Program-made: the position numbers and the translations under genes | Assembly: GCA_025782575.1 (NCBI GenBank) | Contig: JALGYY010000035.1 | Span: forward strand, 340,670-404,669 | Direction of reading: 5' to 3' | Length of the DNA stretch: 64,000 nt | From: a bacterium | Lineage (GTDB): Bacteria; Orphanbacterota; Orphanbacteria; Orphanbacterales; Orphanbacteraceae | Part shown: positions 1-64,000 of the stretch, one piece after another | Layout of the letters: every line of letters begins with the position of its first letter | How positions within the stretch are numbered: the stretch's first letter is position 1 | Notes under the pieces: generated by a model | What the model saw: the letters and a program-made list of their open reading frames with translations, nothing else | Database searches by the model: none | Told to the model about the DNA's origin: nothing

Positions 1-1
1 G

Positions 2-388
2 TTTGTGGGACGGGCCGTGGCCAGGCGGGGATGGGTACTTGTCTGCGGCGGCCTGGAGGGGGTCATGGGGGCCGCCTGCCGCGGAGCATTTCAAGCAGGG
101 GGCACGACCATCGGCGTACTTCCCGGAACCGGTCTCGAACCGGCGAACCAGTATCTAACCGCGCGAATCGCCACCGGTTTCGGCCACGGCCGAAACGTCC
201 TCATTCCAAGATCATCCGACGGCGTGATCGCCATCTCCGGCGGCTACGGCACACTCTCCGAGATCGGACTCACTCTCAAAATGGGAATCCCCCTTGTGGG
301 GCTCCGCACCTGGAAGATCGACCCATCCTACCCTATAGTAGAGAATCCGGAAGAGGCGGTGCGCTTCCTCGAGGAGGAACTCACATGA
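2..388 (+). CDS. LOG/TIGR00725-like Rossmann-fold nucleotide-binding protein (3' part; 5' end outside window)
   Basis: ORF open to window edge. GGxxGVMGA and ISGGYGTLSE motifs are typical of the LOG/SLOG family. Stop overlaps the next start (ATGA). Confidence 0.6.
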   Translation, partial: FVGRAVARRGWVLVCGGLEGVMGAACRGAFQAGGTTIGVLPGTGLEPANQYLTARIATGFGHGRNVLIPRSSDGVIAISGGYGTLSEIGLTLKMGIPLVGLRTWKIDPSYPIVENPEEAVRFLEEELT

Positions 389-669
389 GAGAGAATGTCG
401 ATCGTCTGCACGCTATCGTAAGCGGCCGTGTTCAAGGTGTGGGGTTCCGCTATTTTACGCAGCATGTGGCGCTCGGTATGCGGGTCACAGGATTCGTACG
501 AAACCGGCCTGACCGAACCGTCGAGATCGAAGCCCAGGGGGAAAAGGCTGAAGTGGATCGCTTCTTCGATCAGGTACGGATCGGACCGCATGGATCACGG
601 GTCGACGATATTCGAACCGCATCAATCTCGGTCCATCCCGAAGAAGATGGCTTCGAAATTCAGCATTAG
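385..669 (+). CDS. acyP: acylphosphatase
   Basis: 94 aa. VSGRVQGVGFRYF matches the acylphosphatase signature. ATG overlaps the upstream stop. Confidence 0.8.
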   Translation: MRENVDRLHAIVSGRVQGVGFRYFTQHVALGMRVTGFVRNRPDRTVEIEAQGEKAEVDRFFDQVRIGPHGSRVDDIRTASISVHPEEDGFEIQH

Positions 670-675
670 GATGAT

Positions 676-1746
676 ATGAAACGATCGTTAGAAGATGCAA
701 TTTACGAGCAGCTCTCGGCAGAAGGGCGGAGCCTGCTTATCCGGGGCATCGACCGCGGCTATCTGTACGAAGCCGAAATCGACGAACTGAGCGACGCCGG
801 TAAGCTCAATGCAAAAGAGGTCGAGTCCCTTCTCGGTGCCGCCGAAGGATTGTCGATCCCCATCAAACAGACCGAGATGAAGGCGAGACCCCGATCGGTG
901 CCTGGCCAGGAGGATCGCTCATCCGCTCCGTTCGACGCCGAACCGCTCCGGCTTTATCTCGATGAGATCGGACGGATCGATCGCCTCACACCGAAAGAGG
1001 AGGTCGAACTCTCCGACCTGATCCAGGGGGGCGATGAAAGCGCCCGCCGTAAAATGATCGTCGCCAATCTGCGACTGGTGGTTACGATCGCCAGGCATTA
1101 CCGACATCGCGGCGTCCCCTTTCTCGATCTTATCGAAGAGGGGAATCTGGGCGTCATCCGTGCGGCTGACCGTTTTCTGGGATCGAAGGGATGCCGGTTC
1201 AGTACGTACGCCGCCTGGTGGATCCGCCAGGGAATCACCCGGGCGATCGCCAACCGGGGACGAATCATTCGCATTCCGATCTACGTGATCCAGCTCGTCA
1301 GTCGATACGAACGGACCCGTCGAAAACTCTTTCACGATAACGGGAGGGAGCCGAAGCCCGAGGAGATCGCAGCTGTGCTGGAAATCCCGGTGAAGAAAGT
1401 GCTGATGGCCGCCAGTCTCATCGAGAAGATCCGCAGCCTCGATTCGATTGCGAGCCTCGACCTCGTAGGGCAGCTCCTGCAGGAGATTCCGGATCACCAG
1501 AGTGTGTCACCCACCCACATGGTGGAGCTGCAGCTCGAACATGAGAGGCTCGACCGCCTGCTTCACCGGCTGACGGAGAGGGAGGAGGCGATTATCAGGA
1601 TTCGCTTCGGCTTCGATGACGGGATTGCACGGTCGCTCGCCGAGACAGGCAGCGAATTCGGCCTTTCCCGTGAGCGCATCCGCCAGATCGAAGTCAAAGC
1701 GCTCGAGAAGCTCCGCCGGCTTCTCGATATCGTTCCTGGAAAGTGA
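676..1746 (+). CDS. RNA polymerase sigma factor, sigma-70 family (RpoD/SigA-like, 356 aa)
   Basis: Region 2 (IANLRLVVTIARHY..EGNLGVIRAADRF..YAAWWIRQGITRAI) and regions 3/4 HTH. AGGA RBS before the ATG. Confidence 0.85.
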   Translation: MKRSLEDAIYEQLSAEGRSLLIRGIDRGYLYEAEIDELSDAGKLNAKEVESLLGAAEGLSIPIKQTEMKARPRSVPGQEDRSSAPFDAEPLRLYLDEIGRIDRLTPKEEVELSDLIQGGDESARRKMIVANLRLVVTIARHYRHRGVPFLDLIEEGNLGVIRAADRFLGSKGCRFSTYAAWWIRQGITRAIANRGRIIRIPIYVIQLVSRYERTRRKLFHDNGREPKPEEIAAVLEIPVKKVLMAASLIEKIRSLDSIASLDLVGQLLQEIPDHQSVSPTHMVELQLEHERLDRLLHRLTEREEAIIRIRFGFDDGIARSLAETGSEFGLSRERIRQIEVKALEKLRRLLDIVPGK

Positions 1747-1777
1747 ACCGACGATCTCACGATAAAGGAGTGGCCCC

Positions 1778-2299
1778 ATGAATCTCCGTGATCACATACG
1801 AGATGTCCCCGACTTCCCTAAGAAGGGAATACTGTTCAAGGACATCACCACACTGCTCGGAAACGAACCGGCGTTTCGACAGGCTGTGAAGGCCATGTGC
1901 GATCCGTTTCGTAATACGAGTATCGACAAGATCGCCTGCATCGAATCGCGGGGGTTTATTTTCGGCGCTCCCATGTCTCTCGAACTGGGCATCGGAATTG
2001 TTCCTCTTCGAAAGCCGGGCAAACTCCCGGCGAAGACCGTTCGTGAAGAGTACGATCTCGAGTACGGCACCGATGCGCTTGAAATGCACGTGGACGCGTT
2101 TCAGAAAGGGGAGAGGATCCTGATCGTCGATGACCTCCTCGCCACAGGTGGCACGGCAGCCGCCTCCGCCTATCTGATCGAAAAAGCAGGGGGCGAGGTC
2201 GTCTCTTTTGTTTTCCTGCTGGAGCTGGCGTTTCTGAATGGCCGGGAAAAACTGGGCGGCCGGGAGTGCCTGTCGATCATTCGGTACGATGACGATTAG
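1778..2299 (+). CDS. apt: adenine phosphoribosyltransferase
   Basis: 173 aa. PRPP-binding loop ILIVDDLLATGGT and an Apt-like N-terminus (DFPKKGILFKDIT). Confidence 0.9.
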   Translation: MNLRDHIRDVPDFPKKGILFKDITTLLGNEPAFRQAVKAMCDPFRNTSIDKIACIESRGFIFGAPMSLELGIGIVPLRKPGKLPAKTVREEYDLEYGTDALEMHVDAFQKGERILIVDDLLATGGTAAASAYLIEKAGGEVVSFVFLLELAFLNGREKLGGRECLSIIRYDDD

Positions 2300-2401
2300 A
2301 TAGTTCCGGGGACACAATACGGAACTCCATCCTCGCGCTTTTGCGTTTACCTTGTCAGAATCGCAGCAAAGCAGGTACATTTCCAAGGATAGTAGGCTAT
2401 C

Positions 2402-2475
2402 GCCCCCGTAGCTCAGTCAGGATAGAGCACCGGTTTCCTAAACCGGGAGCCCAAGTTCGAGTCTTGGCGGGGGCA
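2402..2475 (+). tRNA. tRNA-Arg (anticodon CCU)
   Basis: 74-nt cloverleaf: acceptor gcccccg/cgggggc, D-arm gctcagtcaggatagagc, anticodon loop ttCCTaa, T-loop ttcgagt. No encoded CCA. Confidence 0.85.
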
Positions 2476-2509
2476 AATTCAATTCCCTGAAGAGGTGGGA
2501 CGAAGATAA

Positions 2510-2872
2510 GTGGAACTCGTACGGATAGAAGAGAGAGGCGTGATCGTCCTCAAGTTGTCCGGGAAAATTCTCGGTGGTAAGAAATCGGCGAGCCTGGCTG
2601 ATGAGATCGACCGTTTCGTCGAAGCGAAGGGGAAATCACTTCTATTCGACCTCGATGAAGTCCCCTGGATGAACAGCTCCGGGCTCGGCATCTTCCTCGC
2701 CGCGTTCATCCGGATCCGTGAGGGAGGAGGCACAATGAAGTTCGTTCATGTGCAGGATCGGGTACGGGGAATCCTGGTGACCACAAAGCTGATCGACATA
2801 CTCGAGGTGTTTGAGGATGAGACGGAGGCGATCAAGAGCTTTCACCACACGAAAAGTGGAGAGACAGCCTGA
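2510..2872 (+). CDS. STAS-domain anti-sigma-factor antagonist (SpoIIAA-like)
   Basis: 120 aa. STAS fold with conserved Ser in DLDEVPWMNSSGLG. GTG start after GAGGTGGGA RBS. Confidence 0.8.
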   Translation: MELVRIEERGVIVLKLSGKILGGKKSASLADEIDRFVEAKGKSLLFDLDEVPWMNSSGLGIFLAAFIRIREGGGTMKFVHVQDRVRGILVTTKLIDILEVFEDETEAIKSFHHTKSGETA

Positions 2873-2957
2873 TCAGGGCGCTTCCCTGGTCGACTGGATC
2901 CGGCTCGTTCTTCTTGTCGTGCTCGCCTATCTTCTGGTGGAAGCACTGCGCACCTAC

Positions 2958-3098
2958 ATGCGAAGCGTGTTCCCCCTGGCCGGCCCATCGCCGACTCGCT
3001 GGCTCCTTCCGGGCATGTTCGGCGCCGCCACTCTCGGCGCCCTGTTCACCGCGTTCCGACTGATTCGAAAAATCCGGAGAGGAGGGAAAGAGAAATGA
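2958..3098 (+). CDS. small hydrophobic membrane protein, hypothetical (start uncertain)
   Basis: One or two predicted TM helices. Stop overlaps the GGDEF start (ATGA), suggesting translational coupling within a STAS-GGDEF operon. The longer ORF begins at 2811 inside the STAS gene. Confidence 0.3.
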   Translation: MRSVFPLAGPSPTRWLLPGMFGAATLGALFTAFRLIRKIRRGGKEK

Positions 3099-3970
3099 GC
3101 GACCGACAGACAGCCCGACCTGCCGATTCCCTTCTTCGAATCGCCTCCCTTCGAGACTTTGATGGTTCCCGGGATCGATTGATCAGACGATTCCTGATCG
3201 ACCTCTCGAGAGAACCGGGGGGGGAAGGGGCTTCGCTCCTCCTCGATGAGGAGAACGGGGAGATTCTCTACCATCTGGCCGGAACAAAACTCGTCAGACA
3301 GGAAGTGGGGGAAGGGGAGGGAACGGGGTCCCCCTCGGGCCACGAACTTACCATAGAGACACTCGCCGGCAAGCCGATCGGCTTCCTCATTCTGGACAGT
3401 CCGGTAGACGAGAATCATCATATTCTATCGCTCTCTGGATTCCTGGGCGTGACTCTCGACAACCTGGCTCTTCTCGACGAAGCCCGGATCGAAAGCAGGA
3501 TCGATCCGATTACGGGCATCCATAACTACCGGCATGTGACGGAAGAACTGCAGCGCGAACTCGACAGAGCGCGAAGGTTTGACCGTGTTTTTTCGATTCT
3601 CATGGCCGATCTGGACCGCTTCAAAGAAATCAATGATCGCCTGGGACATCTCAAGGGAAACAGTGCACTCAGAAAAATCGCGCAACTCTTTCTGCATTCG
3701 ATCCGATCAGTAGATACAGCGGCCAAGTATGGTGGCGACGAGTTCCTGATCATCCTGCCGGATACGGGCGGGGAGGGGGCTTTTCAGGCTGCCGAAAGGC
3801 TCTTGAGCCACCTGTCGGAGTTGTCACTCGAGGAGGAGATGCGAATCTCCGCCTCGATCGGCGTGGCGACCTATCCGACCGACGGAAAACAGGCGCGCGA
3901 GTTGATCGGCTCCGCCGACCGAGCACTTTATCGTGCTAAAGATAGGGGAGGTGGCGCCGTTGCCGCATGA
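3095..3970 (+). CDS. diguanylate cyclase (GAF-like N-terminus + GGDEF)
   Basis: GGDEF domain with intact YGGDEF active site and RxxD-like region. DRFKEINDRLGH motif. Confidence 0.85.
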   Translation: MSDRQTARPADSLLRIASLRDFDGSRDRLIRRFLIDLSREPGGEGASLLLDEENGEILYHLAGTKLVRQEVGEGEGTGSPSGHELTIETLAGKPIGFLILDSPVDENHHILSLSGFLGVTLDNLALLDEARIESRIDPITGIHNYRHVTEELQRELDRARRFDRVFSILMADLDRFKEINDRLGHLKGNSALRKIAQLFLHSIRSVDTAAKYGGDEFLIILPDTGGEGAFQAAERLLSHLSELSLEEEMRISASIGVATYPTDGKQARELIGSADRALYRAKDRGGGAVAA

Positions 3971-4004
3971 GAGCAGACACGATCGGGGAACACAAGGAGT
4001 CAGT

Positions 4005-5339
4005 ATGACCGTTTCTCGGACAGACCGGTCCGGTTCGGCGATGCAACCTCTCGCCAGAAAAATTCGTGACAGGAAAGCGAAGCTGGGTGTGATCGGCCTT
4101 GGTTATGTCGGCCTGCCTCTTGCAATGGAATTCACGCGGGCAGGATTCGAAGTCACCGGAATTGACACAGACAAGAGCAAGATCGACAAACTGAAATCAG
4201 GAATCTCCTATGTAAAGGATGTGGAGAGTTCGACGGTAAGCGAGGCTGTCGAAAAAAACCGCCTTCATCTTACGACCGACTTCGAGGCGCTCTCCGATCT
4301 GGACACAGTCAATATCTGCGTTCCCACACCACTCCGGAAGACGCGGGACCCTGACATCTCGTACATTCACGCCGCCGTCCGTGAGATCCAGCGGTTCGTA
4401 CACAAAGGCCAGCTGATCGTTCTCGAGAGCACGACCTACCCGGGCACGACCGACGAGGTGATTCTCCCGATTCTCTCCCAGGGAGGCCTTGAGGTAGGGC
4501 GGGATTTCTTTCTCGCGTTCTCGCCGGAGCGCGTCGATCCGGGGAATGCCCATTACAAGACTCGAAATATCCCCAAGGTTGTCGGTGGCGTGACACCCGC
4601 CTGTACCGAAATCGCGATTGCGCTCTACGAAGCGACCGTGGACGAGGTCGTCCCTGTCTCATCCACACGGGTTGCAGAAATGGTCAAGCTTCTGGAGAAC
4701 ACGTTCCGAAGTGTCAACATCGGGCTCGTGAATGAGATGGCTCTCATGTGCCACACATTGGGAATCAACGTCTGGGAAGTGATCGACGCCGCGGCGACGA
4801 AACCATTCGGATTCATGCCGTTCTATCCGGGACCCGGCCTGGGCGGACATTGCATTCCGATCGATCCCTTCTATCTTTCGTGGAAGGCGAAGCAATTCGG
4901 CTTCGAGGCTCGATTCATCGAGCTGGCCGGACAGATCAACGGCTACATGCCCCAGTTCGTCGTGGAACGGATCACCGACGTGCTGAACAAGCACAAGAAA
5001 GCGATCAACGGCGCCAATATCCTCATTCTGGGCTTGTCCTACAAGGCGAATATTGACGATCTGAGAGAGTCTCCCGCCCTCGATATCATCAGCGTCCTTC
5101 ATCAGAAGGGGGCGAGTTTAAAAGCGTGCGATCCCCATACCACCAAGCAGGATCGCGCTCTCGTGAAATGCCCGATCGTCGATTACGGAGAGGAGGTCCT
5201 CCGATGGGCCGACTGCACGGTAATCGTCACGTCCCATACCTCTGTGGACTACCATCTGGCGGTAAAGGAATGCAAGGCCGTGGTCGATACGAGGAATGCA
5301 CTAAAAGGGCTTTCAGGCGACAATATTCACGTTCTTTAA
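4005..5339 (+). CDS. UDP-N-acetylhexosamine 6-dehydrogenase (WbpO/TviB/WecC family nucleotide-sugar dehydrogenase)
   Basis: GVIGLGYVGLP NAD-binding fold and catalytic Cys region (GGHCIPIDP). Start chosen at the ATG after AAGGAG RBS. The upstream in-frame ATG at 3933 lies inside the GGDEF gene. Confidence 0.8.
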   Translation: MTVSRTDRSGSAMQPLARKIRDRKAKLGVIGLGYVGLPLAMEFTRAGFEVTGIDTDKSKIDKLKSGISYVKDVESSTVSEAVEKNRLHLTTDFEALSDLDTVNICVPTPLRKTRDPDISYIHAAVREIQRFVHKGQLIVLESTTYPGTTDEVILPILSQGGLEVGRDFFLAFSPERVDPGNAHYKTRNIPKVVGGVTPACTEIAIALYEATVDEVVPVSSTRVAEMVKLLENTFRSVNIGLVNEMALMCHTLGINVWEVIDAAATKPFGFMPFYPGPGLGGHCIPIDPFYLSWKAKQFGFEARFIELAGQINGYMPQFVVERITDVLNKHKKAINGANILILGLSYKANIDDLRESPALDIISVLHQKGASLKACDPHTTKQDRALVKCPIVDYGEEVLRWADCTVIVTSHTSVDYHLAVKECKAVVDTRNALKGLSGDNIHVL

Positions 5340-5386
5340 GAGCGACCTAGGACAGTAAAATCCGGGTGGGAGGGGTTTACCACAAC

Positions 5387-6343
5387 GTGGCAGGCTATCT
5401 GATTACGGGCGGAGCCGGTTTCATCGGGTCCCATCTGGCCCGCAGACTCGTTGAGCGGGGGGAATCGGTTCGGATTTTCGATAACTTCTCGAGCGGCAAG
5501 AGAGAAAACCTGGCTGACATTGAGAGTGCGGTTGAAGTGGTGGAGGCGGATCTTCGCGATCTGGACGCCGTCATGGAGGCCACGCGGGGAGTGGACTATA
5601 TCCTGCATCAGGCTGCCCTTGCTTCTGTTCCCCGATCGATCGCCGACCCCGTATCCACCAACGCCGTCAACGTGGGGGGGACCCTTCATGTGCTCATGGC
5701 CGCCAAAGAGCACTGCGTGAAGCGGATCGTCTTCGCATCTTCATCGTCAGTTTACGGCGATCAGGATCCGGCGGCGGCCAAACGAGAGGACATGCGGCCC
5801 AACCCACTATCTCCCTACGCCGTATCCAAACATGTGGGGGAGCAGTACGGCCACGTCTTTCACAAGCTCCATGATCTCCCCTTCGTAGCGATCCGATACT
5901 TCAATGTTTTCGGACCCTATCAGGACGAAGATTCCGACTACGCCGCGGTCATTCCGATTTTCTCCCGCTGTCTTCTCACCGGCAAGCGGCCGACCGTGTT
6001 CGGTGACGGCAAGCACACCCGTGACTTTACTTACATTTCCAACGTGGTCGACGCAAACATGCTCGCCATGGAGCGTGAGGAAGCGATCGGGCATACGATC
6101 AACGTGGCGTGCAACGGAAGTTTTGATCTGAATTACCTGATCCAGCGCCTGAACCTGGCGTACGGAACAGACCTTGAGCCGATCTATGCCGAGCCGAGAG
6201 CCGGCGATGTCAAGCACTCGCTCGCTGATATCAGCCGTGCCCGCGAGCTGCTCGGATACGATCCGGCCGTCGGCTTTGAGGACGGCCTGGAGGAGTCCGC
6301 GCGGTGGTACGAAAAGAAACTGGCAGCCACACAATCTCCATGA
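5387..6343 (+). CDS. NAD-dependent sugar epimerase (WbpP/TviC-like UDP-GlcNAc(A) 4-epimerase)
   Basis: TGGAGFIGSHL Rossmann motif and YxxxK (YAVSKH). GTG start 11 nt after GGGAGGG. Paired with the dehydrogenase as in wbpO/wbpP. Confidence 0.8.
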   Translation: MAGYLITGGAGFIGSHLARRLVERGESVRIFDNFSSGKRENLADIESAVEVVEADLRDLDAVMEATRGVDYILHQAALASVPRSIADPVSTNAVNVGGTLHVLMAAKEHCVKRIVFASSSSVYGDQDPAAAKREDMRPNPLSPYAVSKHVGEQYGHVFHKLHDLPFVAIRYFNVFGPYQDEDSDYAAVIPIFSRCLLTGKRPTVFGDGKHTRDFTYISNVVDANMLAMEREEAIGHTINVACNGSFDLNYLIQRLNLAYGTDLEPIYAEPRAGDVKHSLADISRARELLGYDPAVGFEDGLEESARWYEKKLAATQSP

Positions 6344-7461
6344 GCCACACCACTGTTTCCCACGACAGGGACCGGGTCGGCTGGGAGATCATCGATTCCC
6401 TGCGGATGGGCGTGATCCTGATTGACCAGAAGGGTCGAATCCTCGATCTGAATGACGCGGCTTGCCGACTTCTGGGGTTGTCCCGACAGAGCATCCTGGG
6501 CCGGCCGGCCTCCGATTCCCTTCCTCGTGGCGGTGTCGTCTCCGAAGTCATCCGGCAAACTCTCGCCGACAAACGCGCCGTGACCGATCGAATCGGTTCT
6601 CCCCATGGTGAAGACGAGCCGTGTACGTTCCGTTGCCGAAGCATGCTTCTTCGATCGGACAAAAAGGATGACGCGATTCTGGCCTGTCATTTCGAGGATG
6701 TGAGCGATATCGCCAACATGGAAGCGGAAGTAAAGCAACTCGATCGTCTCGCGACAATCGGCCGCTTCGCCTCGGGAATCGCCCATGAGATCAGGAACCC
6801 GCTCATGGGGATCTATGCCGGAGTGCAATACCTGCAAAAAACAATCGTACTCGACTCGCCCGAACAGACGACGACATTTAAAATCATCAGAGACGAAGTC
6901 GAAAGACTGAACCGCATCGTGAGCGACCTTCTCGGCGCCGCAAAGATGCCGGATCCGGAACTGAGGGAAGTGGACCCCAACTCGATCCCCGCAAAGGTCG
7001 TTACCCTGCTCAAGGATGAGGCGGCCGAAAAGGGGATCAGGATCTGTTTCGAGCCGGATGATTCCCTTCCACCGATCGGGCTCGACCCCGATCTCGCCCA
7101 CCAGGTGCTTCTGAACCTCGTCAGGAATGCCATGCAGGCGAGCCCGGATAACGGCACCGTTACGATCTCGATCTCACTGTCGGCGACCAATCCTTCGGCG
7201 GGATTTCTTCCTGGCGATGCTCAAGGTCCCGGACTCGAATTCCGCGTGCGGGATGAGGGACCGGGAGTCCCGGACAAGTCGCGGGAGACCATCTTCGAAC
7301 CGTTCCAGACGACCAAAAAGAGCGGAACCGGACTGGGGCTCTACGTTTCATATCAGATCATGGAAAAGCATGGAGGCGCCCTCTGGGTCGAGGACGATGA
7401 GGGGAAGGGGGCGGTCTTTACGGCACGCTTCCGTTACGGCATTCCGGTAACGCCCGAGTGA
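6340..7461 (+). CDS. PAS-domain sensor histidine kinase
   Basis: PAS (IDQKGRILDLNDAACRLLG), H-box (ASGIAHEIRNPL) and HATPase N/G boxes. ATGA overlap with the epimerase stop. Confidence 0.8.
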   Translation: MSHTTVSHDRDRVGWEIIDSLRMGVILIDQKGRILDLNDAACRLLGLSRQSILGRPASDSLPRGGVVSEVIRQTLADKRAVTDRIGSPHGEDEPCTFRCRSMLLRSDKKDDAILACHFEDVSDIANMEAEVKQLDRLATIGRFASGIAHEIRNPLMGIYAGVQYLQKTIVLDSPEQTTTFKIIRDEVERLNRIVSDLLGAAKMPDPELREVDPNSIPAKVVTLLKDEAAEKGIRICFEPDDSLPPIGLDPDLAHQVLLNLVRNAMQASPDNGTVTISISLSATNPSAGFLPGDAQGPGLEFRVRDEGPGVPDKSRETIFEPFQTTKKSGTGLGLYVSYQIMEKHGGALWVEDDEGKGAVFTARFRYGIPVTPE

Positions 7462-7468
7462 GGCGAAT

Positions 7469-8890
7469 ATGACGCACGCCAGCATACTTCTCGTAGACGA
7501 TCAGAAGTCAGTTCTGCACTTCATGAGCAAGATCATGGAGACTGAAGGTCACACGGTCTACACAGCCGAATCGGTTGCCTCCGGAATTGAACTCTTTGAA
7601 AAGCACGATCCGGATTTCACCATACTCGATCTCCGGCTGCCCGACGGTTCCGGCCTCGACGTGCTGAAGAAGGCGCGTGAAATCAACAAAAACGCTTTCG
7701 TACTCATGGTGACCGGCAGTTCGGATGTTACGGCCGCCGTGCAGGCGATGCGGCTCGGAGCTTATGATTACCTGCCCAAACCGGTTGATGTGGATCACTT
7801 GCTCCTCATCGTTCGCCGGGTATTACAGCTTCAGAAGGACGCCGACGTTCTCGATCATCTCCGTCGTTCACAGAAAGCTGAATTCGGCATTGATTTCATT
7901 TTCAGCCCGAACAGCGCCATCGTCCCCCTGCTCGAAACGGTCAAACAGGTGGCGGAGAGTGATTCCACCAGCGTGCTGATCGAAGGGGAGAGCGGCACGG
8001 GCAAGGAACTCATCGCCCACATCCTGCATCAGCAGAGTGCCCGCTCCAAGGGACCGTTTCTGGACATCAACTGTGCATCCCTCCCGGAGGAGCTCCTCGA
8101 GTCCGAACTCTTCGGACACGAGAAAGGGGCCTACACCGACGCTCACTCCCAGAAGAAAGGGCTGCTGGAACTGGCCGACGGGGGGACACTGTTTCTGGAT
8201 GAACTGGGAGAGATGAGCCTTACGATCCAGGTCAAACTTCTCCGCGTCCTGGAGAAGATGTCGTTCCGGCGAGTCGGCGGTGTCCGGGACATCAGCGTAT
8301 CCGTACGTATCGTTTCAGCTACGAACCGTGAGCTGATGGAAGAAGTTCGCCGTGGCGCGTTTCGTGAGGATCTCTACTACCGGCTGAAGGTCGTGCCGAT
8401 GACGCTGCCCCCTCTTCGGGAACGGCACGAGGACATCCCGTTGCTTGCGATGCACTTCCTCAATCAGTTCAATTCGCAGTTCCGGAAGTCGTTTCGAGGA
8501 TTCACGCCGGAAGCACATGATCTTCTTCTTCGCTATCCATGGCCTGGTAATATTCGAGAGATGCGAAACCTGCTCGAGAGAACGATTCTTCTCAGCAAGG
8601 GTGAATGGATAGACGAATTGATGCTCAGCCTGCCCGGCGGCAGCGGTGGTGGACCGGAATCGGAGGATCTTCGCTTGCTATTTGAAGCGGCGGAGGGGAA
8701 GATACCTCTGGACGGCATTACGCTCCAGAAGCATCTGGAGTGGATGGAGAAAGAGATCATTCTACAAGCCTCGGAGAAGACGAACTGGAACCAGACCCGC
8801 ACAGCCAAGCTCCTTCATATGAACCGCGACAAGCTCCGGTATCGAATGAAGCAGTACGGTCTCGATCGAGAGCCGAGTCACTCCGCCTGA
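7469..8890 (+). CDS. sigma-54-dependent response regulator (NtrC family)
   Basis: REC domain (LLVDDQ, D54-like). AAA+ sigma-54 activator motifs GESGTGKE and GAFTDA-like. C-terminal Fis-type HTH. Confidence 0.9.
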   Translation: MTHASILLVDDQKSVLHFMSKIMETEGHTVYTAESVASGIELFEKHDPDFTILDLRLPDGSGLDVLKKAREINKNAFVLMVTGSSDVTAAVQAMRLGAYDYLPKPVDVDHLLLIVRRVLQLQKDADVLDHLRRSQKAEFGIDFIFSPNSAIVPLLETVKQVAESDSTSVLIEGESGTGKELIAHILHQQSARSKGPFLDINCASLPEELLESELFGHEKGAYTDAHSQKKGLLELADGGTLFLDELGEMSLTIQVKLLRVLEKMSFRRVGGVRDISVSVRIVSATNRELMEEVRRGAFREDLYYRLKVVPMTLPPLRERHEDIPLLAMHFLNQFNSQFRKSFRGFTPEAHDLLLRYPWPGNIREMRNLLERTILLSKGEWIDELMLSLPGGSGGGPESEDLRLLFEAAEGKIPLDGITLQKHLEWMEKEIILQASEKTNWNQTRTAKLLHMNRDKLRYRMKQYGLDREPSHSA

Positions 8891-9390
8891 TTGTTCGAAG
8901 GGGCCGGCTCGCGCGCGCTCTTCCCGTTATTCTCGTGTCACTCCTGGTTCTCTCCTGCGGCTACAGTCTCTCATCCAAATCCAATCCCCATATCAAGACT
9001 GTGGCGGTTCCGATATTCGACAACGATACTCTGGAGAAGGGGGTCGAAGATCTTCTCACCGCGGAACTGATCAATGTTCTGCAGGAGAATCGATCACTCA
9101 CACTTACAGATGAAAAACGGGCCGACTCCGTGCTCATCGGTCGCATCGTGGACTACCGGCGCACCGTCCACACATACGACACCGCCGAAAATGTACAGGA
9201 GTACAAAGTCGAAATTCTGGTTCGGGTCGAATACGAAGACAGGAAGAAACGAAAGACCCTCTGGGAAGAGAATCGCATGCTCGGGTGGGGCATTTATAAC
9301 GCCTTGGAAGAAGAAGAGGAGGCGGGCCAGCTCCGCGCGATCGTGAAGCTCGCCGAGGACATCAAAACGAAGACCGTCGAAGGCTGGTAA
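8887..9390 (+). CDS. lptE: LptE-like LPS-assembly lipoprotein (start codon uncertain)
   Basis: Signal peptide plus lipobox (LVLSC|GYSL, compare LptE CGFHLRG). The body resembles LptE. There is no canonical start near the signal peptide: the first in-frame ATG is 8740, inside the NtrC-family gene, so a CTG/ATT start is possible. Sits immediately upstream of leuS. Confidence 0.5.
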   Translation: MIVRRGRLARALPVILVSLLVLSCGYSLSSKSNPHIKTVAVPIFDNDTLEKGVEDLLTAELINVLQENRSLTLTDEKRADSVLIGRIVDYRRTVHTYDTAENVQEYKVEILVRVEYEDRKKRKTLWEENRMLGWGIYNALEEEEEAGQLRAIVKLAEDIKTKTVEGW

Positions 9391-9502
9391 CGGTCCTCCA
9401 CCTGAAACAGGCTCTCCGTCACTCCTTTTCACCCCGCCTTGACGCTCACCCGGGAGTGGGACTACCATCCGGGATTCAACCCATCAGGAAGGATTCTTGA
9501 TC

Positions 9503-11920
9503 ATGGCGTATCCGTTCGCGGAGATCGAAAAGAAGTGGCAGGACCGCTGGGAAAAGACCGGCGCCCACCGGCCGGATATGGAAGAAGCGAAAAAGCCCTT
9601 CTACAATCTCATGATGTTTCCCTACCCTTCAGCCGAGGGGCTTCATGTAGGGAATTTCTTCGCGTTTACAGGATCCGATATTCAGGGGCGGTTTCACCGG
9701 ATGCTCGGGTATGACGTGTTCGAACCGATCGGCTTTGACGCCTTCGGGATTCATAGCGAGAACTATGCGATCAAGGTCGGCCTCCACCCCTCGGAACTCG
9801 TTCCACGAAACATCAGGAATTTTCGAGACAATCAGCTGAAACGAATGGGATCGATGTTCGACTGGTCCCGCCAGATCGATACTACGGATCCTAAGTATTA
9901 TAAATGGACACAGTGGATCTTCACGACTCTTCTGAAGAAGGGGCTCGCCGAGCGAAAGAGCGGTCCGGTGAACTGGTGTCCCTCATGCAAAACCGTACTC
10001 GCCAACGAACAGGTGATCGACGGGGAGTGCGAACGCTGTGCAAGTGAAGTGGTGCAGCGCGAGATGGCGCAGTGGTACTTCAAGATCACGAACTACTCCG
10101 CCCGGTTATTGGAGAACCTGGACAAGATCGACTGGTCGCCGCTTACAATGAACGCGCAGAAGCGCTGGATCGGCCGGAGCGAAGGGGCCGAAGTCCGCTT
10201 TCCGATCGCGGGCAGAAGAGATGCGCTCGAAGTATTTACGACGCGGCCCGATACGATTTTCGGCGCCACCTATATGGTCATCGCGCCGGAACATCCGCTG
10301 CTCGATGAGCTGACTACCGATTCCCAGCGGAGCGAAGTGGAAGCGTATCGTGACCAGGCGGGCAAACGGAACGCCCGCGATCGCATGGATACTGGGCGAG
10401 AGAAGACAGGCGTCGCTACCGGATCGAACTGCATCAACCCTGCCACGAACGAAGAGATCCCGATCTGGGTGAGCGACTATGTGCTGATCACTTACGGCAC
10501 GGGAGCGATCATGGCGGTGCCGGCGCACGACCAACGTGACTTCGAGTTCGCTACCAAGTTCGGACTCCCCATTCGCCAGGTGATCGAACCGGCCGAGGGT
10601 GCGGACGGGAGCAGACTGGAATCCGCTTACACTGATGAAGGAGTGATGATCTCGTCCGGCCGGTTCGACGGGATGCCGTCATTGGAAGCGATAGGGAAGA
10701 CTACCGAGTGGCTCGAACAGGAGGGGAGAGGCAAAAAAGCGATTCAGTTCCGCCTGCATGACTGGTGCGTCTCCCGCCAGCGATATTGGGGACCACCTAT
10801 TCCGGTCATCCATTGTGAGCAGTGCGGTCCTATACCTGTGCCTGACAAAGACCTTCCGGTTCTTCTTCCTGTAACCGACGACTACCAGCCTGACGATTCC
10901 GGATTATCGCCTCTTGCGCGGATCGAGTCGTTCATGAAAACGACCTGTCCGGAGTGCGGCAAAACAGCAAGACGAGACGGCGATGTGCTCGACAATTTTC
11001 TGGATTCGGCCTGGTATTTCCTGCGCTACCCGTCGACCGACAGGAACGACATTCCCATGGACCCGGCCCGCACCAGGAAGTGGCTCCCTGTCGATCTCTA
11101 TATCGGCGGAAACGAGCATGCCGTGCTTCACCTCATGTACACCCGGTTCATCTGCATGGCCCTTCACGATCTCGGCTATCTTGATTTCGAAGAACCGTTT
11201 CATCGATTTCGCGCCCACGGCATGATCATCAAAGACGGCGCCAAGATGAGCAAGTCTCGGGGGAACGTTGTGAACCCGGACAGCTTCATCGACCGGTTCG
11301 GAGCGGACACGTTCCGGATGTACCTGATGTTTCTAGGACCCTATATGGAGGGGGGGGACTTTCAGGACGACGGAATTATCGGCATTCATCGTTTCATGGA
11401 CCGCACCTGGAAGCTATTTTCCAACTGGCAGGAAAAAGAGGGGGCCGAGCCCTCCCGGGAGACTCAGTCCGAACTCCACCGGGTGCTCGCCAAAGTGACG
11501 GAAGATACGCGGGAACTGAAGTATAACACCGCCATTGCGGCCCTGATGGAGCTCCTGACAGCCCTCAGGAGGGAGAAAAGCCTGGATCGGGCGACTCTGG
11601 AGGCCTATCTGCAGCTATTGGCCCCCTACGCGCCCCATATGGCCGAGGAGCTGTACGAGAAGCTCGGTAATGAGCGTTCGATATTCGAATCCACGCTCCC
11701 CGAGGCCGACCTATCGAAGATCGTCCGTGATCTCGTCACGATGGCGGTTCAGGTTGGTGGAAAGATGCGCGGCACTATTGAAACGCCCCCGGGAACGCCC
11801 GAAGAGGAGGTCCGGGAGCTTGTCAAAACTGATCCCCAGATCGCCAAACACCTCGAAGGGAAAACGGTCGTCAAATGGATCGTCGTGCCGGACAGAATCG
11901 TCAATATCGTAGTTCGGTGA
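9503..11920 (+). CDS. leuS: leucine--tRNA ligase
   Basis: About 805 aa class-I aaRS with HVGN (HIGH) and KMSKS motifs. AGGAAGGA RBS 8 nt before the ATG. Confidence 0.95.
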   Translation: MAYPFAEIEKKWQDRWEKTGAHRPDMEEAKKPFYNLMMFPYPSAEGLHVGNFFAFTGSDIQGRFHRMLGYDVFEPIGFDAFGIHSENYAIKVGLHPSELVPRNIRNFRDNQLKRMGSMFDWSRQIDTTDPKYYKWTQWIFTTLLKKGLAERKSGPVNWCPSCKTVLANEQVIDGECERCASEVVQREMAQWYFKITNYSARLLENLDKIDWSPLTMNAQKRWIGRSEGAEVRFPIAGRRDALEVFTTRPDTIFGATYMVIAPEHPLLDELTTDSQRSEVEAYRDQAGKRNARDRMDTGREKTGVATGSNCINPATNEEIPIWVSDYVLITYGTGAIMAVPAHDQRDFEFATKFGLPIRQVIEPAEGADGSRLESAYTDEGVMISSGRFDGMPSLEAIGKTTEWLEQEGRGKKAIQFRLHDWCVSRQRYWGPPIPVIHCEQCGPIPVPDKDLPVLLPVTDDYQPDDSGLSPLARIESFMKTTCPECGKTARRDGDVLDNFLDSAWYFLRYPSTDRNDIPMDPARTRKWLPVDLYIGGNEHAVLHLMYTRFICMALHDLGYLDFEEPFHRFRAHGMIIKDGAKMSKSRGNVVNPDSFIDRFGADTFRMYLMFLGPYMEGGDFQDDGIIGIHRFMDRTWKLFSNWQEKEGAEPSRETQSELHRVLAKVTEDTRELKYNTAIAALMELLTALRREKSLDRATLEAYLQLLAPYAPHMAEELYEKLGNERSIFESTLPEADLSKIVRDLVTMAVQVGGKMRGTIETPPGTPEEEVRELVKTDPQIAKHLEGKTVVKWIVVPDRIVNIVVR

Positions 11921-12157
11921 GGGGGCTAGGGCGTCTGAGATTGAGCGATACTTGTCGAGTGTCGGGTCCATGTAAAAACCAACTGACCGGACGCTGCTCG
12001 CCCAGGATCATCCCTGAGAAAACATATGCCGGCGGGGACAGGGTTCCTTGGTTAATCCTGTATTTGAATTGCAGATCCACTAGTCATCCTTATTGTACTA
12101 TGCTATTATTTGCAGTGGTTTACTAACCTAACAGCCTCGGCAGGGAAGGAAACAACT

Positions 12158-13363
12158 ATGAAGACCATGGTTCTCGTGTTCGCTCTGCTCTCCGCAATAT
12201 GCGTCCTCAGCCCCCTTGCGGCTACGTACACTATCAACGACTCTGGGACAGGGGACTTCGCAACCATCCAGGACGCAGTCCTGAATATGGTCGCCAATGA
12301 CGTCTTGCTCTTGGAGGATGGCGTATACAGTGGTTTCAACAATCGCAACATTGTAACATCAGGCCTTCCAATCCGCATAGCCAGCCTGAACGGACCCGAT
12401 AACTGTACGCTCGATCTTCAGAACAACTATCTCGGATTCCTCTTTTTCAATGGAGAGGGTCCCGGCACCGTCATTGAGGGGATTACCTTTATCAACGGTT
12501 CGAGCAACAACGGTGGTGCTATCAATATCACCAACACGAGTCCGACAATTCGCGGCTGTGTGTTTCGCAACAATAACTCTTCTTTTGGTGGTGGTCTTTT
12601 CATGACTGGATCCAGCTCGCTTGTTGAGGACTGCCTTTTTGATTCCAATACGGGCGAATTCGGCGCTGGTATCAGCATCAATAGCAGTGGCGTCGCGACG
12701 ATCAGGAATTGCCGATTTGTTAATAATGATGGTTTTCCCCGTGGCGGAGGCATGCATATCTCCGGCTCCAACAGTTCGATAGTGGAGAACTGTGAGTTCT
12801 TCGACAATAACGCTACCGCTGGAGGCGCAGTCTTTGTAGCGGCCGCCTCAAATGAATTCCGTGATTGTCTTTTTGTCGGCAATTCGGCCGTGGCGAGCGG
12901 CGGCGCTCTTCATTTTAGAATATCGAATTCGCCGTCCGTCATTTCGTGCACGATTTACGATAATGAAGCAGGCGATTTCGGTTCTGGAGTTTTTTCCCGC
13001 GATGGAGCCTCGGTCTCGATCGAGAACACGATCATATCTTCCGGCCGAATCGCTGAAGCTGTGTACTGTTTCAATGGTGGGAGTGTTTCTCTGTCCTGCT
13101 CGAATGTGTTCGGTAATCCGGGCGGAGACTACGTCAGCTGCCTCGCCGGATTGGACGGGTCTTCGGGTAACTTTTCTCTGGATCCTGAATTCTGTGATGC
13201 GGTTGGCGATGACTTCACCCTTCACAGCGACTCCCCGTGTGCTCCAGGCAATCACCCGGACGGCGATCTCTGTGCGCTGATTGGTGCGCTTGATGTGGCG
13301 TGTGGGGCGACAACGGCTGTGGAGCAGACGAGTTGGGGCGAGGTGAAAGGGATGTTTCGGTAG
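12158..13363 (+). CDS. secreted right-handed parallel beta-helix repeat protein (pectate-lyase-like fold), low-GC
   Basis: Signal peptide MKTMVLVFALLSAICVLSPLAA. Many N/S/G-rich PbH1-like repeats (GGAINITN, GGGLFMTGS, GAGISINSS and others). GGAAGGA RBS. GC is visibly lower than the flanks. AT-rich upstream region. Confidence 0.7.
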   Translation: MKTMVLVFALLSAICVLSPLAATYTINDSGTGDFATIQDAVLNMVANDVLLLEDGVYSGFNNRNIVTSGLPIRIASLNGPDNCTLDLQNNYLGFLFFNGEGPGTVIEGITFINGSSNNGGAINITNTSPTIRGCVFRNNNSSFGGGLFMTGSSSLVEDCLFDSNTGEFGAGISINSSGVATIRNCRFVNNDGFPRGGGMHISGSNSSIVENCEFFDNNATAGGAVFVAAASNEFRDCLFVGNSAVASGGALHFRISNSPSVISCTIYDNEAGDFGSGVFSRDGASVSIENTIISSGRIAEAVYCFNGGSVSLSCSNVFGNPGGDYVSCLAGLDGSSGNFSLDPEFCDAVGDDFTLHSDSPCAPGNHPDGDLCALIGALDVACGATTAVEQTSWGEVKGMFR

Positions 13364-13955
13364 TCGAGGAGTATATTCACAAAGCTGCTTGACTGAGTGT
13401 TCGCGATAGCCGTTCAATTGTGTATTCCGATCGAGCACTCGTAAATCACATCACTTCACTCACTCGGGGCATACGCTCGTCGATCAGACCAGCCTGAGAC
13501 CAATTCTCATGACATAGGCATTCATGCGGGGGAGGGCCCCGTATGCCATCTACAGCCCATCGCCCGCATACCCAGCCGCTTATCCACTCCCTGTCCACAC
13601 CACTGCTAGGTTTACAGAATATAGATTCTACGACACTCACGGGATGTGGATAACCAGGCCCCGAATGTACTTAATGTAATACATGAGGCACAGAAAGCCG
13701 GCGCAGAAGCCGTTGAAGAGCCTCGGGACGGCCAAGAGGCGTTGGTTCCGCAGCACCGTGGCCAGGAATGGGCTGAAAGTACGCTTCTACCCGGTGGCGA
13801 CTACGGAGAAGCGCGCTGTCGTTGTGCACGATCGAGTCCTGGGGATCCGATCGGCCCCTATGACGGGACAAGAAAGACGCGGGAAGCCGGAGTCAACGCC
13901 CCCCGGAGCCCTCGATTCAATCAACTCCCGAAAGAGGAATCGGGACGAATAGTTG

Positions 13956-14001
13956 ACCGTTGAGTCGCTCTCAATTGAGAGTCAGGTTTACATAATCCAG
14001 G
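13956..14001. repeat. direct repeat copy 1 (accgTTGAGTCGCTC..GAGTCAGGTTTACATAATCCag, internal 14-nt palindrome)
   Basis: About 85% identical to the copy at 14362-14407, roughly 406 bp downstream. A partial GGTTTACA copy lies near 13606. Confidence 0.5.
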
Positions 14002-14361
14002 TGGGAGAGAACGTTTTGTATCAGCGGCGGCCGGGAAAGCGGCCGTCCATCTGCATGCAATTGTCACCTAGCTGCTCACGGCATTCCCAAGGTCACTTGT
14101 GTATCTAATCATACGGTCCACGCCTTGGTCACGCAGCAAGCAGCCAGTCCCGGAGGCTGGCTTCGGCCTGCCCCATGACGGCGGATAAGAACCCGTCGAG
14201 ATCGGCGACCTTGACGCTTCGCCGATGCGGCTCGGTTCAGTCGACCTTCTGATTACGCTTGATCGATGAGCAGCCTAGTGGGCGGAGCCATGCGTGACGG
14301 ACCTCACCTCACTGAATTCTGAATGATCTAGTGGAGTCCGGATCATAACCAGGGCTGGTCT

Positions 14362-14407
14362 ACCGGTGAGTCGCTCCCAGCAAGGGAGTCAGGTTTATAT
14401 AATCCGG
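14362..14407. repeat. direct repeat copy 2 (accgGTGAGTCGCTC..GAGTCAGGTTTATATAATCCgg, internal hairpin)
   Basis: Matches copy 1 and contains a perfect TATAAT hexamer. Confidence 0.5.
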
Positions 14408-14426
14408 ACAGGATTTGTTCGGCCCC

Positions 14427-14456
14427 GACAAAAAGCCCGGCTCCAGGGCCGGGCTG
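14427..14456 (-). terminator. intrinsic terminator of the YfgM-like gene
   Basis: Minus-strand hairpin cagcccggccctggagccgggc followed by TTTTTGT. Confidence 0.5.
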
Positions 14457-14489
14457 AATCGGACAATTGTGTGATCCGGCCCCAGTTCT

Positions 14490-15179
14490 TCAGCTGCCGT
14501 TGCCGAGTCCCCGTTCGATCCGGGCCTTCTGCCAGGCGAGCGTAGCGATGTCCATCGGATCAAGATCATCCTCGATCAGCTGACCGAGTGCGTCCCGTGC
14601 TTCGTCAAAGCGCTGCCCGTCTACCAGACACTGCACGGCCCGATAGGTCAGATGCGCTTTCGTTTCAGGCTCTTTACTGCGAGATGCGAGATCCAGATAG
14701 GACTGAGCAGCTTCGACAAGCTTGCCGTCACTCTCTTGGAGTGCCGCCACCCCGGATTTGGCCGCAAACCAGATCCGATCGCCCTCTTCACACTTCTCGA
14801 GAGCTTCCCGGTACTTACCGCCCGCATCGCCGTACCGTGCTGAATAATAGTAAGCATCAGCGCAAAGAAGCGCTGCGTAGCCGGCACCTTTATGTTTGGG
14901 ATGGGAATCGAGGAAAGTGCTGAGACGGAACGCGGCTTCCGGGTAGTTTCCTGTCTGGAATAGCCCCGCGCCCTCGCTCAGTTCGGCCGCAGCTTTATTC
15001 CTGGACGATATCTGGAATCGGGCGAATAGTGTACCCACAAGGATAATAGCAACCACTCCGCCTACCGTCAAGAGTACCTGCATCCGGTGTTCCTGGAAGT
15101 AATCGGCCGCGTGAAAAGCGGTCGTAACGAATTGATCTTCCTTCAGTTGACGCTTTGTGATCCGTTTAGTCGCGGCCAC
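14490..15179 (-). CDS. YfgM-like membrane-anchored TPR protein
   Basis: N-terminal TM helix (VLLTVGGVVAIILVGTLFA) then TPR-like helical repeats. GTG start after AAGGAGAG RBS. Confidence 0.6.
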   Translation of the reverse strand: MAATKRITKRQLKEDQFVTTAFHAADYFQEHRMQVLLTVGGVVAIILVGTLFARFQISSRNKAAAELSEGAGLFQTGNYPEAAFRLSTFLDSHPKHKGAGYAALLCADAYYYSARYGDAGGKYREALEKCEEGDRIWFAAKSGVAALQESDGKLVEAAQSYLDLASRSKEPETKAHLTYRAVQCLVDGQRFDEARDALGQLIEDDLDPMDIATLAWQKARIERGLGNGS

Positions 15180-15405
15180 GGTTCGATCTCTCCTTTCCGT
15201 TCAGACTCAAGCATTACAACTTAGCAGAGCGAGTCGAGCGGGGCAATAGTTTTGGCGTTTCTTCTGCACCATTTTCCGGTAAAGGGGGCAGCCGGATGCA
15301 GCCTCCCCCCTCATCCGCTCGTTTCGCCTGCTCCCCTCCGCAGGCTATTTGTCTTGACCGGTATATTTTTTACCACTACCATTTCGGCGCCGCGGAGGAC
15401 AGCCT

Positions 15406-17922
15406 ATGCAAGGGACACGGCTCCACCGAGATAGCCGTCTGGAGAGGGTATTGGTCGTCCTGGCCCCCCTTCTGCTCCTCTACGCCCTGATCAGCCTTCA
15501 CCGGCTTCCCGAGGCGCCCAGCCTGGGCCATCATCTTCGCCAGTTCACCATTACCGATGTGACGCCGGGCGGACCTGCCGATCGAGGGGATATTCGTAGC
15601 GGAGACGAAGTTCTTTCCGTTAACGGCGTCCCCAGGGAAAGAACAGTCGATCTCTTCGTTGCCTGGGGTGCGATCCGTCCGGGTGACTCGGTTCTTTACA
15701 CGATTACCAGGGACGGTGAAGTACTCGAGCGGGCCGTCACCGCCGAGGAGAAACTGGGGAACGAGCGCCTCTCGGTCATCCTACGCACGATTGTGGGCAT
15801 CTGTTTCGTAGCCCTTGGACTCATTGTCTACTGGAACCGTGCCGATCAGGTGGCCACACTCTTCTATCTGGCCGGCCTGGCGTTCGGATTCATGCTGATC
15901 GAACCTCCCCCCACTGCCAGCATTCCGCTTCAATTTCTCATCAAGATCGGGTCCGACTTCAGCATTCTGTTCGTCGCCCCCGTTTTTCTTCAGCTGTTTC
16001 TGAAGTTCCCGAGACGAAAGACGATCCCCCGTGCCCTCTTCCTGATCCGTCCCGTACAGATCGGCTCTATTCGCATGCGCTTTCCGCTCTACTGGATCAG
16101 CGCCATGATATTCGGATTGAGCCTGATACTGTCAGTTCAGCTCTTTTTCTCCGGCCTCACATGGAGCGCCCGCCTTCTTCTCTTCCAGACTTTGACGGCA
16201 CTTTATCTGCTCGTTTGTCTGCTTGCCGGGATCGCCGCATTCCTGCACAGCTATCTGACCACCAAGTCCCCCCAGATGAAGAAAAAACTTCGAGGAGTAG
16301 CAATCGGAACCACCATCGCTCTTCTCCCCATGGCAGCCACGAATGTCATCAAGATGATTCGGCCGGATACCGAGGTGCCCGGCGGAACCTATCTTATCCT
16401 GTTGGCCACCCTCCTCCCCCTCAGCTTCGGTCATGCGATCATTCGGTACGGTCTGCTCGACCTCGAGCTCATTATCAAGAGAAGTATTCTCTATACACTT
16501 CTCACGGCGTTTCTCGGTGCGACCTATGTCTTCCTGGTCGATCTGACCGGTGGACTCCTGAAAAGTTCGGGCGGGAACACGAGCCTTCCTGCCACACTTG
16601 TATCGCTGTTCTTGATCGCTCTCCTCTTCTCCCCCGTTCGGAACCGGATTCAGGACTGGGTGGATCGTACGTTTTACAGAGAGAAGTACCGCTATCGCCG
16701 CACACTTCATGAATTCAGCCGCGCCATTACGAGCATCCTGGATCTGGACAGGCTCGTTCAAGAATTGGTGGAGCGGATTTCAACCACTCTCCATGTACCC
16801 GACGTCGGGATCTTCATCAGTGATGATAATGGCCAACACCTGCTGCAAGCGGGAGCGGGCGCCGGTCGACCGCGCGGAACGATCGTCTTCGGCGAAGACG
16901 ACCATGTCATCCATCTCCTGAAAAAGAACCGCGAGGCATTCCCCATCGAACGAATTACGGACGGCGAGGGGACTTTCATCCTGCCTGACGAGGAAAAGGC
17001 CAAGCTTGAACAATTGGGGACCTCCCTTCTCATGCCGCTCATCTCAGGCGACCGTCTTGCCGGAATAGTATCTTTAGGACGAAAGCAATCAGGCGAATTC
17101 TACTCGGCGGAGGACAGGCAACTTTTGAACACCCTCGCGAACCAGGCCACACTGGCAATCGAAAATGCCAAGCTTCACAAGGAGACTCTCGAGAAGGAGA
17201 GGATGAAGCAGGAACTTCGCCTCGCCCGTGAGATTCAACTCCACTTTCTCCCTCCCGCTCCCCCCACTCTCCCCCATGTGGACGTGGCTGCTGTGAATGT
17301 GCCGTGCGAGGAAGTGGGGGGCGATTACTATGACTACGTGATTGGTGAAGACGGTTCGCTCGGCATCGTCGTGGGAGACGCGGTCGGGCATGGTGTAACG
17401 GCAGCCCTCCTCATGGCAAGCCTGCAGGCGACATTCCGGGCGGAAGCAAGATGCAGCCGATCTACATCGGAAACGATGATGGCGATCAACGAGGAGATGC
17501 ATGCCCGTACCGCATCCGGACGATTTGTCACGCTCTTCTACGGACGACTGGAGGCGGAAGGGGGTGTCTTTCGATACTCGAATGCCGGGCATAATCCGCC
17601 GGTTCTTGTCAGGCAGGATGGGAGTGTGGATAGCCTGGACGGCGCGGAACTGATCCTGGGCGTAGAGGGGACAACGGAATACAGAGAACACCTCGACCAC
17701 CTGGATTCGGGAGATCTCCTCCTGCTGTACACGGATGGTCTGACCGATGAACCGAATTCGCGGGATGAGTACTTCGGCGTCGACCGGGTGGTCGAAATTG
17801 CCAGAGAGAACCGGACGCGGTCCGCCTCGATCGTCGCCAACGCGATTTACCGGGAGGTCGTGACCTTCCTGGAGGAGCCCGTTTCCGATGACATCACGCT
17901 GCTCGTATTAAAGAAACGATAG
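15406..17922 (+). CDS. multidomain sensor phosphatase: PDZ + polytopic membrane domain + GAF + PP2C/SpoIIE (RsbU-like)
   Basis: N-terminal PDZ (TPGGPADRGDIRSGDEVLSVNG), about 8 TM helices, GAF, and C-terminal PP2C motifs (GGDYYD, GDAVGHGV, YTDGLTDE). Confidence 0.8.
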   Translation: MQGTRLHRDSRLERVLVVLAPLLLLYALISLHRLPEAPSLGHHLRQFTITDVTPGGPADRGDIRSGDEVLSVNGVPRERTVDLFVAWGAIRPGDSVLYTITRDGEVLERAVTAEEKLGNERLSVILRTIVGICFVALGLIVYWNRADQVATLFYLAGLAFGFMLIEPPPTASIPLQFLIKIGSDFSILFVAPVFLQLFLKFPRRKTIPRALFLIRPVQIGSIRMRFPLYWISAMIFGLSLILSVQLFFSGLTWSARLLLFQTLTALYLLVCLLAGIAAFLHSYLTTKSPQMKKKLRGVAIGTTIALLPMAATNVIKMIRPDTEVPGGTYLILLATLLPLSFGHAIIRYGLLDLELIIKRSILYTLLTAFLGATYVFLVDLTGGLLKSSGGNTSLPATLVSLFLIALLFSPVRNRIQDWVDRTFYREKYRYRRTLHEFSRAITSILDLDRLVQELVERISTTLHVPDVGIFISDDNGQHLLQAGAGAGRPRGTIVFGEDDHVIHLLKKNREAFPIERITDGEGTFILPDEEKAKLEQLGTSLLMPLISGDRLAGIVSLGRKQSGEFYSAEDRQLLNTLANQATLAIENAKLHKETLEKERMKQELRLAREIQLHFLPPAPPTLPHVDVAAVNVPCEEVGGDYYDYVIGEDGSLGIVVGDAVGHGVTAALLMASLQATFRAEARCSRSTSETMMAINEEMHARTASGRFVTLFYGRLEAEGGVFRYSNAGHNPPVLVRQDGSVDSLDGAELILGVEGTTEYREHLDHLDSGDLLLLYTDGLTDEPNSRDEYFGVDRVVEIARENRTRSASIVANAIYREVVTFLEEPVSDDITLLVLKKR

Positions 17923-18267
17923 CCTGCCACGCTCAGAAGCAACCTGCTCCATTTCTGAACACTACCGGTAAGAAATCCCCCGATCGGTAAATTCACTTGC
18001 ACCCTTGTTGAACACCAAACCGAAATACAAATCCTGGCAACCGCCCCAATATCAACGCATTAGCGAATTCTGCTCATTTGGCATCGATTCTGCGTAAATA
18101 CACCTCTACAGCAATGTTGTGGTGACCTCCTCCAGTTCCATTCCGGGACTCCGGCGGCACCACTGAAGCTGGCGCCCCCGGGCGCTTTCAGGAAGGGGTG
18201 ATGCCTATGTGTTCGGACGACGTTTCCTCGGATCTTCGAATTCCTTGCACCGGAGGTGACGTTCAAC

Positions 18268-18339
18268 ATGCTTATCAAACTGGCTCTGTCCCTTTTCACG
18301 TTCTGGGGAATCTCGGACATCTTTTACTGGATGCGGTGA
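18268..18339 (+). CDS. small hydrophobic peptide (23 aa, MLIKLALSLFTFWGISDIFYWMR)
   Basis: ATG 9 nt after GGAGGTG RBS. Single TM-like segment. Too short for the ORF track. Confidence 0.3.
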   Translation: MLIKLALSLFTFWGISDIFYWMR

Positions 18340-18375
18340 TTCTCGACGAAAGCTGAGCTTTCAGGAGGTCTTGCT

Positions 18376-18492
18376 GTGAAACTCATGACCACAACCGTGT
18401 TGATCGGAGTTCTCACGATTCTAGCGATAGGTGCGGAACTGATGGGCTGGTTCGGTATGGGATTGCCGGGCGAGCTGTCGGGCTTGTTCTAG
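18376..18492 (+). CDS. small hydrophobic peptide (38 aa, (M)KLMTTTVLIGVLTILAIGAELMGWFGMGLPGELSGLF)
   Basis: GTG 5 nt after a perfect AGGAGG RBS (or ATG at 18385). TM helix with a GxxxG-like motif. Confidence 0.3.
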   Translation: MKLMTTTVLIGVLTILAIGAELMGWFGMGLPGELSGLF

Positions 18493-18597
18493 GACCTCCC
18501 GGACCGGCCGGGGGGGCCGCACTTCTGAAGAACCCCACACCCATGGGGTCTCCCCTGCCGGGTCGTTCTGCCGACCCCGTTCCCAGTCGATCGTCCG

Positions 18598-18837
18598 TCA
18601 GCCGTTATTCCGACTTTCGGCCTCCTCCTGACAGAGCGTCTCAATTCGAGAGAGTATCTTCCTGGCAACGCGAAGAGTGTGATCGACCGATTCGTCGGCG
18701 AGGCGAGTTGCCACACGAAGTGCCTCGACAGCCTCATCGAATCGACCAGCTTCCTTTAACTTCCTGTATCGGGACAAGTAGTCCGCCACTACTCGGCGGC
18801 GCCCCTCAAGTCCATATGGATCATCTTTCGGAATCAT
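18598..18837 (-). CDS. hypothetical protein (79 aa)
   Basis: ORF downstream of the fliA-HATPase gene pair. No recognisable motifs. Confidence 0.3.
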   Translation of the reverse strand: MIPKDDPYGLEGRRRVVADYLSRYRKLKEAGRFDEAVEALRVATRLADESVDHTLRVARKILSRIETLCQEEAESRNNG

Positions 18838-19012
18838 TCGTCCCCCCGATTGCCTCCGTATTCTTGCAAGGACCGGGCCCCTGTTCCCAGGGCCTGAAAG
18901 TCTCCCTACAGCCTCCCGTAATAAGAGGTTAGGCGATCCGCTCCGTGTGGATACTTTCGATTATCGGGGAATTTGACCCGACCTCGGGGCATTCACCCCC
19001 AGTCGGGACTAT

Positions 19013-19732
19013 TCACCCAAGGGGGAGTGTCATGCGGATGGCGGAATCTGTCGGGCTGAGTTCGAATCGCCCACCCGCCTCTTCCATAATCCGGCTGATG
19101 AGGGCGATTCCACCGCTTCCGAGGTTCCGGAATGAGTCCCGGCCGGCACTCGACCGGATCAGGATGTCTACGTCCGACTTCTCCATGGCCAGCTGACAGA
19201 CGAGGCTTCCACCAGGAGTTCCGCAGCGGATCAGCTCTCCCACCAGGTAGCAGAGCGCTCTCTCGACCACTGTACGGGAAACCCGCACAGGCGCAGGAGA
19301 CTCCCCGGTGCGGCACGTCAATTGGATTCCGTGCCTCCGTGCGGCGGACATTTGACGTTCCATGACATCGAGAATCATGAAACGTAGATCGAATGAGCCG
19401 GCCTCACGAGCCGGGTTTCCATTGGAGCCTCCCTGAAGAAGCTCCAGCAATGTTTCGGCTGTAGAGAGGGTGTCAGCCGCCTCAGCCAGCCTGCGCCTTT
19501 GAAAGTCATCGATCGAGCCGATTTCCCCGGAGAGGCAGATTTCGATGTGACGCTCCACCTCCTGCAACGAGCCAAGGACTTCCCGGGGAATCTTTCCGGC
19601 GATCAGTCCCGCCGGATTGGAGGAGACTGCCTGGAGAGGCGGGGTATGGTCGGGCGGGCGTCTATCCGGTCGAGGTAGGGCGCCGCCCGGCACGGCGTGC
19701 AGTTCAGGGGCCTTCTGTGACCGTCTGTTCAT
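19013..19732 (-). CDS. GHKL/HATPase_c-domain protein (degenerate histidine-kinase-like ATPase, possible anti-sigma/partner-switch kinase)
   Basis: C-terminal G1/G2-like boxes (DILIRSSAGRD, GSGGIALISRIMEEAGGRFEL). Start overlaps the fliA stop (ATGA). Confidence 0.5.
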   Translation of the reverse strand: MNRRSQKAPELHAVPGGALPRPDRRPPDHTPPLQAVSSNPAGLIAGKIPREVLGSLQEVERHIEICLSGEIGSIDDFQRRRLAEAADTLSTAETLLELLQGGSNGNPAREAGSFDLRFMILDVMERQMSAARRHGIQLTCRTGESPAPVRVSRTVVERALCYLVGELIRCGTPGGSLVCQLAMEKSDVDILIRSSAGRDSFRNLGSGGIALISRIMEEAGGRFELSPTDSAIRMTLPLG

Positions 19733-20589
19733 GCGATGCCGAGCGCCTCCCGTGCAAACTCGCGCTTGACGTCTTCACGAAAGTTGCCGATCTTCGCCAT
19801 CGCCTGGTTTTCATCACGAGCCGAAACGAGCACTTCCTGGTTCGGGCGGAGGCGGGCACGAAGGCGTCCGATCGCTTTCGTGTGAATCTGGGAGACTCTC
19901 GATTCGGACACACCGAGTATCGATCCGATCTCCTTCAGTGTCATCTCTTCGTAGTAGTAGAGGATGAGAACCAGCCGCTCTCTCTCCGGTAGATCGTCAA
20001 GGGAACAGTCCACGACGTTTCGCATCTTCTGAACTTCGAGAATCGCGATGGGATCAACGTGGTTCGTATCCTGAATCGTGTCATGAATCTTGTTGGGCGA
20101 GTTGCCGTCATCAGAAGAGCAGTGCTCGTCAAGGCTCAACAGAGTTGCGCCCCGCACATCCTCGAGAAGATGAAAGTAGTCGCCCATGTTGATGTCCATC
20201 TCCTTGGCTACCTCTTCATCCGTCGCCGCTCTCCCATTCAGGCCTTCGAGCCGCGAATAGGCACTATCCAGCTGGCGCGCCTTCCGGCGGACCGAGCGAG
20301 GGACCCAGTCCATCGAGCGGAGCTCATCCAGCATGGCGCCCCGGATTCGAGCGATTGCAAATGTGGAGAATTTGTTGTCCCGGCCGAGATCGTAGCGTTC
20401 GACCGCAGTCATCAGGCCCATCGTCCCCGACCCGATAAGATCATCGATCTGAACCGAAGGAGGCAGTCCGACTGCGAGACGGCCGGCGACATATTTGACA
20501 AGGGGCATGTATTCGAGAATGAGGCGGTCCCTCAGGCGTTTGTTGCTACGCTTCTTGAACTTTCTCCAAACGGTCTCGATCGAATCCAT
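19729..20589 (-). CDS. fliA: RNA polymerase sigma factor FliA (sigma-28) family
   Basis: Regions 2.x (RDRLILEYMPLVKYVAGR), 3 and 4.2 HTH (LKEIGSILGVSESRVSQIH). ATG after GGGGGGAAG RBS. About 45-aa C-terminal extension. Confidence 0.8.
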   Translation of the reverse strand: MDSIETVWRKFKKRSNKRLRDRLILEYMPLVKYVAGRLAVGLPPSVQIDDLIGSGTMGLMTAVERYDLGRDNKFSTFAIARIRGAMLDELRSMDWVPRSVRRKARQLDSAYSRLEGLNGRAATDEEVAKEMDINMGDYFHLLEDVRGATLLSLDEHCSSDDGNSPNKIHDTIQDTNHVDPIAILEVQKMRNVVDCSLDDLPERERLVLILYYYEEMTLKEIGSILGVSESRVSQIHTKAIGRLRARLRPNQEVLVSARDENQAMAKIGNFREDVKREFAREALGIA

Positions 20590-20936
20590 TCTTCCCCCCC
20601 TCGCATGAGGCTCGCATTCACATCCGTTGGTCCTTCGTGGGTACGTGAGGCCTTCGAGGAGCAACCGTCATGCCATGAATCAACGAGGGATGGCGACTCT
20701 ATAATCAATTGGAATAAAATGAGTTAGAAAATGGCGATCAAACAGGGCTTCAGGAAACTCCTTCCTGTTCGGTAAAGAGTCACCAGGGCGAACGGGGGCA
20801 AAAATCTGCAACGCGCTGTTTTATAAGGGGATATGGCGACCAGAAAAACCGATCAGATTTTGAGCAGTGGCAAGAAATTGAGCAGGCAAACATCGACAAA
20901 GTTCACCAGCCCATACAGCCTTCAATAAATCCTCAT

Positions 20937-22322
20937 CTATTTCGCTTCGTACTGTCGAAGTTTTTCCCGAAGCGTCTGACGGGAGATCCCGAGTGTCCGC
21001 GCCGCCTTTGTCTTGTTCCCCCTGGCCCATTCGATCGTTTTCAGTATCTGCCGCCTCTCGGCTTCCGATAGAGGAATCGGTGTGAACTCCTCCTCCTCCT
21101 TTTCGACAGGTAAGTGATCTTCCCTGAGCCCCGCCGAAATTTCGAGTGGAAGATGTTCGAGCAGAATCAGATCGTCGCTCTCGAGCAGGATGGCGCGTTC
21201 GATGACATTTCGTAGCTCCCGCACGTTGCCAGGCCAGTCGTATTCCTGCAGGCGCGCGCGGGCGGTCGGCGAAAGACCCCGGATCTGGCGTGACAATTCC
21301 CGGTTAAACATATCGATGAAATACGTGGCGAGAATCGGAATGTCCTGAATCCGCTCGCGCAGGGGTGGTACGTGAATGGGAACGACATTCAGCCGATAAT
21401 AGAGATCTTTTCGAAAACGTTTTTCGGCGACGGCTTCTTTCAGATTCTGATTGGTTGCAGCGACGAACCGAAGATCGACTTCAACATCCTCTGTTCCACC
21501 CACCCGTTTGAATCGCTTCGTCTCGATCACACGAAGAAGAACGGCCTGCAGGCCGATGGGCATCTCTCCGATTTCATCGAGGAAAAGAGTCCCGCCGTCG
21601 GCGATCTCTATCAGCCCCTTCTTTCGACTTTTGGCGTCGGTAAATGAACCCTTCTCATGACCGAAGAGCTCGCTCTCGAGCAGATTCCCGGGGAGGGAGC
21701 CGCAATTGATCTCGATAAAGGGGCCCTTCTTCGTCTTCGTACTATGATGAATGGCCTTAGCAATCAGCTCCTTGCCGACGCCGCTCTCCCCGTCAATGAG
21801 AATGGTGGAGCGGGGGCTCGCCGCCACGCGCTCGACAATATTAAAGATATCACGCATTTTGGAATCGGCGCCGAGAATGAAACGGTCGGTCTCCCGATTA
21901 CCGATCACGATCGGCTCTGCCTTCTTCGCCATTTTTCGGATTTCCGAATCGGCGAGAAGGTCATGAATGACCGGCAGAATCTTTTTCGGCGCCAGCGGTT
22001 TCTGAAACGCCCGAACGGCTCCCATTTTCACGCACTCTGTCGCAACCGAACTCGGACCGCCCGTGTGGAGAAGAAGTGCGCGGGTATCCGCGGAATCGTC
22101 CCGGAGTGTGTGCATCAGATCGATCGCGGAATCTTTGGCCAGATCAAGGTCGAGCAGAAGGATATGCGGCTTCACGCGGGAGATGATCTCCGAGGCCTCC
22201 CCTATCTGCCGCGCCACCTCCACCTCATAGCCGGCGTCAAGGAGCGCCGCACCGAAAGACCACCTGATCTGCTTATCATCACCGACAATCAGAATCTTCG
22301 ATTTATTGGCGGCTGCCTTCAT
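20937..22322 (-). CDS. sigma-54-dependent response regulator (FleR/FlrC/NtrC-like)
   Basis: REC + AAA+ (GESGVGKE, GAFTDA-like, ESELFGHEKG) + Fis HTH. Start taken at the second ATG, 6 nt after GGGAGGGG. Confidence 0.85.
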   Translation of the reverse strand: MKAAANKSKILIVGDDKQIRWSFGAALLDAGYEVEVARQIGEASEIISRVKPHILLLDLDLAKDSAIDLMHTLRDDSADTRALLLHTGGPSSVATECVKMGAVRAFQKPLAPKKILPVIHDLLADSEIRKMAKKAEPIVIGNRETDRFILGADSKMRDIFNIVERVAASPRSTILIDGESGVGKELIAKAIHHSTKTKKGPFIEINCGSLPGNLLESELFGHEKGSFTDAKSRKKGLIEIADGGTLFLDEIGEMPIGLQAVLLRVIETKRFKRVGGTEDVEVDLRFVAATNQNLKEAVAEKRFRKDLYYRLNVVPIHVPPLRERIQDIPILATYFIDMFNRELSRQIRGLSPTARARLQEYDWPGNVRELRNVIERAILLESDDLILLEHLPLEISAGLREDHLPVEKEEEEFTPIPLSEAERRQILKTIEWARGNKTKAARTLGISRQTLREKLRQYEAK

Positions 22323-22343
22323 CGTCATCCCCTCCCTCAAGAT

Positions 22344-22985
22344 CTACTCATCTTCATTTTCCGCATGTTCCTCAGGCGGGGAGAACAAAGCCCTCCATAA
22401 AACATCCTTGGTCTTCCGATCTCCGTTGTCAATCGAGAAAGCGGCCGAGTAACGGTTCTCCTCCCCGTGTTCACGCACGATCCTGGTAATATGCCCTTCG
22501 ATTTCCACTTTCTCCCCTCGCCCGAGAAAAAGGCGCAGGCGGAGTCGGGTCCCGACATCGAACGGCTCCGGGAGATCGCCAAGCTCGATATGACCGGAGC
22601 CATCGAAATCGGCGGAGGCATGGCGGAGTATTTTGCGATCGATTCGCTCGTACTCGATTCGCCAGTCACGCCGGAATTCCGCTCGAGCCGATCGCTTGAT
22701 CGGACGGATGTTTCCCGGACGGGCTACAACGACATAGGGGGATGTGTTCTTGAAGTGTCGGACGAGTTTCGTGCGTCCGATGTACCGACCTTCCCTCCAG
22801 CGCAGGCGGAGGGTGACCGGAGTCCCCTTCAGCAGATCGACGAAGTGATGCGGATCGTACCCCGGAACGTGAAGAACGATCTGCCGGGAATCGGAGCGTG
22901 TCACCTGTGCGTGGTAAACCGTGTTATCCACCCGGTCACCCAGCACGATGTCAAGAACCTGATCCGCGTGGAACGGGTCTTTCAC
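22344..22985 (-). CDS. PilZ-domain protein with YcgR-like N-terminal domain (c-di-GMP receptor, flagellar-brake-like)
   Basis: RRDWR (RxxxR) followed by DFDGSGHIEL (D/NxSxxG). GTG start after GGGGGG RBS. 4-nt gap to the downstream response-regulator gene. Confidence 0.7.
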   Translation of the reverse strand: MKDPFHADQVLDIVLGDRVDNTVYHAQVTRSDSRQIVLHVPGYDPHHFVDLLKGTPVTLRLRWREGRYIGRTKLVRHFKNTSPYVVVARPGNIRPIKRSARAEFRRDWRIEYERIDRKILRHASADFDGSGHIELGDLPEPFDVGTRLRLRLFLGRGEKVEIEGHITRIVREHGEENRYSAAFSIDNGDRKTKDVLWRALFSPPEEHAENEDE

Positions 22986-23070
22986 TCAATCCCCCCGTGT
23001 AAAACGCGTATCGTAGCGATGAAACACAGGGGAGGTCAAATCATTCGCCGGACGGTCCTCGAGAACCTTC

Positions 23071-23265
23071 CTATTTACCGCGGCGCTTGCTCAGCGCGTG
23101 AAGCAGCGCGTCGATAATTTCGCCGCGCACTTCCGGCTGCTCATAGTAACCGCGTCGAATTTTGCGCTTGATCCGCAAAATTCGCCAGGCTGATTTCTTC
23201 TCTTTTTCTTCCTTCGACCTACTCCGGTGCTCTCCACTCGCTCGTGGCTTTTCTTGCTTTCCCAA
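23071..23265 (-). CDS. flgM: FlgM-like anti-sigma-28 factor (64 aa, TTG start)
   Basis: Basic disordered N-terminus then IRRGYYEQPEVRGEIIDALL, resembling the FlgM C-terminal helix (GxYxxDxxKIAxxLL). AAGGGG RBS. Confidence 0.5.
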   Translation of the reverse strand: MGKQEKPRASGEHRSRSKEEKEKKSAWRILRIKRKIRRGYYEQPEVRGEIIDALLHALSKRRGK

Positions 23266-23396
23266 TTTCCCTGACCCCTTTATGCCGTGTCATGATGCTG
23301 TTGTCGGGCTACTCAGGGAGAGGATATAGTCCCACGCAGGCGGGCCTGTTCCTCTCATCATAAGGATCGACAGGTTCCCGGCAGGTCTTGAGGAGG

Positions 23397-23852
23397 TCAG
23401 TCTTCAGCGATGCAGCGTTCCACGAGGTCGGTGAGGTGCTTTTCCAGCTTCGGATTCCGGGGATCCCGGTCTAGGGCGAGACTGTAGGCGTCTGCCGCGC
23501 ACCAGGGAAGCCCCTGGGCTAGAAGACAATCCCCCATGCGAGCAAACCCGCGAGCGCTCTCAGGCCGGAGCGATTCGTAGTGCTGGTAGAATCGCATCGC
23601 CTCTTCATAGCATCTCATCGCGAGATAGAGGTCACCCGTTCGGAGAAGAACGCCCGGCTGGGCCGGATCGGCTTCCAGACTGGACAGGAAGAATTCGAGC
23701 GCCTCTTCGGTCTTACCCTGAAGGGCCACACACCGTCCGAGCTGGGCGAGGAGATCCGAACTCTCCGGATTCTTTTCGAGAGCCCGCCTGAGGAGTTGTT
23801 CCGTCTGGCGATAGGCGTCGATCATTCCGTTCGATGCAAAACTCCCACTCAT
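23397..23852 (-). CDS. TPR-repeat protein
   Basis: Three or four TPR-like repeats. Overlaps the csrA stop (ATGA). Confidence 0.6.
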   Translation of the reverse strand: MSGSFASNGMIDAYRQTEQLLRRALEKNPESSDLLAQLGRCVALQGKTEEALEFFLSSLEADPAQPGVLLRTGDLYLAMRCYEEAMRFYQHYESLRPESARGFARMGDCLLAQGLPWCAADAYSLALDRDPRNPKLEKHLTDLVERCIAED

Positions 23853-24100
23853 GATTCCTCTCCTCCCATGAGCTGACAGAGATCGCCGACCGTGGGTATT
23901 CGGGATAGGGCTGACTTTTTATTCTGCGCGGCAATGGCGTCCACTGTTTCCCGCCCCGCGACAGGCAGAACACCAGGCGCCCGACATTCAAGGGTCACAT
24001 GGTCGCCGTCAACTGAGTGGATCTTCACTTCAATCGCGGTACCGATGAGAAAGCTGTCTCCCAGGACACGAACGATCCTGGTCGTCTTTCCAGCACTCAT
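23849..24100 (-). CDS. csrA: carbon storage regulator CsrA homologue
   Basis: TRIVRVLGDSFLIGTAIEVKIHSVDGDHVTLECRAPGVLPVAGRETVD parallels CsrA (LTRxxGExxxIGDDIxVxVL...VRxGxxAP...REE). Immediately downstream of fliW, as in Bacillus-type fliW-csrA pairs. Confidence 0.7.
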   Translation of the reverse strand: MSAGKTTRIVRVLGDSFLIGTAIEVKIHSVDGDHVTLECRAPGVLPVAGRETVDAIAAQNKKSALSRIPTVGDLCQLMGGEES

Positions 24101-24531
24101 AGCAGCATCTCCGCTTTCTCACGCTCCAACTCATCGTGGAGGAGGGCGGCAACCGGGAGGTTTTCATCGGAAAGAAGGACCTGAGTGGCGACACCGCTCG
24201 TTCGGCTGATCAGAATCGGCGCGCGTAGATTAACGCTCATCTCCATCGCACCTTCAGGCACTGTCAGCAGGGAATAAACTTCCAGGTCGCTCCGCACATC
24301 GACCTCGAGTTCTTCCAGCAGCTCCGGCGGGAACTCGATCTCATAGTCTGATCGAATGACAAGAGGATCGATGAGCGGAAACCTCATGGACGGACGATCA
24401 TCACTTTGGATCAGGGAAAACGGACTCCCATCCTCCCCCCGCCAGAGTGTGAAACGCCTAAGGTCCTGTAGCCCGATCAGGCCGCGAGGGAACCAGATTT
24501 CGTAGGATCTTTCCCAGTTTTCCTGCGTCAT
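24097..24531 (-). CDS. fliW: flagellar assembly factor FliW
   Basis: FliW motifs (FPRGLIGLQDLRRFTL, PFSLIQSDD, NLRAPILISRTSGVATQVLL). ATG 5 nt after GAAGGAGGA RBS. Confidence 0.75.
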   Translation of the reverse strand: MTQENWERSYEIWFPRGLIGLQDLRRFTLWRGEDGSPFSLIQSDDRPSMRFPLIDPLVIRSDYEIEFPPELLEELEVDVRSDLEVYSLLTVPEGAMEMSVNLRAPILISRTSGVATQVLLSDENLPVAALLHDELEREKAEMLL

Positions 24532-24559
24532 GGAGTCCTCCTTCATGAGGACGTGTATG

Positions 24560-24578
24560 AGCAGGCGTCGTGCCAAGG
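24560..24578 (-). promoter_or_regulatory. candidate sigma-54 promoter (TGGCACGacgccTGCT, GG-N10-GC) upstream of fliW
   Basis: Minus strand reads TGGCAC-N6-TGCT with exact -24/-12 spacing. It ends about 30 nt before the fliW ATG. Confidence 0.35.
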
Positions 24579-24867
24579 GAACGCGGGACAGGCAATCGTA
24601 ACGCTAACGCCTTATCGCGACGGCAGTTCGATCACGTGGCCTCCGGTGTGATTACACCCGGAAGACTCATGGGAGAGCGGCCGAAACCTGGCCACCCTGA
24701 TAGATTTCTGCCAGTCAGTGCGGATATCTTTTGGTCGGCTCGGTTATCTTCCCGGTGGGTTAGCTCGGACTTCTCACCAGCACTCTGCTGTGGCCTCGAA
24801 TAGCGGGCTGCGACAAATCCTGGTGAGAAATCCGGGTTAGACAGGCAGGTACAGAGGGCCGCTCTGG

Positions 24868-24928
24868 GAAAACAAAAGGGCGCGGATCGTCCGCTCGATC
24901 CTGTGACCGAACAACGACTCCGCGCCCT
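24868..24928 (-). terminator. putative intrinsic terminator of the sigma-factor gene
   Basis: Nested hairpins GGGCGCGGA...TCCGCGCCC followed by TTTTGTTTT on the minus strand. Confidence 0.35.
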
Positions 24929-24965
24929 CGATTATATCAACTGACTCTCTCCCTTCGGATGAGAA

Positions 24966-25823
24966 TCAGGAAAGATAGCTGTGAAGCGACCGTCCCTGCC
25001 TGGACTGGCGGATGCGGCCGATCGCCTGTTCTTTGATCTGCCTCACCCTCTCCCGCGACAGATTCATCCGACGACCGATCTGCTCGAGGGTTTCGCTTTC
25101 CTCCCGAAATCCGAAGTACGACCGCAGAACGTCCGCCTCCCTCCCCGAAAGGGCACCGATCGCCGTCTGCACGTCTTCCTGCATCCTCCCCTCGATCAAG
25201 TCATAGTCCGGTGACGGGGAGCAGGTATCCTCGATGTATTCCTTGAGCGAGTTCTCTCCCCCACCCTCGGGAACATCGAGTGATTTGCAGATGGATGACA
25301 AATTGAGAGTCTCACGAATTTCCGACTCGGAAAGAGCGACCGCGTCGGCGACCTCTCTTGAAGACGGTTCACGGCCGAACACCTGGCGGAGCCTCTCGGT
25401 CTCCCTCAGAATCTTCTGAACCGTACCCGTTCTGCTGACCGGAAGACGGATCAGGCGGGCCTTCTCCGCGAGAGCCTTCAGGATCGACTGCCGGATCCAC
25501 CAGACCGCGTAGGAGATGAATCGATTCCCCCTGGTTTCATCGAATCGCCTTGCCGCCTCGATGAGACCCAGGTTCCCCTCATCAATGAGGTCAGCCAGAG
25601 AAAGGCCCTGGCTTCGATAACGCTTGGCCACAGACACGACGAATCGCAGATTGGCCCTGATCAAGTGATCTCTGGATGCCTCGCAACCGTCTCGCATCGC
25701 GGTAGCGAGGTTGACCTCTTCCTCTCTCGTCAGAAGATTCACCTTCGCGATTTCACGAAAGTATAACTGGAGCGATTGCTCGTCTTCGCTTTCGAAGCGC
25801 CGCTTGTGAGTATATCCCTTCAC
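24966..25823 (-). CDS. RNA polymerase sigma factor, sigma-70 family group 2/3 (RpoS/alternative-sigma-like, 285 aa)
   Basis: Regions 1.2-4 present (DLIDEGNLGLIEAARRFD, YAVWWIRQSI, region-4 HTH). GTG start after AAAGGAG. AT-rich promoter region upstream. Confidence 0.8.
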   Translation of the reverse strand: MKGYTHKRRFESEDEQSLQLYFREIAKVNLLTREEEVNLATAMRDGCEASRDHLIRANLRFVVSVAKRYRSQGLSLADLIDEGNLGLIEAARRFDETRGNRFISYAVWWIRQSILKALAEKARLIRLPVSRTGTVQKILRETERLRQVFGREPSSREVADAVALSESEIRETLNLSSICKSLDVPEGGGENSLKEYIEDTCSPSPDYDLIEGRMQEDVQTAIGALSGREADVLRSYFGFREESETLEQIGRRMNLSRERVRQIKEQAIGRIRQSRQGRSLHSYLS

Positions 25824-26082
25824 AGTCGATGCTCCTTTCTGGTCGGTTGCTTGGAAACTGCAATACCCACCCTGATGAAGTTTCTACCCGAATACCCAAC
25901 CTTAGGATGTATCAAGTAACATGCCAAAAACATGAATAATTGGTCAAGTTCTCTATTGAATTAAAAGACAAGAACTTACGGCTGGATTCTAAGTAGATGC
26001 ACGAGCGAGACTGCCAACCGGATCGGCTAAAAGCTGCCCTTCCTGTCAGTTAAATATGCAAGAATGACAGGAATCGTCGCAA

Positions 26083-26466
26083 TTATTGGACAATGTCTCC
26101 CGCGGTCTGCCTGCTGCATGATTCGATGTATTGAGCCAGGATTTCCTTGCTCTCCTCCGCCATGGGAAGAAAGGCGCAACCGATCTGATAAGACTCGCAC
26201 CCGGGGATCTCGGCTTCCGGATCACTCCAGACGACGATCATCTCGGCTTCCAGGATGCCTTCCTTATCGCCCGGCATCGGGAGAATCAGGGTGGCCTGTA
26301 GTTTAGTCATCAGCTGCACGTGGCGGGGTACCTCGCAGTAGATCCCCCCCATGCTGATATTCATCCCGGAGAGGGAGACTCGACCACCGGTCATCTCCCC
26401 TTCCAGGCGGATGTCGAAACTGCTATCGATCCGTCCGTGCTTTCTCCGATTCTCGTGCTTCCCCAT
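26083..26466 (-). CDS. single-domain PilZ protein (c-di-GMP binding)
   Basis: RRKHGR (RxxxR) followed by NISMGG (D/NxSxxG). AGGAGGG RBS. Confidence 0.65.
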   Translation of the reverse strand: MGKHENRRKHGRIDSSFDIRLEGEMTGGRVSLSGMNISMGGIYCEVPRHVQLMTKLQATLILPMPGDKEGILEAEMIVVWSDPEAEIPGCESYQIGCAFLPMAEESKEILAQYIESCSRQTAGDIVQ

Positions 26467-26478
26467 CGTTCCCTCCTC

Positions 26479-27411
26479 TTACTCCCTCCCGGAAGCAGGC
26501 TGCCAGTTCTCTATTATTTTTCGAACGATATCCGTCCCTACCCTTTCCTGGCTCTCTCTCGTACTTGCCCCGATATGAGGGGTCATAATCACTCCGGGGG
26601 CGCGCCGAAGCGCCGACTCCCCGAGCGGTTCTTCCGCGAAGACGTCGAAAGCCGCCCCGGCAAGATGGCCCGATTCCAGAGCCCGGGCTACGGCAGCCTC
26701 GTCAACGATTCCGCCTCGCGCACAATCGACCAGATAGGAGCCGACCTTCATGCGCTGGAGCTCGCCGGCGCCGATGAGTCCCCTCGTCCCAGCCAGTAAC
26801 GGCACATGAACCGTAAGCATGTCACAGGACTCGAGCAGTTTCCCGAACTCGACTTTCCGGCACTGATTCTCCAGCCCTTTGCCCGGCTTCACCGGGTAGG
26901 CGTCATGCCAGATGACATCCATTCCGAGCGCGAGCGCCCGTTCCGCTACCAGACGACCGATGCTACCGAATCCGAGTATACCCAGAGTCTTACCGAAGAC
27001 TTCGCCACCTGTCAGATTCTTTTTTTCCCAGAGCTCTTCTTTCATCGTACGGTCCGCCTCAGGGAGACGGCGGGCGAGCGCAAGCAAGAAGAGAATCACA
27101 AGTTCCGCAACCGCAATGGCGCTCGCTCCCGGCGTATTGACTACCTGGATACCGCGACTCTTCGCTGCCTCCAGGTCAATGCTGTCCAGGCCGACGCCGC
27201 CGCGGCCGATGATGCGAAGCCGACTGGCTGCTTCGATCCGATCCGCCGTCATCTTCGTCCGGCTTCTGACCAGGATCGCATCGATCCGCGGAAGATGATC
27301 GAACAGCTCTGACTCGTTCCAGCTCGTCCCGTCCAGCGCGGTCCACCCCGCATGCTCGAATGCATCGAACACGGACTGGGGGAACCCGTCGGCGATTGCT
27401 ACGATCGGCAC
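26479..27411 (-). CDS. D-isomer-specific 2-hydroxyacid dehydrogenase (phosphoglycerate dehydrogenase-like)
   Basis: GxGxxG NAD-binding motif (GILGFGSIGRLVA) and catalytic R/E/H region (CARGGIVDE...HIGAST). GTG start. Confidence 0.8.
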   Translation of the reverse strand: MPIVAIADGFPQSVFDAFEHAGWTALDGTSWNESELFDHLPRIDAILVRSRTKMTADRIEAASRLRIIGRGGVGLDSIDLEAAKSRGIQVVNTPGASAIAVAELVILFLLALARRLPEADRTMKEELWEKKNLTGGEVFGKTLGILGFGSIGRLVAERALALGMDVIWHDAYPVKPGKGLENQCRKVEFGKLLESCDMLTVHVPLLAGTRGLIGAGELQRMKVGSYLVDCARGGIVDEAAVARALESGHLAGAAFDVFAEEPLGESALRRAPGVIMTPHIGASTRESQERVGTDIVRKIIENWQPASGRE

Positions 27412-27450
27412 GGCGATGCTTCCCTTCCCCTGTCCGATCCCGCCCGGTGA

Positions 27451-28968
27451 TTACTCATCGGTTTTCCCGAACATCTCTTCCTGTACCGGTCGATCACAGC
27501 TCTCTTCGCTCATGTCCTTACCGTCGAACGTGAGAATGACGCACTTTCCATCTCTCAAAGTACGGAGACGCACCGGCCTTCTCCAGAATCGATGGACACT
27601 TCGAAGCGTCGCGCCCGCGTGTCCGGCATGGAGATCCAATCCTTCATGCCGATGGGCGAGCAGCAGTTCACCACGATTGTCGAAGTTCGCGTCTTCAACG
27701 AAGATGAACGGCCTTCCCATGTTGGTCAGCGAGAAGAGGAGCTGCTTCTTGACCGCCTCAAAATCCCTGGATTGGATCTCGTGCTGGCCCTTCTTTTCGT
27801 CAAAGGCAAAAACGAAAAGCTTGTGCTCCCGGCAGAACTCCTCGGTCAAAAACGTATCGATAAACGTAACGTCGTTATGAATCTTTCGTACTTCAAATAT
27901 TTTCTCGAGGCCGAGACCGAGATCGCGATTCCATTCACGTTTCTCAGTCAGGTTGTCGCAAGCCTCATACTCCTGCCCGAACCGGCCTCGATTCCACCGA
28001 TACTCGATGTCCCGAAACAGGTCAAGACCCATCTTATAAGGGTTCAGACGCCCCGGCTGGGTTGCCACAGTCCCCGAATGGTGGTCGGCGTAGTCGATCA
28101 ACTCCGAATCCTCAAGGCAATACTCGGTCATGATTTTGGAATGCCAGAACGTAGCCCACCCTTCATTCATGATCTTGGTCTGCCCCTGAGGAGCGAAGTA
28201 GTAACTCTCCTCACGAATCATCGAGAGGATGTCCTGCTCCCAATCGCGCAGGGGTGCGTACTGGATCAGGAAGAGGAGAATATCGCGAACCGGTTCGGCG
28301 GGAATTCTGCCGTTGCTTTGTTCCTTCTCCTTTTTCAGTCTCTCCCTCTGGGAGGCGAGAAACTCTTCGGGATTGATGAACGGGTCCATATAGTCTTTGG
28401 CTGCCAGCCGGGGAGGCTCGATCCCGTCAGCAGTTGTCTCGTCTGCTGTAATTGCCCGGTTCGGGAAAAACGCGGAGTGAGGATCAATCAGATCCTCGAT
28501 GGAATGACAGGCATCGAGAAACGCCTCGACTTCATCCTGGCCGTTCTGATCGGAGTACCGCTGCACACGTGTACTGTGATTGGCCATCTCATCGAGCATG
28601 CGACGGTTGGTCTTTGAGAACCAATAGTTATTCTTGAAGAAGTCGCTGTGCCCATACACGTGAGCCATGACCATCTTCTGATCGAGGGTGTTGTTGACGT
28701 CGAGCAGGTAGGCGTAACAGGGATCGTTGTTGATTACGAGTTCGTAGATCTTCTGGAGCCCGTAGCGGTACCCCTTCGACATCTGCTCGTATTCCATTCC
28801 GTATCGCCAGTGAGGATAGCGGGAGGGAAAGCCGCCGAAACTCGCAATCTCGTTCATCAACTCATAGTCGACCATCTCGAAGACAGTGTCGAAAAAGTCG
28901 AGTCCCACTGATCGGGCAACCGCCTCTACGTGTTCCCGGATACGGACAAGTTCCGCCGGAAGGCTCAT
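27451..28968 (-). CDS. SpoVR/YcgB family protein
   Basis: 505 aa with conserved SpoVR N- and C-terminal halves. GAGGGAGA RBS. Confidence 0.85.
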   Translation of the reverse strand: MSLPAELVRIREHVEAVARSVGLDFFDTVFEMVDYELMNEIASFGGFPSRYPHWRYGMEYEQMSKGYRYGLQKIYELVINNDPCYAYLLDVNNTLDQKMVMAHVYGHSDFFKNNYWFSKTNRRMLDEMANHSTRVQRYSDQNGQDEVEAFLDACHSIEDLIDPHSAFFPNRAITADETTADGIEPPRLAAKDYMDPFINPEEFLASQRERLKKEKEQSNGRIPAEPVRDILLFLIQYAPLRDWEQDILSMIREESYYFAPQGQTKIMNEGWATFWHSKIMTEYCLEDSELIDYADHHSGTVATQPGRLNPYKMGLDLFRDIEYRWNRGRFGQEYEACDNLTEKREWNRDLGLGLEKIFEVRKIHNDVTFIDTFLTEEFCREHKLFVFAFDEKKGQHEIQSRDFEAVKKQLLFSLTNMGRPFIFVEDANFDNRGELLLAHRHEGLDLHAGHAGATLRSVHRFWRRPVRLRTLRDGKCVILTFDGKDMSEESCDRPVQEEMFGKTDE

Positions 28969-28995
28969 CGATATTCTCCCTCGGCTTCTCGTCGG

Positions 28996-30075
28996 CTAGC
29001 GACCGCTTTTGAGAAATTCCTTGATGGATTGATAGATCTCCTCTTTCGACGAGATCTCGGACAAAACGAGTTTCGGTTCTTCTTCAACCTTCTCCCTCAG
29101 GTCCTTCACGAACTGACCTGTACCGTAGAGGCTCTTCACCTGGCCGTAGGAAAATTGATTAGCCGCGGGAATCAGCTTCTTCTTCAGAAGATCGATGGCG
29201 AGATCCGTGTCGCCCCCACCCCAGTTGTCACCATCGGAAAAGTGAAACGGGTAGATATTCCACTCCGAGACGGGATAATCCCGCTTGATCATGGCTTGAC
29301 ACAGCTCATAGGCGGACGAGATCTTGGTTCCACCACTTTCTCTCGTGTGATAGAAAGTCTCACGGTCCACCTCGCGCGCCACGGCATCGTGAATGATGTA
29401 ACGGGTCTCGATGTTCTTGTATTGCGATCGGAGCCACGTATCGATCCAGAACGACTCGAGCCGCACGATTTCTTTCTGTTCGTCCCCCATCGACCCTGAC
29501 ACATCCATCATGTAGATGACGGCGGCATTCGACTCGGGTTCCTCGACCGTCTTCCACGATCGATAACGACGGTCCTCGCGAATCGGCACGATGACCGGAT
29601 TGTCTTTATCGTAAGAGCCCGACGCGATCTGACGCTTGAGAGCCGCTGCATAAGTTCGCTTAAACTGTCTCAGTGATTCGGGGCCGGTCTTGCGGATCGA
29701 AGTGTACCTGTCCCTGACATTCTCGATCTCCATCTTGCCCCGGGGTTCGATATTGGGAAGCTCGAGTTCCTCCCCCATGATCTTGGCGAGTTCATCGAGT
29801 GAAACCTCCACTTCGAGTATGTGCTGACCCTCGGCATCTCCGGCCTCCGGCGTCACGGCCTCGCCCTCTTCCCCATCTCCCTGGCCGACCCCCCCGGATC
29901 CATTGTCACCGAAGTGGAATCGAGGTATTTCAATCTGCGGAATCGGAATGGAAACGAACTTCTTGCCTTGGCGGCCGATCAGTTCGCCCTTGGTGATATA
30001 TTGCTTGAGGTGCTTCTTGATACTTCCACGCACGATCTTCTTGAATCGCGTGTGGTCACGTCGAATTCTCAGCAC
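28996..30075 (-). CDS. YeaH/DUF444 (UPF0229) family protein
   Basis: vWA-like core ([14 protein letters not shown]) with a YeaH-like N-terminus. GTG start. Confidence 0.85.
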
Positions 30076-30113
30076 GCCACTCGCCCCCCTCGATCAAACG
30101 AAGCGCGCATCGA

Positions 30114-32150
30114 TCAGCTGCTCTCCTTGATGTCACCTCTCGCGAAGATGGAGGCCACGAAATTGAGCACGTCCGTTGCGCTTGCGTCGTTGTATCCGAA
30201 ATTCTCGATGAGCCGACCCTTGACCACATCAATTTTCTCCTGGGCTTCCTGATCGACCACACTCGATACCAGGCTCGTCAGCTTGATCGTGTCTTTCTGG
30301 TCCTCGAAGAGCTTCAGCTCGAGCGCTTTCTGGAGGCGGGGATTGGCTCGGTAGTCGAACCGTTTCCCATCTACCGCCAGGGCACCGATATAGTTCATGA
30401 TCTCACGGCGAAAGTCGTCTTTCCGGCTCTCGGGAATATCGATCTTTTCCTCAATCGAACGCATCAGGCGCTCATCCGGCTCTTCACTCTGGCCCGTGTA
30501 CTTGTTGCGGACCTTTTCTTTCTGCGTGTACGCTTTTACATTGTCGATGTAGTTGGCACAGAGCTTCATGATCGAGTCCTCGTCCGCCGAAATTGCCCTC
30601 TGCACCTCATTCTTAACAATGTCTTCGTATTCTTCCCTCGCCACAGAAAGGAGCTCGGTGAAGCGTTTTCGCTGTTCCTCCGAACTGATCAATGTGTGAT
30701 GGCGGAGTCCGCTCGCAAGCTCATTCAGAACCATGAACGGGTTCAGATAGTCCTCATCCAGGTCGCTCACCAGGGCGTTCGAGATCTTGTCCTGTATATA
30801 GCGCGGCGAGATTCCCTCCATTCCCTCGTGCACGACTTCCTTCCGCAGCTCTTTAACGTTCTCTTCCGTAAAGCCAGGGAGCGACTTGCCGTCGTACAGC
30901 TTCAGTTTCTGTATGAGGGAAAGCTGCCCCTTCTTAGGATCTTCGAGCCGCGTCAACACGGCCCACATCGCCGCGATTTCGATCGTGTGCGGTGCAATAT
31001 GTTTCGCGATCTTCTTCTCGTTATAGTCCTTGTTGTAGATTCGAATTTCATCGCGAAGCTTGGTAATATAGGGGATATCGATTTTCACAGTCCTGTCACG
31101 AAGAGCCTCCATGTACTCGTTCTTCTGAAGTTTCTTGAACTCGGGCTCGTTCGTGTGGCCGATGATCACCTCGTCAATATCGGTCTGTGGGAATTTCTTC
31201 GGCTTGATCTTGTGTTCCTGGGAGGCTCCGAGCAGATCGTACAGGAATGCGACATCGAGTTTCAAAACCTCGACGAACTCGACAATACCCCGGTTCGCAA
31301 CGTTGAACTCGCCGTCGAAATTGAATGCCCGCGGGTCGGAATCGGATCCGTATTCCGCGATCTTCCTGTAATTGATATCCCCGGTGAGCTCCGTGGAATC
31401 CTGGTTTTTTTCGTCCTTTGGTTGGAACGTGCCGATGCCGACTCTGTCTTTTTCGGAAATCAGGAGACGCTTGACGACGATGTGATCGAGTACCCGGGAC
31501 CAGTCACCTTTGTACTCATCCAAGTATCGGGCGTACTGAAAGCGGCAGAAAGGATTCAAATCCCCGGCGATCACAATAGGATAGGGGACCCGCTCTGCGA
31601 GCTCTTCGATCAGCCCCGCCCGAGCCTCATCAGGCAGAAGACGGATGGGATCTTCATGCATGGGGGACCATTCGATCTGGCCGGTTTCGGGGTCCTTCCA
31701 GCCATATGTATACAGAGCCCCCTCAGGTATTCGTGAATAGGCTTCCAGTCCATGCTTCAGCAAGCGGACAATTGTCGACTTCGAACTACCCACCGGCCCG
31801 TGAAGGAGAAGAATTCGCTTCTCAGGCCCATAGCCGAGCGCGGCCGCTTTAAATATCTTAATGAGCTTCATGAGGGGGAGATCGAGCCCGAAGACAGCGT
31901 CAGCCCCACGGTTCATGGGATCACTGAAGAAATTATAGTGGATGATATTCTTTTTGCTGTCCTGGTACTCCTTGGTTCCGTAGGAGAGCACCATGTCATA
32001 GACACGTTGATAGGCAGTGCGGAGAACGCTCGGATTGTCATAGACAATGTTCAGATAATCTACGAAGTTTCCGGTCCAGTTGAGTTGCTCGTACCGATCA
32101 ACACTCTGGGCCGCTCGAGCCTTCTGAATTAAATCCTGGCCTCTGGACAT
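30114..32150 (-). CDS. prkA: PrkA-family serine protein kinase (YeaG-like AAA+ kinase)
   Basis: 678 aa with Walker A ([13 protein letters not shown]) and PrkA C-terminal domains. AGGAGGGG RBS. Confidence 0.9.
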
Positions 32151-32343
32151 AGTATATTGCCCCTCCTGACATGCGAGACGTTGGAGACTACTCTACTCCA
32201 TTTGTATCCGCCTATCGGCGTTTCGCGCACAATTCTTTAACATTCCGCTACATTTCACTGTTTCTTATCCTCCATTCCTCCCTTTCACCCCCATCCAGTG
32301 ATCCCGGTTCGGGTTAACCGAATAGATGCTTCGATTGCAGCCT

Positions 32344-32378
32344 AAAAAAAAGGGGTGAAGCCTCATGGCTCCACCCCT
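32344..32378 (-). terminator. rho-independent terminator
   Basis: Minus-strand hairpin GGGGTGGAGCC-ATGA-GGCTTCACCCC followed by TTTTTTTT, directly after the stop of the Cys-rich protein gene. Confidence 0.65.
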
Positions 32379-32406
32379 TGAATCTAAAACTTGAAGTATA
32401 CGCAGA

Positions 32407-32952
32407 TCAGACTTTCGGAGGACAACCCGCCGTCTTGCACAGGACTTCGCAACCGTTTCCGCCGCTCGTGCAATCCTTGAGGAGATCCGCATACACGGCG
32501 TTACCACTCGTGCCGGCAAACTCCAGGTAACAGCCGTCTTTTCCCTTGAAAACCTCGGCTTTGAGATCGTGATCGACAGCAAGCTTGGTGGCAACTGTCT
32601 CCATCCAGCCATGGATGCTGTCGGAATCTCCGAGGACATAGATGCGGAGACCGTTCTCGGTCTGCACGGCTTTCATGGTACATGCCTGCTCACTTCCGTA
32701 ATTGCACTTGGCAGCGGCGGCGCTCTTCGTGCCGCATAACGCTCCTGCCTTCTTAATGGAACCACAGGAAGCACTCGCCTTGAGGCCCTGGGCCTTTGCG
32801 GAACAGCAGCCGGACGCGCTCTTCTTCGCGCTGCAGGAGCTGGACTTGCCGTCGCTCTGATAGAAGACGCCGGAATCGGCCGTCGCGAAGGCCAGGCCTA
32901 GGACCGCCGGGACGGCGAGTAGAAGCAGGATGCGCTTGCCGGGAAATTTCAT
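32407..32952 (-). CDS. secreted cysteine-rich protein, hypothetical
   Basis: Signal peptide, then an S/A/K/C-rich segment (SSSCSAKKSASGCCSAKAQGLKASASCGSIKKAGALCGTKSAAAAKC), a globular C-terminal domain and a terminal CKTAGCPPKV. AGGAGA RBS. Confidence 0.5.
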   Translation of the reverse strand: MKFPGKRILLLLAVPAVLGLAFATADSGVFYQSDGKSSSCSAKKSASGCCSAKAQGLKASASCGSIKKAGALCGTKSAAAAKCNYGSEQACTMKAVQTENGLRIYVLGDSDSIHGWMETVATKLAVDHDLKAEVFKGKDGCYLEFAGTSGNAVYADLLKDCTSGGNGCEVLCKTAGCPPKV

Positions 32953-33054
32953 GTAATTTATCTCCTGTCGGTTTAAGGGGTTACAGTTTTTCGATCAAGG
33001 TTATTATGCAATCAGAGGCGGAGAGTGACCTATCTCCCTGCCAATTGTCAAGTT

Positions 33055-34092
33055 TCATCGGTGGCCGCGACTCTTTGTGCCGCCTGACCTCCCGCCTCCT
33101 CCGGATCGGCCGGGCGCTTTGCTCCCGCCGGCGTGTCCCGATCGGGATGTTCGGCCCGACCTCGAGATCTTGGAGCCGCTGCTGCCCCGGCTTGACGACG
33201 GCCGATCGACTCGCGCGCTGCTCTTCCCACCTGTCCGGCGAGTCCGACCTACCTGTGCGGACTCTCGTGTTCCTCTGGACCGGCTCCCCCGTTGAACTTT
33301 CGTTCCGGACGAGCGTGTGCTCCGTTCCGTCACATAACGATGCGATGAGGCTCGGGATCTTGTGGTTCTGAACTTCGACCGGCTCGAACTTGTGCGGCTC
33401 GCCGCCGCCACGGTTCGGGTCCTCCGATCCTTGCCATAGGAAGAACGGTAGGCCGTCTCGTAAGTGCGGCCGCCTCCGGGCGTGTTGTAGTGGTGATCAT
33501 TATGGTGACCGTACTGGTATCCATAGTGATGCCCCCACTGTTGGCCGTAATACCAGCTGACATAGAGCCCGGTGGAGTAGTACGGATAGTATGGGTAATA
33601 TGAGGAATAGTAATACGAATAAGGGTCATGATGCCACGAAGCGTAATACCATGGATCGTACCAGAACCAGTCCCAGTACCAGGGATCGTTCGCCCAGGTG
33701 TTTCGGGGGACCGCGTAGGGCACAAGGGCGATATCGACTGAGCTCGGACTGTCATACCGGTTGTAGCCGATCTCCGCAGGAATTTCGCTCTTCTCTTCTT
33801 CCAGCTCGATATCGGACGGAGGAGTTTCCCTCAGGCCGTTATATTCCGATGAGCGGATCATCGCTTCGATTACGCTCTCAGGAACTCCTTCCTCTTTCAG
33901 TTCCAGAATGTCGTCCGCTGTCAGTTCGAACGATTTGCCGCTTGCTTCGATCTGTGCAATGACGACACGTTCACCGACTCCCGCCTCGAGCAGCAGGATC
34001 ACTTCATCGATATCGAAGTCGACAGCCTGAACATCGGGAGAGATCAGAAAGAACAGAGGGAGAATCAAGATCCAGGGCAAGCGCCTATACAT
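33055..34092 (-). CDS. secreted low-complexity protein: tandem helical repeats + Trp/Tyr/His-rich segment + Arg/Ser/Gly-rich basic tail
   Basis: Signal peptide MYRRLPWILILPLFFLISPDVQA after an AGGAG RBS. About 70 aa are W/Y/H/P/D/S only (PWYWDWFWYDPWYYASWHHDPYSYYYSSYYPYY). About 150 aa are R/S/G/T-rich. Confidence 0.6.
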   Translation of the reverse strand: MYRRLPWILILPLFFLISPDVQAVDFDIDEVILLLEAGVGERVVIAQIEASGKSFELTADDILELKEEGVPESVIEAMIRSSEYNGLRETPPSDIELEEEKSEIPAEIGYNRYDSPSSVDIALVPYAVPRNTWANDPWYWDWFWYDPWYYASWHHDPYSYYYSSYYPYYPYYSTGLYVSWYYGQQWGHHYGYQYGHHNDHHYNTPGGGRTYETAYRSSYGKDRRTRTVAAASRTSSSRSKFRTTRSRASSHRYVTERSTRSSGTKVQRGSRSRGTRESAQVGRTRRTGGKSSARVDRPSSSRGSSGSKISRSGRTSRSGHAGGSKAPGRSGGGGRSGGTKSRGHR

Positions 34093-34282
34093 GACCGGAC
34101 TCCTGGAAGGGGTAAATGCAATCGTCAAGATGACCATACCTCAGAACCTGTGAAATTGCAAGGGCTTCTGGGGACTGACACCCTCGGGACGCCTCCCCTC
34201 CCTCGCCCGGGCACTCTTCGAATCCGGGCACTCCGGACACTCCGAGTTTCGGCGGGCGCCCCTCTTTATTGAAACACGGAAA

Positions 34283-34312
34283 GGCGCCGGAAGGATCCCT
34301 CCCGGCGCCAGA
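34283..34312 (-). terminator. putative terminator hairpin (GGCGCCGG-loop-CCGGCGCC)
   Basis: Perfect 8-bp stem directly downstream of the 34340 gene. The T-tract is weak. Confidence 0.3.
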
Positions 34313-34339
34313 ATCGTATCAGTTGTTCAGTCCGGTCGC

Positions 34340-34588
34340 TTATCCCCTGCGGTACATCCAGTGCCCCGGCACCCAGCGATATCCGATCCGGGGCCCGCAC
34401 CAGGTCCAGTCTCCGGCTACCCAGGTCGCCTGTGCCCTGCAGAGGGCCGGCCGTGGAGCCTGCTTGACCACCACCACTGTCCTGATCGGTCGGTGGGAAT
34501 ATCGCCGGCCGCGATGGGCATCCGCCACGGTAGTGGTCAGAAGGAGTGCGGTCAGCGCTACAAGCCCGATTATCGTATTGCGTATCAT
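34340..34588 (-). CDS. small secreted protein with two WxxGxW motifs
   Basis: Signal peptide MIRNTIIGLVALTALLLTTTVADA after a GGAGGAGG RBS. WVAGDW and WVPGHW match the WXXGXW repeat family pattern. Confidence 0.55.
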   Translation of the reverse strand: MIRNTIIGLVALTALLLTTTVADAHRGRRYSHRPIRTVVVVKQAPRPALCRAQATWVAGDWTWCGPRIGYRWVPGHWMYRRG

Positions 34589-34626
34589 CTGGTCCTCCTC
34601 CATTTCAATTCGGTCTCTATTGCACA

Positions 34627-34968
34627 CTAGTAGTGAATCGCCCAGGCGTTACCGTCATAGTCGGCGTCGTCATTCATCAACGTCTCCTCCGTAAGGACGC
34701 CGACGGCCACGTGCATGCGACCGGGAATGTCTGAAACGGCATAGATCCCCGAGTATGTTCCGTCACCGTTGTTCGTCATCTCGATCCCCCTGTGGTTCAC
34801 ATGCAGAAACGCGAGATAGGCGGACTCGCCGGTTTCGACCGTTACTTCGATCTCGGCTTCATCGGTGAGCTCCGTCGCGGCCGGTGCCAGCGAACTGCTC
34901 GAGCCGTTGCAACCGGTGGCGAGAAAAACCGCTGCGGCGAGAAGAAGTGCTTGGAATGTCCAGCGCAT
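34627..34968 (-). CDS. lipoprotein, hypothetical
   Basis: Lipobox FLATGC after signal peptide MRWTFQALLLAAAV. Confidence 0.55.
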   Translation of the reverse strand: MRWTFQALLLAAAVFLATGCNGSSSSLAPAATELTDEAEIEVTVETGESAYLAFLHVNHRGIEMTNNGDGTYSGIYAVSDIPGRMHVAVGVLTEETLMNDDADYDGNAWAIHY

Positions 34969-35226
34969 ATTGTTACCTCCTCTTGCGTTGTTGTGAGAAC
35001 TGACTCTCAGAGGGAGCAACGGATGTGCCATGAAGAAAGAACTGCATAAGCTACTGGGATCGAATTAATTAGGAAGGTGGGGCACGAGAAGAGTCTCAGG
35101 AGAGATGAACCGATTCGAGCGGGTGGCTTTGTCAGGTGTTCGAAGTGGAACGAAAAACCGGCCCGATACCCCTCTGGGCGATCCGGACCGGTTCTCGAGT
35201 TTTTCGGACGTCTCCCAGGCGGTAGC

Positions 35227-35397
35227 CTAAAGGTCCTGCGGCTTCAGCGTCTTCCGGTTGTTCGCAACGGCGCGCTTCTCGGCCTTCGCGATCAAGGAGC
35301 GTACTTCCCTGTCCAGAGCATCGTAGAAATCGCTCGAGACGTTGCAGTTCTCGGCTGCGGCTTTCGTCCGGCTCTTCGAAATGATTAGATCTGCCAT
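35227..35397 (-). CDS. bacterial histone-fold protein (HBb/DUF1931-like singlet histone, 56 aa)
   Basis: MADLIISKSRTKAAAENCNVSSDFYDALDREVRSLIAKAEKRAVANNRKTLKPQDL. The architecture and the C-terminal RKTxxxxDL match archaeal HMf (RKTIKAEDI) and the Bdellovibrio HBb histone. GGGAGGG RBS 7 nt upstream. Confidence 0.6.
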   Translation of the reverse strand: MADLIISKSRTKAAAENCNVSSDFYDALDREVRSLIAKAEKRAVANNRKTLKPQDL

Positions 35398-35500
35398 ACC
35401 TATACCCTCCCGAAATATCCACTGGAGACGGGGCCCTTCCCCGTTCTCCCGCCTATAATTCCGACGCACCGGGGGTCTGTCAACGAAAAAAACGCCTGAT

Positions 35501-37480
35501 TCAAGGTCGAGAGGCCGTCTCGCGGTATTCCTTGGCCCGGGGTGCGGAGACGGTTCGCAGGAGAGTGATCCCGGCAGCACCCAGGAGCAGGGCGCCCACG
35601 ACTGTCTGAGTCGAGACTTCATCGATAAGAGCCAACCCTTCGAAACGGCCACCCAGCAGCACAGTTGCGTTGTACAGGATGTGAAGCACCATGGGCGGTA
35701 CGATCGATCGACTTCTGTAGGCGAGAACGCCCGCAACGATTCCCATGATCGCCGTCGGCAGGAGCCGGTAGATGCTCAGGTGGAACAGGCCGAAGAAAAG
35801 ACCGCCCACCAGAATCGCCTTCCAGGGCTCCATCCCTCTCTCATGACGTCCCAGGATCAGCCCGCGAAAAAAGAGCTCCTCACAGATCCCGGGACTCACT
35901 GCAATTGCAAACAGGAGCATGGGGAGGCCCCCACCACCGATATCCAGAAGCCCCTCCATCTCCTTGAAGAGCTGCTCGGGTACGGGAAGGAAACGGCTTT
36001 GCAGGTGGAACATGAGGTTTGCGGCAAACAGTGTGGGAAGCGCCAGCAGGGCAGCCGCCACTACATGACCGACGGCCGGAAGCCTGAGACGAAACGTGTC
36101 AAGGTACGGAAGCTGATAGTACCGGGCGAACAGGAGTGACGGAATCAGAAGCAGTCCCCAAAGCGTCAGAAGCAGGCCGCTCAGCAGATCGTAGGCCTGA
36201 ATTGTGCTTCCGACGTAATAGAGAAGCAGCAGTTGTATGAAATAGAAAACATTGACTTCCCTGACCAGGGACCGATCGGCGCCCCGAGCCGGAGAGATTG
36301 AAGGAGCTGGGCCAAGTACAACCGCTTCACTCTCGAGATAGGAAACCGCTTTTCGGAGAACGATCACCGCGCAAATCGCATTCGAAAGAAAGACGGCGAT
36401 CAGGGGGAGGACGGGGAAGTTTCCGAGCAGCGCCTCCCGGACGGCGAGCGAAACGTTGGCGATCGGAGCGAACGCCGCCACGGAATCAAGACGGATTCCT
36501 GGCAGAAGCGCAATAGCGGCAGGCACGATCGAAAGAAGCATAATCGGCATGAGGAGGGTCTGTGCTTCCCGATAAGTCCTTGCATGACTTGCCGTCAGAA
36601 CAAGTACCGCGCTCAGAAAGATCGCCAGCGGCAGTGTAACGAGAACGACCACGAGTCCTGTCCCGGGCGAAAGCTCGAGAGAGGCCCGCGCCGCCGCCCC
36701 TCCCGTCAGTCCGAGTTTGATGGCGACGAAGTTCGAGACGAGAAAGAGGATGACCGAAGTGATCGCCATGAGAACGACAGCGAGGAACTTTCCCGCCACG
36801 ACCGACCTCCTGTCAGCGAGCGAAGTGAGCAACGTCTCGATCGTTCGTCGTTCCTTCTCACCGCTGAAGAGATCAACCGCTATGACCGAGGCGCCGTTCA
36901 TGAGAATGAGAACGAGAAAAATCGGGAAGATACGGCCGAATTTACTCCCCGCCATTCGCTCTTCTGAAGCGATGTTGGTCTCCTCCACATCGACCACAAG
37001 ATCCAGGTCGGCCGGAGCGCCGATTTCCTGGAGCCGTTCCCGGCGGAGTTCCCCCCTCCAGGAATCCACATGGTCCCGTATACGCTCCCGGGCCAGGCGG
37101 GACAGTTCCTTCGACCCATCGTAGAGAATCGAGATCTCCGTGGATGAATTCCCCTTTGTCGGGAATGTCGCAGGCAAGATGACGGACGCCTGTAATTCTT
37201 CCCGCCGAATGGACTGCTCGAAATTACTGGTCTCGCGGATTTCGATCAGATGATCTTCTTCGATTCTCTTTCGGAAACTGCGATCGGATCCGTCGATCGC
37301 CACCCAGACCGTTTCGTCTTCAAGGCCCTTTTCCCGCATCTCTTCGAGTCGTTGCTGGCCGAACAGGAGAACGGGAAAGAACGCGATGGGAAAAACGATC
37401 GTGGCGATAATACTCCGCCGATCACGCAGGATGTCGATCGCTTCCTTGCGGAATACGATGCCGGTGTCGCGGAGATTCAC
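35501..37480 (-). CDS. ABC-2 family permease fused to a C-terminal CPBP (CAAX/Abi) intramembrane metalloprotease domain
   Basis: N-terminal roughly 400 aa is an ABC-2 permease (large extracytoplasmic loop after TM1). C-terminal EELFFRG...FGLFHL...HILYN are CPBP motifs 1-3. ATGA overlap with the ATPase gene. Confidence 0.75.
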   Translation of the reverse strand: MNLRDTGIVFRKEAIDILRDRRSIIATIVFPIAFFPVLLFGQQRLEEMREKGLEDETVWVAIDGSDRSFRKRIEEDHLIEIRETSNFEQSIRREELQASVILPATFPTKGNSSTEISILYDGSKELSRLARERIRDHVDSWRGELRRERLQEIGAPADLDLVVDVEETNIASEERMAGSKFGRIFPIFLVLILMNGASVIAVDLFSGEKERRTIETLLTSLADRRSVVAGKFLAVVLMAITSVILFLVSNFVAIKLGLTGGAAARASLELSPGTGLVVVLVTLPLAIFLSAVLVLTASHARTYREAQTLLMPIMLLSIVPAAIALLPGIRLDSVAAFAPIANVSLAVREALLGNFPVLPLIAVFLSNAICAVIVLRKAVSYLESEAVVLGPAPSISPARGADRSLVREVNVFYFIQLLLLYYVGSTIQAYDLLSGLLLTLWGLLLIPSLLFARYYQLPYLDTFRLRLPAVGHVVAAALLALPTLFAANLMFHLQSRFLPVPEQLFKEMEGLLDIGGGGLPMLLFAIAVSPGICEELFFRGLILGRHERGMEPWKAILVGGLFFGLFHLSIYRLLPTAIMGIVAGVLAYRSRSIVPPMVLHILYNATVLLGGRFEGLALIDEVSTQTVVGALLLGAAGITLLRTVSAPRAKEYRETASRP

Positions 37481-38226
37481 GCCGGATTGCCTCGCATGAG
37501 TGAGCGGAATATTTTTTCAAGGAAACGCTCGCCTGTCTTTTCACGGAGGCCGTCGAGCGTGTCAACTGCAAGAATTTCGCCCCGGTCAATGATCCCGATT
37601 CGATCGCAGAGCCGCTCGGCTTCACTCATGATGTGGGTGGAGAACACGACACACTTCCCGGCCGAACGGCACTCTTCGATGAAAGTGAGAAGGGTGTCCG
37701 CCACGATGATATCAAGCCCGGACGTAGGTTCGTCAAATATCAGAATCGGTGGATCGTGAACGACCGCGCGAGCGATGGAGACTTTCTGTTTCATTCCGGT
37801 GGATAGTTTTTCGCAACGAACGTCCGAGAATTCTTCCATGTCGAACAACCGGACAAGCTCGTCAATACGGGAATGCAACCGATCGTCCGGAAACCGATTC
37901 AACTGGCCGAAGTATCGGAGGATTTCTCTCGGTGTGAGCCTGTCGTAGAGACCTGTCTCGCCGGACAGATAGCCGATCGATGCGCGCACACGTTCCGGCT
38001 CTCTGATGACATCGTACCCGTTCAGGGTGGCCGTTCCGCCGGAAGGCTTCAGGATGGTCGAGAGGAGTCGGAGGGTCGTCGTCTTGCCGGCGCCGTTCGG
38101 GCCGAGCAGGCCGAAGATCTCACCTTTGACACACTCGAAGCTCACCTGGTTCGCGGCGATGATCTCCCCGCGCCGCTTGTCGTGATAACGTTTGACCAGG
38201 CGATCAGCGGCAATCATGACCGACAT
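37477..38226 (-). CDS. ABC transporter ATP-binding protein
   Basis: Walker A GPNGAGKTT, signature LSTGMKQK, Walker B ILIFDEP. Confidence 0.9.
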   Translation of the reverse strand: MSVMIAADRLVKRYHDKRRGEIIAANQVSFECVKGEIFGLLGPNGAGKTTTLRLLSTILKPSGGTATLNGYDVIREPERVRASIGYLSGETGLYDRLTPREILRYFGQLNRFPDDRLHSRIDELVRLFDMEEFSDVRCEKLSTGMKQKVSIARAVVHDPPILIFDEPTSGLDIIVADTLLTFIEECRSAGKCVVFSTHIMSEAERLCDRIGIIDRGEILAVDTLDGLREKTGERFLEKIFRSLMRGNPA

Positions 38227-38228
38227 GA

Positions 38229-39476
38229 TCAGTTCTCCCCCCTGGAAAAGACAATCGCCGGCAATGAGCGGAGCGACCGCCCACCGGTTCCGAGCAGAAC
38301 ATCCTCGTCACCATATACTTTCTGAGCCACGTATAGCGTGACCGATGCAGAGAGGAGAGTGACCAGGATGACAATGATCGATGGAACGAGCGGCAGGGGA
38401 CCGGTAAGAGTCTGACGAAAAAGTAGAACGACATTCGTAATCGGGATGAGAGCGGTAAGGTTCGTCAGCTCAATACCGCCGGTAGCCCCGAACACCGCCG
38501 GAATGATGGACAGGAAGTAAAAGGGCGCGACATAACTTTGTCCCTCCTTGAAAGTACGGGCGAAAGCCGCCAGCGTGATCATGGCCGACGAGATCAGCGC
38601 GGCAAGCAGTGTGCCGGTCACCAGGATGACAGGAATCGCCATGAGAGGCACGTGGATGAGCGCCCTCTCTTCCTGACCCTCGATCATGCGAAGCATGTGA
38701 GTGAGAGCGATGACCATCCCGATGAGATTCAGCAGCAGAGCGGTCATCGCAGCTGTAACGACCGCCAGGAACTTACCGGCCAGAATGCTCTGGCGCGGAG
38801 CACCGGCGGTCAGGATGCTCTCCACCGTCTTTCGTTCTTTCTCTCCGACAAGCGCGTCTACAGCGGGGTGCATGGCGCCTATGGAAAGCATGATCACCAT
38901 GATGAGAGGGAGCACGAGTGAAAGCAGAAATCGTCCCATCTCTTCACTCGAGGCGACGTTTACTTCAGTGATGAATACGACCTCGATCGTTTCCGGTGTC
39001 TCGCCGTATTCCGTCAGTCGCCGGGAGATCTCATTCTCCCTGTAATCCTTCAGGATCTCATCTATCCGAGACCTCGCTGTAGTGGAACGATCTCGCGAAA
39101 GGTCGTAGTAGGTCTCAATCCTCGGGGGGGATGCGCCGCCGTTCGTGAATCGAATGAAGGCATCCAGTTTGCCCGTTTCCATTTCGGCAAGGGGATCGTC
39201 CGGTGTGAGAAGGAGCAACCGCTCATCGCCCCGAACGAGTTCCGCCAGTCCGGGCAGATTTTCATCTCCCTCCCATGCAAGTCGCGATTGCTGCCGCTCG
39301 AGGCTTCCCGATTGGAACTGAGTCCATTGCAGTATGCCCCAGATGAGGGCGGGGTACAGGAAGAGGGGGATCACCAGTGTGTAAATCAGAGTGTTTCGAT
39401 CGCGGATTGCAGAACGGATTTCGTGGCGAAACACGGTGCCCGTCAAACGGAATCGAGACATGATCACGGGTGACAT
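38229..39476 (-). CDS. ABC-2 family transporter permease
   Basis: NatB-like topology. 2-nt gap to the ATPase gene. Confidence 0.8.
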   Translation of the reverse strand: MSPVIMSRFRLTGTVFRHEIRSAIRDRNTLIYTLVIPLFLYPALIWGILQWTQFQSGSLERQQSRLAWEGDENLPGLAELVRGDERLLLLTPDDPLAEMETGKLDAFIRFTNGGASPPRIETYYDLSRDRSTTARSRIDEILKDYRENEISRRLTEYGETPETIEVVFITEVNVASSEEMGRFLLSLVLPLIMVIMLSIGAMHPAVDALVGEKERKTVESILTAGAPRQSILAGKFLAVVTAAMTALLLNLIGMVIALTHMLRMIEGQEERALIHVPLMAIPVILVTGTLLAALISSAMITLAAFARTFKEGQSYVAPFYFLSIIPAVFGATGGIELTNLTALIPITNVVLLFRQTLTGPLPLVPSIIVILVTLLSASVTLYVAQKVYGDEDVLLGTGGRSLRSLPAIVFSRGEN

Positions 39477-39479
39477 ACC

Positions 39480-40562
39480 TTACCGCCGGTCAGTTCCGGA
39501 GGCTGGAAAGAGTCCCGCGTGTCCCTCGAGAGCAAGGAGCTTCTCTTTACTTTCGAGGCCCCCTGAAAACCCGTGAAGTCTTCCCCGGCTCGAAAGAACC
39601 CGATGACATGGAATCACCAGAGGAAGAGGATTTCCGCCGAGTGCTCCCCCCACGGCCCGCGTCGCACGGGGCCGGCCGATTTTTTCCGCCAGATCGCCGT
39701 AACTCCGGACGGAGCCGAAGGGAATTTCGGCACAGGCCGCGAGCACATCGGACTGGAAAGGGCTCGCATCGATCAGGCGGTAGGGAAACGTGAATTGCTT
39801 TCGATTGCCGGCAAAATACTGATCCAACTCCCGCATGACCGGTTGGAGCCGGCCGGGATCTGAAATCCCCTTCGGCGCGAAACGAGGCACGAGACAGGAC
39901 AACCACTCCCGTTCGGACCGGTTGCCGATCCCGATTCGCACAACCGCCCCGTCGACCATGGCTGCCCAGATCCGTCCGATCGGTGAGTCCGTCGAGCTGT
40001 AGCCGGCGGTCCGATCCGGCTCGGGCCCGTCTTTCTTGAGCCGACGCCGAAGTCGGTTCCGAACAGCTGCAGGAAACGAATTTCGAAACAACTTTTCGAA
40101 AACGCCTTCAGGAGGCCGGCCGGTCTGCTCGGAGAGCCGTTTCAAAAGTCGATTGCTGCGTTTCCTGAGCGTCCCGGGAGTGATCTTGAGAAGTGTAGCC
40201 ATCTTCTCGGATCCCATGACGGGCAGGCTGAAGACCACATGCGCAAGCTTCTCGATTTCCGGGAGATTATTCCAGACCTCCAGAATCTGCGCCGCGGTCC
40301 CTCTCCGAGCGTCCCTCTTCCCTCCGGAGATCGGCTTGTACCGTACTTTCCTGGCACGCTCTCGATAGAGCCTCAAGAGGCGAATGGCAGACTGCAGACT
40401 CTCTGTCCGGTTCGCCCCCCGCTTTCCGCCACTCCAGGATCTGAGGAAGAACTCATGAATCAGATCTTCCGCGTCCAGTGGATCATGTACGAGGAGGAAA
40501 AAGAAAGGGCCCACCCACGTAGACCGATCATCGAAGTCTTTGTCAGGCACCTCTACCTCCAC
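39480..40562 (-). CDS. fusion protein: sigma-70-like region-2/4 HTH N-terminal domain + methylated-DNA-protein-cysteine methyltransferase (Ogt/MGMT) C-terminal domain
   Basis: C-terminus has the MGMT DNA-binding and active-site motif (VIPCHRVL). N-terminus has an ECF-sigma-like r2 region (DAEDLIHEFFLRSW) and an r4-like HTH (EKMATLLKITPGTLRKRSNRLLKRL). 3-nt gap to the ABC permease gene. The printed A-run near 40497-40505 is one nt shorter than the ORF track implies. Confidence 0.7.
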   Translation of the reverse strand: MEVEVPDKDFDDRSTWVGPFFFLLVHDPLDAEDLIHEFFLRSWSGGKRGANRTESLQSAIRLLRLYRERARKVRYKPISGGKRDARRGTAAQILEVWNNLPEIEKLAHVVFSLPVMGSEKMATLLKITPGTLRKRSNRLLKRLSEQTGRPPEGVFEKLFRNSFPAAVRNRLRRRLKKDGPEPDRTAGYSSTDSPIGRIWAAMVDGAVVRIGIGNRSEREWLSCLVPRFAPKGISDPGRLQPVMRELDQYFAGNRKQFTFPYRLIDASPFQSDVLAACAEIPFGSVRSYGDLAEKIGRPRATRAVGGALGGNPLPLVIPCHRVLSSRGRLHGFSGGLESKEKLLALEGHAGLFPASGTDRR

Positions 40563-41016
40563 CGGCTCAGATCCAGAGTTAGAAACTACATTAACAAGAG
40601 AGATCGCGGGCGGAAAGGCGAATTGTTCGAGCGGTCAATGCACGGAATAGAAAACGGTTGCTCCCGGGACCGGCGAAGTCGCGCGAGTTCAGGTTTTACA
40701 TGAACTCGATAGTCAGAATCGTTTATATATGATCCAATCAATTCGACGAAACCGACTTTCGATGCTATACTTTGAATGAGAATCACATCAGCCTCCCCCA
40801 GCAAGTCTCCCAGGGTAGGAGGAGATGGCGTCCCCTTCGGCGCCGCAAACAAACACACTGAAAAAATTTGTTGAGCAGGCAATTGAAGACGCTTGGTAGA
40901 GCGATCGCTGCGGTTGTCGTGGCTCCGGTTACCCGACCCACTTAAACGGATTACCCCCTGGTTGCGAGGTCTAGAGCCAGCGCTTCAGGCGGCGATCGCT
41001 CCCTTATTCGCGATCT

Positions 41017-42429
41017 TCAATGTGAGTCTGCGGAAGTTTTTCGATTCGACCGCCTGCCCCGTTTCCCGGTGCCCCTCGAAACAAGATCAAGACGGTATTT
41101 CTTGAAGAGATGCCACATGCTCCGTTCACTCATGCCTAGTTTTCGTGCCGCGCGCGCCTGGACCCAACTGCACCGATTGAGGGCATCGATCAGGACGCCT
41201 CTCTCAAATTCGGAGACCCGCTTCTGAAACGAAGGGACCTCATCGACTGTAGTCCGGCCGCCGCCGGCCGATCCCTGGATCGTGCCGGGAAGATCGCCCG
41301 GTGTCAGGTAGGGTCCTTCGCCGATCACGACAGCACGTTCGACCGTGTTCTCCAGCTCCCGAATATTGCCCGGCCACTCATGCCTCATCAGGATATCGAG
41401 GACATCCTCCGCCACTTTTTTCCTCTCCAGGCCGTTCGCCCTGCAATAACGGGTGATGAAATGCTCCACCAGAATCGGAATGTCTTCCCGCCTCTCCCTG
41501 AGGGGGGGGATCGAAATGTTGATCACATTCAATCGGTAGTATAGATCGGAACGAAAACGCCCTTCACGAATCTCACGCGAAAGATCCTTGTTCGTCGCCG
41601 CGATCACTCTCACGTCGGCGGGTATCGGGTGAGTCCCCCCCACCCTCTCGATTTCACGTTCCTGTAGTGTGCGCAGCACTTTCGCCTGAGTAAGAAGGCT
41701 CATGTCACCGATCTCGTCCAGAAAGATTGTTCCGCCATCAGCTCTCTCGAATTTCCCGATCCTCTTGTCTACAAGAGTCGCCGTGTTCTTTTCGATGCCG
41801 AAAAGTTCACTTTCCAGTAGCGATTCCGGAATGGCGGCGCAATTGACTTTGATAAAGGGGCCGTCCCGACGCTTTCCCTCCAGGTGAATCATTGAAGCGA
41901 CCAGCTCTTTCCCGGTGCCGCTCTCTCCGAGGATGAGGACAGAGGATCTGACGTTCAAGACCTTACGGGCACTGGCGAGTACCCGGCGAATCCCCTCTGA
42001 TTCCCCGATGATCTCGTTCGGCTTCTGGATTCCGGGCAAGCGGGTTCTATCGACCGGTCTGCGCGCGATCATCGGATTGTCACGCCTCACTGCGAGATTG
42101 ACGAGATAGGGAAGTGCGGAAAGTTCGTCCTCCGGCAAAACCAGCGCCGACCGGCTGTCCAGCACGCCGCCGGAATCCAGGTAGTCAGGTGTAATCCAGA
42201 CGACCGGAACATCGGACAGCCGCCTGCTTCTCCAGCTTCGAAAGATAGGATCATCAGCTAGATCCGCGCTGGCCACCACCAGGATCGGCTTCGGAACGAG
42301 ATCCGTCCCGGGGAGATCGTAGGAATGAGTGACGACAGAGAAGTCTGTCTCTTCGGGCGCCTTGCCACGTAGGGAAGAGTGAATCCGCTCGGCTTCGGCG
42401 CCGCACAGCAGAATGTGATGTCCCATCAT
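41017..42429 (-). CDS. sigma-54-dependent transcriptional activator (degenerate receiver-like N-terminus + AAA+ + HTH)
   Basis: GESGTGKE Walker A, GAFTGA-like region (ESELFGIEKN), C-terminal HTH (AARKLGMSERSMWHLFKKY). N-terminal domain lacks an obvious phospho-acceptor Asp. Confidence 0.85.
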   Translation of the reverse strand: MMGHHILLCGAEAERIHSSLRGKAPEETDFSVVTHSYDLPGTDLVPKPILVVASADLADDPIFRSWRSRRLSDVPVVWITPDYLDSGGVLDSRSALVLPEDELSALPYLVNLAVRRDNPMIARRPVDRTRLPGIQKPNEIIGESEGIRRVLASARKVLNVRSSVLILGESGTGKELVASMIHLEGKRRDGPFIKVNCAAIPESLLESELFGIEKNTATLVDKRIGKFERADGGTIFLDEIGDMSLLTQAKVLRTLQEREIERVGGTHPIPADVRVIAATNKDLSREIREGRFRSDLYYRLNVINISIPPLRERREDIPILVEHFITRYCRANGLERKKVAEDVLDILMRHEWPGNIRELENTVERAVVIGEGPYLTPGDLPGTIQGSAGGGRTTVDEVPSFQKRVSEFERGVLIDALNRCSWVQARAARKLGMSERSMWHLFKKYRLDLVSRGTGKRGRRSNRKTSADSH

Positions 42430-42610
42430 GGCGTATCTCGATGTCTGAGTCTGGGAGCGACAGAAACCGGTGGGGTCCGGAGAGAACCTGGGCACAATTT
42501 ACACCATCATTATACCCGAGAGCCTCCCCGCCTGTCAAAGAGAAGTGGGGACGAGGTATCCACTCTGGTACCGGGGAGGGCGACTTCTGATATCAGGACG
42601 AATCAGGGTG

Positions 42611-42640
42611 TTGACAAACGATAGGGCTGTTTTCTATCCT
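42611..42640 (+). promoter_or_regulatory. candidate sigma-70 promoter for tRNA-Glu (TTGACA-N18-TATCCT)
   Basis: Perfect -35 hexamer about 45 nt upstream of the tRNA 5' end. Confidence 0.3.
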
Positions 42641-42658
42641 ATGGATCCGCTTCAAATG

Positions 42659-42731
42659 GTCCCCATCGTCTAGTGGCCTAGGACATCGCCCTTTCACGGC
42701 GGGAACAGGGGTTCGACTCCCCTTGGGGACG
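42659..42731 (+). tRNA. tRNA-Glu (anticodon UUC)
   Basis: Near-identical to canonical bacterial tRNA-Glu. Anticodon loop ctTTCac. No encoded CCA. Confidence 0.9.
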
Positions 42732-42990
42732 CTTCATCGTTATCGATCCGGCACAGCCTACTCCGGCTCGGGATCACTCCCCACCACCAGAGCGGCTCCA
42801 GCTCTTTCTTCTCCGGCCAGATCTGATTGAGGGTTTCTCCCTCGAACACCTCACCGTTATTGATCACGAAAGCCACGGAATTCGTATTGCGAATGTTCTC
42901 GAGTGGATTGCGATTCAGAATGACGAGATCGGCGAGCTTACCCTGTTCGATGCTTCCGAGATCATCCGCCAGCCCGAGCTGTCCCGCGCC
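42697..42990 (-). pseudogene. C-terminal fragment of an amidohydrolase-family gene (N-terminal roughly 300 codons absent)
   Basis: Only the terminal TP..AL..AT..A..LGL.DDLGSIExGKLADLVILxxNPLENI...VxNGEVF module is present. The ORF runs on into the opposite-strand tRNA-Glu before meeting a stop. Confidence 0.5.
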
Positions 42991-43109
42991 ATCCAGTGTG
43001 GCGGTGGGAGTCGGCGACTCGGAATAACTAGCGAAATGGATTCGTCTCAAGGAACACGTAAGAGAATTCCCTGCCCTGATCGTCGTATATGATTCTTGAG
43101 ATGCACGGG

Positions 43110-44141
43110 TCAACCGAAAAGAGCCTCTGCCGCTTTCCATGTATCTCTGTCGACGAGTTTGAATCCGGCAACAGCTTCCTCGAGCGGGGTGAGTCCGATC
43201 GTCTCGCCCCGAAGGGCGACCATCTTTCCGAAACCGCCTCGATGAACAGCGTCGATCGCCGCTACGCCGAAACGTGTACCGAGGACCCGATCGAAAGCAA
43301 CGGGAGGACCGCCGCGCTGCACATAGCCGAGCACGGTCGCCCTCGTCTGGATTCCGGTCTGCTCGGCAATCCGGTTCGCCAGCAAAGGCCCCGCCCCGCC
43401 CAGCATGACGTTTCCGAATGCGTCCAGTTCCTTGTGCTGGGTGATCAGGTTGGGTGTCGCGTCCCGCTCATGAGCTCCCTCGGCCACAACAAGGACGGCG
43501 TGTCCCTTCCGGTCGTGACAACTCTTGAGAGTGGCGCAGACCTCGTCCAGGTCGAACGGGAATTCGGGCACCAGAATCAGGTCCGCCCCGGCAGCCATTC
43601 CGGATTCCAGCGCGATCCATCCGGCATGACGGCCCATCACCTCGAGAACCATGAAACGGTGATGAGAGGCGGCTGTAGTCCTCAGCCGGTCCGCAGCCTC
43701 CGTCGCGATCGTAACAGCGGTCTGGAATCCGAATGTGTAGTCGGTTCCTCGGAGGTCATTGTCGATCGTCTTAGGTACGCCGACAGTGGGGTAGCCCTCT
43801 CTATGAAGACCGAGACAGACGCCTAGAGTGTCGTCCCCCCCGACTGCGATCACACCATCGAGCCCGGCTCCTCGTATGGTCTCCTCGATCTTCGTCATCA
43901 TCCCGGAGTCTCCGATCGGGTTGGTCCGGGACGTGCCTAGAATCGTTCCGCCAAGGTCGATAACACCAGCGACATCTTCGTATCCAAGCGGAGCCATCTC
44001 GTCGTCGACGAGGCCCCGCCAGCCGTTTCGGATTCCGACGACTTCATCGCCGTATTGTTTGATCGCCCGCACGGTGACGGCTCGAATGACAGCGTTCAGC
44101 CCGGGGCAATCTCCGCCTCCGGTGAGAATTCCGATCTTCAT
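43110..44141 (-). CDS. pfk: 6-phosphofructokinase
   Basis: IGILTGGGDCPGLNAVIR and PGDDT... (GGDGS-like) motifs. AGGAGG RBS 9 nt before the ATG. Confidence 0.85.
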   Translation of the reverse strand: MKIGILTGGGDCPGLNAVIRAVTVRAIKQYGDEVVGIRNGWRGLVDDEMAPLGYEDVAGVIDLGGTILGTSRTNPIGDSGMMTKIEETIRGAGLDGVIAVGGDDTLGVCLGLHREGYPTVGVPKTIDNDLRGTDYTFGFQTAVTIATEAADRLRTTAASHHRFMVLEVMGRHAGWIALESGMAAGADLILVPEFPFDLDEVCATLKSCHDRKGHAVLVVAEGAHERDATPNLITQHKELDAFGNVMLGGAGPLLANRIAEQTGIQTRATVLGYVQRGGPPVAFDRVLGTRFGVAAIDAVHRGGFGKMVALRGETIGLTPLEEAVAGFKLVDRDTWKAAEALFG

Positions 44142-44324
44142 CTCCATATGCCTCCTGTACAGCCTGGGTTTCCGGAGAGCATTGTGAATTCCGGCGCTCC
44201 CGTCAACCTTCCCATCCGATCTATCCCCCCTCCGCTTGACACCCCTTGGGCAACTCTCTAGGTTCCAGGTAGGGAGGGTGCGACGCATTCTCAATCTGGG
44301 TCCATTCAAAAGAGGAGGGTCACC

Positions 44325-45041
44325 GTGCTATCGAATCTTCTCCGTCATCGTCAATCGTTCTCCTCCCCTCTTGTTCTGTTGCTCCTGATCGCCGTCCCCC
44401 CCCTGATCTGTCCGATCGAACTATCCGCGAAAGATAAGGACTCCCCCCAACCACGGCCCACTGAGCGGGCCACCCCGTTCAACCTGGACTCCCCTTCCCA
44501 GATCAGGGACATCCCATCGGGATTCCTTTTCCACGGAGATGATTACGTCGCCGAGTTTCTGCCCGAGGGCGTCATCTGGAAATGGGGTGACGGAACGAAC
44601 CAGTACGCTTTCTGGGTCGTCGAAGTTCGCGGATCGCGAGGACAGATATTCTGGACCCGAAGCAAAGAATCGGGAGATTTTCGAATCGATGGCGATCGAA
44701 TTCTTTACGAGAGAACAACATTGATTCATGAGATGTACGAGGGAGACCGGGAAGGGGTAACACAGTTCTGGTACTTTGAAGACAACCCGCTATGGGAAGG
44801 GGGCAATCTGGAAATCGTCGGGGAGCTGCTGACCAAGCTCCAGGTTCGGGTGGAAGAAGGGATGATTCAGTTCTATGACGGGGAGGAAAAGTGGGCCGGC
44901 TCGTTTTTCGAGATAAACGCAACCGATCGGAACGGACGACTGCTCGCACTCTCACCCAACCTGGACGGGAAGACCGTCTCGCTCAGTGTGCCAGCCACCT
45001 GGTTATACGAATTGAACAGTGCGAGCGCCGAGGACAGATGA
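44325..45041 (+). CDS. hypothetical secreted protein
   Basis: GTG start 5 nt after AGAGGAGGG. N-terminal hydrophobic signal-like segment. No motif recognised. Confidence 0.5.
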   Translation: MLSNLLRHRQSFSSPLVLLLLIAVPPLICPIELSAKDKDSPQPRPTERATPFNLDSPSQIRDIPSGFLFHGDDYVAEFLPEGVIWKWGDGTNQYAFWVVEVRGSRGQIFWTRSKESGDFRIDGDRILYERTTLIHEMYEGDREGVTQFWYFEDNPLWEGGNLEIVGELLTKLQVRVEEGMIQFYDGEEKWAGSFFEINATDRNGRLLALSPNLDGKTVSLSVPATWLYELNSASAEDR

Positions 45042-45077
45042 GTAAAGCCGGCGACGGATGGTGCCCTGGAATGCAGT

Positions 45078-46418
45078 CTAGACATGAGGGTAGGTGCCTC
45101 CCCCCTCGGCCTCGCGACACTGCCCTTCCCAGATCAGGCGGATCAGACCCTCCGCACCTGAAGGGGCATGGAGTTCCGGTGCGCCGGACTCTTCTTTGAT
45201 TCTTGTCGGGGAATAGTCGTCGAGAAGCAGTCCATTGGCCCGCGAAACCATTTCTGACGGAATCACAACCGGATACCCTGCGCCCCTTTCCCTGATGGCC
45301 TCAGCCGTGTCCGCTCCGCCGAGCAGTCCCGCAACGTTGATCGCAGATCCCAGATACCGGTTTTCTACATCCACCAGCCTGGCGTCGATCCCATGATCTC
45401 GCCGGAGCCGTTCGAGGTGTTGCTCGAGGATCGGTGCGAAGAGCTTGCCGGTAACCACGGCAATTTTCGCAAGGGCGGGGGTCTGCCCCCTCAATTCGTT
45501 CAGCGTCCTCGAGAAGGATTCGCTGAACGCCCGGACCATACCGACCCCATCCTCATATTGGTCGAATTCTTCATAGTAGTCGGCCTCCGGGATCGGCAAT
45601 TCAGCTTTCAAGTAAAACTCGTCGCCCGGAAATACGAATCGGGTCTGGTGTTGCGCCATCATGGACTTCTGGTGATCGTGAATGCGCTCGAGGACCGCAC
45701 GGGCCACCTCACGAGTTACCGGCTGGAGAAGCGGATCTTCGGGCCTGTGCTCGGACAGCCCGAGCGGAACTACCGCCACGGCCTTTACGCCCGGGTAGTA
45801 CGCTGCCAGAGTATCCAGCGTTTCGTCCAGTACGGCCCCATCGTTCAGAGTCGGGCAGAGGACAATCTGCCCGTAAAGTTCGATTCCGCCGGCGAGCAGC
45901 TTCTCCATCGTGGGAATGAGCGGCCTCTTGGGCGGCCTCCCCAGAATGACAGCCCGAACTTCCGGATCGGTCGCATGTACGGAGACGTAGAGAGGCGAGA
46001 GACGTTGTTCCAGGATTCGATCAATATCTCGATCCTTGAGCGTATTCAACGTCATGTAGTTCCCGTGGAGAAATGAGAGGCGGAAATCCTCATCCTTCAC
46101 TTTGAGGGTAGGCCGGACACCTGCCGGAAGTTGGTCGATGAAGCAGAAGATGCACTTGCTCCCGCACAGCTTCGTCCTCATCTGCTCGAAATTGACTCCA
46201 CGCATGGGAAGAGGTTGCTCATCGATAGAGAGTGAGAGCTTTTCGGCCCCGCGGAGGAGGTCAAGCTCCAGTTCGCCGTCCGAGGCATGAAAACGAACAT
46301 CGAGATGATCGTTAACTTCCCGGCCGTTGATCGTGAGCAGCCGATCACCGGCGCAGGCACCTGCCTCCCGTAGTGGCGAGTCCTGGTCAAGGCTCTCGAT
46401 TTGCACTCCAGCAGCCAA
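45078..46418 (-). CDS. PDZ-domain radical-SAM-like Fe-S protein (DUF512/TIGR03279-like)
   Basis: N-terminal PDZ (GVQIESLDQDSPLREAGACAGDRLLTING) followed by CxxxCxxC (CGSKCIFC). TTG start after AAGGAGAG. Confidence 0.7.
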   Translation of the reverse strand: MAAGVQIESLDQDSPLREAGACAGDRLLTINGREVNDHLDVRFHASDGELELDLLRGAEKLSLSIDEQPLPMRGVNFEQMRTKLCGSKCIFCFIDQLPAGVRPTLKVKDEDFRLSFLHGNYMTLNTLKDRDIDRILEQRLSPLYVSVHATDPEVRAVILGRPPKRPLIPTMEKLLAGGIELYGQIVLCPTLNDGAVLDETLDTLAAYYPGVKAVAVVPLGLSEHRPEDPLLQPVTREVARAVLERIHDHQKSMMAQHQTRFVFPGDEFYLKAELPIPEADYYEEFDQYEDGVGMVRAFSESFSRTLNELRGQTPALAKIAVVTGKLFAPILEQHLERLRRDHGIDARLVDVENRYLGSAINVAGLLGGADTAEAIRERGAGYPVVIPSEMVSRANGLLLDDYSPTRIKEESGAPELHAPSGAEGLIRLIWEGQCREAEGGGTYPHV

Positions 46419-46745
46419 CTCTACTCTCCTTGTTCTCTAGTAATATTAGCCTCGCAGAGGATGACCGCGCAATGCCCACGTTCCATGCGATCTGCAATCC
46501 GGGGCCACCCGAAATGCAACTGAGTCCTGAGGAAATTCAGGGTGAATGAGCGAGGATTCGACTGAACCGGACACGCCTCCCCGGGGACCTCGGAAGAGAT
46601 AATTTCCAGGGCAGCGGAATCTCTTCGGCGACAACCATTTAGAGCCCCTCCCCATCTGAGCGACCGGAATTGGCACAGTGTATGCCACTTCTTCAACCAG
46701 GAAACCTCGGAGATCAAGCCAAACACCAGGAGGAGGTCCCTTAGC

Positions 46746-47000
46746 ATGAACGTAAGAACCGCGCTGATCTTGGCGCTCATCGGCTGCCTGTTTGCCCCTG
46801 CCGTCTTCGCTAGCCAGGATAGGGGAGCACAGGAGGCGACGAGCGGCTTCGGTATTGAACGGGAAACGCAACTCAATGTGTTCTCCCAGGGGAACGATCA
46901 GAACTCCGTTAGCCGTCTCGGCATTTTCGGCAATCTGTTCCGTCTCCAGATCGAAGCCATGTTCCGGTATCTATCAGCATGGAGCAGTATCTGGACGTAA
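46746..47000 (+). CDS. small secreted protein, hypothetical (84 aa)
   Basis: Signal peptide MNVRTALILALIGCLFAPAVFA. AGGAGGAGG RBS. Confidence 0.45.
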   Translation: MNVRTALILALIGCLFAPAVFASQDRGAQEATSGFGIERETQLNVFSQGNDQNSVSRLGIFGNLFRLQIEAMFRYLSAWSSIWT

Positions 47001-47032
47001 GAAAGAGGCGAATGATCGGACTCGCTGCGAGT

Positions 47033-47080
47033 CAGAATTAAAGGCGGCGGGCCTTCGTGGCCCACCGCCTTCGCCTATTT
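47033..47080. terminator. bidirectional terminator hairpin between convergent genes
   Basis: GGCGGCGGGCC-ttcgt-GGCCCACCGCC stem flanked by an A/T-rich tract on one side and a T-tract on the other. Confidence 0.45.
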
Positions 47081-47097
47081 CAGGATTTGCTCCCTAC

Positions 47098-50058
47098 CTA
47101 CTTCACAAGCAACATCTTTTTCGTTTCGGAAAACTCGCCACTCGTCAATTTATAGAAGTAGACCCCCGATGAGACTGGCTTACCTTTCAAATCCGTCCCG
47201 TCCCACGCTGTCTCGTAGCGGCCCGCTTTCTGCGTTCCGTCAATCAGGGTCCGGACACGGCGACCACCTACATTGAAAACTTCCATAGTGACCCGCCCTT
47301 CCCTGGGAATGGCATAGGCGATACGGGTAGTAGGATTGAACGGATTGGGATGGTTCCCGTCAAGTGAGTACGCTCTCGGCGCCAACCCTGCAATTTCGTC
47401 GGCCGACCCGCCGATTCCGGTCGCGATACCAGGACGGACGAATCGGAACTCATCGACTCCGGCGTGAATTCTTGTGGGCGCCCCGGTATCCCGGGCTACG
47501 AATCGAAACTGCACACTGTCGATTGTGCCGAACATCGCGCCGAGATCGAGTTCGACTTCGACCCAGGATTCCGTTCCCGTTTCAACGTGTTCGATCTCGG
47601 TCCAGCTTGAACCGCCGTCCACACTGACAACCGGATCCCACACTTCATCCAGGGTCTCCAGCGGGCCGTCGGCTCCGAAGTTATTGGAATACCAGCGGTG
47701 ATAGCGAGCCACAACGCCCGGCGATCCGCCCAATTGATAGAACGGAGAGTAGAGCGTGGTCTTCCCTTCCTTTACCTCGTTATTTGCACCTGTCGGACCG
47801 GTGAAGAAGCAGTTTATTCCGTCAGGCGTGACGTCGTCCTCCGGCCTTGTGGCCTTCATCACAGGGTCGCCGTTCGCCCAGATGCCTTTCGTGGCATCGT
47901 CAGTCGAGTCGCCGAGTGTCCACCCGCCTACGCTCTCACAAGGATCGTAGATGAAGACCACGTCGTACCAGTGGTTGTTTGCCGGGGCGTTAGGAGGACT
48001 CCAGTTCACATGGAACACCGAATCCGCTGCTTCGACATAGTACTGTACCCGAGAGCCCTGAACCTGCGCCGGGATCGAAGCGTCGTATTCATCAGGATTC
48101 GCCGTAGCGGTCATCGAAACGGACGAAAAAACGCCTCCGTCCACGTTGTAGTAGAGCGTGACCGATGAAGGATCGATCCCCCCGCTCAATCCCTCGACAA
48201 GCGCGGTAACCGTGCGTGCGCTCAGCGTGTCGGTGGTCGAAGGAAGGCCGGCGTGAGTGATCTGGACACCGGCGGAAATCACAGGAACAGTAAACCCGAT
48301 TTCCTCGGCCGCCCCTGCGAATTCGACGAAATTGGGAGTCCCCGTGTCGAGATCGCCATCATTGTCATCATAGATAAACGTCCACGTTACCTGATCCTGG
48401 ACGTTAGAAGGTATTCCGGCCGAACGGCTCTGCTGCCAGATGATCGGGAGGAGCGAGTCTGTAAATGTTTCGCCATAGGAGGTGATCATCCGGTTCCGGG
48501 TCTCCCAGAAGTACGCTGAAATCGCCTGGCCGTCATGATGGCCTGAGCCGTTATTGTCATCCGGGAATACGTAGCCCATGCTTGCGCTACGGATCCCGTG
48601 GTTGCAGGCCCCGTTAGTGAAACCGATGCCGAGGGTGGGCCGCTTCAAAAGGAGCAAGCTGATCACATCGGAGTTGCCTTCGCTCTGGGCACTGCTGAAA
48701 GGGTTTCCGGAATAGGTCCACTGAGAAATTCCGTGGCCGTACTCATGGTAGATCACGTCACCCAGCAAGGCCGTGTTTGCGAACGATGGCGATCCGAGAC
48801 AGTAGTTCGTGGAGGCACCGTCCCACCAGGCATTACCAGGGCAGAATCCGTCGGTCCTCTCCAGATTGACTGTCATTTTGAAGTCATCGGCTGTCATGGC
48901 CGGATCGATTTCCTGCAACTTGTCGCGCACAACCCAGTGGTGGTACCAGGCGTCTCTTTCCGCCGCTCGTGAGTTGCTGTCGTCCCAGTAGAAATCAGCC
49001 ACCTCTTCGACGAGAAGATCGATCGTATCACCGGAGATGGGAGGGCCGTTGGCGATCGTCTGAATGAACCTCGGACCGTTGAAACGGATGTCCACCGTCA
49101 CGCTGCCGGTCTCAGCTGTCGTAAAACTCCAGAGGCCGTCATCAGAAGTATTGGTACGCTGACCATCCGACAGATTGACGAACTGCTTCTTGAGGGGCAG
49201 ATTGTCCAGCGTTCCGCAGTAGTCCGGGTTATCGACATCAGCCCGAATCGATCCCGAAACCGTCGCCATTTCATATGTCTGCCGGCGAGCGTAGATCTCC
49301 CCGGTATTGGCATCGATCCAGTTCTCCCATCCGCCGAACGGATTGCTCATGTGGAGAATCACCTTCCAGGTGGGGCGATAGACGTAGCCGTCTCCCTCTT
49401 CCTGCGGGTAGATGAAGAGTTCAGGATCCTCTCGCATGAAGTCGAAATCATCCACGAATGACATGTCCCCTTTGGCGATCGCTACCGCCTCCTGCTCGGA
49501 GATCAGCCCTTCCACATCGGCTTCCATACCGGGATGAAAGTCCGACCCGATCGCAAAGATCCGGCCCGACTCGGTCATCACCACATGGGCACGACCGCCG
49601 TATACCCAGAGTCCTTCATATATCTCTCGAAATACGACCGACCACTTCCCATTCGTTCCGACCGTCCAGGGCTCGCCCAATCGGCCCGCACTCAGGTGAA
49701 GCAGGTCCTCGTTTTCAGTCAGGAATGTGCGCGCAATTTCTTCGGCCCTTGTCTTGTCGGCCACATGCTCGTTCACATAGTTGAACCCGCTTCCGAGGAT
49801 GTGGTGGGGAGTTCCCAGGATCGGATCCCGTTGGATGGCCCAGTTCCCACCGAAGCGATTCTTGAATTCCTGCAGGTCAGGATCGATCCGCTCTTCGCTA
49901 CGGACGAAGCGTTCGAACACCTTCTCCTGGATACCCGATTTGCCGAACTCGAGCGCCTGCTGGGATTCGGCCGGCCGGAATGCGGCCGATGGTGACACCA
50001 GGAGCGCCGACAGGCATAGAAATGCGAAAACTCTGCGATCTAGAGACATACACTCCAC
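47098..50058 (-). CDS. secreted zinc metalloprotease (HExxH; M4/M36-like with PepSY/FTP propeptide) carrying a T9SS C-terminal sorting domain
   Basis: Signal peptide, HEYGH zinc motif, and a C-terminal about 80 aa typical of the T9SS type-A CTD (NHPNPFNPTTRIAYAIP...SSGVYFYKLTSGEFSETKKMLLVK). Confidence 0.8.
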   Translation of the reverse strand: MECMSLDRRVFAFLCLSALLVSPSAAFRPAESQQALEFGKSGIQEKVFERFVRSEERIDPDLQEFKNRFGGNWAIQRDPILGTPHHILGSGFNYVNEHVADKTRAEEIARTFLTENEDLLHLSAGRLGEPWTVGTNGKWSVVFREIYEGLWVYGGRAHVVMTESGRIFAIGSDFHPGMEADVEGLISEQEAVAIAKGDMSFVDDFDFMREDPELFIYPQEEGDGYVYRPTWKVILHMSNPFGGWENWIDANTGEIYARRQTYEMATVSGSIRADVDNPDYCGTLDNLPLKKQFVNLSDGQRTNTSDDGLWSFTTAETGSVTVDIRFNGPRFIQTIANGPPISGDTIDLLVEEVADFYWDDSNSRAAERDAWYHHWVVRDKLQEIDPAMTADDFKMTVNLERTDGFCPGNAWWDGASTNYCLGSPSFANTALLGDVIYHEYGHGISQWTYSGNPFSSAQSEGNSDVISLLLLKRPTLGIGFTNGACNHGIRSASMGYVFPDDNNGSGHHDGQAISAYFWETRNRMITSYGETFTDSLLPIIWQQSRSAGIPSNVQDQVTWTFIYDDNDGDLDTGTPNFVEFAGAAEEIGFTVPVISAGVQITHAGLPSTTDTLSARTVTALVEGLSGGIDPSSVTLYYNVDGGVFSSVSMTATANPDEYDASIPAQVQGSRVQYYVEAADSVFHVNWSPPNAPANNHWYDVVFIYDPCESVGGWTLGDSTDDATKGIWANGDPVMKATRPEDDVTPDGINCFFTGPTGANNEVKEGKTTLYSPFYQLGGSPGVVARYHRWYSNNFGADGPLETLDEVWDPVVSVDGGSSWTEIEHVETGTESWVEVELDLGAMFGTIDSVQFRFVARDTGAPTRIHAGVDEFRFVRPGIATGIGGSADEIAGLAPRAYSLDGNHPNPFNPTTRIAYAIPREGRVTMEVFNVGGRRVRTLIDGTQKAGRYETAWDGTDLKGKPVSSGVYFYKLTSGEFSETKKMLLVK

Positions 50059-50214
50059 CCTTCAGCTGTTGGGAGACAAGCTGGAACATTCATTTCGGCT
50101 GGAGCAGCCGATCTGGGGGTTCTAGAGTAACTATATCAAAACCGGTGCAAAAGAACGAGCAAAAAGCTCCTATCCTTTCAATATCAGGATCAGCGAAGCG
50201 GTGGGACAAACGGC

Positions 50215-51876
50215 TCAATCACCCAGGTAACCGAGGGCCTTCAGCCTCTCCAGGGCGGCAGGGTCGATTTCAACTGTATCAACTTCTACTGACCCGATCC
50301 CCGCTATCTCGGCCATCTTGAGGTCGAGTATCTTTTTGTGGATCGCGGCCTCCGCCGCCCTTTCGTACAAGAGGTTCTTTGTCTCACCCGGATCCTCGGT
50401 GAGATCGAAATAGAGATCGCCCGGGTCGATCTGGCCCTCGAAATTGATCACTCGAATGTACTTTCTATCTTTGGTCCGGATGCCGCGAATATCGTACGGC
50501 CCATATCGCTGCAGAAGCTCTTCATGGTAAGCAATGCGCTCCGGCCCGTCGTTGTTGCCGTAGACAAGGGGGAGCGCACTCCGGCCCCGGGCCGTTTCGT
50601 CGGGCTCCAGTCCGAGATACTCGAGAACGGTCGGGACGATATCTACACTGGAAACCACATCATCGATCTCCTGACCGGTCCGCCCCATAGGCGGGAATCG
50701 GACGGGAGAGGGAATCGAAAGCACCATCGGCACGTGAACGGAACCTTCATAGATGATCTTGTTGTGCCCCCAGAAACCGTGTTCCCAGAACTCCTCTCCA
50801 TGGTCGGAAGTGTAGATGACAAGCGTGTTTTCCCACTCGCCCCGCGTTTCAAGCGCGGAAACAAGCTTGCGCAGTTCGGAATCCCAGTAGGCGATCGCGC
50901 CGTCGTATTGGGCCAGAAGATTTTGGAGTACCCGTTGCTCGGGCTTGCCGAGTTCATGCTTCCAATCCGAAACAGGCGCTTGGTCCCACTCCGGATCGAA
51001 CAGTTTCTGGTAAGCAGGAGGCGGCTCATACGGATTGTGAGGATCGATATAGAAAAGAAAACCGAAGAGGGGTCGATCTTCCTCTCTTCCGTCAATCCAG
51101 TTCAGGAACTTACCGTTCACACGGCCGGCCGGAGTGTGGGCCCAGTTCGGGTCATGTTCGAACTTGTCGAAACCCTGTGAGTATCCCTGCCGTGGTCCCA
51201 GGTGGGGATTGGTGGCGTAGCCATAGGTCTGATAGCCGGCATCGCTCAGGTATTCGGATAAGAGGGTGAATCGACTGGAAAGCACGTTCGAATAGCTCAC
51301 GATGCCATGCTGACTCGGATAAACGGATGCGAGGATACAGGGCGTGGAAACGATGGTGTGCGTCCCCTGTGAAACACCGTTCGTAAAGACGACAAGTTCG
51401 TCCCGCTGAGAGTCGAGATAGGGTGTGGTTTCGACCTGATATCCATAGAGGGACAGATGATCCGCTCTGGTAGCATCGGTGACAAGTAGAAGGACGTTCG
51501 GCTCCCCTCGCGTGTTCATGGGGACGAGAATCGCGAAGAGGATACCGGTAGCCAGGAGGCTCGTCCCGTAGGCGATCCCCCTGCTCCGGAACAACCGGTT
51601 CCCGGCAATCACAGCTGGAATTCCGACAAGGAACCCGAGTCCGAGGAACGCTGCCCAGAACACTTTCATCTGGTCAGGAGCCAGGCCGCCGTATGGAATG
51701 GCCATGATCTGCCATAATGCCGCTGCCGCGCCTATGACGATCCCGATCCCCCCCCCGATCAGGGGATTCGCCTTCTCGACCGGAGGGAAGTCCTCCAGAT
51801 CCTCCTCAAGATGATCCACCAAACCATCCTCCCTTGACCGGCGTCCGACTACAGAAACGGGAACATGGTAGCACAA
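50215..51876 (-). CDS. membrane-anchored sulfatase-family hydrolase/transferase (alkaline-phosphatase superfamily)
   Basis: Three N-terminal TM helices then a sulfatase core (LLLVTDATRADHL, SQHG). TTG start, uncertain. Confidence 0.7.
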   Translation of the reverse strand: MCYHVPVSVVGRRSREDGLVDHLEEDLEDFPPVEKANPLIGGGIGIVIGAAAALWQIMAIPYGGLAPDQMKVFWAAFLGLGFLVGIPAVIAGNRLFRSRGIAYGTSLLATGILFAILVPMNTRGEPNVLLLVTDATRADHLSLYGYQVETTPYLDSQRDELVVFTNGVSQGTHTIVSTPCILASVYPSQHGIVSYSNVLSSRFTLLSEYLSDAGYQTYGYATNPHLGPRQGYSQGFDKFEHDPNWAHTPAGRVNGKFLNWIDGREEDRPLFGFLFYIDPHNPYEPPPAYQKLFDPEWDQAPVSDWKHELGKPEQRVLQNLLAQYDGAIAYWDSELRKLVSALETRGEWENTLVIYTSDHGEEFWEHGFWGHNKIIYEGSVHVPMVLSIPSPVRFPPMGRTGQEIDDVVSSVDIVPTVLEYLGLEPDETARGRSALPLVYGNNDGPERIAYHEELLQRYGPYDIRGIRTKDRKYIRVINFEGQIDPGDLYFDLTEDPGETKNLLYERAAEAAIHKKILDLKMAEIAGIGSVEVDTVEIDPAALERLKALGYLGD

Positions 51877-51934
51877 CGGAATGACCGCGCGGAGAGTGAA
51901 GAAGCGAGAGGGTCACGGCCCGGGATCGGGCCTT

Positions 51935-52744
51935 TCAATACTGTCCGAGAGTACCGTCCCGTCTCGCCCGGTTAATGGCGAAACGAGCGGCGAGAATGCC
52001 TACGAAGAGGGCCACGACCGTAAACGCTATGAGTGAGAGCAGCTCTCTTTGCAGGCTCCCGAGACCGTGACCGCTCAGAAGAGACATGCGCATCCCTTCG
52101 AGCGAATAGGTGAGTGGAATGAATTTCGCAGCATCCTGGAGCCAGTCCGGAAGTACGGTGAGCGGAAAATAGACACCCCCGAGAAGACGGCTGAGAGAAG
52201 TGAAAATCCAGTTCACCGGGTTGCCCCGTTTCATGACCAGAATAAAACTCGCAGCCAGAATGCCGAGGGAAGAAAATGAAACGACGGTCAGGGAGAGAAA
52301 GATCAGTGCCACCGGAATATTCGGATTAGTGAGGCGGAGATCGAAGAAGAGAACACCGACAATGAGATAGAGAACGATCTGGAAGGAGGCCCAGATGAAA
52401 CTCCACATCGATGATGATATCAGATAGGTGGAAAATCGCGTCGGTGTGGAGAGAACCGCCTCGAGCGTGCCGAGCACCTGCTCCTCTCGAATCCGGGCGG
52501 AGAACGAATTCAGTCCCGTGGAGAGGTAGTTGGAGACAGCGACGCCGATCAGCACGAACGAGAAGTAATCGCCGCCATATTTCTCCAGGTAGGGATTCAT
52601 TGTCGTATCTATCAACTGCGCGAGAAAATAGAACATGGTCAGCGTGAGCGCGACAGCAAGAAACTGCATCACAAACGCGAGGCGATAGCTCGAAGCTACG
52701 ACGAGATCTTTCCAGAGAAATGCATACGGTTTGCTCCGATTCAT
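51935..52744 (-). CDS. ABC-2 type exporter permease
   Basis: Six-TM ABC-2 permease. ATGA overlap with the ATPase gene. Confidence 0.8.
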   Translation of the reverse strand: MNRSKPYAFLWKDLVVASSYRLAFVMQFLAVALTLTMFYFLAQLIDTTMNPYLEKYGGDYFSFVLIGVAVSNYLSTGLNSFSARIREEQVLGTLEAVLSTPTRFSTYLISSSMWSFIWASFQIVLYLIVGVLFFDLRLTNPNIPVALIFLSLTVVSFSSLGILAASFILVMKRGNPVNWIFTSLSRLLGGVYFPLTVLPDWLQDAAKFIPLTYSLEGMRMSLLSGHGLGSLQRELLSLIAFTVVALFVGILAARFAINRARRDGTLGQY

Positions 52745-53739
52745 TCCTCCACCTTCCTCGAGTACCGCTTGTAGATTTCCTCGAGAGACCCTCGTTCGAT
52801 CTCAAGCCGGCGCATTGTTCCATAGCGACCGCTGAGGGCATGAATCAGACTCTCGGGACTGACATCAGGGCGGCCGAACCGGAGTTCGCAGCGGCCGATA
52901 CCAGGACCGGTCGGAATCAGTTCCAGATTCTCGAGATCCGGAAGGCTTCGGAGCGGCTCGAACCACCCCTCATCAGGATCCGTAACTTCGATACAGACCT
53001 CCAGATGGATCTCGAACTGCTCGACTACCTCATCCGGAGTTCCCGCCGCCAGCACGTGACCCTGATGGAGAAAAACGAGCTTGTCCGAGATTCGATCAAC
53101 AGCGCCGAGATCATGGCTCGCCAACAGAATGGCGCATCCCTCCTCATGGGCGAGATGGCGCAACCGATCTAAAAACAGTGAGCAGGTGTAGGGGTCGAGA
53201 CCTCTCGTCGGCTCATCGAGAATCATGATGGGCTGGCTGCCGATCAGAGCTCTTACTACCGATAACTTCTGCTTCGTCCCGGTGGAATATGTCATGAATC
53301 GAGAATCGATCTCCCGGATCTGAAGCAGCTCCGCCAGTTCGTCGATTCCCTGTCGAATCGTTTTTTCGTCTATGCCTCGGAGTTTCCCGAAGAATCGGAG
53401 ATTCTGGCGGCCGGTCAGGCGGTAATAGAAGCTCCGTTCCTCGGCCATGCAGATACCCAGGCGACTTCTGGTATAGAGGCTGTCCCGGACCGTATCCCGT
53501 CCGTCCACGAGTGCCTCGCCTTCGCCGGGCAGGATGAGCGAGGCGAGGATTTTGAGAGCGGTCGACTTGCCGGAACCGTTCGGGCCTAGCAGGGCTACGA
53601 TTTCGCCCGGGTCGACATGGAAGCTGACATTCTCGAGAGCCTGAATCGATTCCCTCCGAAAGGGATTGCGGAAGAGCGCATCCAGACCACGCTTCACCGG
53701 ATAAGCTTTCGATACCGACTTCAATTCGATGGCGTGCAA
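52741..53739 (-). CDS. ABC transporter ATP-binding protein
   Basis: Walker A GPNGSGKST, signature YSTGTKQK, Walker B MILDEP. TTG start after GGAGGA. Confidence 0.9.
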   Translation of the reverse strand: MHAIELKSVSKAYPVKRGLDALFRNPFRRESIQALENVSFHVDPGEIVALLGPNGSGKSTALKILASLILPGEGEALVDGRDTVRDSLYTRSRLGICMAEERSFYYRLTGRQNLRFFGKLRGIDEKTIRQGIDELAELLQIREIDSRFMTYSTGTKQKLSVVRALIGSQPIMILDEPTRGLDPYTCSLFLDRLRHLAHEEGCAILLASHDLGAVDRISDKLVFLHQGHVLAAGTPDEVVEQFEIHLEVCIEVTDPDEGWFEPLRSLPDLENLELIPTGPGIGRCELRFGRPDVSPESLIHALSGRYGTMRRLEIERGSLEEIYKRYSRKVEE

Positions 53740-53771
53740 ACTCGTTCCTCCAGATATCGCTGCCGACTCGT

Positions 53772-54956
53772 TCAGTGAAGACGCCGGAACGGGGAGACTA
53801 TCAGATTCGAAATGACGTCGATCAAAGAAATAAAGCCGGACAAATGTCGCCTGACACGACGTGACACGGGGATCGGCTCTTCCTTCGTATAGTAGAGTTC
53901 GGCGCTATAAGCTTCATCCGGAAAGACAAGCCTCCAGGCGAAGTCGGATAGCTTGTGATCACCGAAGTACGCGGAAGACCAGATTCGGAATCGGAGTTCG
54001 CGGCCCGACGAAATGGGAAAGAAGTCAGACCCGCGATAACGGGATGCGAATCGCTCCACCCGGGACGGCATGGTGGTGTCGTAACGGGGATCACCCCAGA
54101 AGCGGCGGAGAAAGAGGAGCGCCGCCTGCGTCTCCTCTCGCATGCCCCACAATTCGGCGTGCCGGATCACATGATCCGCCGTAATGGAAGGTTGAGCATG
54201 AAAGAGTCTATCGAGATCGACGAGTCGCTTCAGAGATAAATAGTGAGACATGCGCAGACTTGCCATTACATAGACGATCTCATCGAGAGGGGCGAGAAGT
54301 TCGATCGGCGATCCGCCTAAACTTCCCTCGATACGCCGACGGAACAATTTCGACGTATCGACCCGAAGGCTGAACGGATTGTGGAGCAGATTCCAGTGGA
54401 GTTCCACTACGTCGACTGTCTTTCTTCGCCTGACATAGACGACATGAAAGTGATGGCGCCGGTAGAAGCCCCTTGAGTGCACGAGTTCGAAGAGCGCGTA
54501 GCCGAGTGATTCAAGAAGGCGCTCGGCTGTGGCGAGCTGCTCCGGAGGCACGAGCAGATCAAGATCGCGCACATCACGCAGCGAGGAATCGCCGTAGTTT
54601 CGCTCGGCCAGCGGGAGACCCTTCAGAACCAGACAGTGGACCTCCCCCTTCCGAAAGTGCCCGAGAACTTCCTTCAATTCATGTTCTCGAAGAAGGGATC
54701 GAACGATGCTCTTCTCCGATTCGTTCAGGAGACGGTCGACGAGACTGGGCGGTGCGAGTTCGCGCAGCCAATCCGTCTTCAGAATGGCAGAGGCTGCGAG
54801 AGGGACGATCTTAGTAGAGAACAAGAGTTCCTCGAAGCGGTCCCAGACGAACCATCGAGAATCGGCGATGATGGCCCCGATTCTCGTCCGATCGAGTTCC
54901 ACTCGGAGCACTTCCCTGACAAGGTCCATTTCAGAAGACAGACGGACACCGTTCAT
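53772..54956 (-). CDS. nucleotidyltransferase-family protein (PF14907/NTP_transf_5-like), RiPP-associated
   Basis: 394 aa with nucleotidyltransferase-fold motifs (GS..LRDVRDLDLLV). ATGA overlap with the B2-like gene stop. Confidence 0.65.
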   Translation of the reverse strand: MNGVRLSSEMDLVREVLRVELDRTRIGAIIADSRWFVWDRFEELLFSTKIVPLAASAILKTDWLRELAPPSLVDRLLNESEKSIVRSLLREHELKEVLGHFRKGEVHCLVLKGLPLAERNYGDSSLRDVRDLDLLVPPEQLATAERLLESLGYALFELVHSRGFYRRHHFHVVYVRRRKTVDVVELHWNLLHNPFSLRVDTSKLFRRRIEGSLGGSPIELLAPLDEIVYVMASLRMSHYLSLKRLVDLDRLFHAQPSITADHVIRHAELWGMREETQAALLFLRRFWGDPRYDTTMPSRVERFASRYRGSDFFPISSGRELRFRIWSSAYFGDHKLSDFAWRLVFPDEAYSAELYYTKEEPIPVSRRVRRHLSGFISLIDVISNLIVSPFRRLH

Positions 54957-55477
54957 TCCTTCCGCCCCCGATCCCGGGCAAAATAGGCGCTGTGATCAGC
55001 GTCACCCCCTATCGCTCCGTTTCTAGGGAGCGAAAACAGGGAAACGAACTTCGCGATGTCTTCATCGGTCTCCAGAAAAGGCTTTCCTTCGAGGGTGAGC
55101 CAGGAGTGTCCCTCCCATCCCTCTTCCCGGGGATCGACGCCGAAAGAGACCCGGACCGGTACGCCGCTCCGGCGGAAGAGATGGGAGAGCAGCAGGCACC
55201 GGCGAAGGCAGGTGCGTTTGAACGGGAAGAGAGGGGAGCGCAACAGCTTCTCGGTAAGGGCGTAGGAAATAGCCGCGCCTTCGATGTGGGGCTCCACTCC
55301 TTCGGGTAAGCCGGTTGTGGGAAAGAGGCTCTCCACCGGCCTCCAGGGGAGAAGCAGAAAAAGACGAATCGCTGTGAGGGTCGACCTGAGAATATGCCAG
55401 AAATTTGGCGGCCGAAGGAGTACATGCCCAGGGAGCGAGTACTCGACGATCGCTCTTTCCAGGTGAGGCACTTCCAT
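54953..55477 (-). CDS. lasso-peptide B2-like transglutaminase-fold cysteine peptidase
   Basis: Cys-His-Asp triad context: CLRRCLLLSHLFRRSGVPVRVSFGV...GHSWLTLEGKPF...ETD. Confidence 0.7.
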   Translation of the reverse strand: MEVPHLERAIVEYSLPGHVLLRPPNFWHILRSTLTAIRLFLLLPWRPVESLFPTTGLPEGVEPHIEGAAISYALTEKLLRSPLFPFKRTCLRRCLLLSHLFRRSGVPVRVSFGVDPREEGWEGHSWLTLEGKPFLETDEDIAKFVSLFSLPRNGAIGGDADHSAYFARDRGRKE

Positions 55478-55503
55478 GAGATGGGTTCCATGCGTCCGGG
55501 GTG

Positions 55504-56466
55504 CTAGAGCAGGTCCTCGCGGATCCGATCAGCCAGCGACCGGGCATCCCCCCCGAAGAGGAGCCGGTAAGGCTGTACGCCATCTACCATTTCGCCTAGT
55601 ACGTCGATGTGATTCTGAACGAGCTCTTTCGCGGCAGGCAACACCGATTGCGGAATGAGCCTGATCAGCGCTTCCTCTTTCGTCACCGGTTCGAATGTCG
55701 TCCGGGGCTCCGTCACGACTTCAGGAAAAAGAAGCAGACTAGGTGCCACGCCGCCTCTTCTTCCCCCGCCGGGAAGGTCGGCCTCCTCCAATATAAGTTT
55801 TCCCATCTCCGAGGTGAAGCGTTTCCCCCACTCGGGGAAGAACCTTTGGGATCCTCTGCCGATTTTGACCGGCTCCGGGAACGCATCCATGACAATCCCT
55901 TCATCGGATCTTGAAAGAAACAGAGTGTCGTCGGAAATGAGCGGACATCCCGACATGATCGCGGAGAGCGCGGAGGTGGACTTCCCGGAACCGCTCATTC
56001 CGCTCACAACCACGCCCCGCTGATCGACCAGGAAGCCGGCGCCATGCAATGGGAAATGTCCTCGCTTTCGCATCCATTCAATCAGGGGAAGATAAAAGAG
56101 CCTGTGCCCGATGATCCATGAATTGGATTCATGGTCCGGATGAACGAGACACTCCACCGTACCGCTCTCCAGGTCGCACCGAGCAAGAGAACGTTTCTCG
56201 ACGACAATCAAAAGCTCGCCATCTTCGTCGTGTATGGTGAAGTCTCGAGCTGCGGAGAAAGAGAGGGGCTCACTGCGAGGCATGGCCGGCCGGCCGACTT
56301 CCTGCTGAAGGCGAAATTGATAGTGGAGGTCTGGCTCTCGACCGATGATATCGACCTCGAGCAGAGCGGCTGCGCGAAGAACCGATGCACGCACCGCTCG
56401 ACTCGGGCAGTCCACCTCGATCGTCTGATCGAGCAGCGCCAGACTGATCCTGTCCGGTCTGCTCAT
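55504..56466 (-). CDS. HPr kinase/phosphorylase C-terminal-domain-like kinase (HprK-related, RiPP-associated)
   Basis: P-loop GMSGSGKST in an HprK_C-like context (HGAGFLVDQRGVVVSGMSGSGKSTSALS...SDD). 2-nt gap to the PqqD gene stop. Confidence 0.75.
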   Translation of the reverse strand: MSRPDRISLALLDQTIEVDCPSRAVRASVLRAAALLEVDIIGREPDLHYQFRLQQEVGRPAMPRSEPLSFSAARDFTIHDEDGELLIVVEKRSLARCDLESGTVECLVHPDHESNSWIIGHRLFYLPLIEWMRKRGHFPLHGAGFLVDQRGVVVSGMSGSGKSTSALSAIMSGCPLISDDTLFLSRSDEGIVMDAFPEPVKIGRGSQRFFPEWGKRFTSEMGKLILEEADLPGGGRRGGVAPSLLLFPEVVTEPRTTFEPVTKEEALIRLIPQSVLPAAKELVQNHIDVLGEMVDGVQPYRLLFGGDARSLADRIREDLL

Positions 56467-56468
56467 CC

Positions 56469-56750
56469 CTAGTCGCTGATTGTGACGAGGCCGTCTTCCG
56501 CCAACCGCTCGGCCAATTCAATGCAGTCCGTAAGGGCGATCGACTCTTCCACGTCAAATGAACCGGCGAGCCGGCGGGCGATTTCGCGTACTGACCTCGT
56601 ACCATCAATCGCTTCCCATATGAACCGGCCGGTGCTGTTCAAGCTGAAGTAATAGCCACTTTTCAGATCGACGAGAATGCCTTTTCCATCCACGCTGCGG
56701 GAGGGGGCATCCGGTGATTGGGTCAATATGGTACCCTCTGAAATTGACAA
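56469..56750 (-). CDS. PqqD-family RiPP recognition element (lasso B1-like peptide chaperone)
   Basis: 93 aa. PqqD pattern GKGILVDLKSGYYFSLNSTGRFIWEAIDGTRSVREIARRLAGSFDV. TTG start 8 nt after AAGGGGG. Confidence 0.75.
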   Translation of the reverse strand: MSISEGTILTQSPDAPSRSVDGKGILVDLKSGYYFSLNSTGRFIWEAIDGTRSVREIARRLAGSFDVEESIALTDCIELAERLAEDGLVTISD

Positions 56751-56788
56751 TCTCTTACCCCCTTTTCATCCGCAGAGAGTCTGTCTCC

Positions 56789-56823
56789 AAAAAAAAGATG
56801 GGAAGGCAACGCCTTCCCATCTC
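56789..56823 (-). terminator. strong intrinsic terminator/attenuator between precursor genes and the PqqD gene
   Basis: Minus-strand hairpin GATGGGAAGGC-gtt-GCCTTCCCATC followed by TTTTTTTT. Confidence 0.6.
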
Positions 56824-56847
56824 TCACAATCGTTCGAATTTCGAAAA

Positions 56848-56979
56848 TCAGCCGCCGTCAACCGGATCGTGCAACTGCGTTTCAATAGCGGGAATGTGAA
56901 CCCTGGCAGTTGAAACAAGCGTGATTTCCCTGAGATTGTCATGCCGAATGATCTCAGGTGTTTCGTACGCTATTTTCAT
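56848..56979 (-). CDS. candidate RiPP precursor peptide A2 (43 aa: MKIAYETPEIIRHDNLREITLVSTARVHIPAIETQLHDPVDGG)
   Basis: Not in the ORF track (<60 aa). Start ATG overlaps the A1 stop (ATATGA). Shares the first ~27 residues with A1, then diverges. Confidence 0.5.
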   Translation of the reverse strand: MKIAYETPEIIRHDNLREITLVSTARVHIPAIETQLHDPVDGG

Positions 56980-57098
56980 ATCCGAGCTTCTTCATGCTCC
57001 AGCACATCGGGCTCAACCCGAGGGGTGGAGACGAGAGTAATCTCGCGAATGCTCTCATGCCGCACGATTACAGGCTTTTCGTAGATTTCAACCTTCAT
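56976..57098 (-). CDS. candidate RiPP precursor peptide A1 (40 aa: MKVEIYEKPVIVRHESIREITLVSTPRVEPDVLEHEEARI)
   Basis: Short ORF first in the minus-strand cluster. YxxPxI and T-containing leader-like motifs. Paralogue of A2. Confidence 0.5.
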   Translation of the reverse strand: MKVEIYEKPVIVRHESIREITLVSTPRVEPDVLEHEEARI

Positions 57099-57414
57099 TG
57101 GCCTAGAACGCTCCCATGTGGTCTTTCGCTACTCTGTTAGCAGTACTCCATGAGAATAATAGACCCTTCCAGGAAAGGTGTCAATAACTAATTGTAAAAT
57201 AGCAAGTTGTGAGGCAAAGGACACATTCGGGGCACTATTTGGCCGATACACTCTTTAATAGCGGCGTGGCTGGGCCCTCGAGAAGCTCATTCGGGCTGAA
57301 TTACCGCCGTTCTGGCCTGCCGCGCCCCCAAAGCCCCCATCGGGAGAGCCCAAGCGCACCAGACGGTCTCAGTACAGGCCCTGTCAGTGGCTCCTGAGCC
57401 TATCAGCATCTCTC

Positions 57415-57969
57415 CTAGATTCTACCCGCTCGATGGATCCCATACCAGTAGAAAGCGGCCACCACCAGAGCGTGGGCGATTTCGCCCCCTTCCATCATCT
57501 TGAGGACCTCAGATTCCGGCCTCAGGATGACCTCGATCTCCTCTCCAGGATCCAGACTCATTTTTGAACTCGGAGAAGCGCCCTCAGCCAGGTAAGTGTG
57601 GCACCGGTTCGTCTGGAATGCCGGATTCGGCTCAACTACTCCCAGCGGGACCCAGCTTCTCGCCTCGTATCCCGTTTCTTCTCTCAATTCGCGGCGAGCA
57701 GCCTCTTCCGGCGAGGAGTCTCTGGCATCCACTCCCCCCCCCGGAATTTCGAGAGTGTACTCTCTGGTACCGTGCCGGAACTGGCGGACCAGCAGGATTT
57801 CCCCAGCATCCGTCCTGGCGATCACATTGACCCAGTCCACAGTCTCCATAACAGTGAATTCTCTTTGAAAGCCGGTGGAAGGTGAAACCGAGCGGTCAAG
57901 GCGGACTGAAAAAATTGCGAAATCGCCCGCATGCCGCGACTGAAGCCGGGTCCATTTCTCGTCCATCAC
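57415..57969 (-). CDS. NUDIX hydrolase
   Basis: Nudix box GGGVDARDSSPEEAARRELREETG. Confidence 0.75.
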   Translation of the reverse strand: MMDEKWTRLQSRHAGDFAIFSVRLDRSVSPSTGFQREFTVMETVDWVNVIARTDAGEILLVRQFRHGTREYTLEIPGGGVDARDSSPEEAARRELREETGYEARSWVPLGVVEPNPAFQTNRCHTYLAEGASPSSKMSLDPGEEIEVILRPESEVLKMMEGGEIAHALVVAAFYWYGIHRAGRI

Positions 57970-58128
57970 ATCCTCCGATCAAACGGCAGTATAGCCTGCA
58001 GGGAATTGCCCCGCAACTCCGGGAAGTGTCCCGAATTGACTTCGTCGATCTCGTCGGTTATGGTCCTTATGAGTCACTTAATTGCTTTTCTCATAAACGG
58101 TTTCAGAATACCCCATCGAGAGGACGCC

Positions 58129-58884
58129 ATGTCCGCCAAGCCCCGGAGGTTTCTCGCTGGCGCGGTCCCCCCTTTTCTGATCGTGCCGATCAAAGAAGGG
58201 ACCTCCCAGTCGAATCAGATTGATGAAGCCCAGTACCTCTGGAAAGATTGTAATATGCCCGCTTTTGATACTTGGGAAGCGGCCGCCGCTTTCTCCAGAA
58301 AAGAGTGGCGGAAGAAAACGAGATTTCTCATCTTGAACGGCCCTGCACTGATCGATGACCGTGTACCGATCTACGGCGAGAACGGAGCCTATACCATCGA
58401 GGGTGACGTCCACCGTCGCTACGCCCTGAACCTGAATCAACAGACCCGCCGTCAGATCAGTGCCGGGGGAGTTGTCCGGTGTATGGGAAAAGACGGCCCC
58501 ATGCACGCGCTGATTCAGGTCAAGCGGAAAGGAACCCTTCGATGGGAAGTCCCGAAGGGAAAAATCAAACGACATGAAAGGCTCCGCGATGCCGCAATCC
58601 GGGAAGTGCGGGAAGAGACGGGATTGCAGTCTCCTGTTCACGCACTCGAAGCTCTCGGCCGCGTCGATTACCTGTTCCTTGCCGATGATCGACACCTCTA
58701 CTTCAAGAGCGTCCATTATTATCTGCTGGAAACGGAGAACGCCGACCCTCTCACACCCCGCGCAGAAGAGGGCATTACTGACGCACGCTGGTTTCCCGTC
58801 GAAAATGCATGGGAAATCGTGTCATTTCCGAATCTCAGGCCCATCCTCCGGCGGGCGGCAGATCGGGGAGACCTGACCAAGTAG
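58129..58884 (+). CDS. NUDIX hydrolase with N-terminal extension
   Basis: Nudix box (KGKIKRHERLRDAAIREVREETG). Start set at the ATG after GAGAGGA. The longer ORF from 57931 would overlap the opposite-strand gene. Confidence 0.65.
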   Translation: MSAKPRRFLAGAVPPFLIVPIKEGTSQSNQIDEAQYLWKDCNMPAFDTWEAAAAFSRKEWRKKTRFLILNGPALIDDRVPIYGENGAYTIEGDVHRRYALNLNQQTRRQISAGGVVRCMGKDGPMHALIQVKRKGTLRWEVPKGKIKRHERLRDAAIREVREETGLQSPVHALEALGRVDYLFLADDRHLYFKSVHYYLLETENADPLTPRAEEGITDARWFPVENAWEIVSFPNLRPILRRAADRGDLTK

Positions 58885-58897
58885 GGGACGTCCCACC

Positions 58898-60019
58898 GTG
58901 CGCGTCACCATGTTCCTCTTCCATACGTTCCAGAATGATCACCGTGTATTGAAAGAAGCCCGGACGCTCATCGCTGCCGGGTATGAAGTGACGCTGATCG
59001 CGCTCAGGGAGAATGATGACTTCCCGCCGGTTCGGGTCGAGTCGGGCATTCATGTGCGTCGCCTTCGGATGCACCGCTGGCCCTTCCGGAAGGGGCGATA
59101 TCTCGAGTACTTCGCCCGCGCCGCCGTCGCCGCGTTTCGCCAGGACGCCGACGTTTACCACTGCCATGATCTGGACACACTCCTGCCGGGATTCTTAGCA
59201 GCCGCCCTCCGTGGCAAACCTGTAATATACGACTCTCACGAACTTTTCACCGAAACACACTTTCTGATCGGAAGATCCAAAGAGAGATTGATGTGGAGTA
59301 TAATCGAGCGGATCTTCATCCGGTTCACGTCTCGCGTGATCACGGTCTCGGAACCGATCGCCGTAGAACTGGCCCGGCGATACGGAATTGAGAAGCCGGT
59401 CTTGCTGCGAAACCTCCCCCGGTTCATGCCCCCCCCTGAACCCGATCCCTTCTTTCCAGAAGACGAGCGGCGCCCGCTCTTCATCTGTCAGGGGTACATG
59501 CAAGAAGGCCGGGGCCTTGAGACGCTTATCCGGGCAATGGCCGAGGTGCCTGACGGCCGGCTCATTCTTCTTGGAGACGGTGAAATATCTGAAAAGCTGC
59601 AGGACCTGATTCTGAAGCAAAGCCTGGAACACAGGGTCAAGCTGCTCCCCGCAGTCCCAATCAGGGAGCTCCCTTCCCGTACGGCAGACGCCGACTTCGG
59701 ACTTATTGCCTACCGGACTGACTCCCTGAATTTTCGGTACGCTCTGCCAAACAAGTTCTTCGAGTACATCATGGCCGGGGTACCGGTAATCACATCGGAC
59801 ATCCCGGAAGTGTCGCGCCTCGTTCGGGAATTCGACCTCGGGATTGTTGTAGACGATTGCACGCCGACCGGTTTCGCCTGCGCTATGCAGCAGATCGCAA
59901 CGGATCATCACCGCCGGAAACGATTCAAGGAAAACTGCCTGAAGAGCACACGCCTCCTGTGCTGGGAGACGGAAGAGACCAGATTACTTCAAGTCTATCA
60001 GGAACTGACCCCCCCCTAG
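58898..60019 (+). CDS. glycosyltransferase family 4 (GT-B, group 1)
   Basis: C-terminal GT1 motif (EYIMAGVPVITSD...E). GTG start after AGGGGAC. Confidence 0.8.
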   Translation: MRVTMFLFHTFQNDHRVLKEARTLIAAGYEVTLIALRENDDFPPVRVESGIHVRRLRMHRWPFRKGRYLEYFARAAVAAFRQDADVYHCHDLDTLLPGFLAAALRGKPVIYDSHELFTETHFLIGRSKERLMWSIIERIFIRFTSRVITVSEPIAVELARRYGIEKPVLLRNLPRFMPPPEPDPFFPEDERRPLFICQGYMQEGRGLETLIRAMAEVPDGRLILLGDGEISEKLQDLILKQSLEHRVKLLPAVPIRELPSRTADADFGLIAYRTDSLNFRYALPNKFFEYIMAGVPVITSDIPEVSRLVREFDLGIVVDDCTPTGFACAMQQIATDHHRRKRFKENCLKSTRLLCWETEETRLLQVYQELTPP

Positions 60020-60059
60020 CCCGGACTTCTCACGAGATCCTGCAGCCGCGAATGCAGGA

Positions 60060-60668
60060 TCAGATATATCGGAGTAGCCCAACTACCTTGCCGAGGATAC
60101 GGAACTCCCCGTCTGCCGGATCGATCTGGATCGGCTTCATTTTCTTGTTCGCCGGCCGAAGCTCGATCTCGCCATCTTGCTTGTGGAAGTACTTCACAGT
60201 CGCTTCGTCTCCGATCAACGCCGCAATAATCTCGCCGTTTCGAACCTCGGTAGTCGGACGAACCAGTATCATATCCCCATCCGAAATGTGGGCTTCCACC
60301 ATGCTCTCACCTCGGACGCGCAGCAGGAATTCCCCATCCCCCCGGAGAAACGAAGGGTCGATCATGAACGTGTCTTCAATGTTTTCCTCAGCAAGAGTAG
60401 GAACACCCGCGGCAATCCGGCCGAGGAGGGGTATGCCCTGATGATCCTCAGGTTCGATGTAGTTTAATTCCAGCGCCCGCGACTTACCCATTGCTCTCTT
60501 GATATATCCTTTCCGCTCAAGGGCATTCAAGTGATCCACAACGCCCTTCGTCGACCGAATTGAGAATCGGAAACCGATTTCCCGTATGGTTGGCGGGTAA
60601 CCGTATTCTTTATAATGCTGCACGAGATAATCATAGATCTCCCGCTGGCGGTCAGTCAGCCTCTTCAT
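60060..60668 (-). CDS. lexA: LexA repressor
   Basis: N-terminal winged HTH, cleavage-site Ala-Gly (RIAAGVP), and S24 peptidase Ser/Lys (GESM...KKM). Confidence 0.9.
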   Translation of the reverse strand: MKRLTDRQREIYDYLVQHYKEYGYPPTIREIGFRFSIRSTKGVVDHLNALERKGYIKRAMGKSRALELNYIEPEDHQGIPLLGRIAAGVPTLAEENIEDTFMIDPSFLRGDGEFLLRVRGESMVEAHISDGDMILVRPTTEVRNGEIIAALIGDEATVKYFHKQDGEIELRPANKKMKPIQIDPADGEFRILGKVVGLLRYI

Positions 60669-60705
60669 CTCACACTCCCCTCAGCTGTATTGCAGCTTGC
60701 CTCTC

Positions 60706-63342
60706 TCACGATCCTGTCGAACGGAAACCTAGAAGCGGAAGCGGAATCTGTTCATCCCGCCTTTGCGGTTTTCGGTCTCCCTCTTCTCCTCCTGCTCGTT
60801 TCTCTCGTTGTCTGGCTGTTGAAGCTCGTTTCAGCCCGCTACTCCGCCGGCCTGAACTTTCCGCGCGATCAAATGCCATCGCGATGCGCAAGAGAGCCGG
60901 TCTTGGAAACGGCCTGGAAGCCATACGCTCAAGAAATTCCCCGACTGACCGAAACGGTCCCCCGCATTCTCTTTCCTGCGTAATCAGATTCCCCAGATCG
61001 GCATCGATTCCAGGAACGATCGCAAACCCGTTCCTGATTCCTCCGTCAACCTCGGTGAACATATACTCGCTGCTGTTCTTGTCTACAGGAAGGAACGGGG
61101 TCCCCTCCTTTTGAAAGCCCTCGACCAACAGGTGAAGCCTTCTCCTGTCCCCCAGTGACCGATTCAAAATTCTCGCTGCAAAACCGTTGAGACTCCCCTG
61201 TTTCCTTGCACTCAATGTCTGGATCGCACCTGCCAGACGGAGCATGATTCCCCTCTCGGGGACGAGGGGTGTAACGGCACACAATATCGAGAATACTTTT
61301 TCTGCGAAACGGTCTCCTACTCCTCGATCCACCGATCGCCGGACGAAGAAGGACCGATCAGCTCTCAGTTCCGGACCCTCGCCGCATTTCATTCGGTTGA
61401 AGAGATCTTCCGCTTTGGCGTGTTCCACCTTTGTCATTCTGCGAATGATCTCTACTACCTGCTCACGATAGAAAGGGACGCCGTCGGTAACGGTTAGAAT
61501 CTTTTCAATACCGCCTCCCATGAGTGGAATCGGGGCGTTCCCTTTCCTGATCTTGATGATTCTACGGACAAGATCACCCCGTTTGGAGTCCAGACCGGCT
61601 GCGACGAGAAGGGCGATATCCTCCCGATTCCGAGGAGCCAGCATTCTTGCCAGCCGTCTATGCACCGGTCTTGCTGACGCCAGGATACCCGCCCAGTTCC
61701 CCTTTCCGAGAAGCGAATTTCCGTCATCCTCTTCCGGCAGATCATCCGTTGCCCGTAATGCTTCGTCCATCGACGATGCGCGGATTTCAAGATCCAAACC
61801 GGCGTTCATCTCCCAGCATGACTCCGGAGAGTCACACCAGATGAGCGACTCTTTCTCGGCCTGGTAGGTCATGATCGTGTCTCGCGACCAGGGTGGTGTC
61901 TGATTCACCAGTAGAGGGTCCGGAACTTGGTTTTCCCGGTAGTGGGGTTCGAATAGATTTTGGGTGGATCGATTCGATGTGGGTCCGGACCACTCTCCTG
62001 GTGACGATCGTACAATTCGATCGAGACGCTCTTGATCGGCCTGGCTGAGAAAGACCGGCCGAATTTCATGACTGATTGATTCCGCATACCTCTCACTCAT
62101 AACCCGCCTGAAATTGTCGACTGACTTACGGTCTCCGTCGATTACAAAACGCATCCTTCCCTGACCGGTTGGTGTTGAAGCCGACAACTTGTTCTCTTCG
62201 GGATCAATGCTCTGAAGACCGGTTAAATAGCCGAGGAGGCTACCGGATAGGTAGGTAGTCGAGATGCGCGCTCTCCGATCAATCTGTCTCACCAGCGCGA
62301 ACGCTTTCGAAATCTTCTGGACCGCCGGCAATAGTCCCTTGTCCTCATACCGCCAGTATTCAGTCCAGAATCGATTCCCGATCTCCTTCATCTTCCAATC
62401 CGGCTTGCCTTGATATTGCTTCTCGATTTCCGATTGGCATCTGCGAATGAGTTCATCTCCTTCGCTTGCGATCGTTGCCCGATGGACCCTGTCGTTCGCC
62501 GCCCCTCCGCACCGCTCGGCGATCTCTTCCGTCCGGTCGAGCGGTTGAGGGTCGTCTCGGTAACGCTCCTCCATTTCGTCACAGGAGGGCAGGTGCACCG
62601 CCCCTTCGACGACCAGCGGATCGGGGCTGTGAGTCCCCCCGCCGGGAGGGAGAATCGCCCTCAGTTCGGCAAGTCGGGGTCGATCTCCTTTGGTCAGGCA
62701 TCTGACCGGATCAGCCGCTACTCGATCGAGACCGAATCGACGCTCCAGTTTCCGAAGGAAGGGATCGACGAGGCTCTCATGTCGGCTGTTGGTACGGCTT
62801 ACTTCCAGATAAAAATGGGATGGTGTGAACAGTGATGCGAGAAGAGCGGCGGCACGTGATGCCTCGGCGATGAGGCCCTTTACCAGGGCGCCCGATACAG
62901 GGCCGGTCATCCCGCCGCTGAGAGCGATCAACCCCCTGCTGTACCGACCGATTTCATCGAGGTCGGCGATCCCCCTCCGGCGATCGATTCGCCCGGGGGA
63001 CCATATGAGACGAAGAAGCCTGTCCAGATTCCAACGGCCCCGCAGGTCCTCGCACAGAAGAGTGAGGGTGTACACACGCTCGGAAGAGAGGGATCCGCCT
63101 GCGGGGAATGCGACTTCTACTTCCGCCCCTTCGATCGGAGCTACATCTGATTCGTCAAAGGCGGAACGGGCCTGAACGAACCCGAATAGGACACCACGAT
63201 CGACTACGGCCCCTGCACGGATACCCCTCGCGGCCAGAGCCCCGGCCAGATCGACCGGATCGATCAGTGAGAGGACCGGCGAGAATTTGGTGTGCAGCCT
63301 TAGTGGCACGTAGCTCATAGCTTCCTCCATCGAGCTACACAA
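60706..63342 (-). CDS. DnaE-family polymerase-like protein, unusually short (878 aa; error-prone DnaE2/ImuC-like?)
   Basis: N-terminal PHP-like domain aligns with DnaE (LSGGMTG..FYLEVSRT..LA..GL..VAADPVR..LRAI, TEEIAERCG). A possible palm D-x-D (FVIDGD) is present. The C-terminal half is much shorter than in Pol III alpha. The gene sits immediately upstream of lexA. Confidence 0.5.
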   Translation of the reverse strand: MCSSMEEAMSYVPLRLHTKFSPVLSLIDPVDLAGALAARGIRAGAVVDRGVLFGFVQARSAFDESDVAPIEGAEVEVAFPAGGSLSSERVYTLTLLCEDLRGRWNLDRLLRLIWSPGRIDRRRGIADLDEIGRYSRGLIALSGGMTGPVSGALVKGLIAEASRAAALLASLFTPSHFYLEVSRTNSRHESLVDPFLRKLERRFGLDRVAADPVRCLTKGDRPRLAELRAILPPGGGTHSPDPLVVEGAVHLPSCDEMEERYRDDPQPLDRTEEIAERCGGAANDRVHRATIASEGDELIRRCQSEIEKQYQGKPDWKMKEIGNRFWTEYWRYEDKGLLPAVQKISKAFALVRQIDRRARISTTYLSGSLLGYLTGLQSIDPEENKLSASTPTGQGRMRFVIDGDRKSVDNFRRVMSERYAESISHEIRPVFLSQADQERLDRIVRSSPGEWSGPTSNRSTQNLFEPHYRENQVPDPLLVNQTPPWSRDTIMTYQAEKESLIWCDSPESCWEMNAGLDLEIRASSMDEALRATDDLPEEDDGNSLLGKGNWAGILASARPVHRRLARMLAPRNREDIALLVAAGLDSKRGDLVRRIIKIRKGNAPIPLMGGGIEKILTVTDGVPFYREQVVEIIRRMTKVEHAKAEDLFNRMKCGEGPELRADRSFFVRRSVDRGVGDRFAEKVFSILCAVTPLVPERGIMLRLAGAIQTLSARKQGSLNGFAARILNRSLGDRRRLHLLVEGFQKEGTPFLPVDKNSSEYMFTEVDGGIRNGFAIVPGIDADLGNLITQERECGGPFRSVGEFLERMASRPFPRPALLRIAMAFDRAESSGRRSSGLKRASTARQREKRAGGEEGDRKPQRRDEQIPLPLLGFRSTGS

Positions 63343-63416
63343 ACAATACTACACATTTGTAGCCTGCGTCAAATCTTTTTGTGCTTTTTCTCCGTTTGCC
63401 CGGGGGGATACCCGGG

Positions 63417-64000
63417 CTAGAACAGTCCCTTACTCGAGCCTCCGTCGAACGCGACCGTGTTTCCTGTCAGGAATGCCGCTTTTTCCGAAGCGAGGAAAAG
63501 GACGAGATCGGCCAGCTCCTCCGGTTTACCTAGACGGCCCACCGGCATTCCGGCCGCCCAGTTGTCGAAGACCTGATCCACATGCTCCCCCGTCTTCTCA
63601 GACCGATACTCGGCCAGTTCCTGGAGCCGATCAGTTCGGGTATAGCTCGGAGCCACGCAGTTCACCGTAATGCCGTGCCGGCCCACCTCCCCGGCAAGTG
63701 TTTTGGCGAGACCGACGATCCCGGGCCTCAGCGTGTTGGAGACAAGAAGGTTTTCAATCGGCTGTTTCGCCGAAATCGAGACGATCGGTACGATTCTCCC
63801 CCACTTCTTCTCTTTCATATGGGGAAGCACAGCCTGAGTGAATCGGACGACCGACAGAAAGACCTGATCGAATGCCTGCCTCCAGGCCGCCTCCCCGACC
63901 TCTTCGAACAGGCCTGGCGGGGGGCCGCCGCAATTCGTAACGAGCACGTCCACGCCGCCGAAGCGATCATCCGCTCTCTCGACCACGTTCCGGATCGCCC
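63417..64000 (-). CDS. SDR-family oxidoreductase (5' end beyond window)
   Basis: The ORF first-start product (from 63986) begins mid-domain (…VLVTNCGG, catalytic YxxxK region). The NAD-binding N-terminus lies upstream of the window edge. Confidence 0.75.
   Translation of the reverse strand, partial: AIRNVVERADDRFGGVDVLVTNCGGPPPGLFEEVGEAAWRQAFDQVFLSVVRFTQAVLPHMKEKKWGRIVPIVSISAKQPIENLLVSNTLRPGIVGLAKTLAGEVGRHGITVNCVAPSYTRTDRLQELAEYRSEKTGEHVDQVFDNWAAGMPVGRLGKPEELADLVLFLASEKAAFLTGNTVAFDGGSSKGLF

Follow-up and report, generated by a model that had tools for sequence, protein, structure and literature searches.

The question raised by this locus is whether two short open reading frames on the minus strand of the window (the whole 64,000-nt stretch of DNA analysed here) encode substrates for the enzymes specified directly downstream and, if so, what type of peptide the pathway would yield. 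An earlier note had described the two frames as lying head-to-tail with overlapping stop and start codons, and both were found as described, the stop codon of the first (A1) and the start codon of the second (A2) having ATGA in common in a 4-nt overlap (56976–56979). The note had also called them unannotated, which did not wholly hold, since both already figure in an NCBI record, on a 599,540-bp contig, as unnamed gene products. The elements of the precursor region are as follows:

57156–57184, minus strand: predicted sigma-70-type promoter upstream of A1 (TTGACA-17-TATTAT, 11/12 consensus matches)
56976–57098, minus strand: precursor peptide A1, 40 aa, MKVEIYEKPVIVRHESIREITLVSTPRVEPDVLEHEEARI
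56848–56979, minus strand: precursor peptide A2, 43 aa, MKIAYETPEIIRHDNLREITLVSTARVHIPAIETQLHDPVDGG, tandem paralogue of A1
56789–56822, minus strand: intrinsic-terminator-like hairpin followed by T8, between A2 and the RRE gene (perfect 12-bp stem, GTT loop)

A GGGAG Shine-Dalgarno sequence lies upstream of A1. Overall identity between the two peptides is 49%, and most of their 19 invariant columns fall within residues 1–28. Across their 23-codon conserved block, 5, 3 and 15 differences were counted at the first, second and third codon positions, respectively, with nine synonymous codon changes, which argues that both copies have been kept by selection. A word-indexed search with A1 and A2 returned only these peptides themselves, and the addition of those from loci L003 and L004 yielded one new peptide. 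A profile search, performed among 1.84 billion representatives, retrieved 16 proteins at E≤0.001, all of 34–52 aa. The family comprises 20 members, all likewise of 34–52 aa, from Candidatus Eisenbacteria-type metagenome loci and elsewhere, and A1 matched the family HMM with E=4.9e-12 in a six-frame search and with 78 bits in an exhaustive search. Over seven peptide genes from six loci, the differences at codon positions 1, 2 and 3 numbered 136, 111 and 298, and this dominance of third positions indicates that selection acts on the peptide. A1 and A2 are real, conserved precursor peptides under protein-level selection, chance ORFs having been ruled out by the family E-values together with the codon-position pattern.

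Each of the 20 family members contains the 19-residue pattern Y-x-x-P-x-[LIVM]-x(9)-T-x-x-S, and conservation ends at its serine, three residues after the invariant threonine. The corresponding regular expression (Y..P.[VILM].{9}T..S) matched the window at the peptide genes only, compared with 0.165 matches expected per shuffled window, and was found in every locus with a peptide gene. A1 is accordingly laid out as leader MKVEIYEKPVIVRHESIREIT(L), invariant Ser24 and tail TPRVEPDVLEHEEARI; the equivalent residue in A2 is Ser23. The description of a conserved N-terminus followed by divergence thus stands for the leader, but the family-wide boundary is Ser24 (A1) or Ser23 (A2) instead of approximately residue 27, the T-x-R-V identity beyond the serine being common to A1, A2 and their nearest relatives only. 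Similarly, the cores had been described as hypervariable, which applies to the diverging tails of A1 and A2 but not throughout the family, as 8 of the 20 relatives, though neither A1 nor A2, have a second core motif in common, [LMV][FY][IV]G[DEK][DE]. Several conserved Ser/Thr residues of the TLVST segment had been put forward as modification sites. Thr25 is not conserved and Thr21 more probably serves for recognition by the peptidase, which leaves the invariant serine: aside from that threonine, it is the sole hydroxyl residue invariant in 20/20 peptides, so that the candidate acceptor narrows to Ser24 of A1 and Ser23 of A2. The residues Y6/P9/I11/T21 of A1 and Y5/P8/I10/T20 of A2, invariant across all 20 members, follow the lasso leader spacing Y-17/P-14/L-12/T-2.

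The precursor genes appear to form a transcriptional cassette. The near-consensus sigma-70 promoter probably drives A1–A2, given that TTGAC[AG] and TATxxT boxes occupy the same position in the upstream sequences of L003, L004, L011 and L006. The hairpin downstream of A2 (stem AGATGGGAAGGC/GCCTTCCCATCT, 56822–56796, loop GTT, with the T-run reaching 56789) has a folding energy of -27.5 to -31 kcal/mol (z = -3.95 to -4.84), and none of 200 shuffles folded as well. The earlier note, which had placed a perfect 11-bp hairpin and T8 after A2 and ahead of the RRE gene, therefore described a real element, conserved with its U-run at the same position in 8/8 distinct syntenic peptide-bearing loci, whose stem is nonetheless 12 bp long. 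No promoter-like site was found between the hairpin and the RRE gene, and Rfam returned no family match over 56600–57450. By analogy with other RiPP systems, the hairpin may set the precursor:enzyme stoichiometry through read-through.

The succession of short ORFs, strong terminator hairpin and operon would also suit regulatory leader peptides, that is, upstream ORFs whose translation controls termination at the hairpin (attenuation) and which are not enzyme substrates, and operons without them do occur in the peptide-less loci described below. However, the A2 stop codon lies ~25 nt before the stem, a distance at which a terminating ribosome could not mask the hairpin, the amino-acid conservation follows the RRE-binding motif as opposed to regulatory codons, and the same peptide family is also found in another gene order next to NTP_transf_5/ABC genes, one divergent member being placed between an ABC ATPase and an NTP_transf_5 gene with no hairpin. 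Attenuation as the sole function is extremely unlikely on these grounds. Regulatory and precursor roles of short ORFs are not mutually exclusive.

A role as precursors for the adjacent enzymes was examined through related loci. The kinase as a single-sequence query of genomes retrieved no loci, and alignment-based scans yielded five genome loci and three metagenome loci. The earlier note had proposed that similar peptides be sought upstream of HprK-like/PqqD pairs in related metagenomes, and they were found in eight distinct syntenic loci, in each of which a peptide gene lies directly upstream of a PqqD–ScmC–Transglut_core3–NTP_transf_5–ABC series. The same note had held that absence of the short ORFs from orthologous loci would speak against its reading, and such absence was observed in part: against the eight loci with a peptide gene, in six syntenic loci from two kinase clades, all with intact enzymes, the 5–8 kb of flanking sequence examined contains neither a precursor gene nor a promoter or hairpin, examples being the MAG GCA_013002425.1 and the contigs of L009 and L012, and neither six-frame HMM searches (narrow and broad) nor the regular expression detected a diverged precursor there. 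It follows that the enzymes can persist without a linked precursor. The reading of the two frames as RiPP precursors with a lasso-type leader for the adjacent PqqD/RRE protein is nevertheless supported, at the level of sequence, by the Y/P/I/T register, the eight syntenic loci and the coding-type substitutions.

The genes downstream of the hairpin, all on the same strand, encode the following:

56469–56750, minus strand: discrete RRE, a lasso B1-type PqqD protein of 93 aa (Pfam PqqD, 3.7e-17)
55504–56466, minus strand: HprK/ScmC-like peptide kinase of 320 aa (Hpr_kinase_C, 8.4e-6; HprK_rel_B, 2.9e-11)
54953–55477, minus strand: lasso B2-type transglutaminase-like cysteine protease of 174 aa, the presumed leader peptidase (Transglut_core3, 9.4e-12)
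53772–54956, minus strand: NTP_transf_5 nucleotidyltransferase-fold enzyme of 394 aa, counterpart of PsmN/LppN (PF14907, 3.1e-43)
51935–53739, minus strand: ABC-2 type exporter encoded by two genes (ATPase, 52741–53739, ABC_tran, 3.1e-27; permease, 51935–52744, ABC2_membrane, 1.8e-15)
50215–51876, minus strand: membrane-anchored sulfatase/alkaline-phosphatase-superfamily protein of 553 aa (Sulfatase, 3.8e-49)

Catalytic and binding residues are retained in these proteins. Asp75 of the RRE is invariant and corresponds in alignment to the Asp by which LppB, TbiB1 and TfuB1 hydrogen-bond the leader Tyr. In the kinase, which also matches PF27840 (ScmC) among precomputed matches, a P-loop GxSGxGKST and a DD motif align with those of HprK/P (1jb1) and do not vary among six aligned homologues; in the B2 protein the same holds for Cys90, His124 and Glu136 (His+12), again over six homologues. 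The B2 protein passes the NF033537 lasso_biosyn_B2 model (41.5 bits, cutoff 33 bits), and the RRE stays below the cutoff of the NCBIfam lasso_PqqD models (42 vs 80 bits). The NTP_transf_5 signature G113...D131-x-D133 is invariant. Sequence searches retrieved no solved relative for the B2 protein or, with the single sequence and then an eight-sequence profile, for the NTP_transf_5 enzyme. The ABC-2 exporter genes occupy the equivalent place in L001, L002, L011 and L015, and in all full-length loci the sulfatase-family gene comes after the exporter; its product possibly belongs to the operon, synteny within one lineage being weak evidence of a functional link.

The enzyme set lacks the macrolactam-forming component of lasso pathways. 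No Asn-synthetase-type cyclase (PF00733/TIGR01536) was found among the 39 ORFs scanned in the window, which included all ORFs of at least 450 aa, or among the genes called, up to 17 kb, in L001, L002, L011, L015, L022 and L023. The product is therefore probably linear. Accordingly, the lasso-like view of the leader and pathway stands for the Y/P/I/T register and for the B1 and B2 proteins, which are lasso-type, and falls short for the product, which is probably not a lasso in a cluster without a cyclase.

A1 and A2 could still be true lasso precursors if the cyclase (C protein) were encoded elsewhere in the genome, as the search covered 64 kb of a 599-kb contig. Besides the canonical register of the leader and the lasso-type B1 and B2 proteins, with B2 above the NCBIfam lasso B2 cutoff, the A1 core has Glu at position 7 and Asp at position 9, and three relatives exceed the cutoff (19 bits) of NF033521, lasso_leader_L3, over a YEKPE..H..LKE block (P0013, 23.4 bits; P0024, 22.5 bits; and P0021, which is WP_324896167.1 from Paenibacillus, 19.8 bits). 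That model, named "lasso RiPP family leader peptide-containing protein", describes a leader type and not a pathway outcome; neither A1 nor A2 matched it, and A2 gave a sub-threshold score against NF033528 (16.6 bits vs a 33-bit cutoff). Most cores, by contrast, appear incompetent for ring closure: Asp/Glu is missing at positions 7–9 in 12/20, A2 among them, three have no acidic residue at all (P0021, P0022 and P0023), and one consists of only eight residues (P0016), core length in the family ranging from 8 to 27 residues as counted from the sequences. Position 1 is V, L, T, F, S or A and never Gly, the residue most usual there in lasso peptides. Moreover, B2 and the cyclase co-occur in the Bacillota data set, whereas B2 is consistently alone here. 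The true-lasso assignment was rejected owing to the absent cyclase and these incompetent cores, and its variant with a distant cyclase is very unlikely.

The closest parallel without a cyclase is provided by the Linear Polyphosphorylated Peptides (LPP; lppA-K-B-S-D-N) of Bacillota, whose first description dates from May 2026 (Popov et al., Nat Commun 2026; PMC13381572). Their leaders carry the motif YxxPxVLxHQxIxFETxxS, whose final serine is the sole (poly)phosphorylation site of an HprK-like kinase (PMC13381572). As in LPP, the short precursors number one to three, conserved at the N-terminus and variable at the C-terminus, and a discrete RRE that retains the Tyr-binding Asp is accompanied by an HprK-like kinase, an NTP_transf_5 enzyme and an exporter but by no macrolactam cyclase. 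The leader spacing of A1 and A2 also corresponds to the LPP register Y-16/P-13/T-1/S+3, which extends to hydrophobic residues at -11/-10, His at -8, Gln/Glu at -7 and Ile/Leu at -5. The A1 motif YEKPVIVRHESIREITLVS matches that of LPP in part, agreeing without a shift at Y, P, V/I, L/V, H, Q/E, I, T and S and departing from it at F-3/E-2, positions that are [ETSD]-[IV] in the present family, and the strict pattern common to both gave no chance match in 200 window shuffles.

The differences are equally clear. LPP leaders are removed by an SpI-like (archaeal-type signal peptidase I) enzyme, LppS, a family-defining feature (PMC13381572), in place of which the present operon has the lasso B2 cysteine protease. 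No S26/SpI-type gene was found in the operon or among the scanned ORFs of the window, where the sole S24 protein is a LexA with a DNA-binding domain, and membership of LPP as defined was rejected for want of this peptidase. The RRE family profile, when run against the PDB, scored higher with the lasso B1 proteins PbaB1 (9x90, 40 bits), TbiB1 (39 bits) and TfuB1 (32 bits) than with LppB (9x8z, 23 bits), so the likeness to LPP could be convergent. The peptide profile found no match in the PDB and did not retrieve the LppA leader chain, and hence there is no direct sequence bridge to the crystallised leader. The exporter is of the two-gene ABC-2 type and not MsbA-like, the host belongs to a candidate phylum (Eiseniibacteriota-type MAGs) whereas LPPs are described as restricted to Bacillota (PMC13381572), and the cores are shorter than the 45-aa core of LppA, from a group whose precursors reach 200 aa (PMC13381572).

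The phosphorylated lasso peptides paeninodin and pseudomycoidin (A, K, C, B1, B2, N, D) resemble the present system in their discrete B1 RRE, B2 cysteine protease, HprK-like kinase, NTP_transf_5 enzyme, ABC exporter and YxxPxL...T-type leader, and differ from it in having a lasso cyclase, with most cores here lacking the Asp/Glu acceptor at 7–9. In the paeninodin type the leader carries WxxP, and the RRE position occupied here by Asp is a Gln. The characterised lasso-cluster kinases, those of paeninodin and pseudomycoidin as well as ThcoK and SyanK, act on a C-terminal Ser, an acceptor that A1 and A2 lack, in keeping with the earlier remark that neither peptide ends in Ser. Only the LPP kinase acts near the core N-terminus, which counts against an LPP-like kinase site. 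A pairing of an HprK-like P-loop protein with a PqqD-family peptide chaperone is further found in Haft's TIGRFAMs cassettes (HPr-rel-A, TIGR04352; HprK_rel_B, TIGR04355; SynChlorMet ScmC/ScmD). The kinase matches TIGR04355, TIGR04352 and TIGR04249 and the RRE matches TIGR04248 (ScmD), all far below the curated cutoffs (43 vs 200 bits, etc.), and, unlike the SynChlorMet/HPr-rel-A cassettes, the operon has no radical SAM/SPASM partner. Literature searches on ScmC/SynChlorMet returned unrelated acronyms only, and those by Pfam accession and on Eisenbacteria plus lasso returned no report of cyclase-less B2 clusters.

Taken together, A1 and A2 are probably tandem RiPP precursors of a lasso-derived pathway without a macrolactam cyclase, the most likely products being linear phosphorylated, LPP-like, B2-dependent peptides. 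The sequences themselves show the gene content, the register of the motif, the conserved peptides and hairpins, the catalytic residues and the lack of a cyclase in the stretches searched. The proposed chemistry, its sequence of steps, the position of the cut and control by read-through are inferred from LPP, paeninodin and pseudomycoidin, as are the phosphorylation and linearity of the A1 and A2 products. A strong promoter would transcribe A1–A2, with the hairpin and T8 stopping most transcripts and read-through supplying the enzymes. The discrete RRE (B1) would bind the Y-x-x-P-x-I segment of the leader, whereupon the HprK/ScmC-like kinase may phosphorylate, possibly repeatedly, the invariant serine; the homologous kinases of paeninodin and pseudomycoidin act on the linear precursor. 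An LPP-type serine is favoured as acceptor because conservation in the family ends exactly at the residue that the LPP kinase phosphorylates. With the substrate presented by B1, the B2 cysteine protease would remove the leader next to the invariant threonine and, should the lasso Thr(-2) rule apply, would cut A1 after Leu22. The NTP_transf_5 enzyme may further decorate the phosphate, as its homologue PsmN adds a hexose to the phosphate of phospho-Ser, although LppN, the one LPP NTP-transferase tested, was inactive (PMC13381572). Finally, the ABC-2 transporter would export the product.

The same enzymes might instead perform another chemistry on these precursors, with the kinase-like protein acting on Thr21, Thr25 or the C-terminus, nucleotidylation or glycosylation by NTP_transf_5 as the main step, or the sulfatase-like membrane enzyme carrying out the defining one. 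The C-terminal preference of known lasso-cluster kinases would suit this, as would the L008 peptide, which ends in GGGGS, the lasso-type rather than LPP-type RRE and B2, the second core motif of eight relatives, and the sulfatase-family gene that always comes after the exporter. On the other side, the C-termini of the 20 peptides are not conserved and only rarely end in Ser, and the one invariant hydroxyl other than the peptidase-recognition threonine is the serine in register with the mapped LPP phospho-acceptor. Such alternative chemistry is unlikely.

Relative to LPP, what appears to be new is the same precursor logic and HprK-like kinase/NTP_transf_5 set in an uncultured candidate phylum, with a lasso B1/B2 protease and no cyclase. 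A bolder and decidedly doubtful extension is that these clusters constitute a RiPP class of their own, which spans phyla and would be the "missing link" that joins lasso peptides to LPPs. B1/B2 leader removal would have been kept without the cyclase, the invariant serine beside the cleavage site would be phosphorylated and then receive a phosphodiester-linked adduct from NTP_transf_5, and the adjacent sulfatase/alkaline-phosphatase-superfamily enzyme would act on the phospho-linkage outside the cell, for example by transferring the peptide to an envelope polymer or by unmasking it on export. The promoter–peptide–terminator cassette would then be a mobile module, present, absent or duplicated between close relatives, and its presence and absence among them poses the question of how RiPP enzymes are maintained when no substrate gene is linked to them. 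If the main, LPP-like reading is confirmed, the class would be broader and older than reported, and the present family would represent either an intermediate or a second, independent loss of the cyclase for tracing the origin of LPPs from lasso pathways. Its short cores of 17–22 residues, which are easily synthesised, would also lend themselves to the study of the kinase and of the still-uncharacterised NTP_transf_5 enzyme.

Two minus-strand ORFs, already on the NCBI record of the 599,540-bp contig as unnamed products, encode the candidate precursor peptides A1 and A2. Their strand continues into a compact operon in which several genes overlap by 4 nt; it includes a discrete PqqD-type leader-binding protein (RRE) and a lasso-type cysteine protease, the presumed leader peptidase (B2). 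The relevant features are:

57184–57156, minus strand: near-consensus sigma-70 promoter, TTGACA-17-TATTAT, 11/12 matches
5′ of A1, minus strand: Shine-Dalgarno sequence GGGAG
56976–57098, minus strand: A1 precursor peptide, 40-aa ORF
56848–56979, minus strand: A2 precursor peptide, 43-aa ORF
56822–56796, minus strand: hairpin stem 3′ of A2, perfect 12 bp, with GTT loop and T-run to 56789
56469–56750, minus strand: PqqD-family RRE, operon gene
55504–56466, minus strand: HprK/ScmC-like kinase, operon gene
54953–55477, minus strand: Transglut_core3 protein (B2), above the NCBIfam lasso B2 cutoff
53772–54956, minus strand: NTP_transf_5 protein, operon gene
51935–53739, minus strand: ABC ATPase and ABC-2 permease, operon genes
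50215–51876, minus strand: membrane-anchored sulfatase/alkaline-phosphatase-superfamily protein (Sulfatase, 3.8e-49)
57415–57969 (minus), 57931–58884 (plus) and 58898–60019 (plus): flanking genes, two NUDIX hydrolases (one NudE-like) and a GT4 glycosyltransferase

Both ORFs, and the overlap of the A1 stop with the A2 start (shared ATGA), were as the earlier note had described. The N-terminal similarity it reported also held, with 19 invariant columns lying nearly all in residues 1–28, although full-length identity is 49%. Within the conserved 23-codon block, A1 and A2 differ at codon positions 1/2/3 by 5/3/15 nucleotides, from which we infer that the duplication is old and that both paralogues have been maintained; among the loci compared, it is confined to the window. 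Across seven peptide genes the same block shows 136/111/298 differences, a pattern that indicates selection on the peptide protein sequence (over all pairs together, 173 synonymous versus 184 non-synonymous codon changes).

A first peptide search returned A1 and A2 only. Related loci were collected via the window kinase, for which five homologues at 42–53% identity were found and alignment-based scans added more, in MAGs labelled Candidatus Eisenbacteria or Gemmatimonadetes. Every kinase-derived locus has the gene order NUDIX, PqqD, kinase, B2, NTP_transf_5, ABC, ABC-2, sulfatase, and six-frame HMM searches, as proposed earlier for peptides upstream of PqqD/kinase pairs, showed that a homologous peptide gene separates NUDIX from PqqD in L003, L004, L011, L006 and L008. 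When 1.84 billion representative proteins were searched exhaustively with HMMER, 16 reached E ≤ 0.001, all of 34–52 aa. Among these, P0013 and P0018 precede the same operon, P0023 sits between an ABC ATPase gene and a convergent NTP_transf_5 gene, P0019 adjoins an ABC-2 permease gene, P0024 lies on a contig too short to inform on context, and P0021 is a Paenibacillus protein named “lasso RiPP family leader peptide-containing protein” by NCBI.

The block Y-[EV]-[KTR]-P-x-[LIVM]-x-[KR]-[HQ]-x-x-[LI]-[KR]-x-[IV]-T-[LM]-x-S is common to all 20 peptides, with Y, P, T and S invariant and conservation stopping at Ser. The pattern Y..P.[VILM].{9}T..S matched only peptide genes, in the window and every peptide-bearing locus, against a chance expectation of 0.165 per window. 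A second, core motif, [LMV][FY][IV]G[DEK][DE] (e.g. ELFIGDE), whose spacing from the invariant Ser varies, is present in 8/20 peptides (L003 1211–1336, L004 1152–1277, L011 1650–1781, L006 4617–4748, L008 5441–5590, P0012, P0015 and P0020) and is absent from A1 and A2. Striking divergent cores (loci L018/L019 and L020) occur in P0019 (SRSRGGCSTCRGDEDDDDDD, with a Cys pair and poly-Asp) and in P0023 and P0021, which are Gly/Lys/Asn-rich and resemble the core of LppA, the precursor of the Linear Polyphosphorylated Peptides (LPP).

LPP were described in Bacillota (Popov et al. 2026, PMC13381572), with the precursor motif YxxPxVLxHQxIxFETxxS, whose final Ser, core Ser3, is polyphosphorylated by an HprK-like kinase. 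A discrete RRE, an exporter and an NTP-transferase are present and a cyclase is absent, and the SpI-like peptidase LppS cuts after T-1, reading F-3/E-2/T-1 (PMC13381572). The LppA leader was rebuilt from the primers of that study as MEENTKREQKLYARPMVLSQQPVRFET|AQSWNKGKGN. Set against the LPP consensus, A1 (YEKPVIVRHESIREITLVS) agrees in register at Y, P, the hydrophobic pair, H, Q/E, I, T and S but differs at -3/-2, the LppS recognition positions, which fits a different peptidase. No type I signal peptidase was found by Pfam among the 39 window ORFs scanned, the sole S24 protein being LexA. Across the Bacillota data set, the occurrence of Transglut_core3 (39 neighbourhoods) follows that of the cyclase TIGR01536 (43), and B2 belongs to adjacent true lasso clusters, whereas in the window B2 stands alone, with neither cyclase nor SpI peptidase.

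The Y/P/hydrophobic/T spacing equals that of lasso leaders (Y-17, P-14, L-12, T-2). Paeninodin- and pseudomycoidin-type lasso clusters comprise A, K, C, B1, B2, N and D. The kinase of these clusters phosphorylates the linear precursor at its C-terminal Ser, and PsmN attaches a hexose to this phosphate. A lasso product was rejected for the window: the same 39 ORFs, including every ORF of at least 450 aa, contained no asparagine-synthetase-like cyclase by Pfam, and with cores counted from the residue following T-x, A2 and 11 others have no Asp/Glu at positions 7–9. Acidic residues are missing altogether from the cores of P0021, P0022 and P0023, the core of P0016 comprises 8 residues, and position 1 is V/L/T/F/S/A.

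The kinase aligns with HprK/P (1jb1) across the P-loop and DD motif, whose residues are invariant among six aligned homologues. Cys90, His124 and Glu136 (His+12) of B2 are invariant too, and so is the G113...D131-x-D133 signature of NTP_transf_5, for which no solved relative was detected by sequence. The RRE family profile scored the lasso B1 proteins PbaB1, TbiB1 and TfuB1 at 40, 39 and 32 bits and LppB, the LPP RRE, at 23 bits. In the alignment, the invariant Asp75 of this RRE falls on LppB D70 and on the Asp with which actinobacterial proteins hydrogen-bond the Tyr of the leader; PbaB1, which reads Trp, has Gln there.

In every full-length locus the sulfatase-family gene follows the ABC-2 exporter (e.g. 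L001 12534–14144, L002 12597–14207, L015 7314–8933), and its product might act extracellularly on a phospho-linked product; it also shows weak matches to phosphoethanolamine transferases. Next, in the window, L001 and L002, comes a gene for a 986-aa secreted protein (47098–50058, minus strand) that bears a HEYGH zincin motif and, at its C-terminus, FlgD_ig/Por_Secre_tail, a T9SS-type sorting domain. The two NUDIX genes and the GT4 gene lie beside the operon in all related loci; they may provide NTP_transf_5 with a nucleotide-linked donor or control that donor, or their position may reflect mere lineage synteny. Beyond them, LexA (60060–60668, minus strand) adjoins an 878-aa DnaE2-like PHP/DNA_pol3-finger/HHH_6 protein (60706–63342, minus strand), a pairing conserved in L001, L002 and L022 that resembles an SOS mutagenesis cassette. 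L017 carries two extra small ORFs between LexA and NUDIX (3878–4171 and 4371–4517, plus strand; 97 and 48 aa), which have no family match and are not precursor-family homologues. Elsewhere in the window, several sigma-54 activators and sigma-70-family factors surround a PrkA, DUF444 and SpoVR trio (27451–32150, minus strand), a yeaG-yeaH-ycgB-type stress module.

The hairpin and T-run reported between A2 and the RRE gene were found, with a 12-bp rather than an 11-bp perfect stem, folding at -27.5 to -31 kcal/mol (z -3.95 to -4.84; 0/200 shuffles fold as well). A simple terminator scan missed it, the probable reason being that pairing of the stem can continue into the T-run, and no Rfam family matched the A1/A2-hairpin region. 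All eight distinct syntenic peptide-bearing loci have, between the peptide and RRE genes, a hairpin that is GC-rich and leads into a U-run (z -2.0 to -4.8), with stem sequences varying from locus to locus. TTGAC[AG] and TATxxT boxes occur in 5/6 upstream regions compared (window, L003, L004, L011 and L006; not L008). The interval from hairpin to RRE gene contains no promoter-like site, so enzyme expression presumably depends on read-through, by analogy with other RiPP operons such as that of microcin C with its mccA terminator. A short 5′-UTR stem-loop, e.g. GGAGAGGTAGTTCTCC, separates the -10 box from the Shine-Dalgarno of the peptide gene (L003 ~1175–1195, L011 ~1620–1640, L006 ~4585–4605, window ~57110–57150, minus strand) and may stabilise the mRNA.

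The promoter–peptide–hairpin cassette (~660 bp in the window) is wholly absent from six syntenic loci of two kinase-tree clades, L001/L002(=L010)/L009 and L007/L012/L013. There the first NUDIX gene, otherwise directly upstream on the same strand, abuts PqqD (e.g. L001 7644–7702) and the enzymes are apparently intact. This presence/absence polymorphism of the precursor module lowers confidence in an obligatory peptide–enzyme link; these genomes may carry the substrate gene at another site. Absence of the ORFs from orthologous loci, which the earlier note had held to count against its claim, thus applies to these six, while other syntenic loci keep the peptide. The observation itself held, and the note's interpretation of A1 and A2 as RiPP precursors was largely right.

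The system resembles LPP in how it would work but has, among the window ORFs scanned, no peptidase of the kind that defines LPP, nor the cyclase that defines the lasso family. The RRE would bind the YxxPxI leader, the kinase would (poly)phosphorylate Ser24 of A1 and Ser23 of A2, B2 would remove the leader beside Thr21/Thr20, NTP_transf_5 would decorate the phosphate and the ABC-2 system would export the product, with the hairpin setting a high precursor:enzyme ratio. We consider it fairly probable that this model is correct as a whole and that the product is a putative linear phospho-RiPP.
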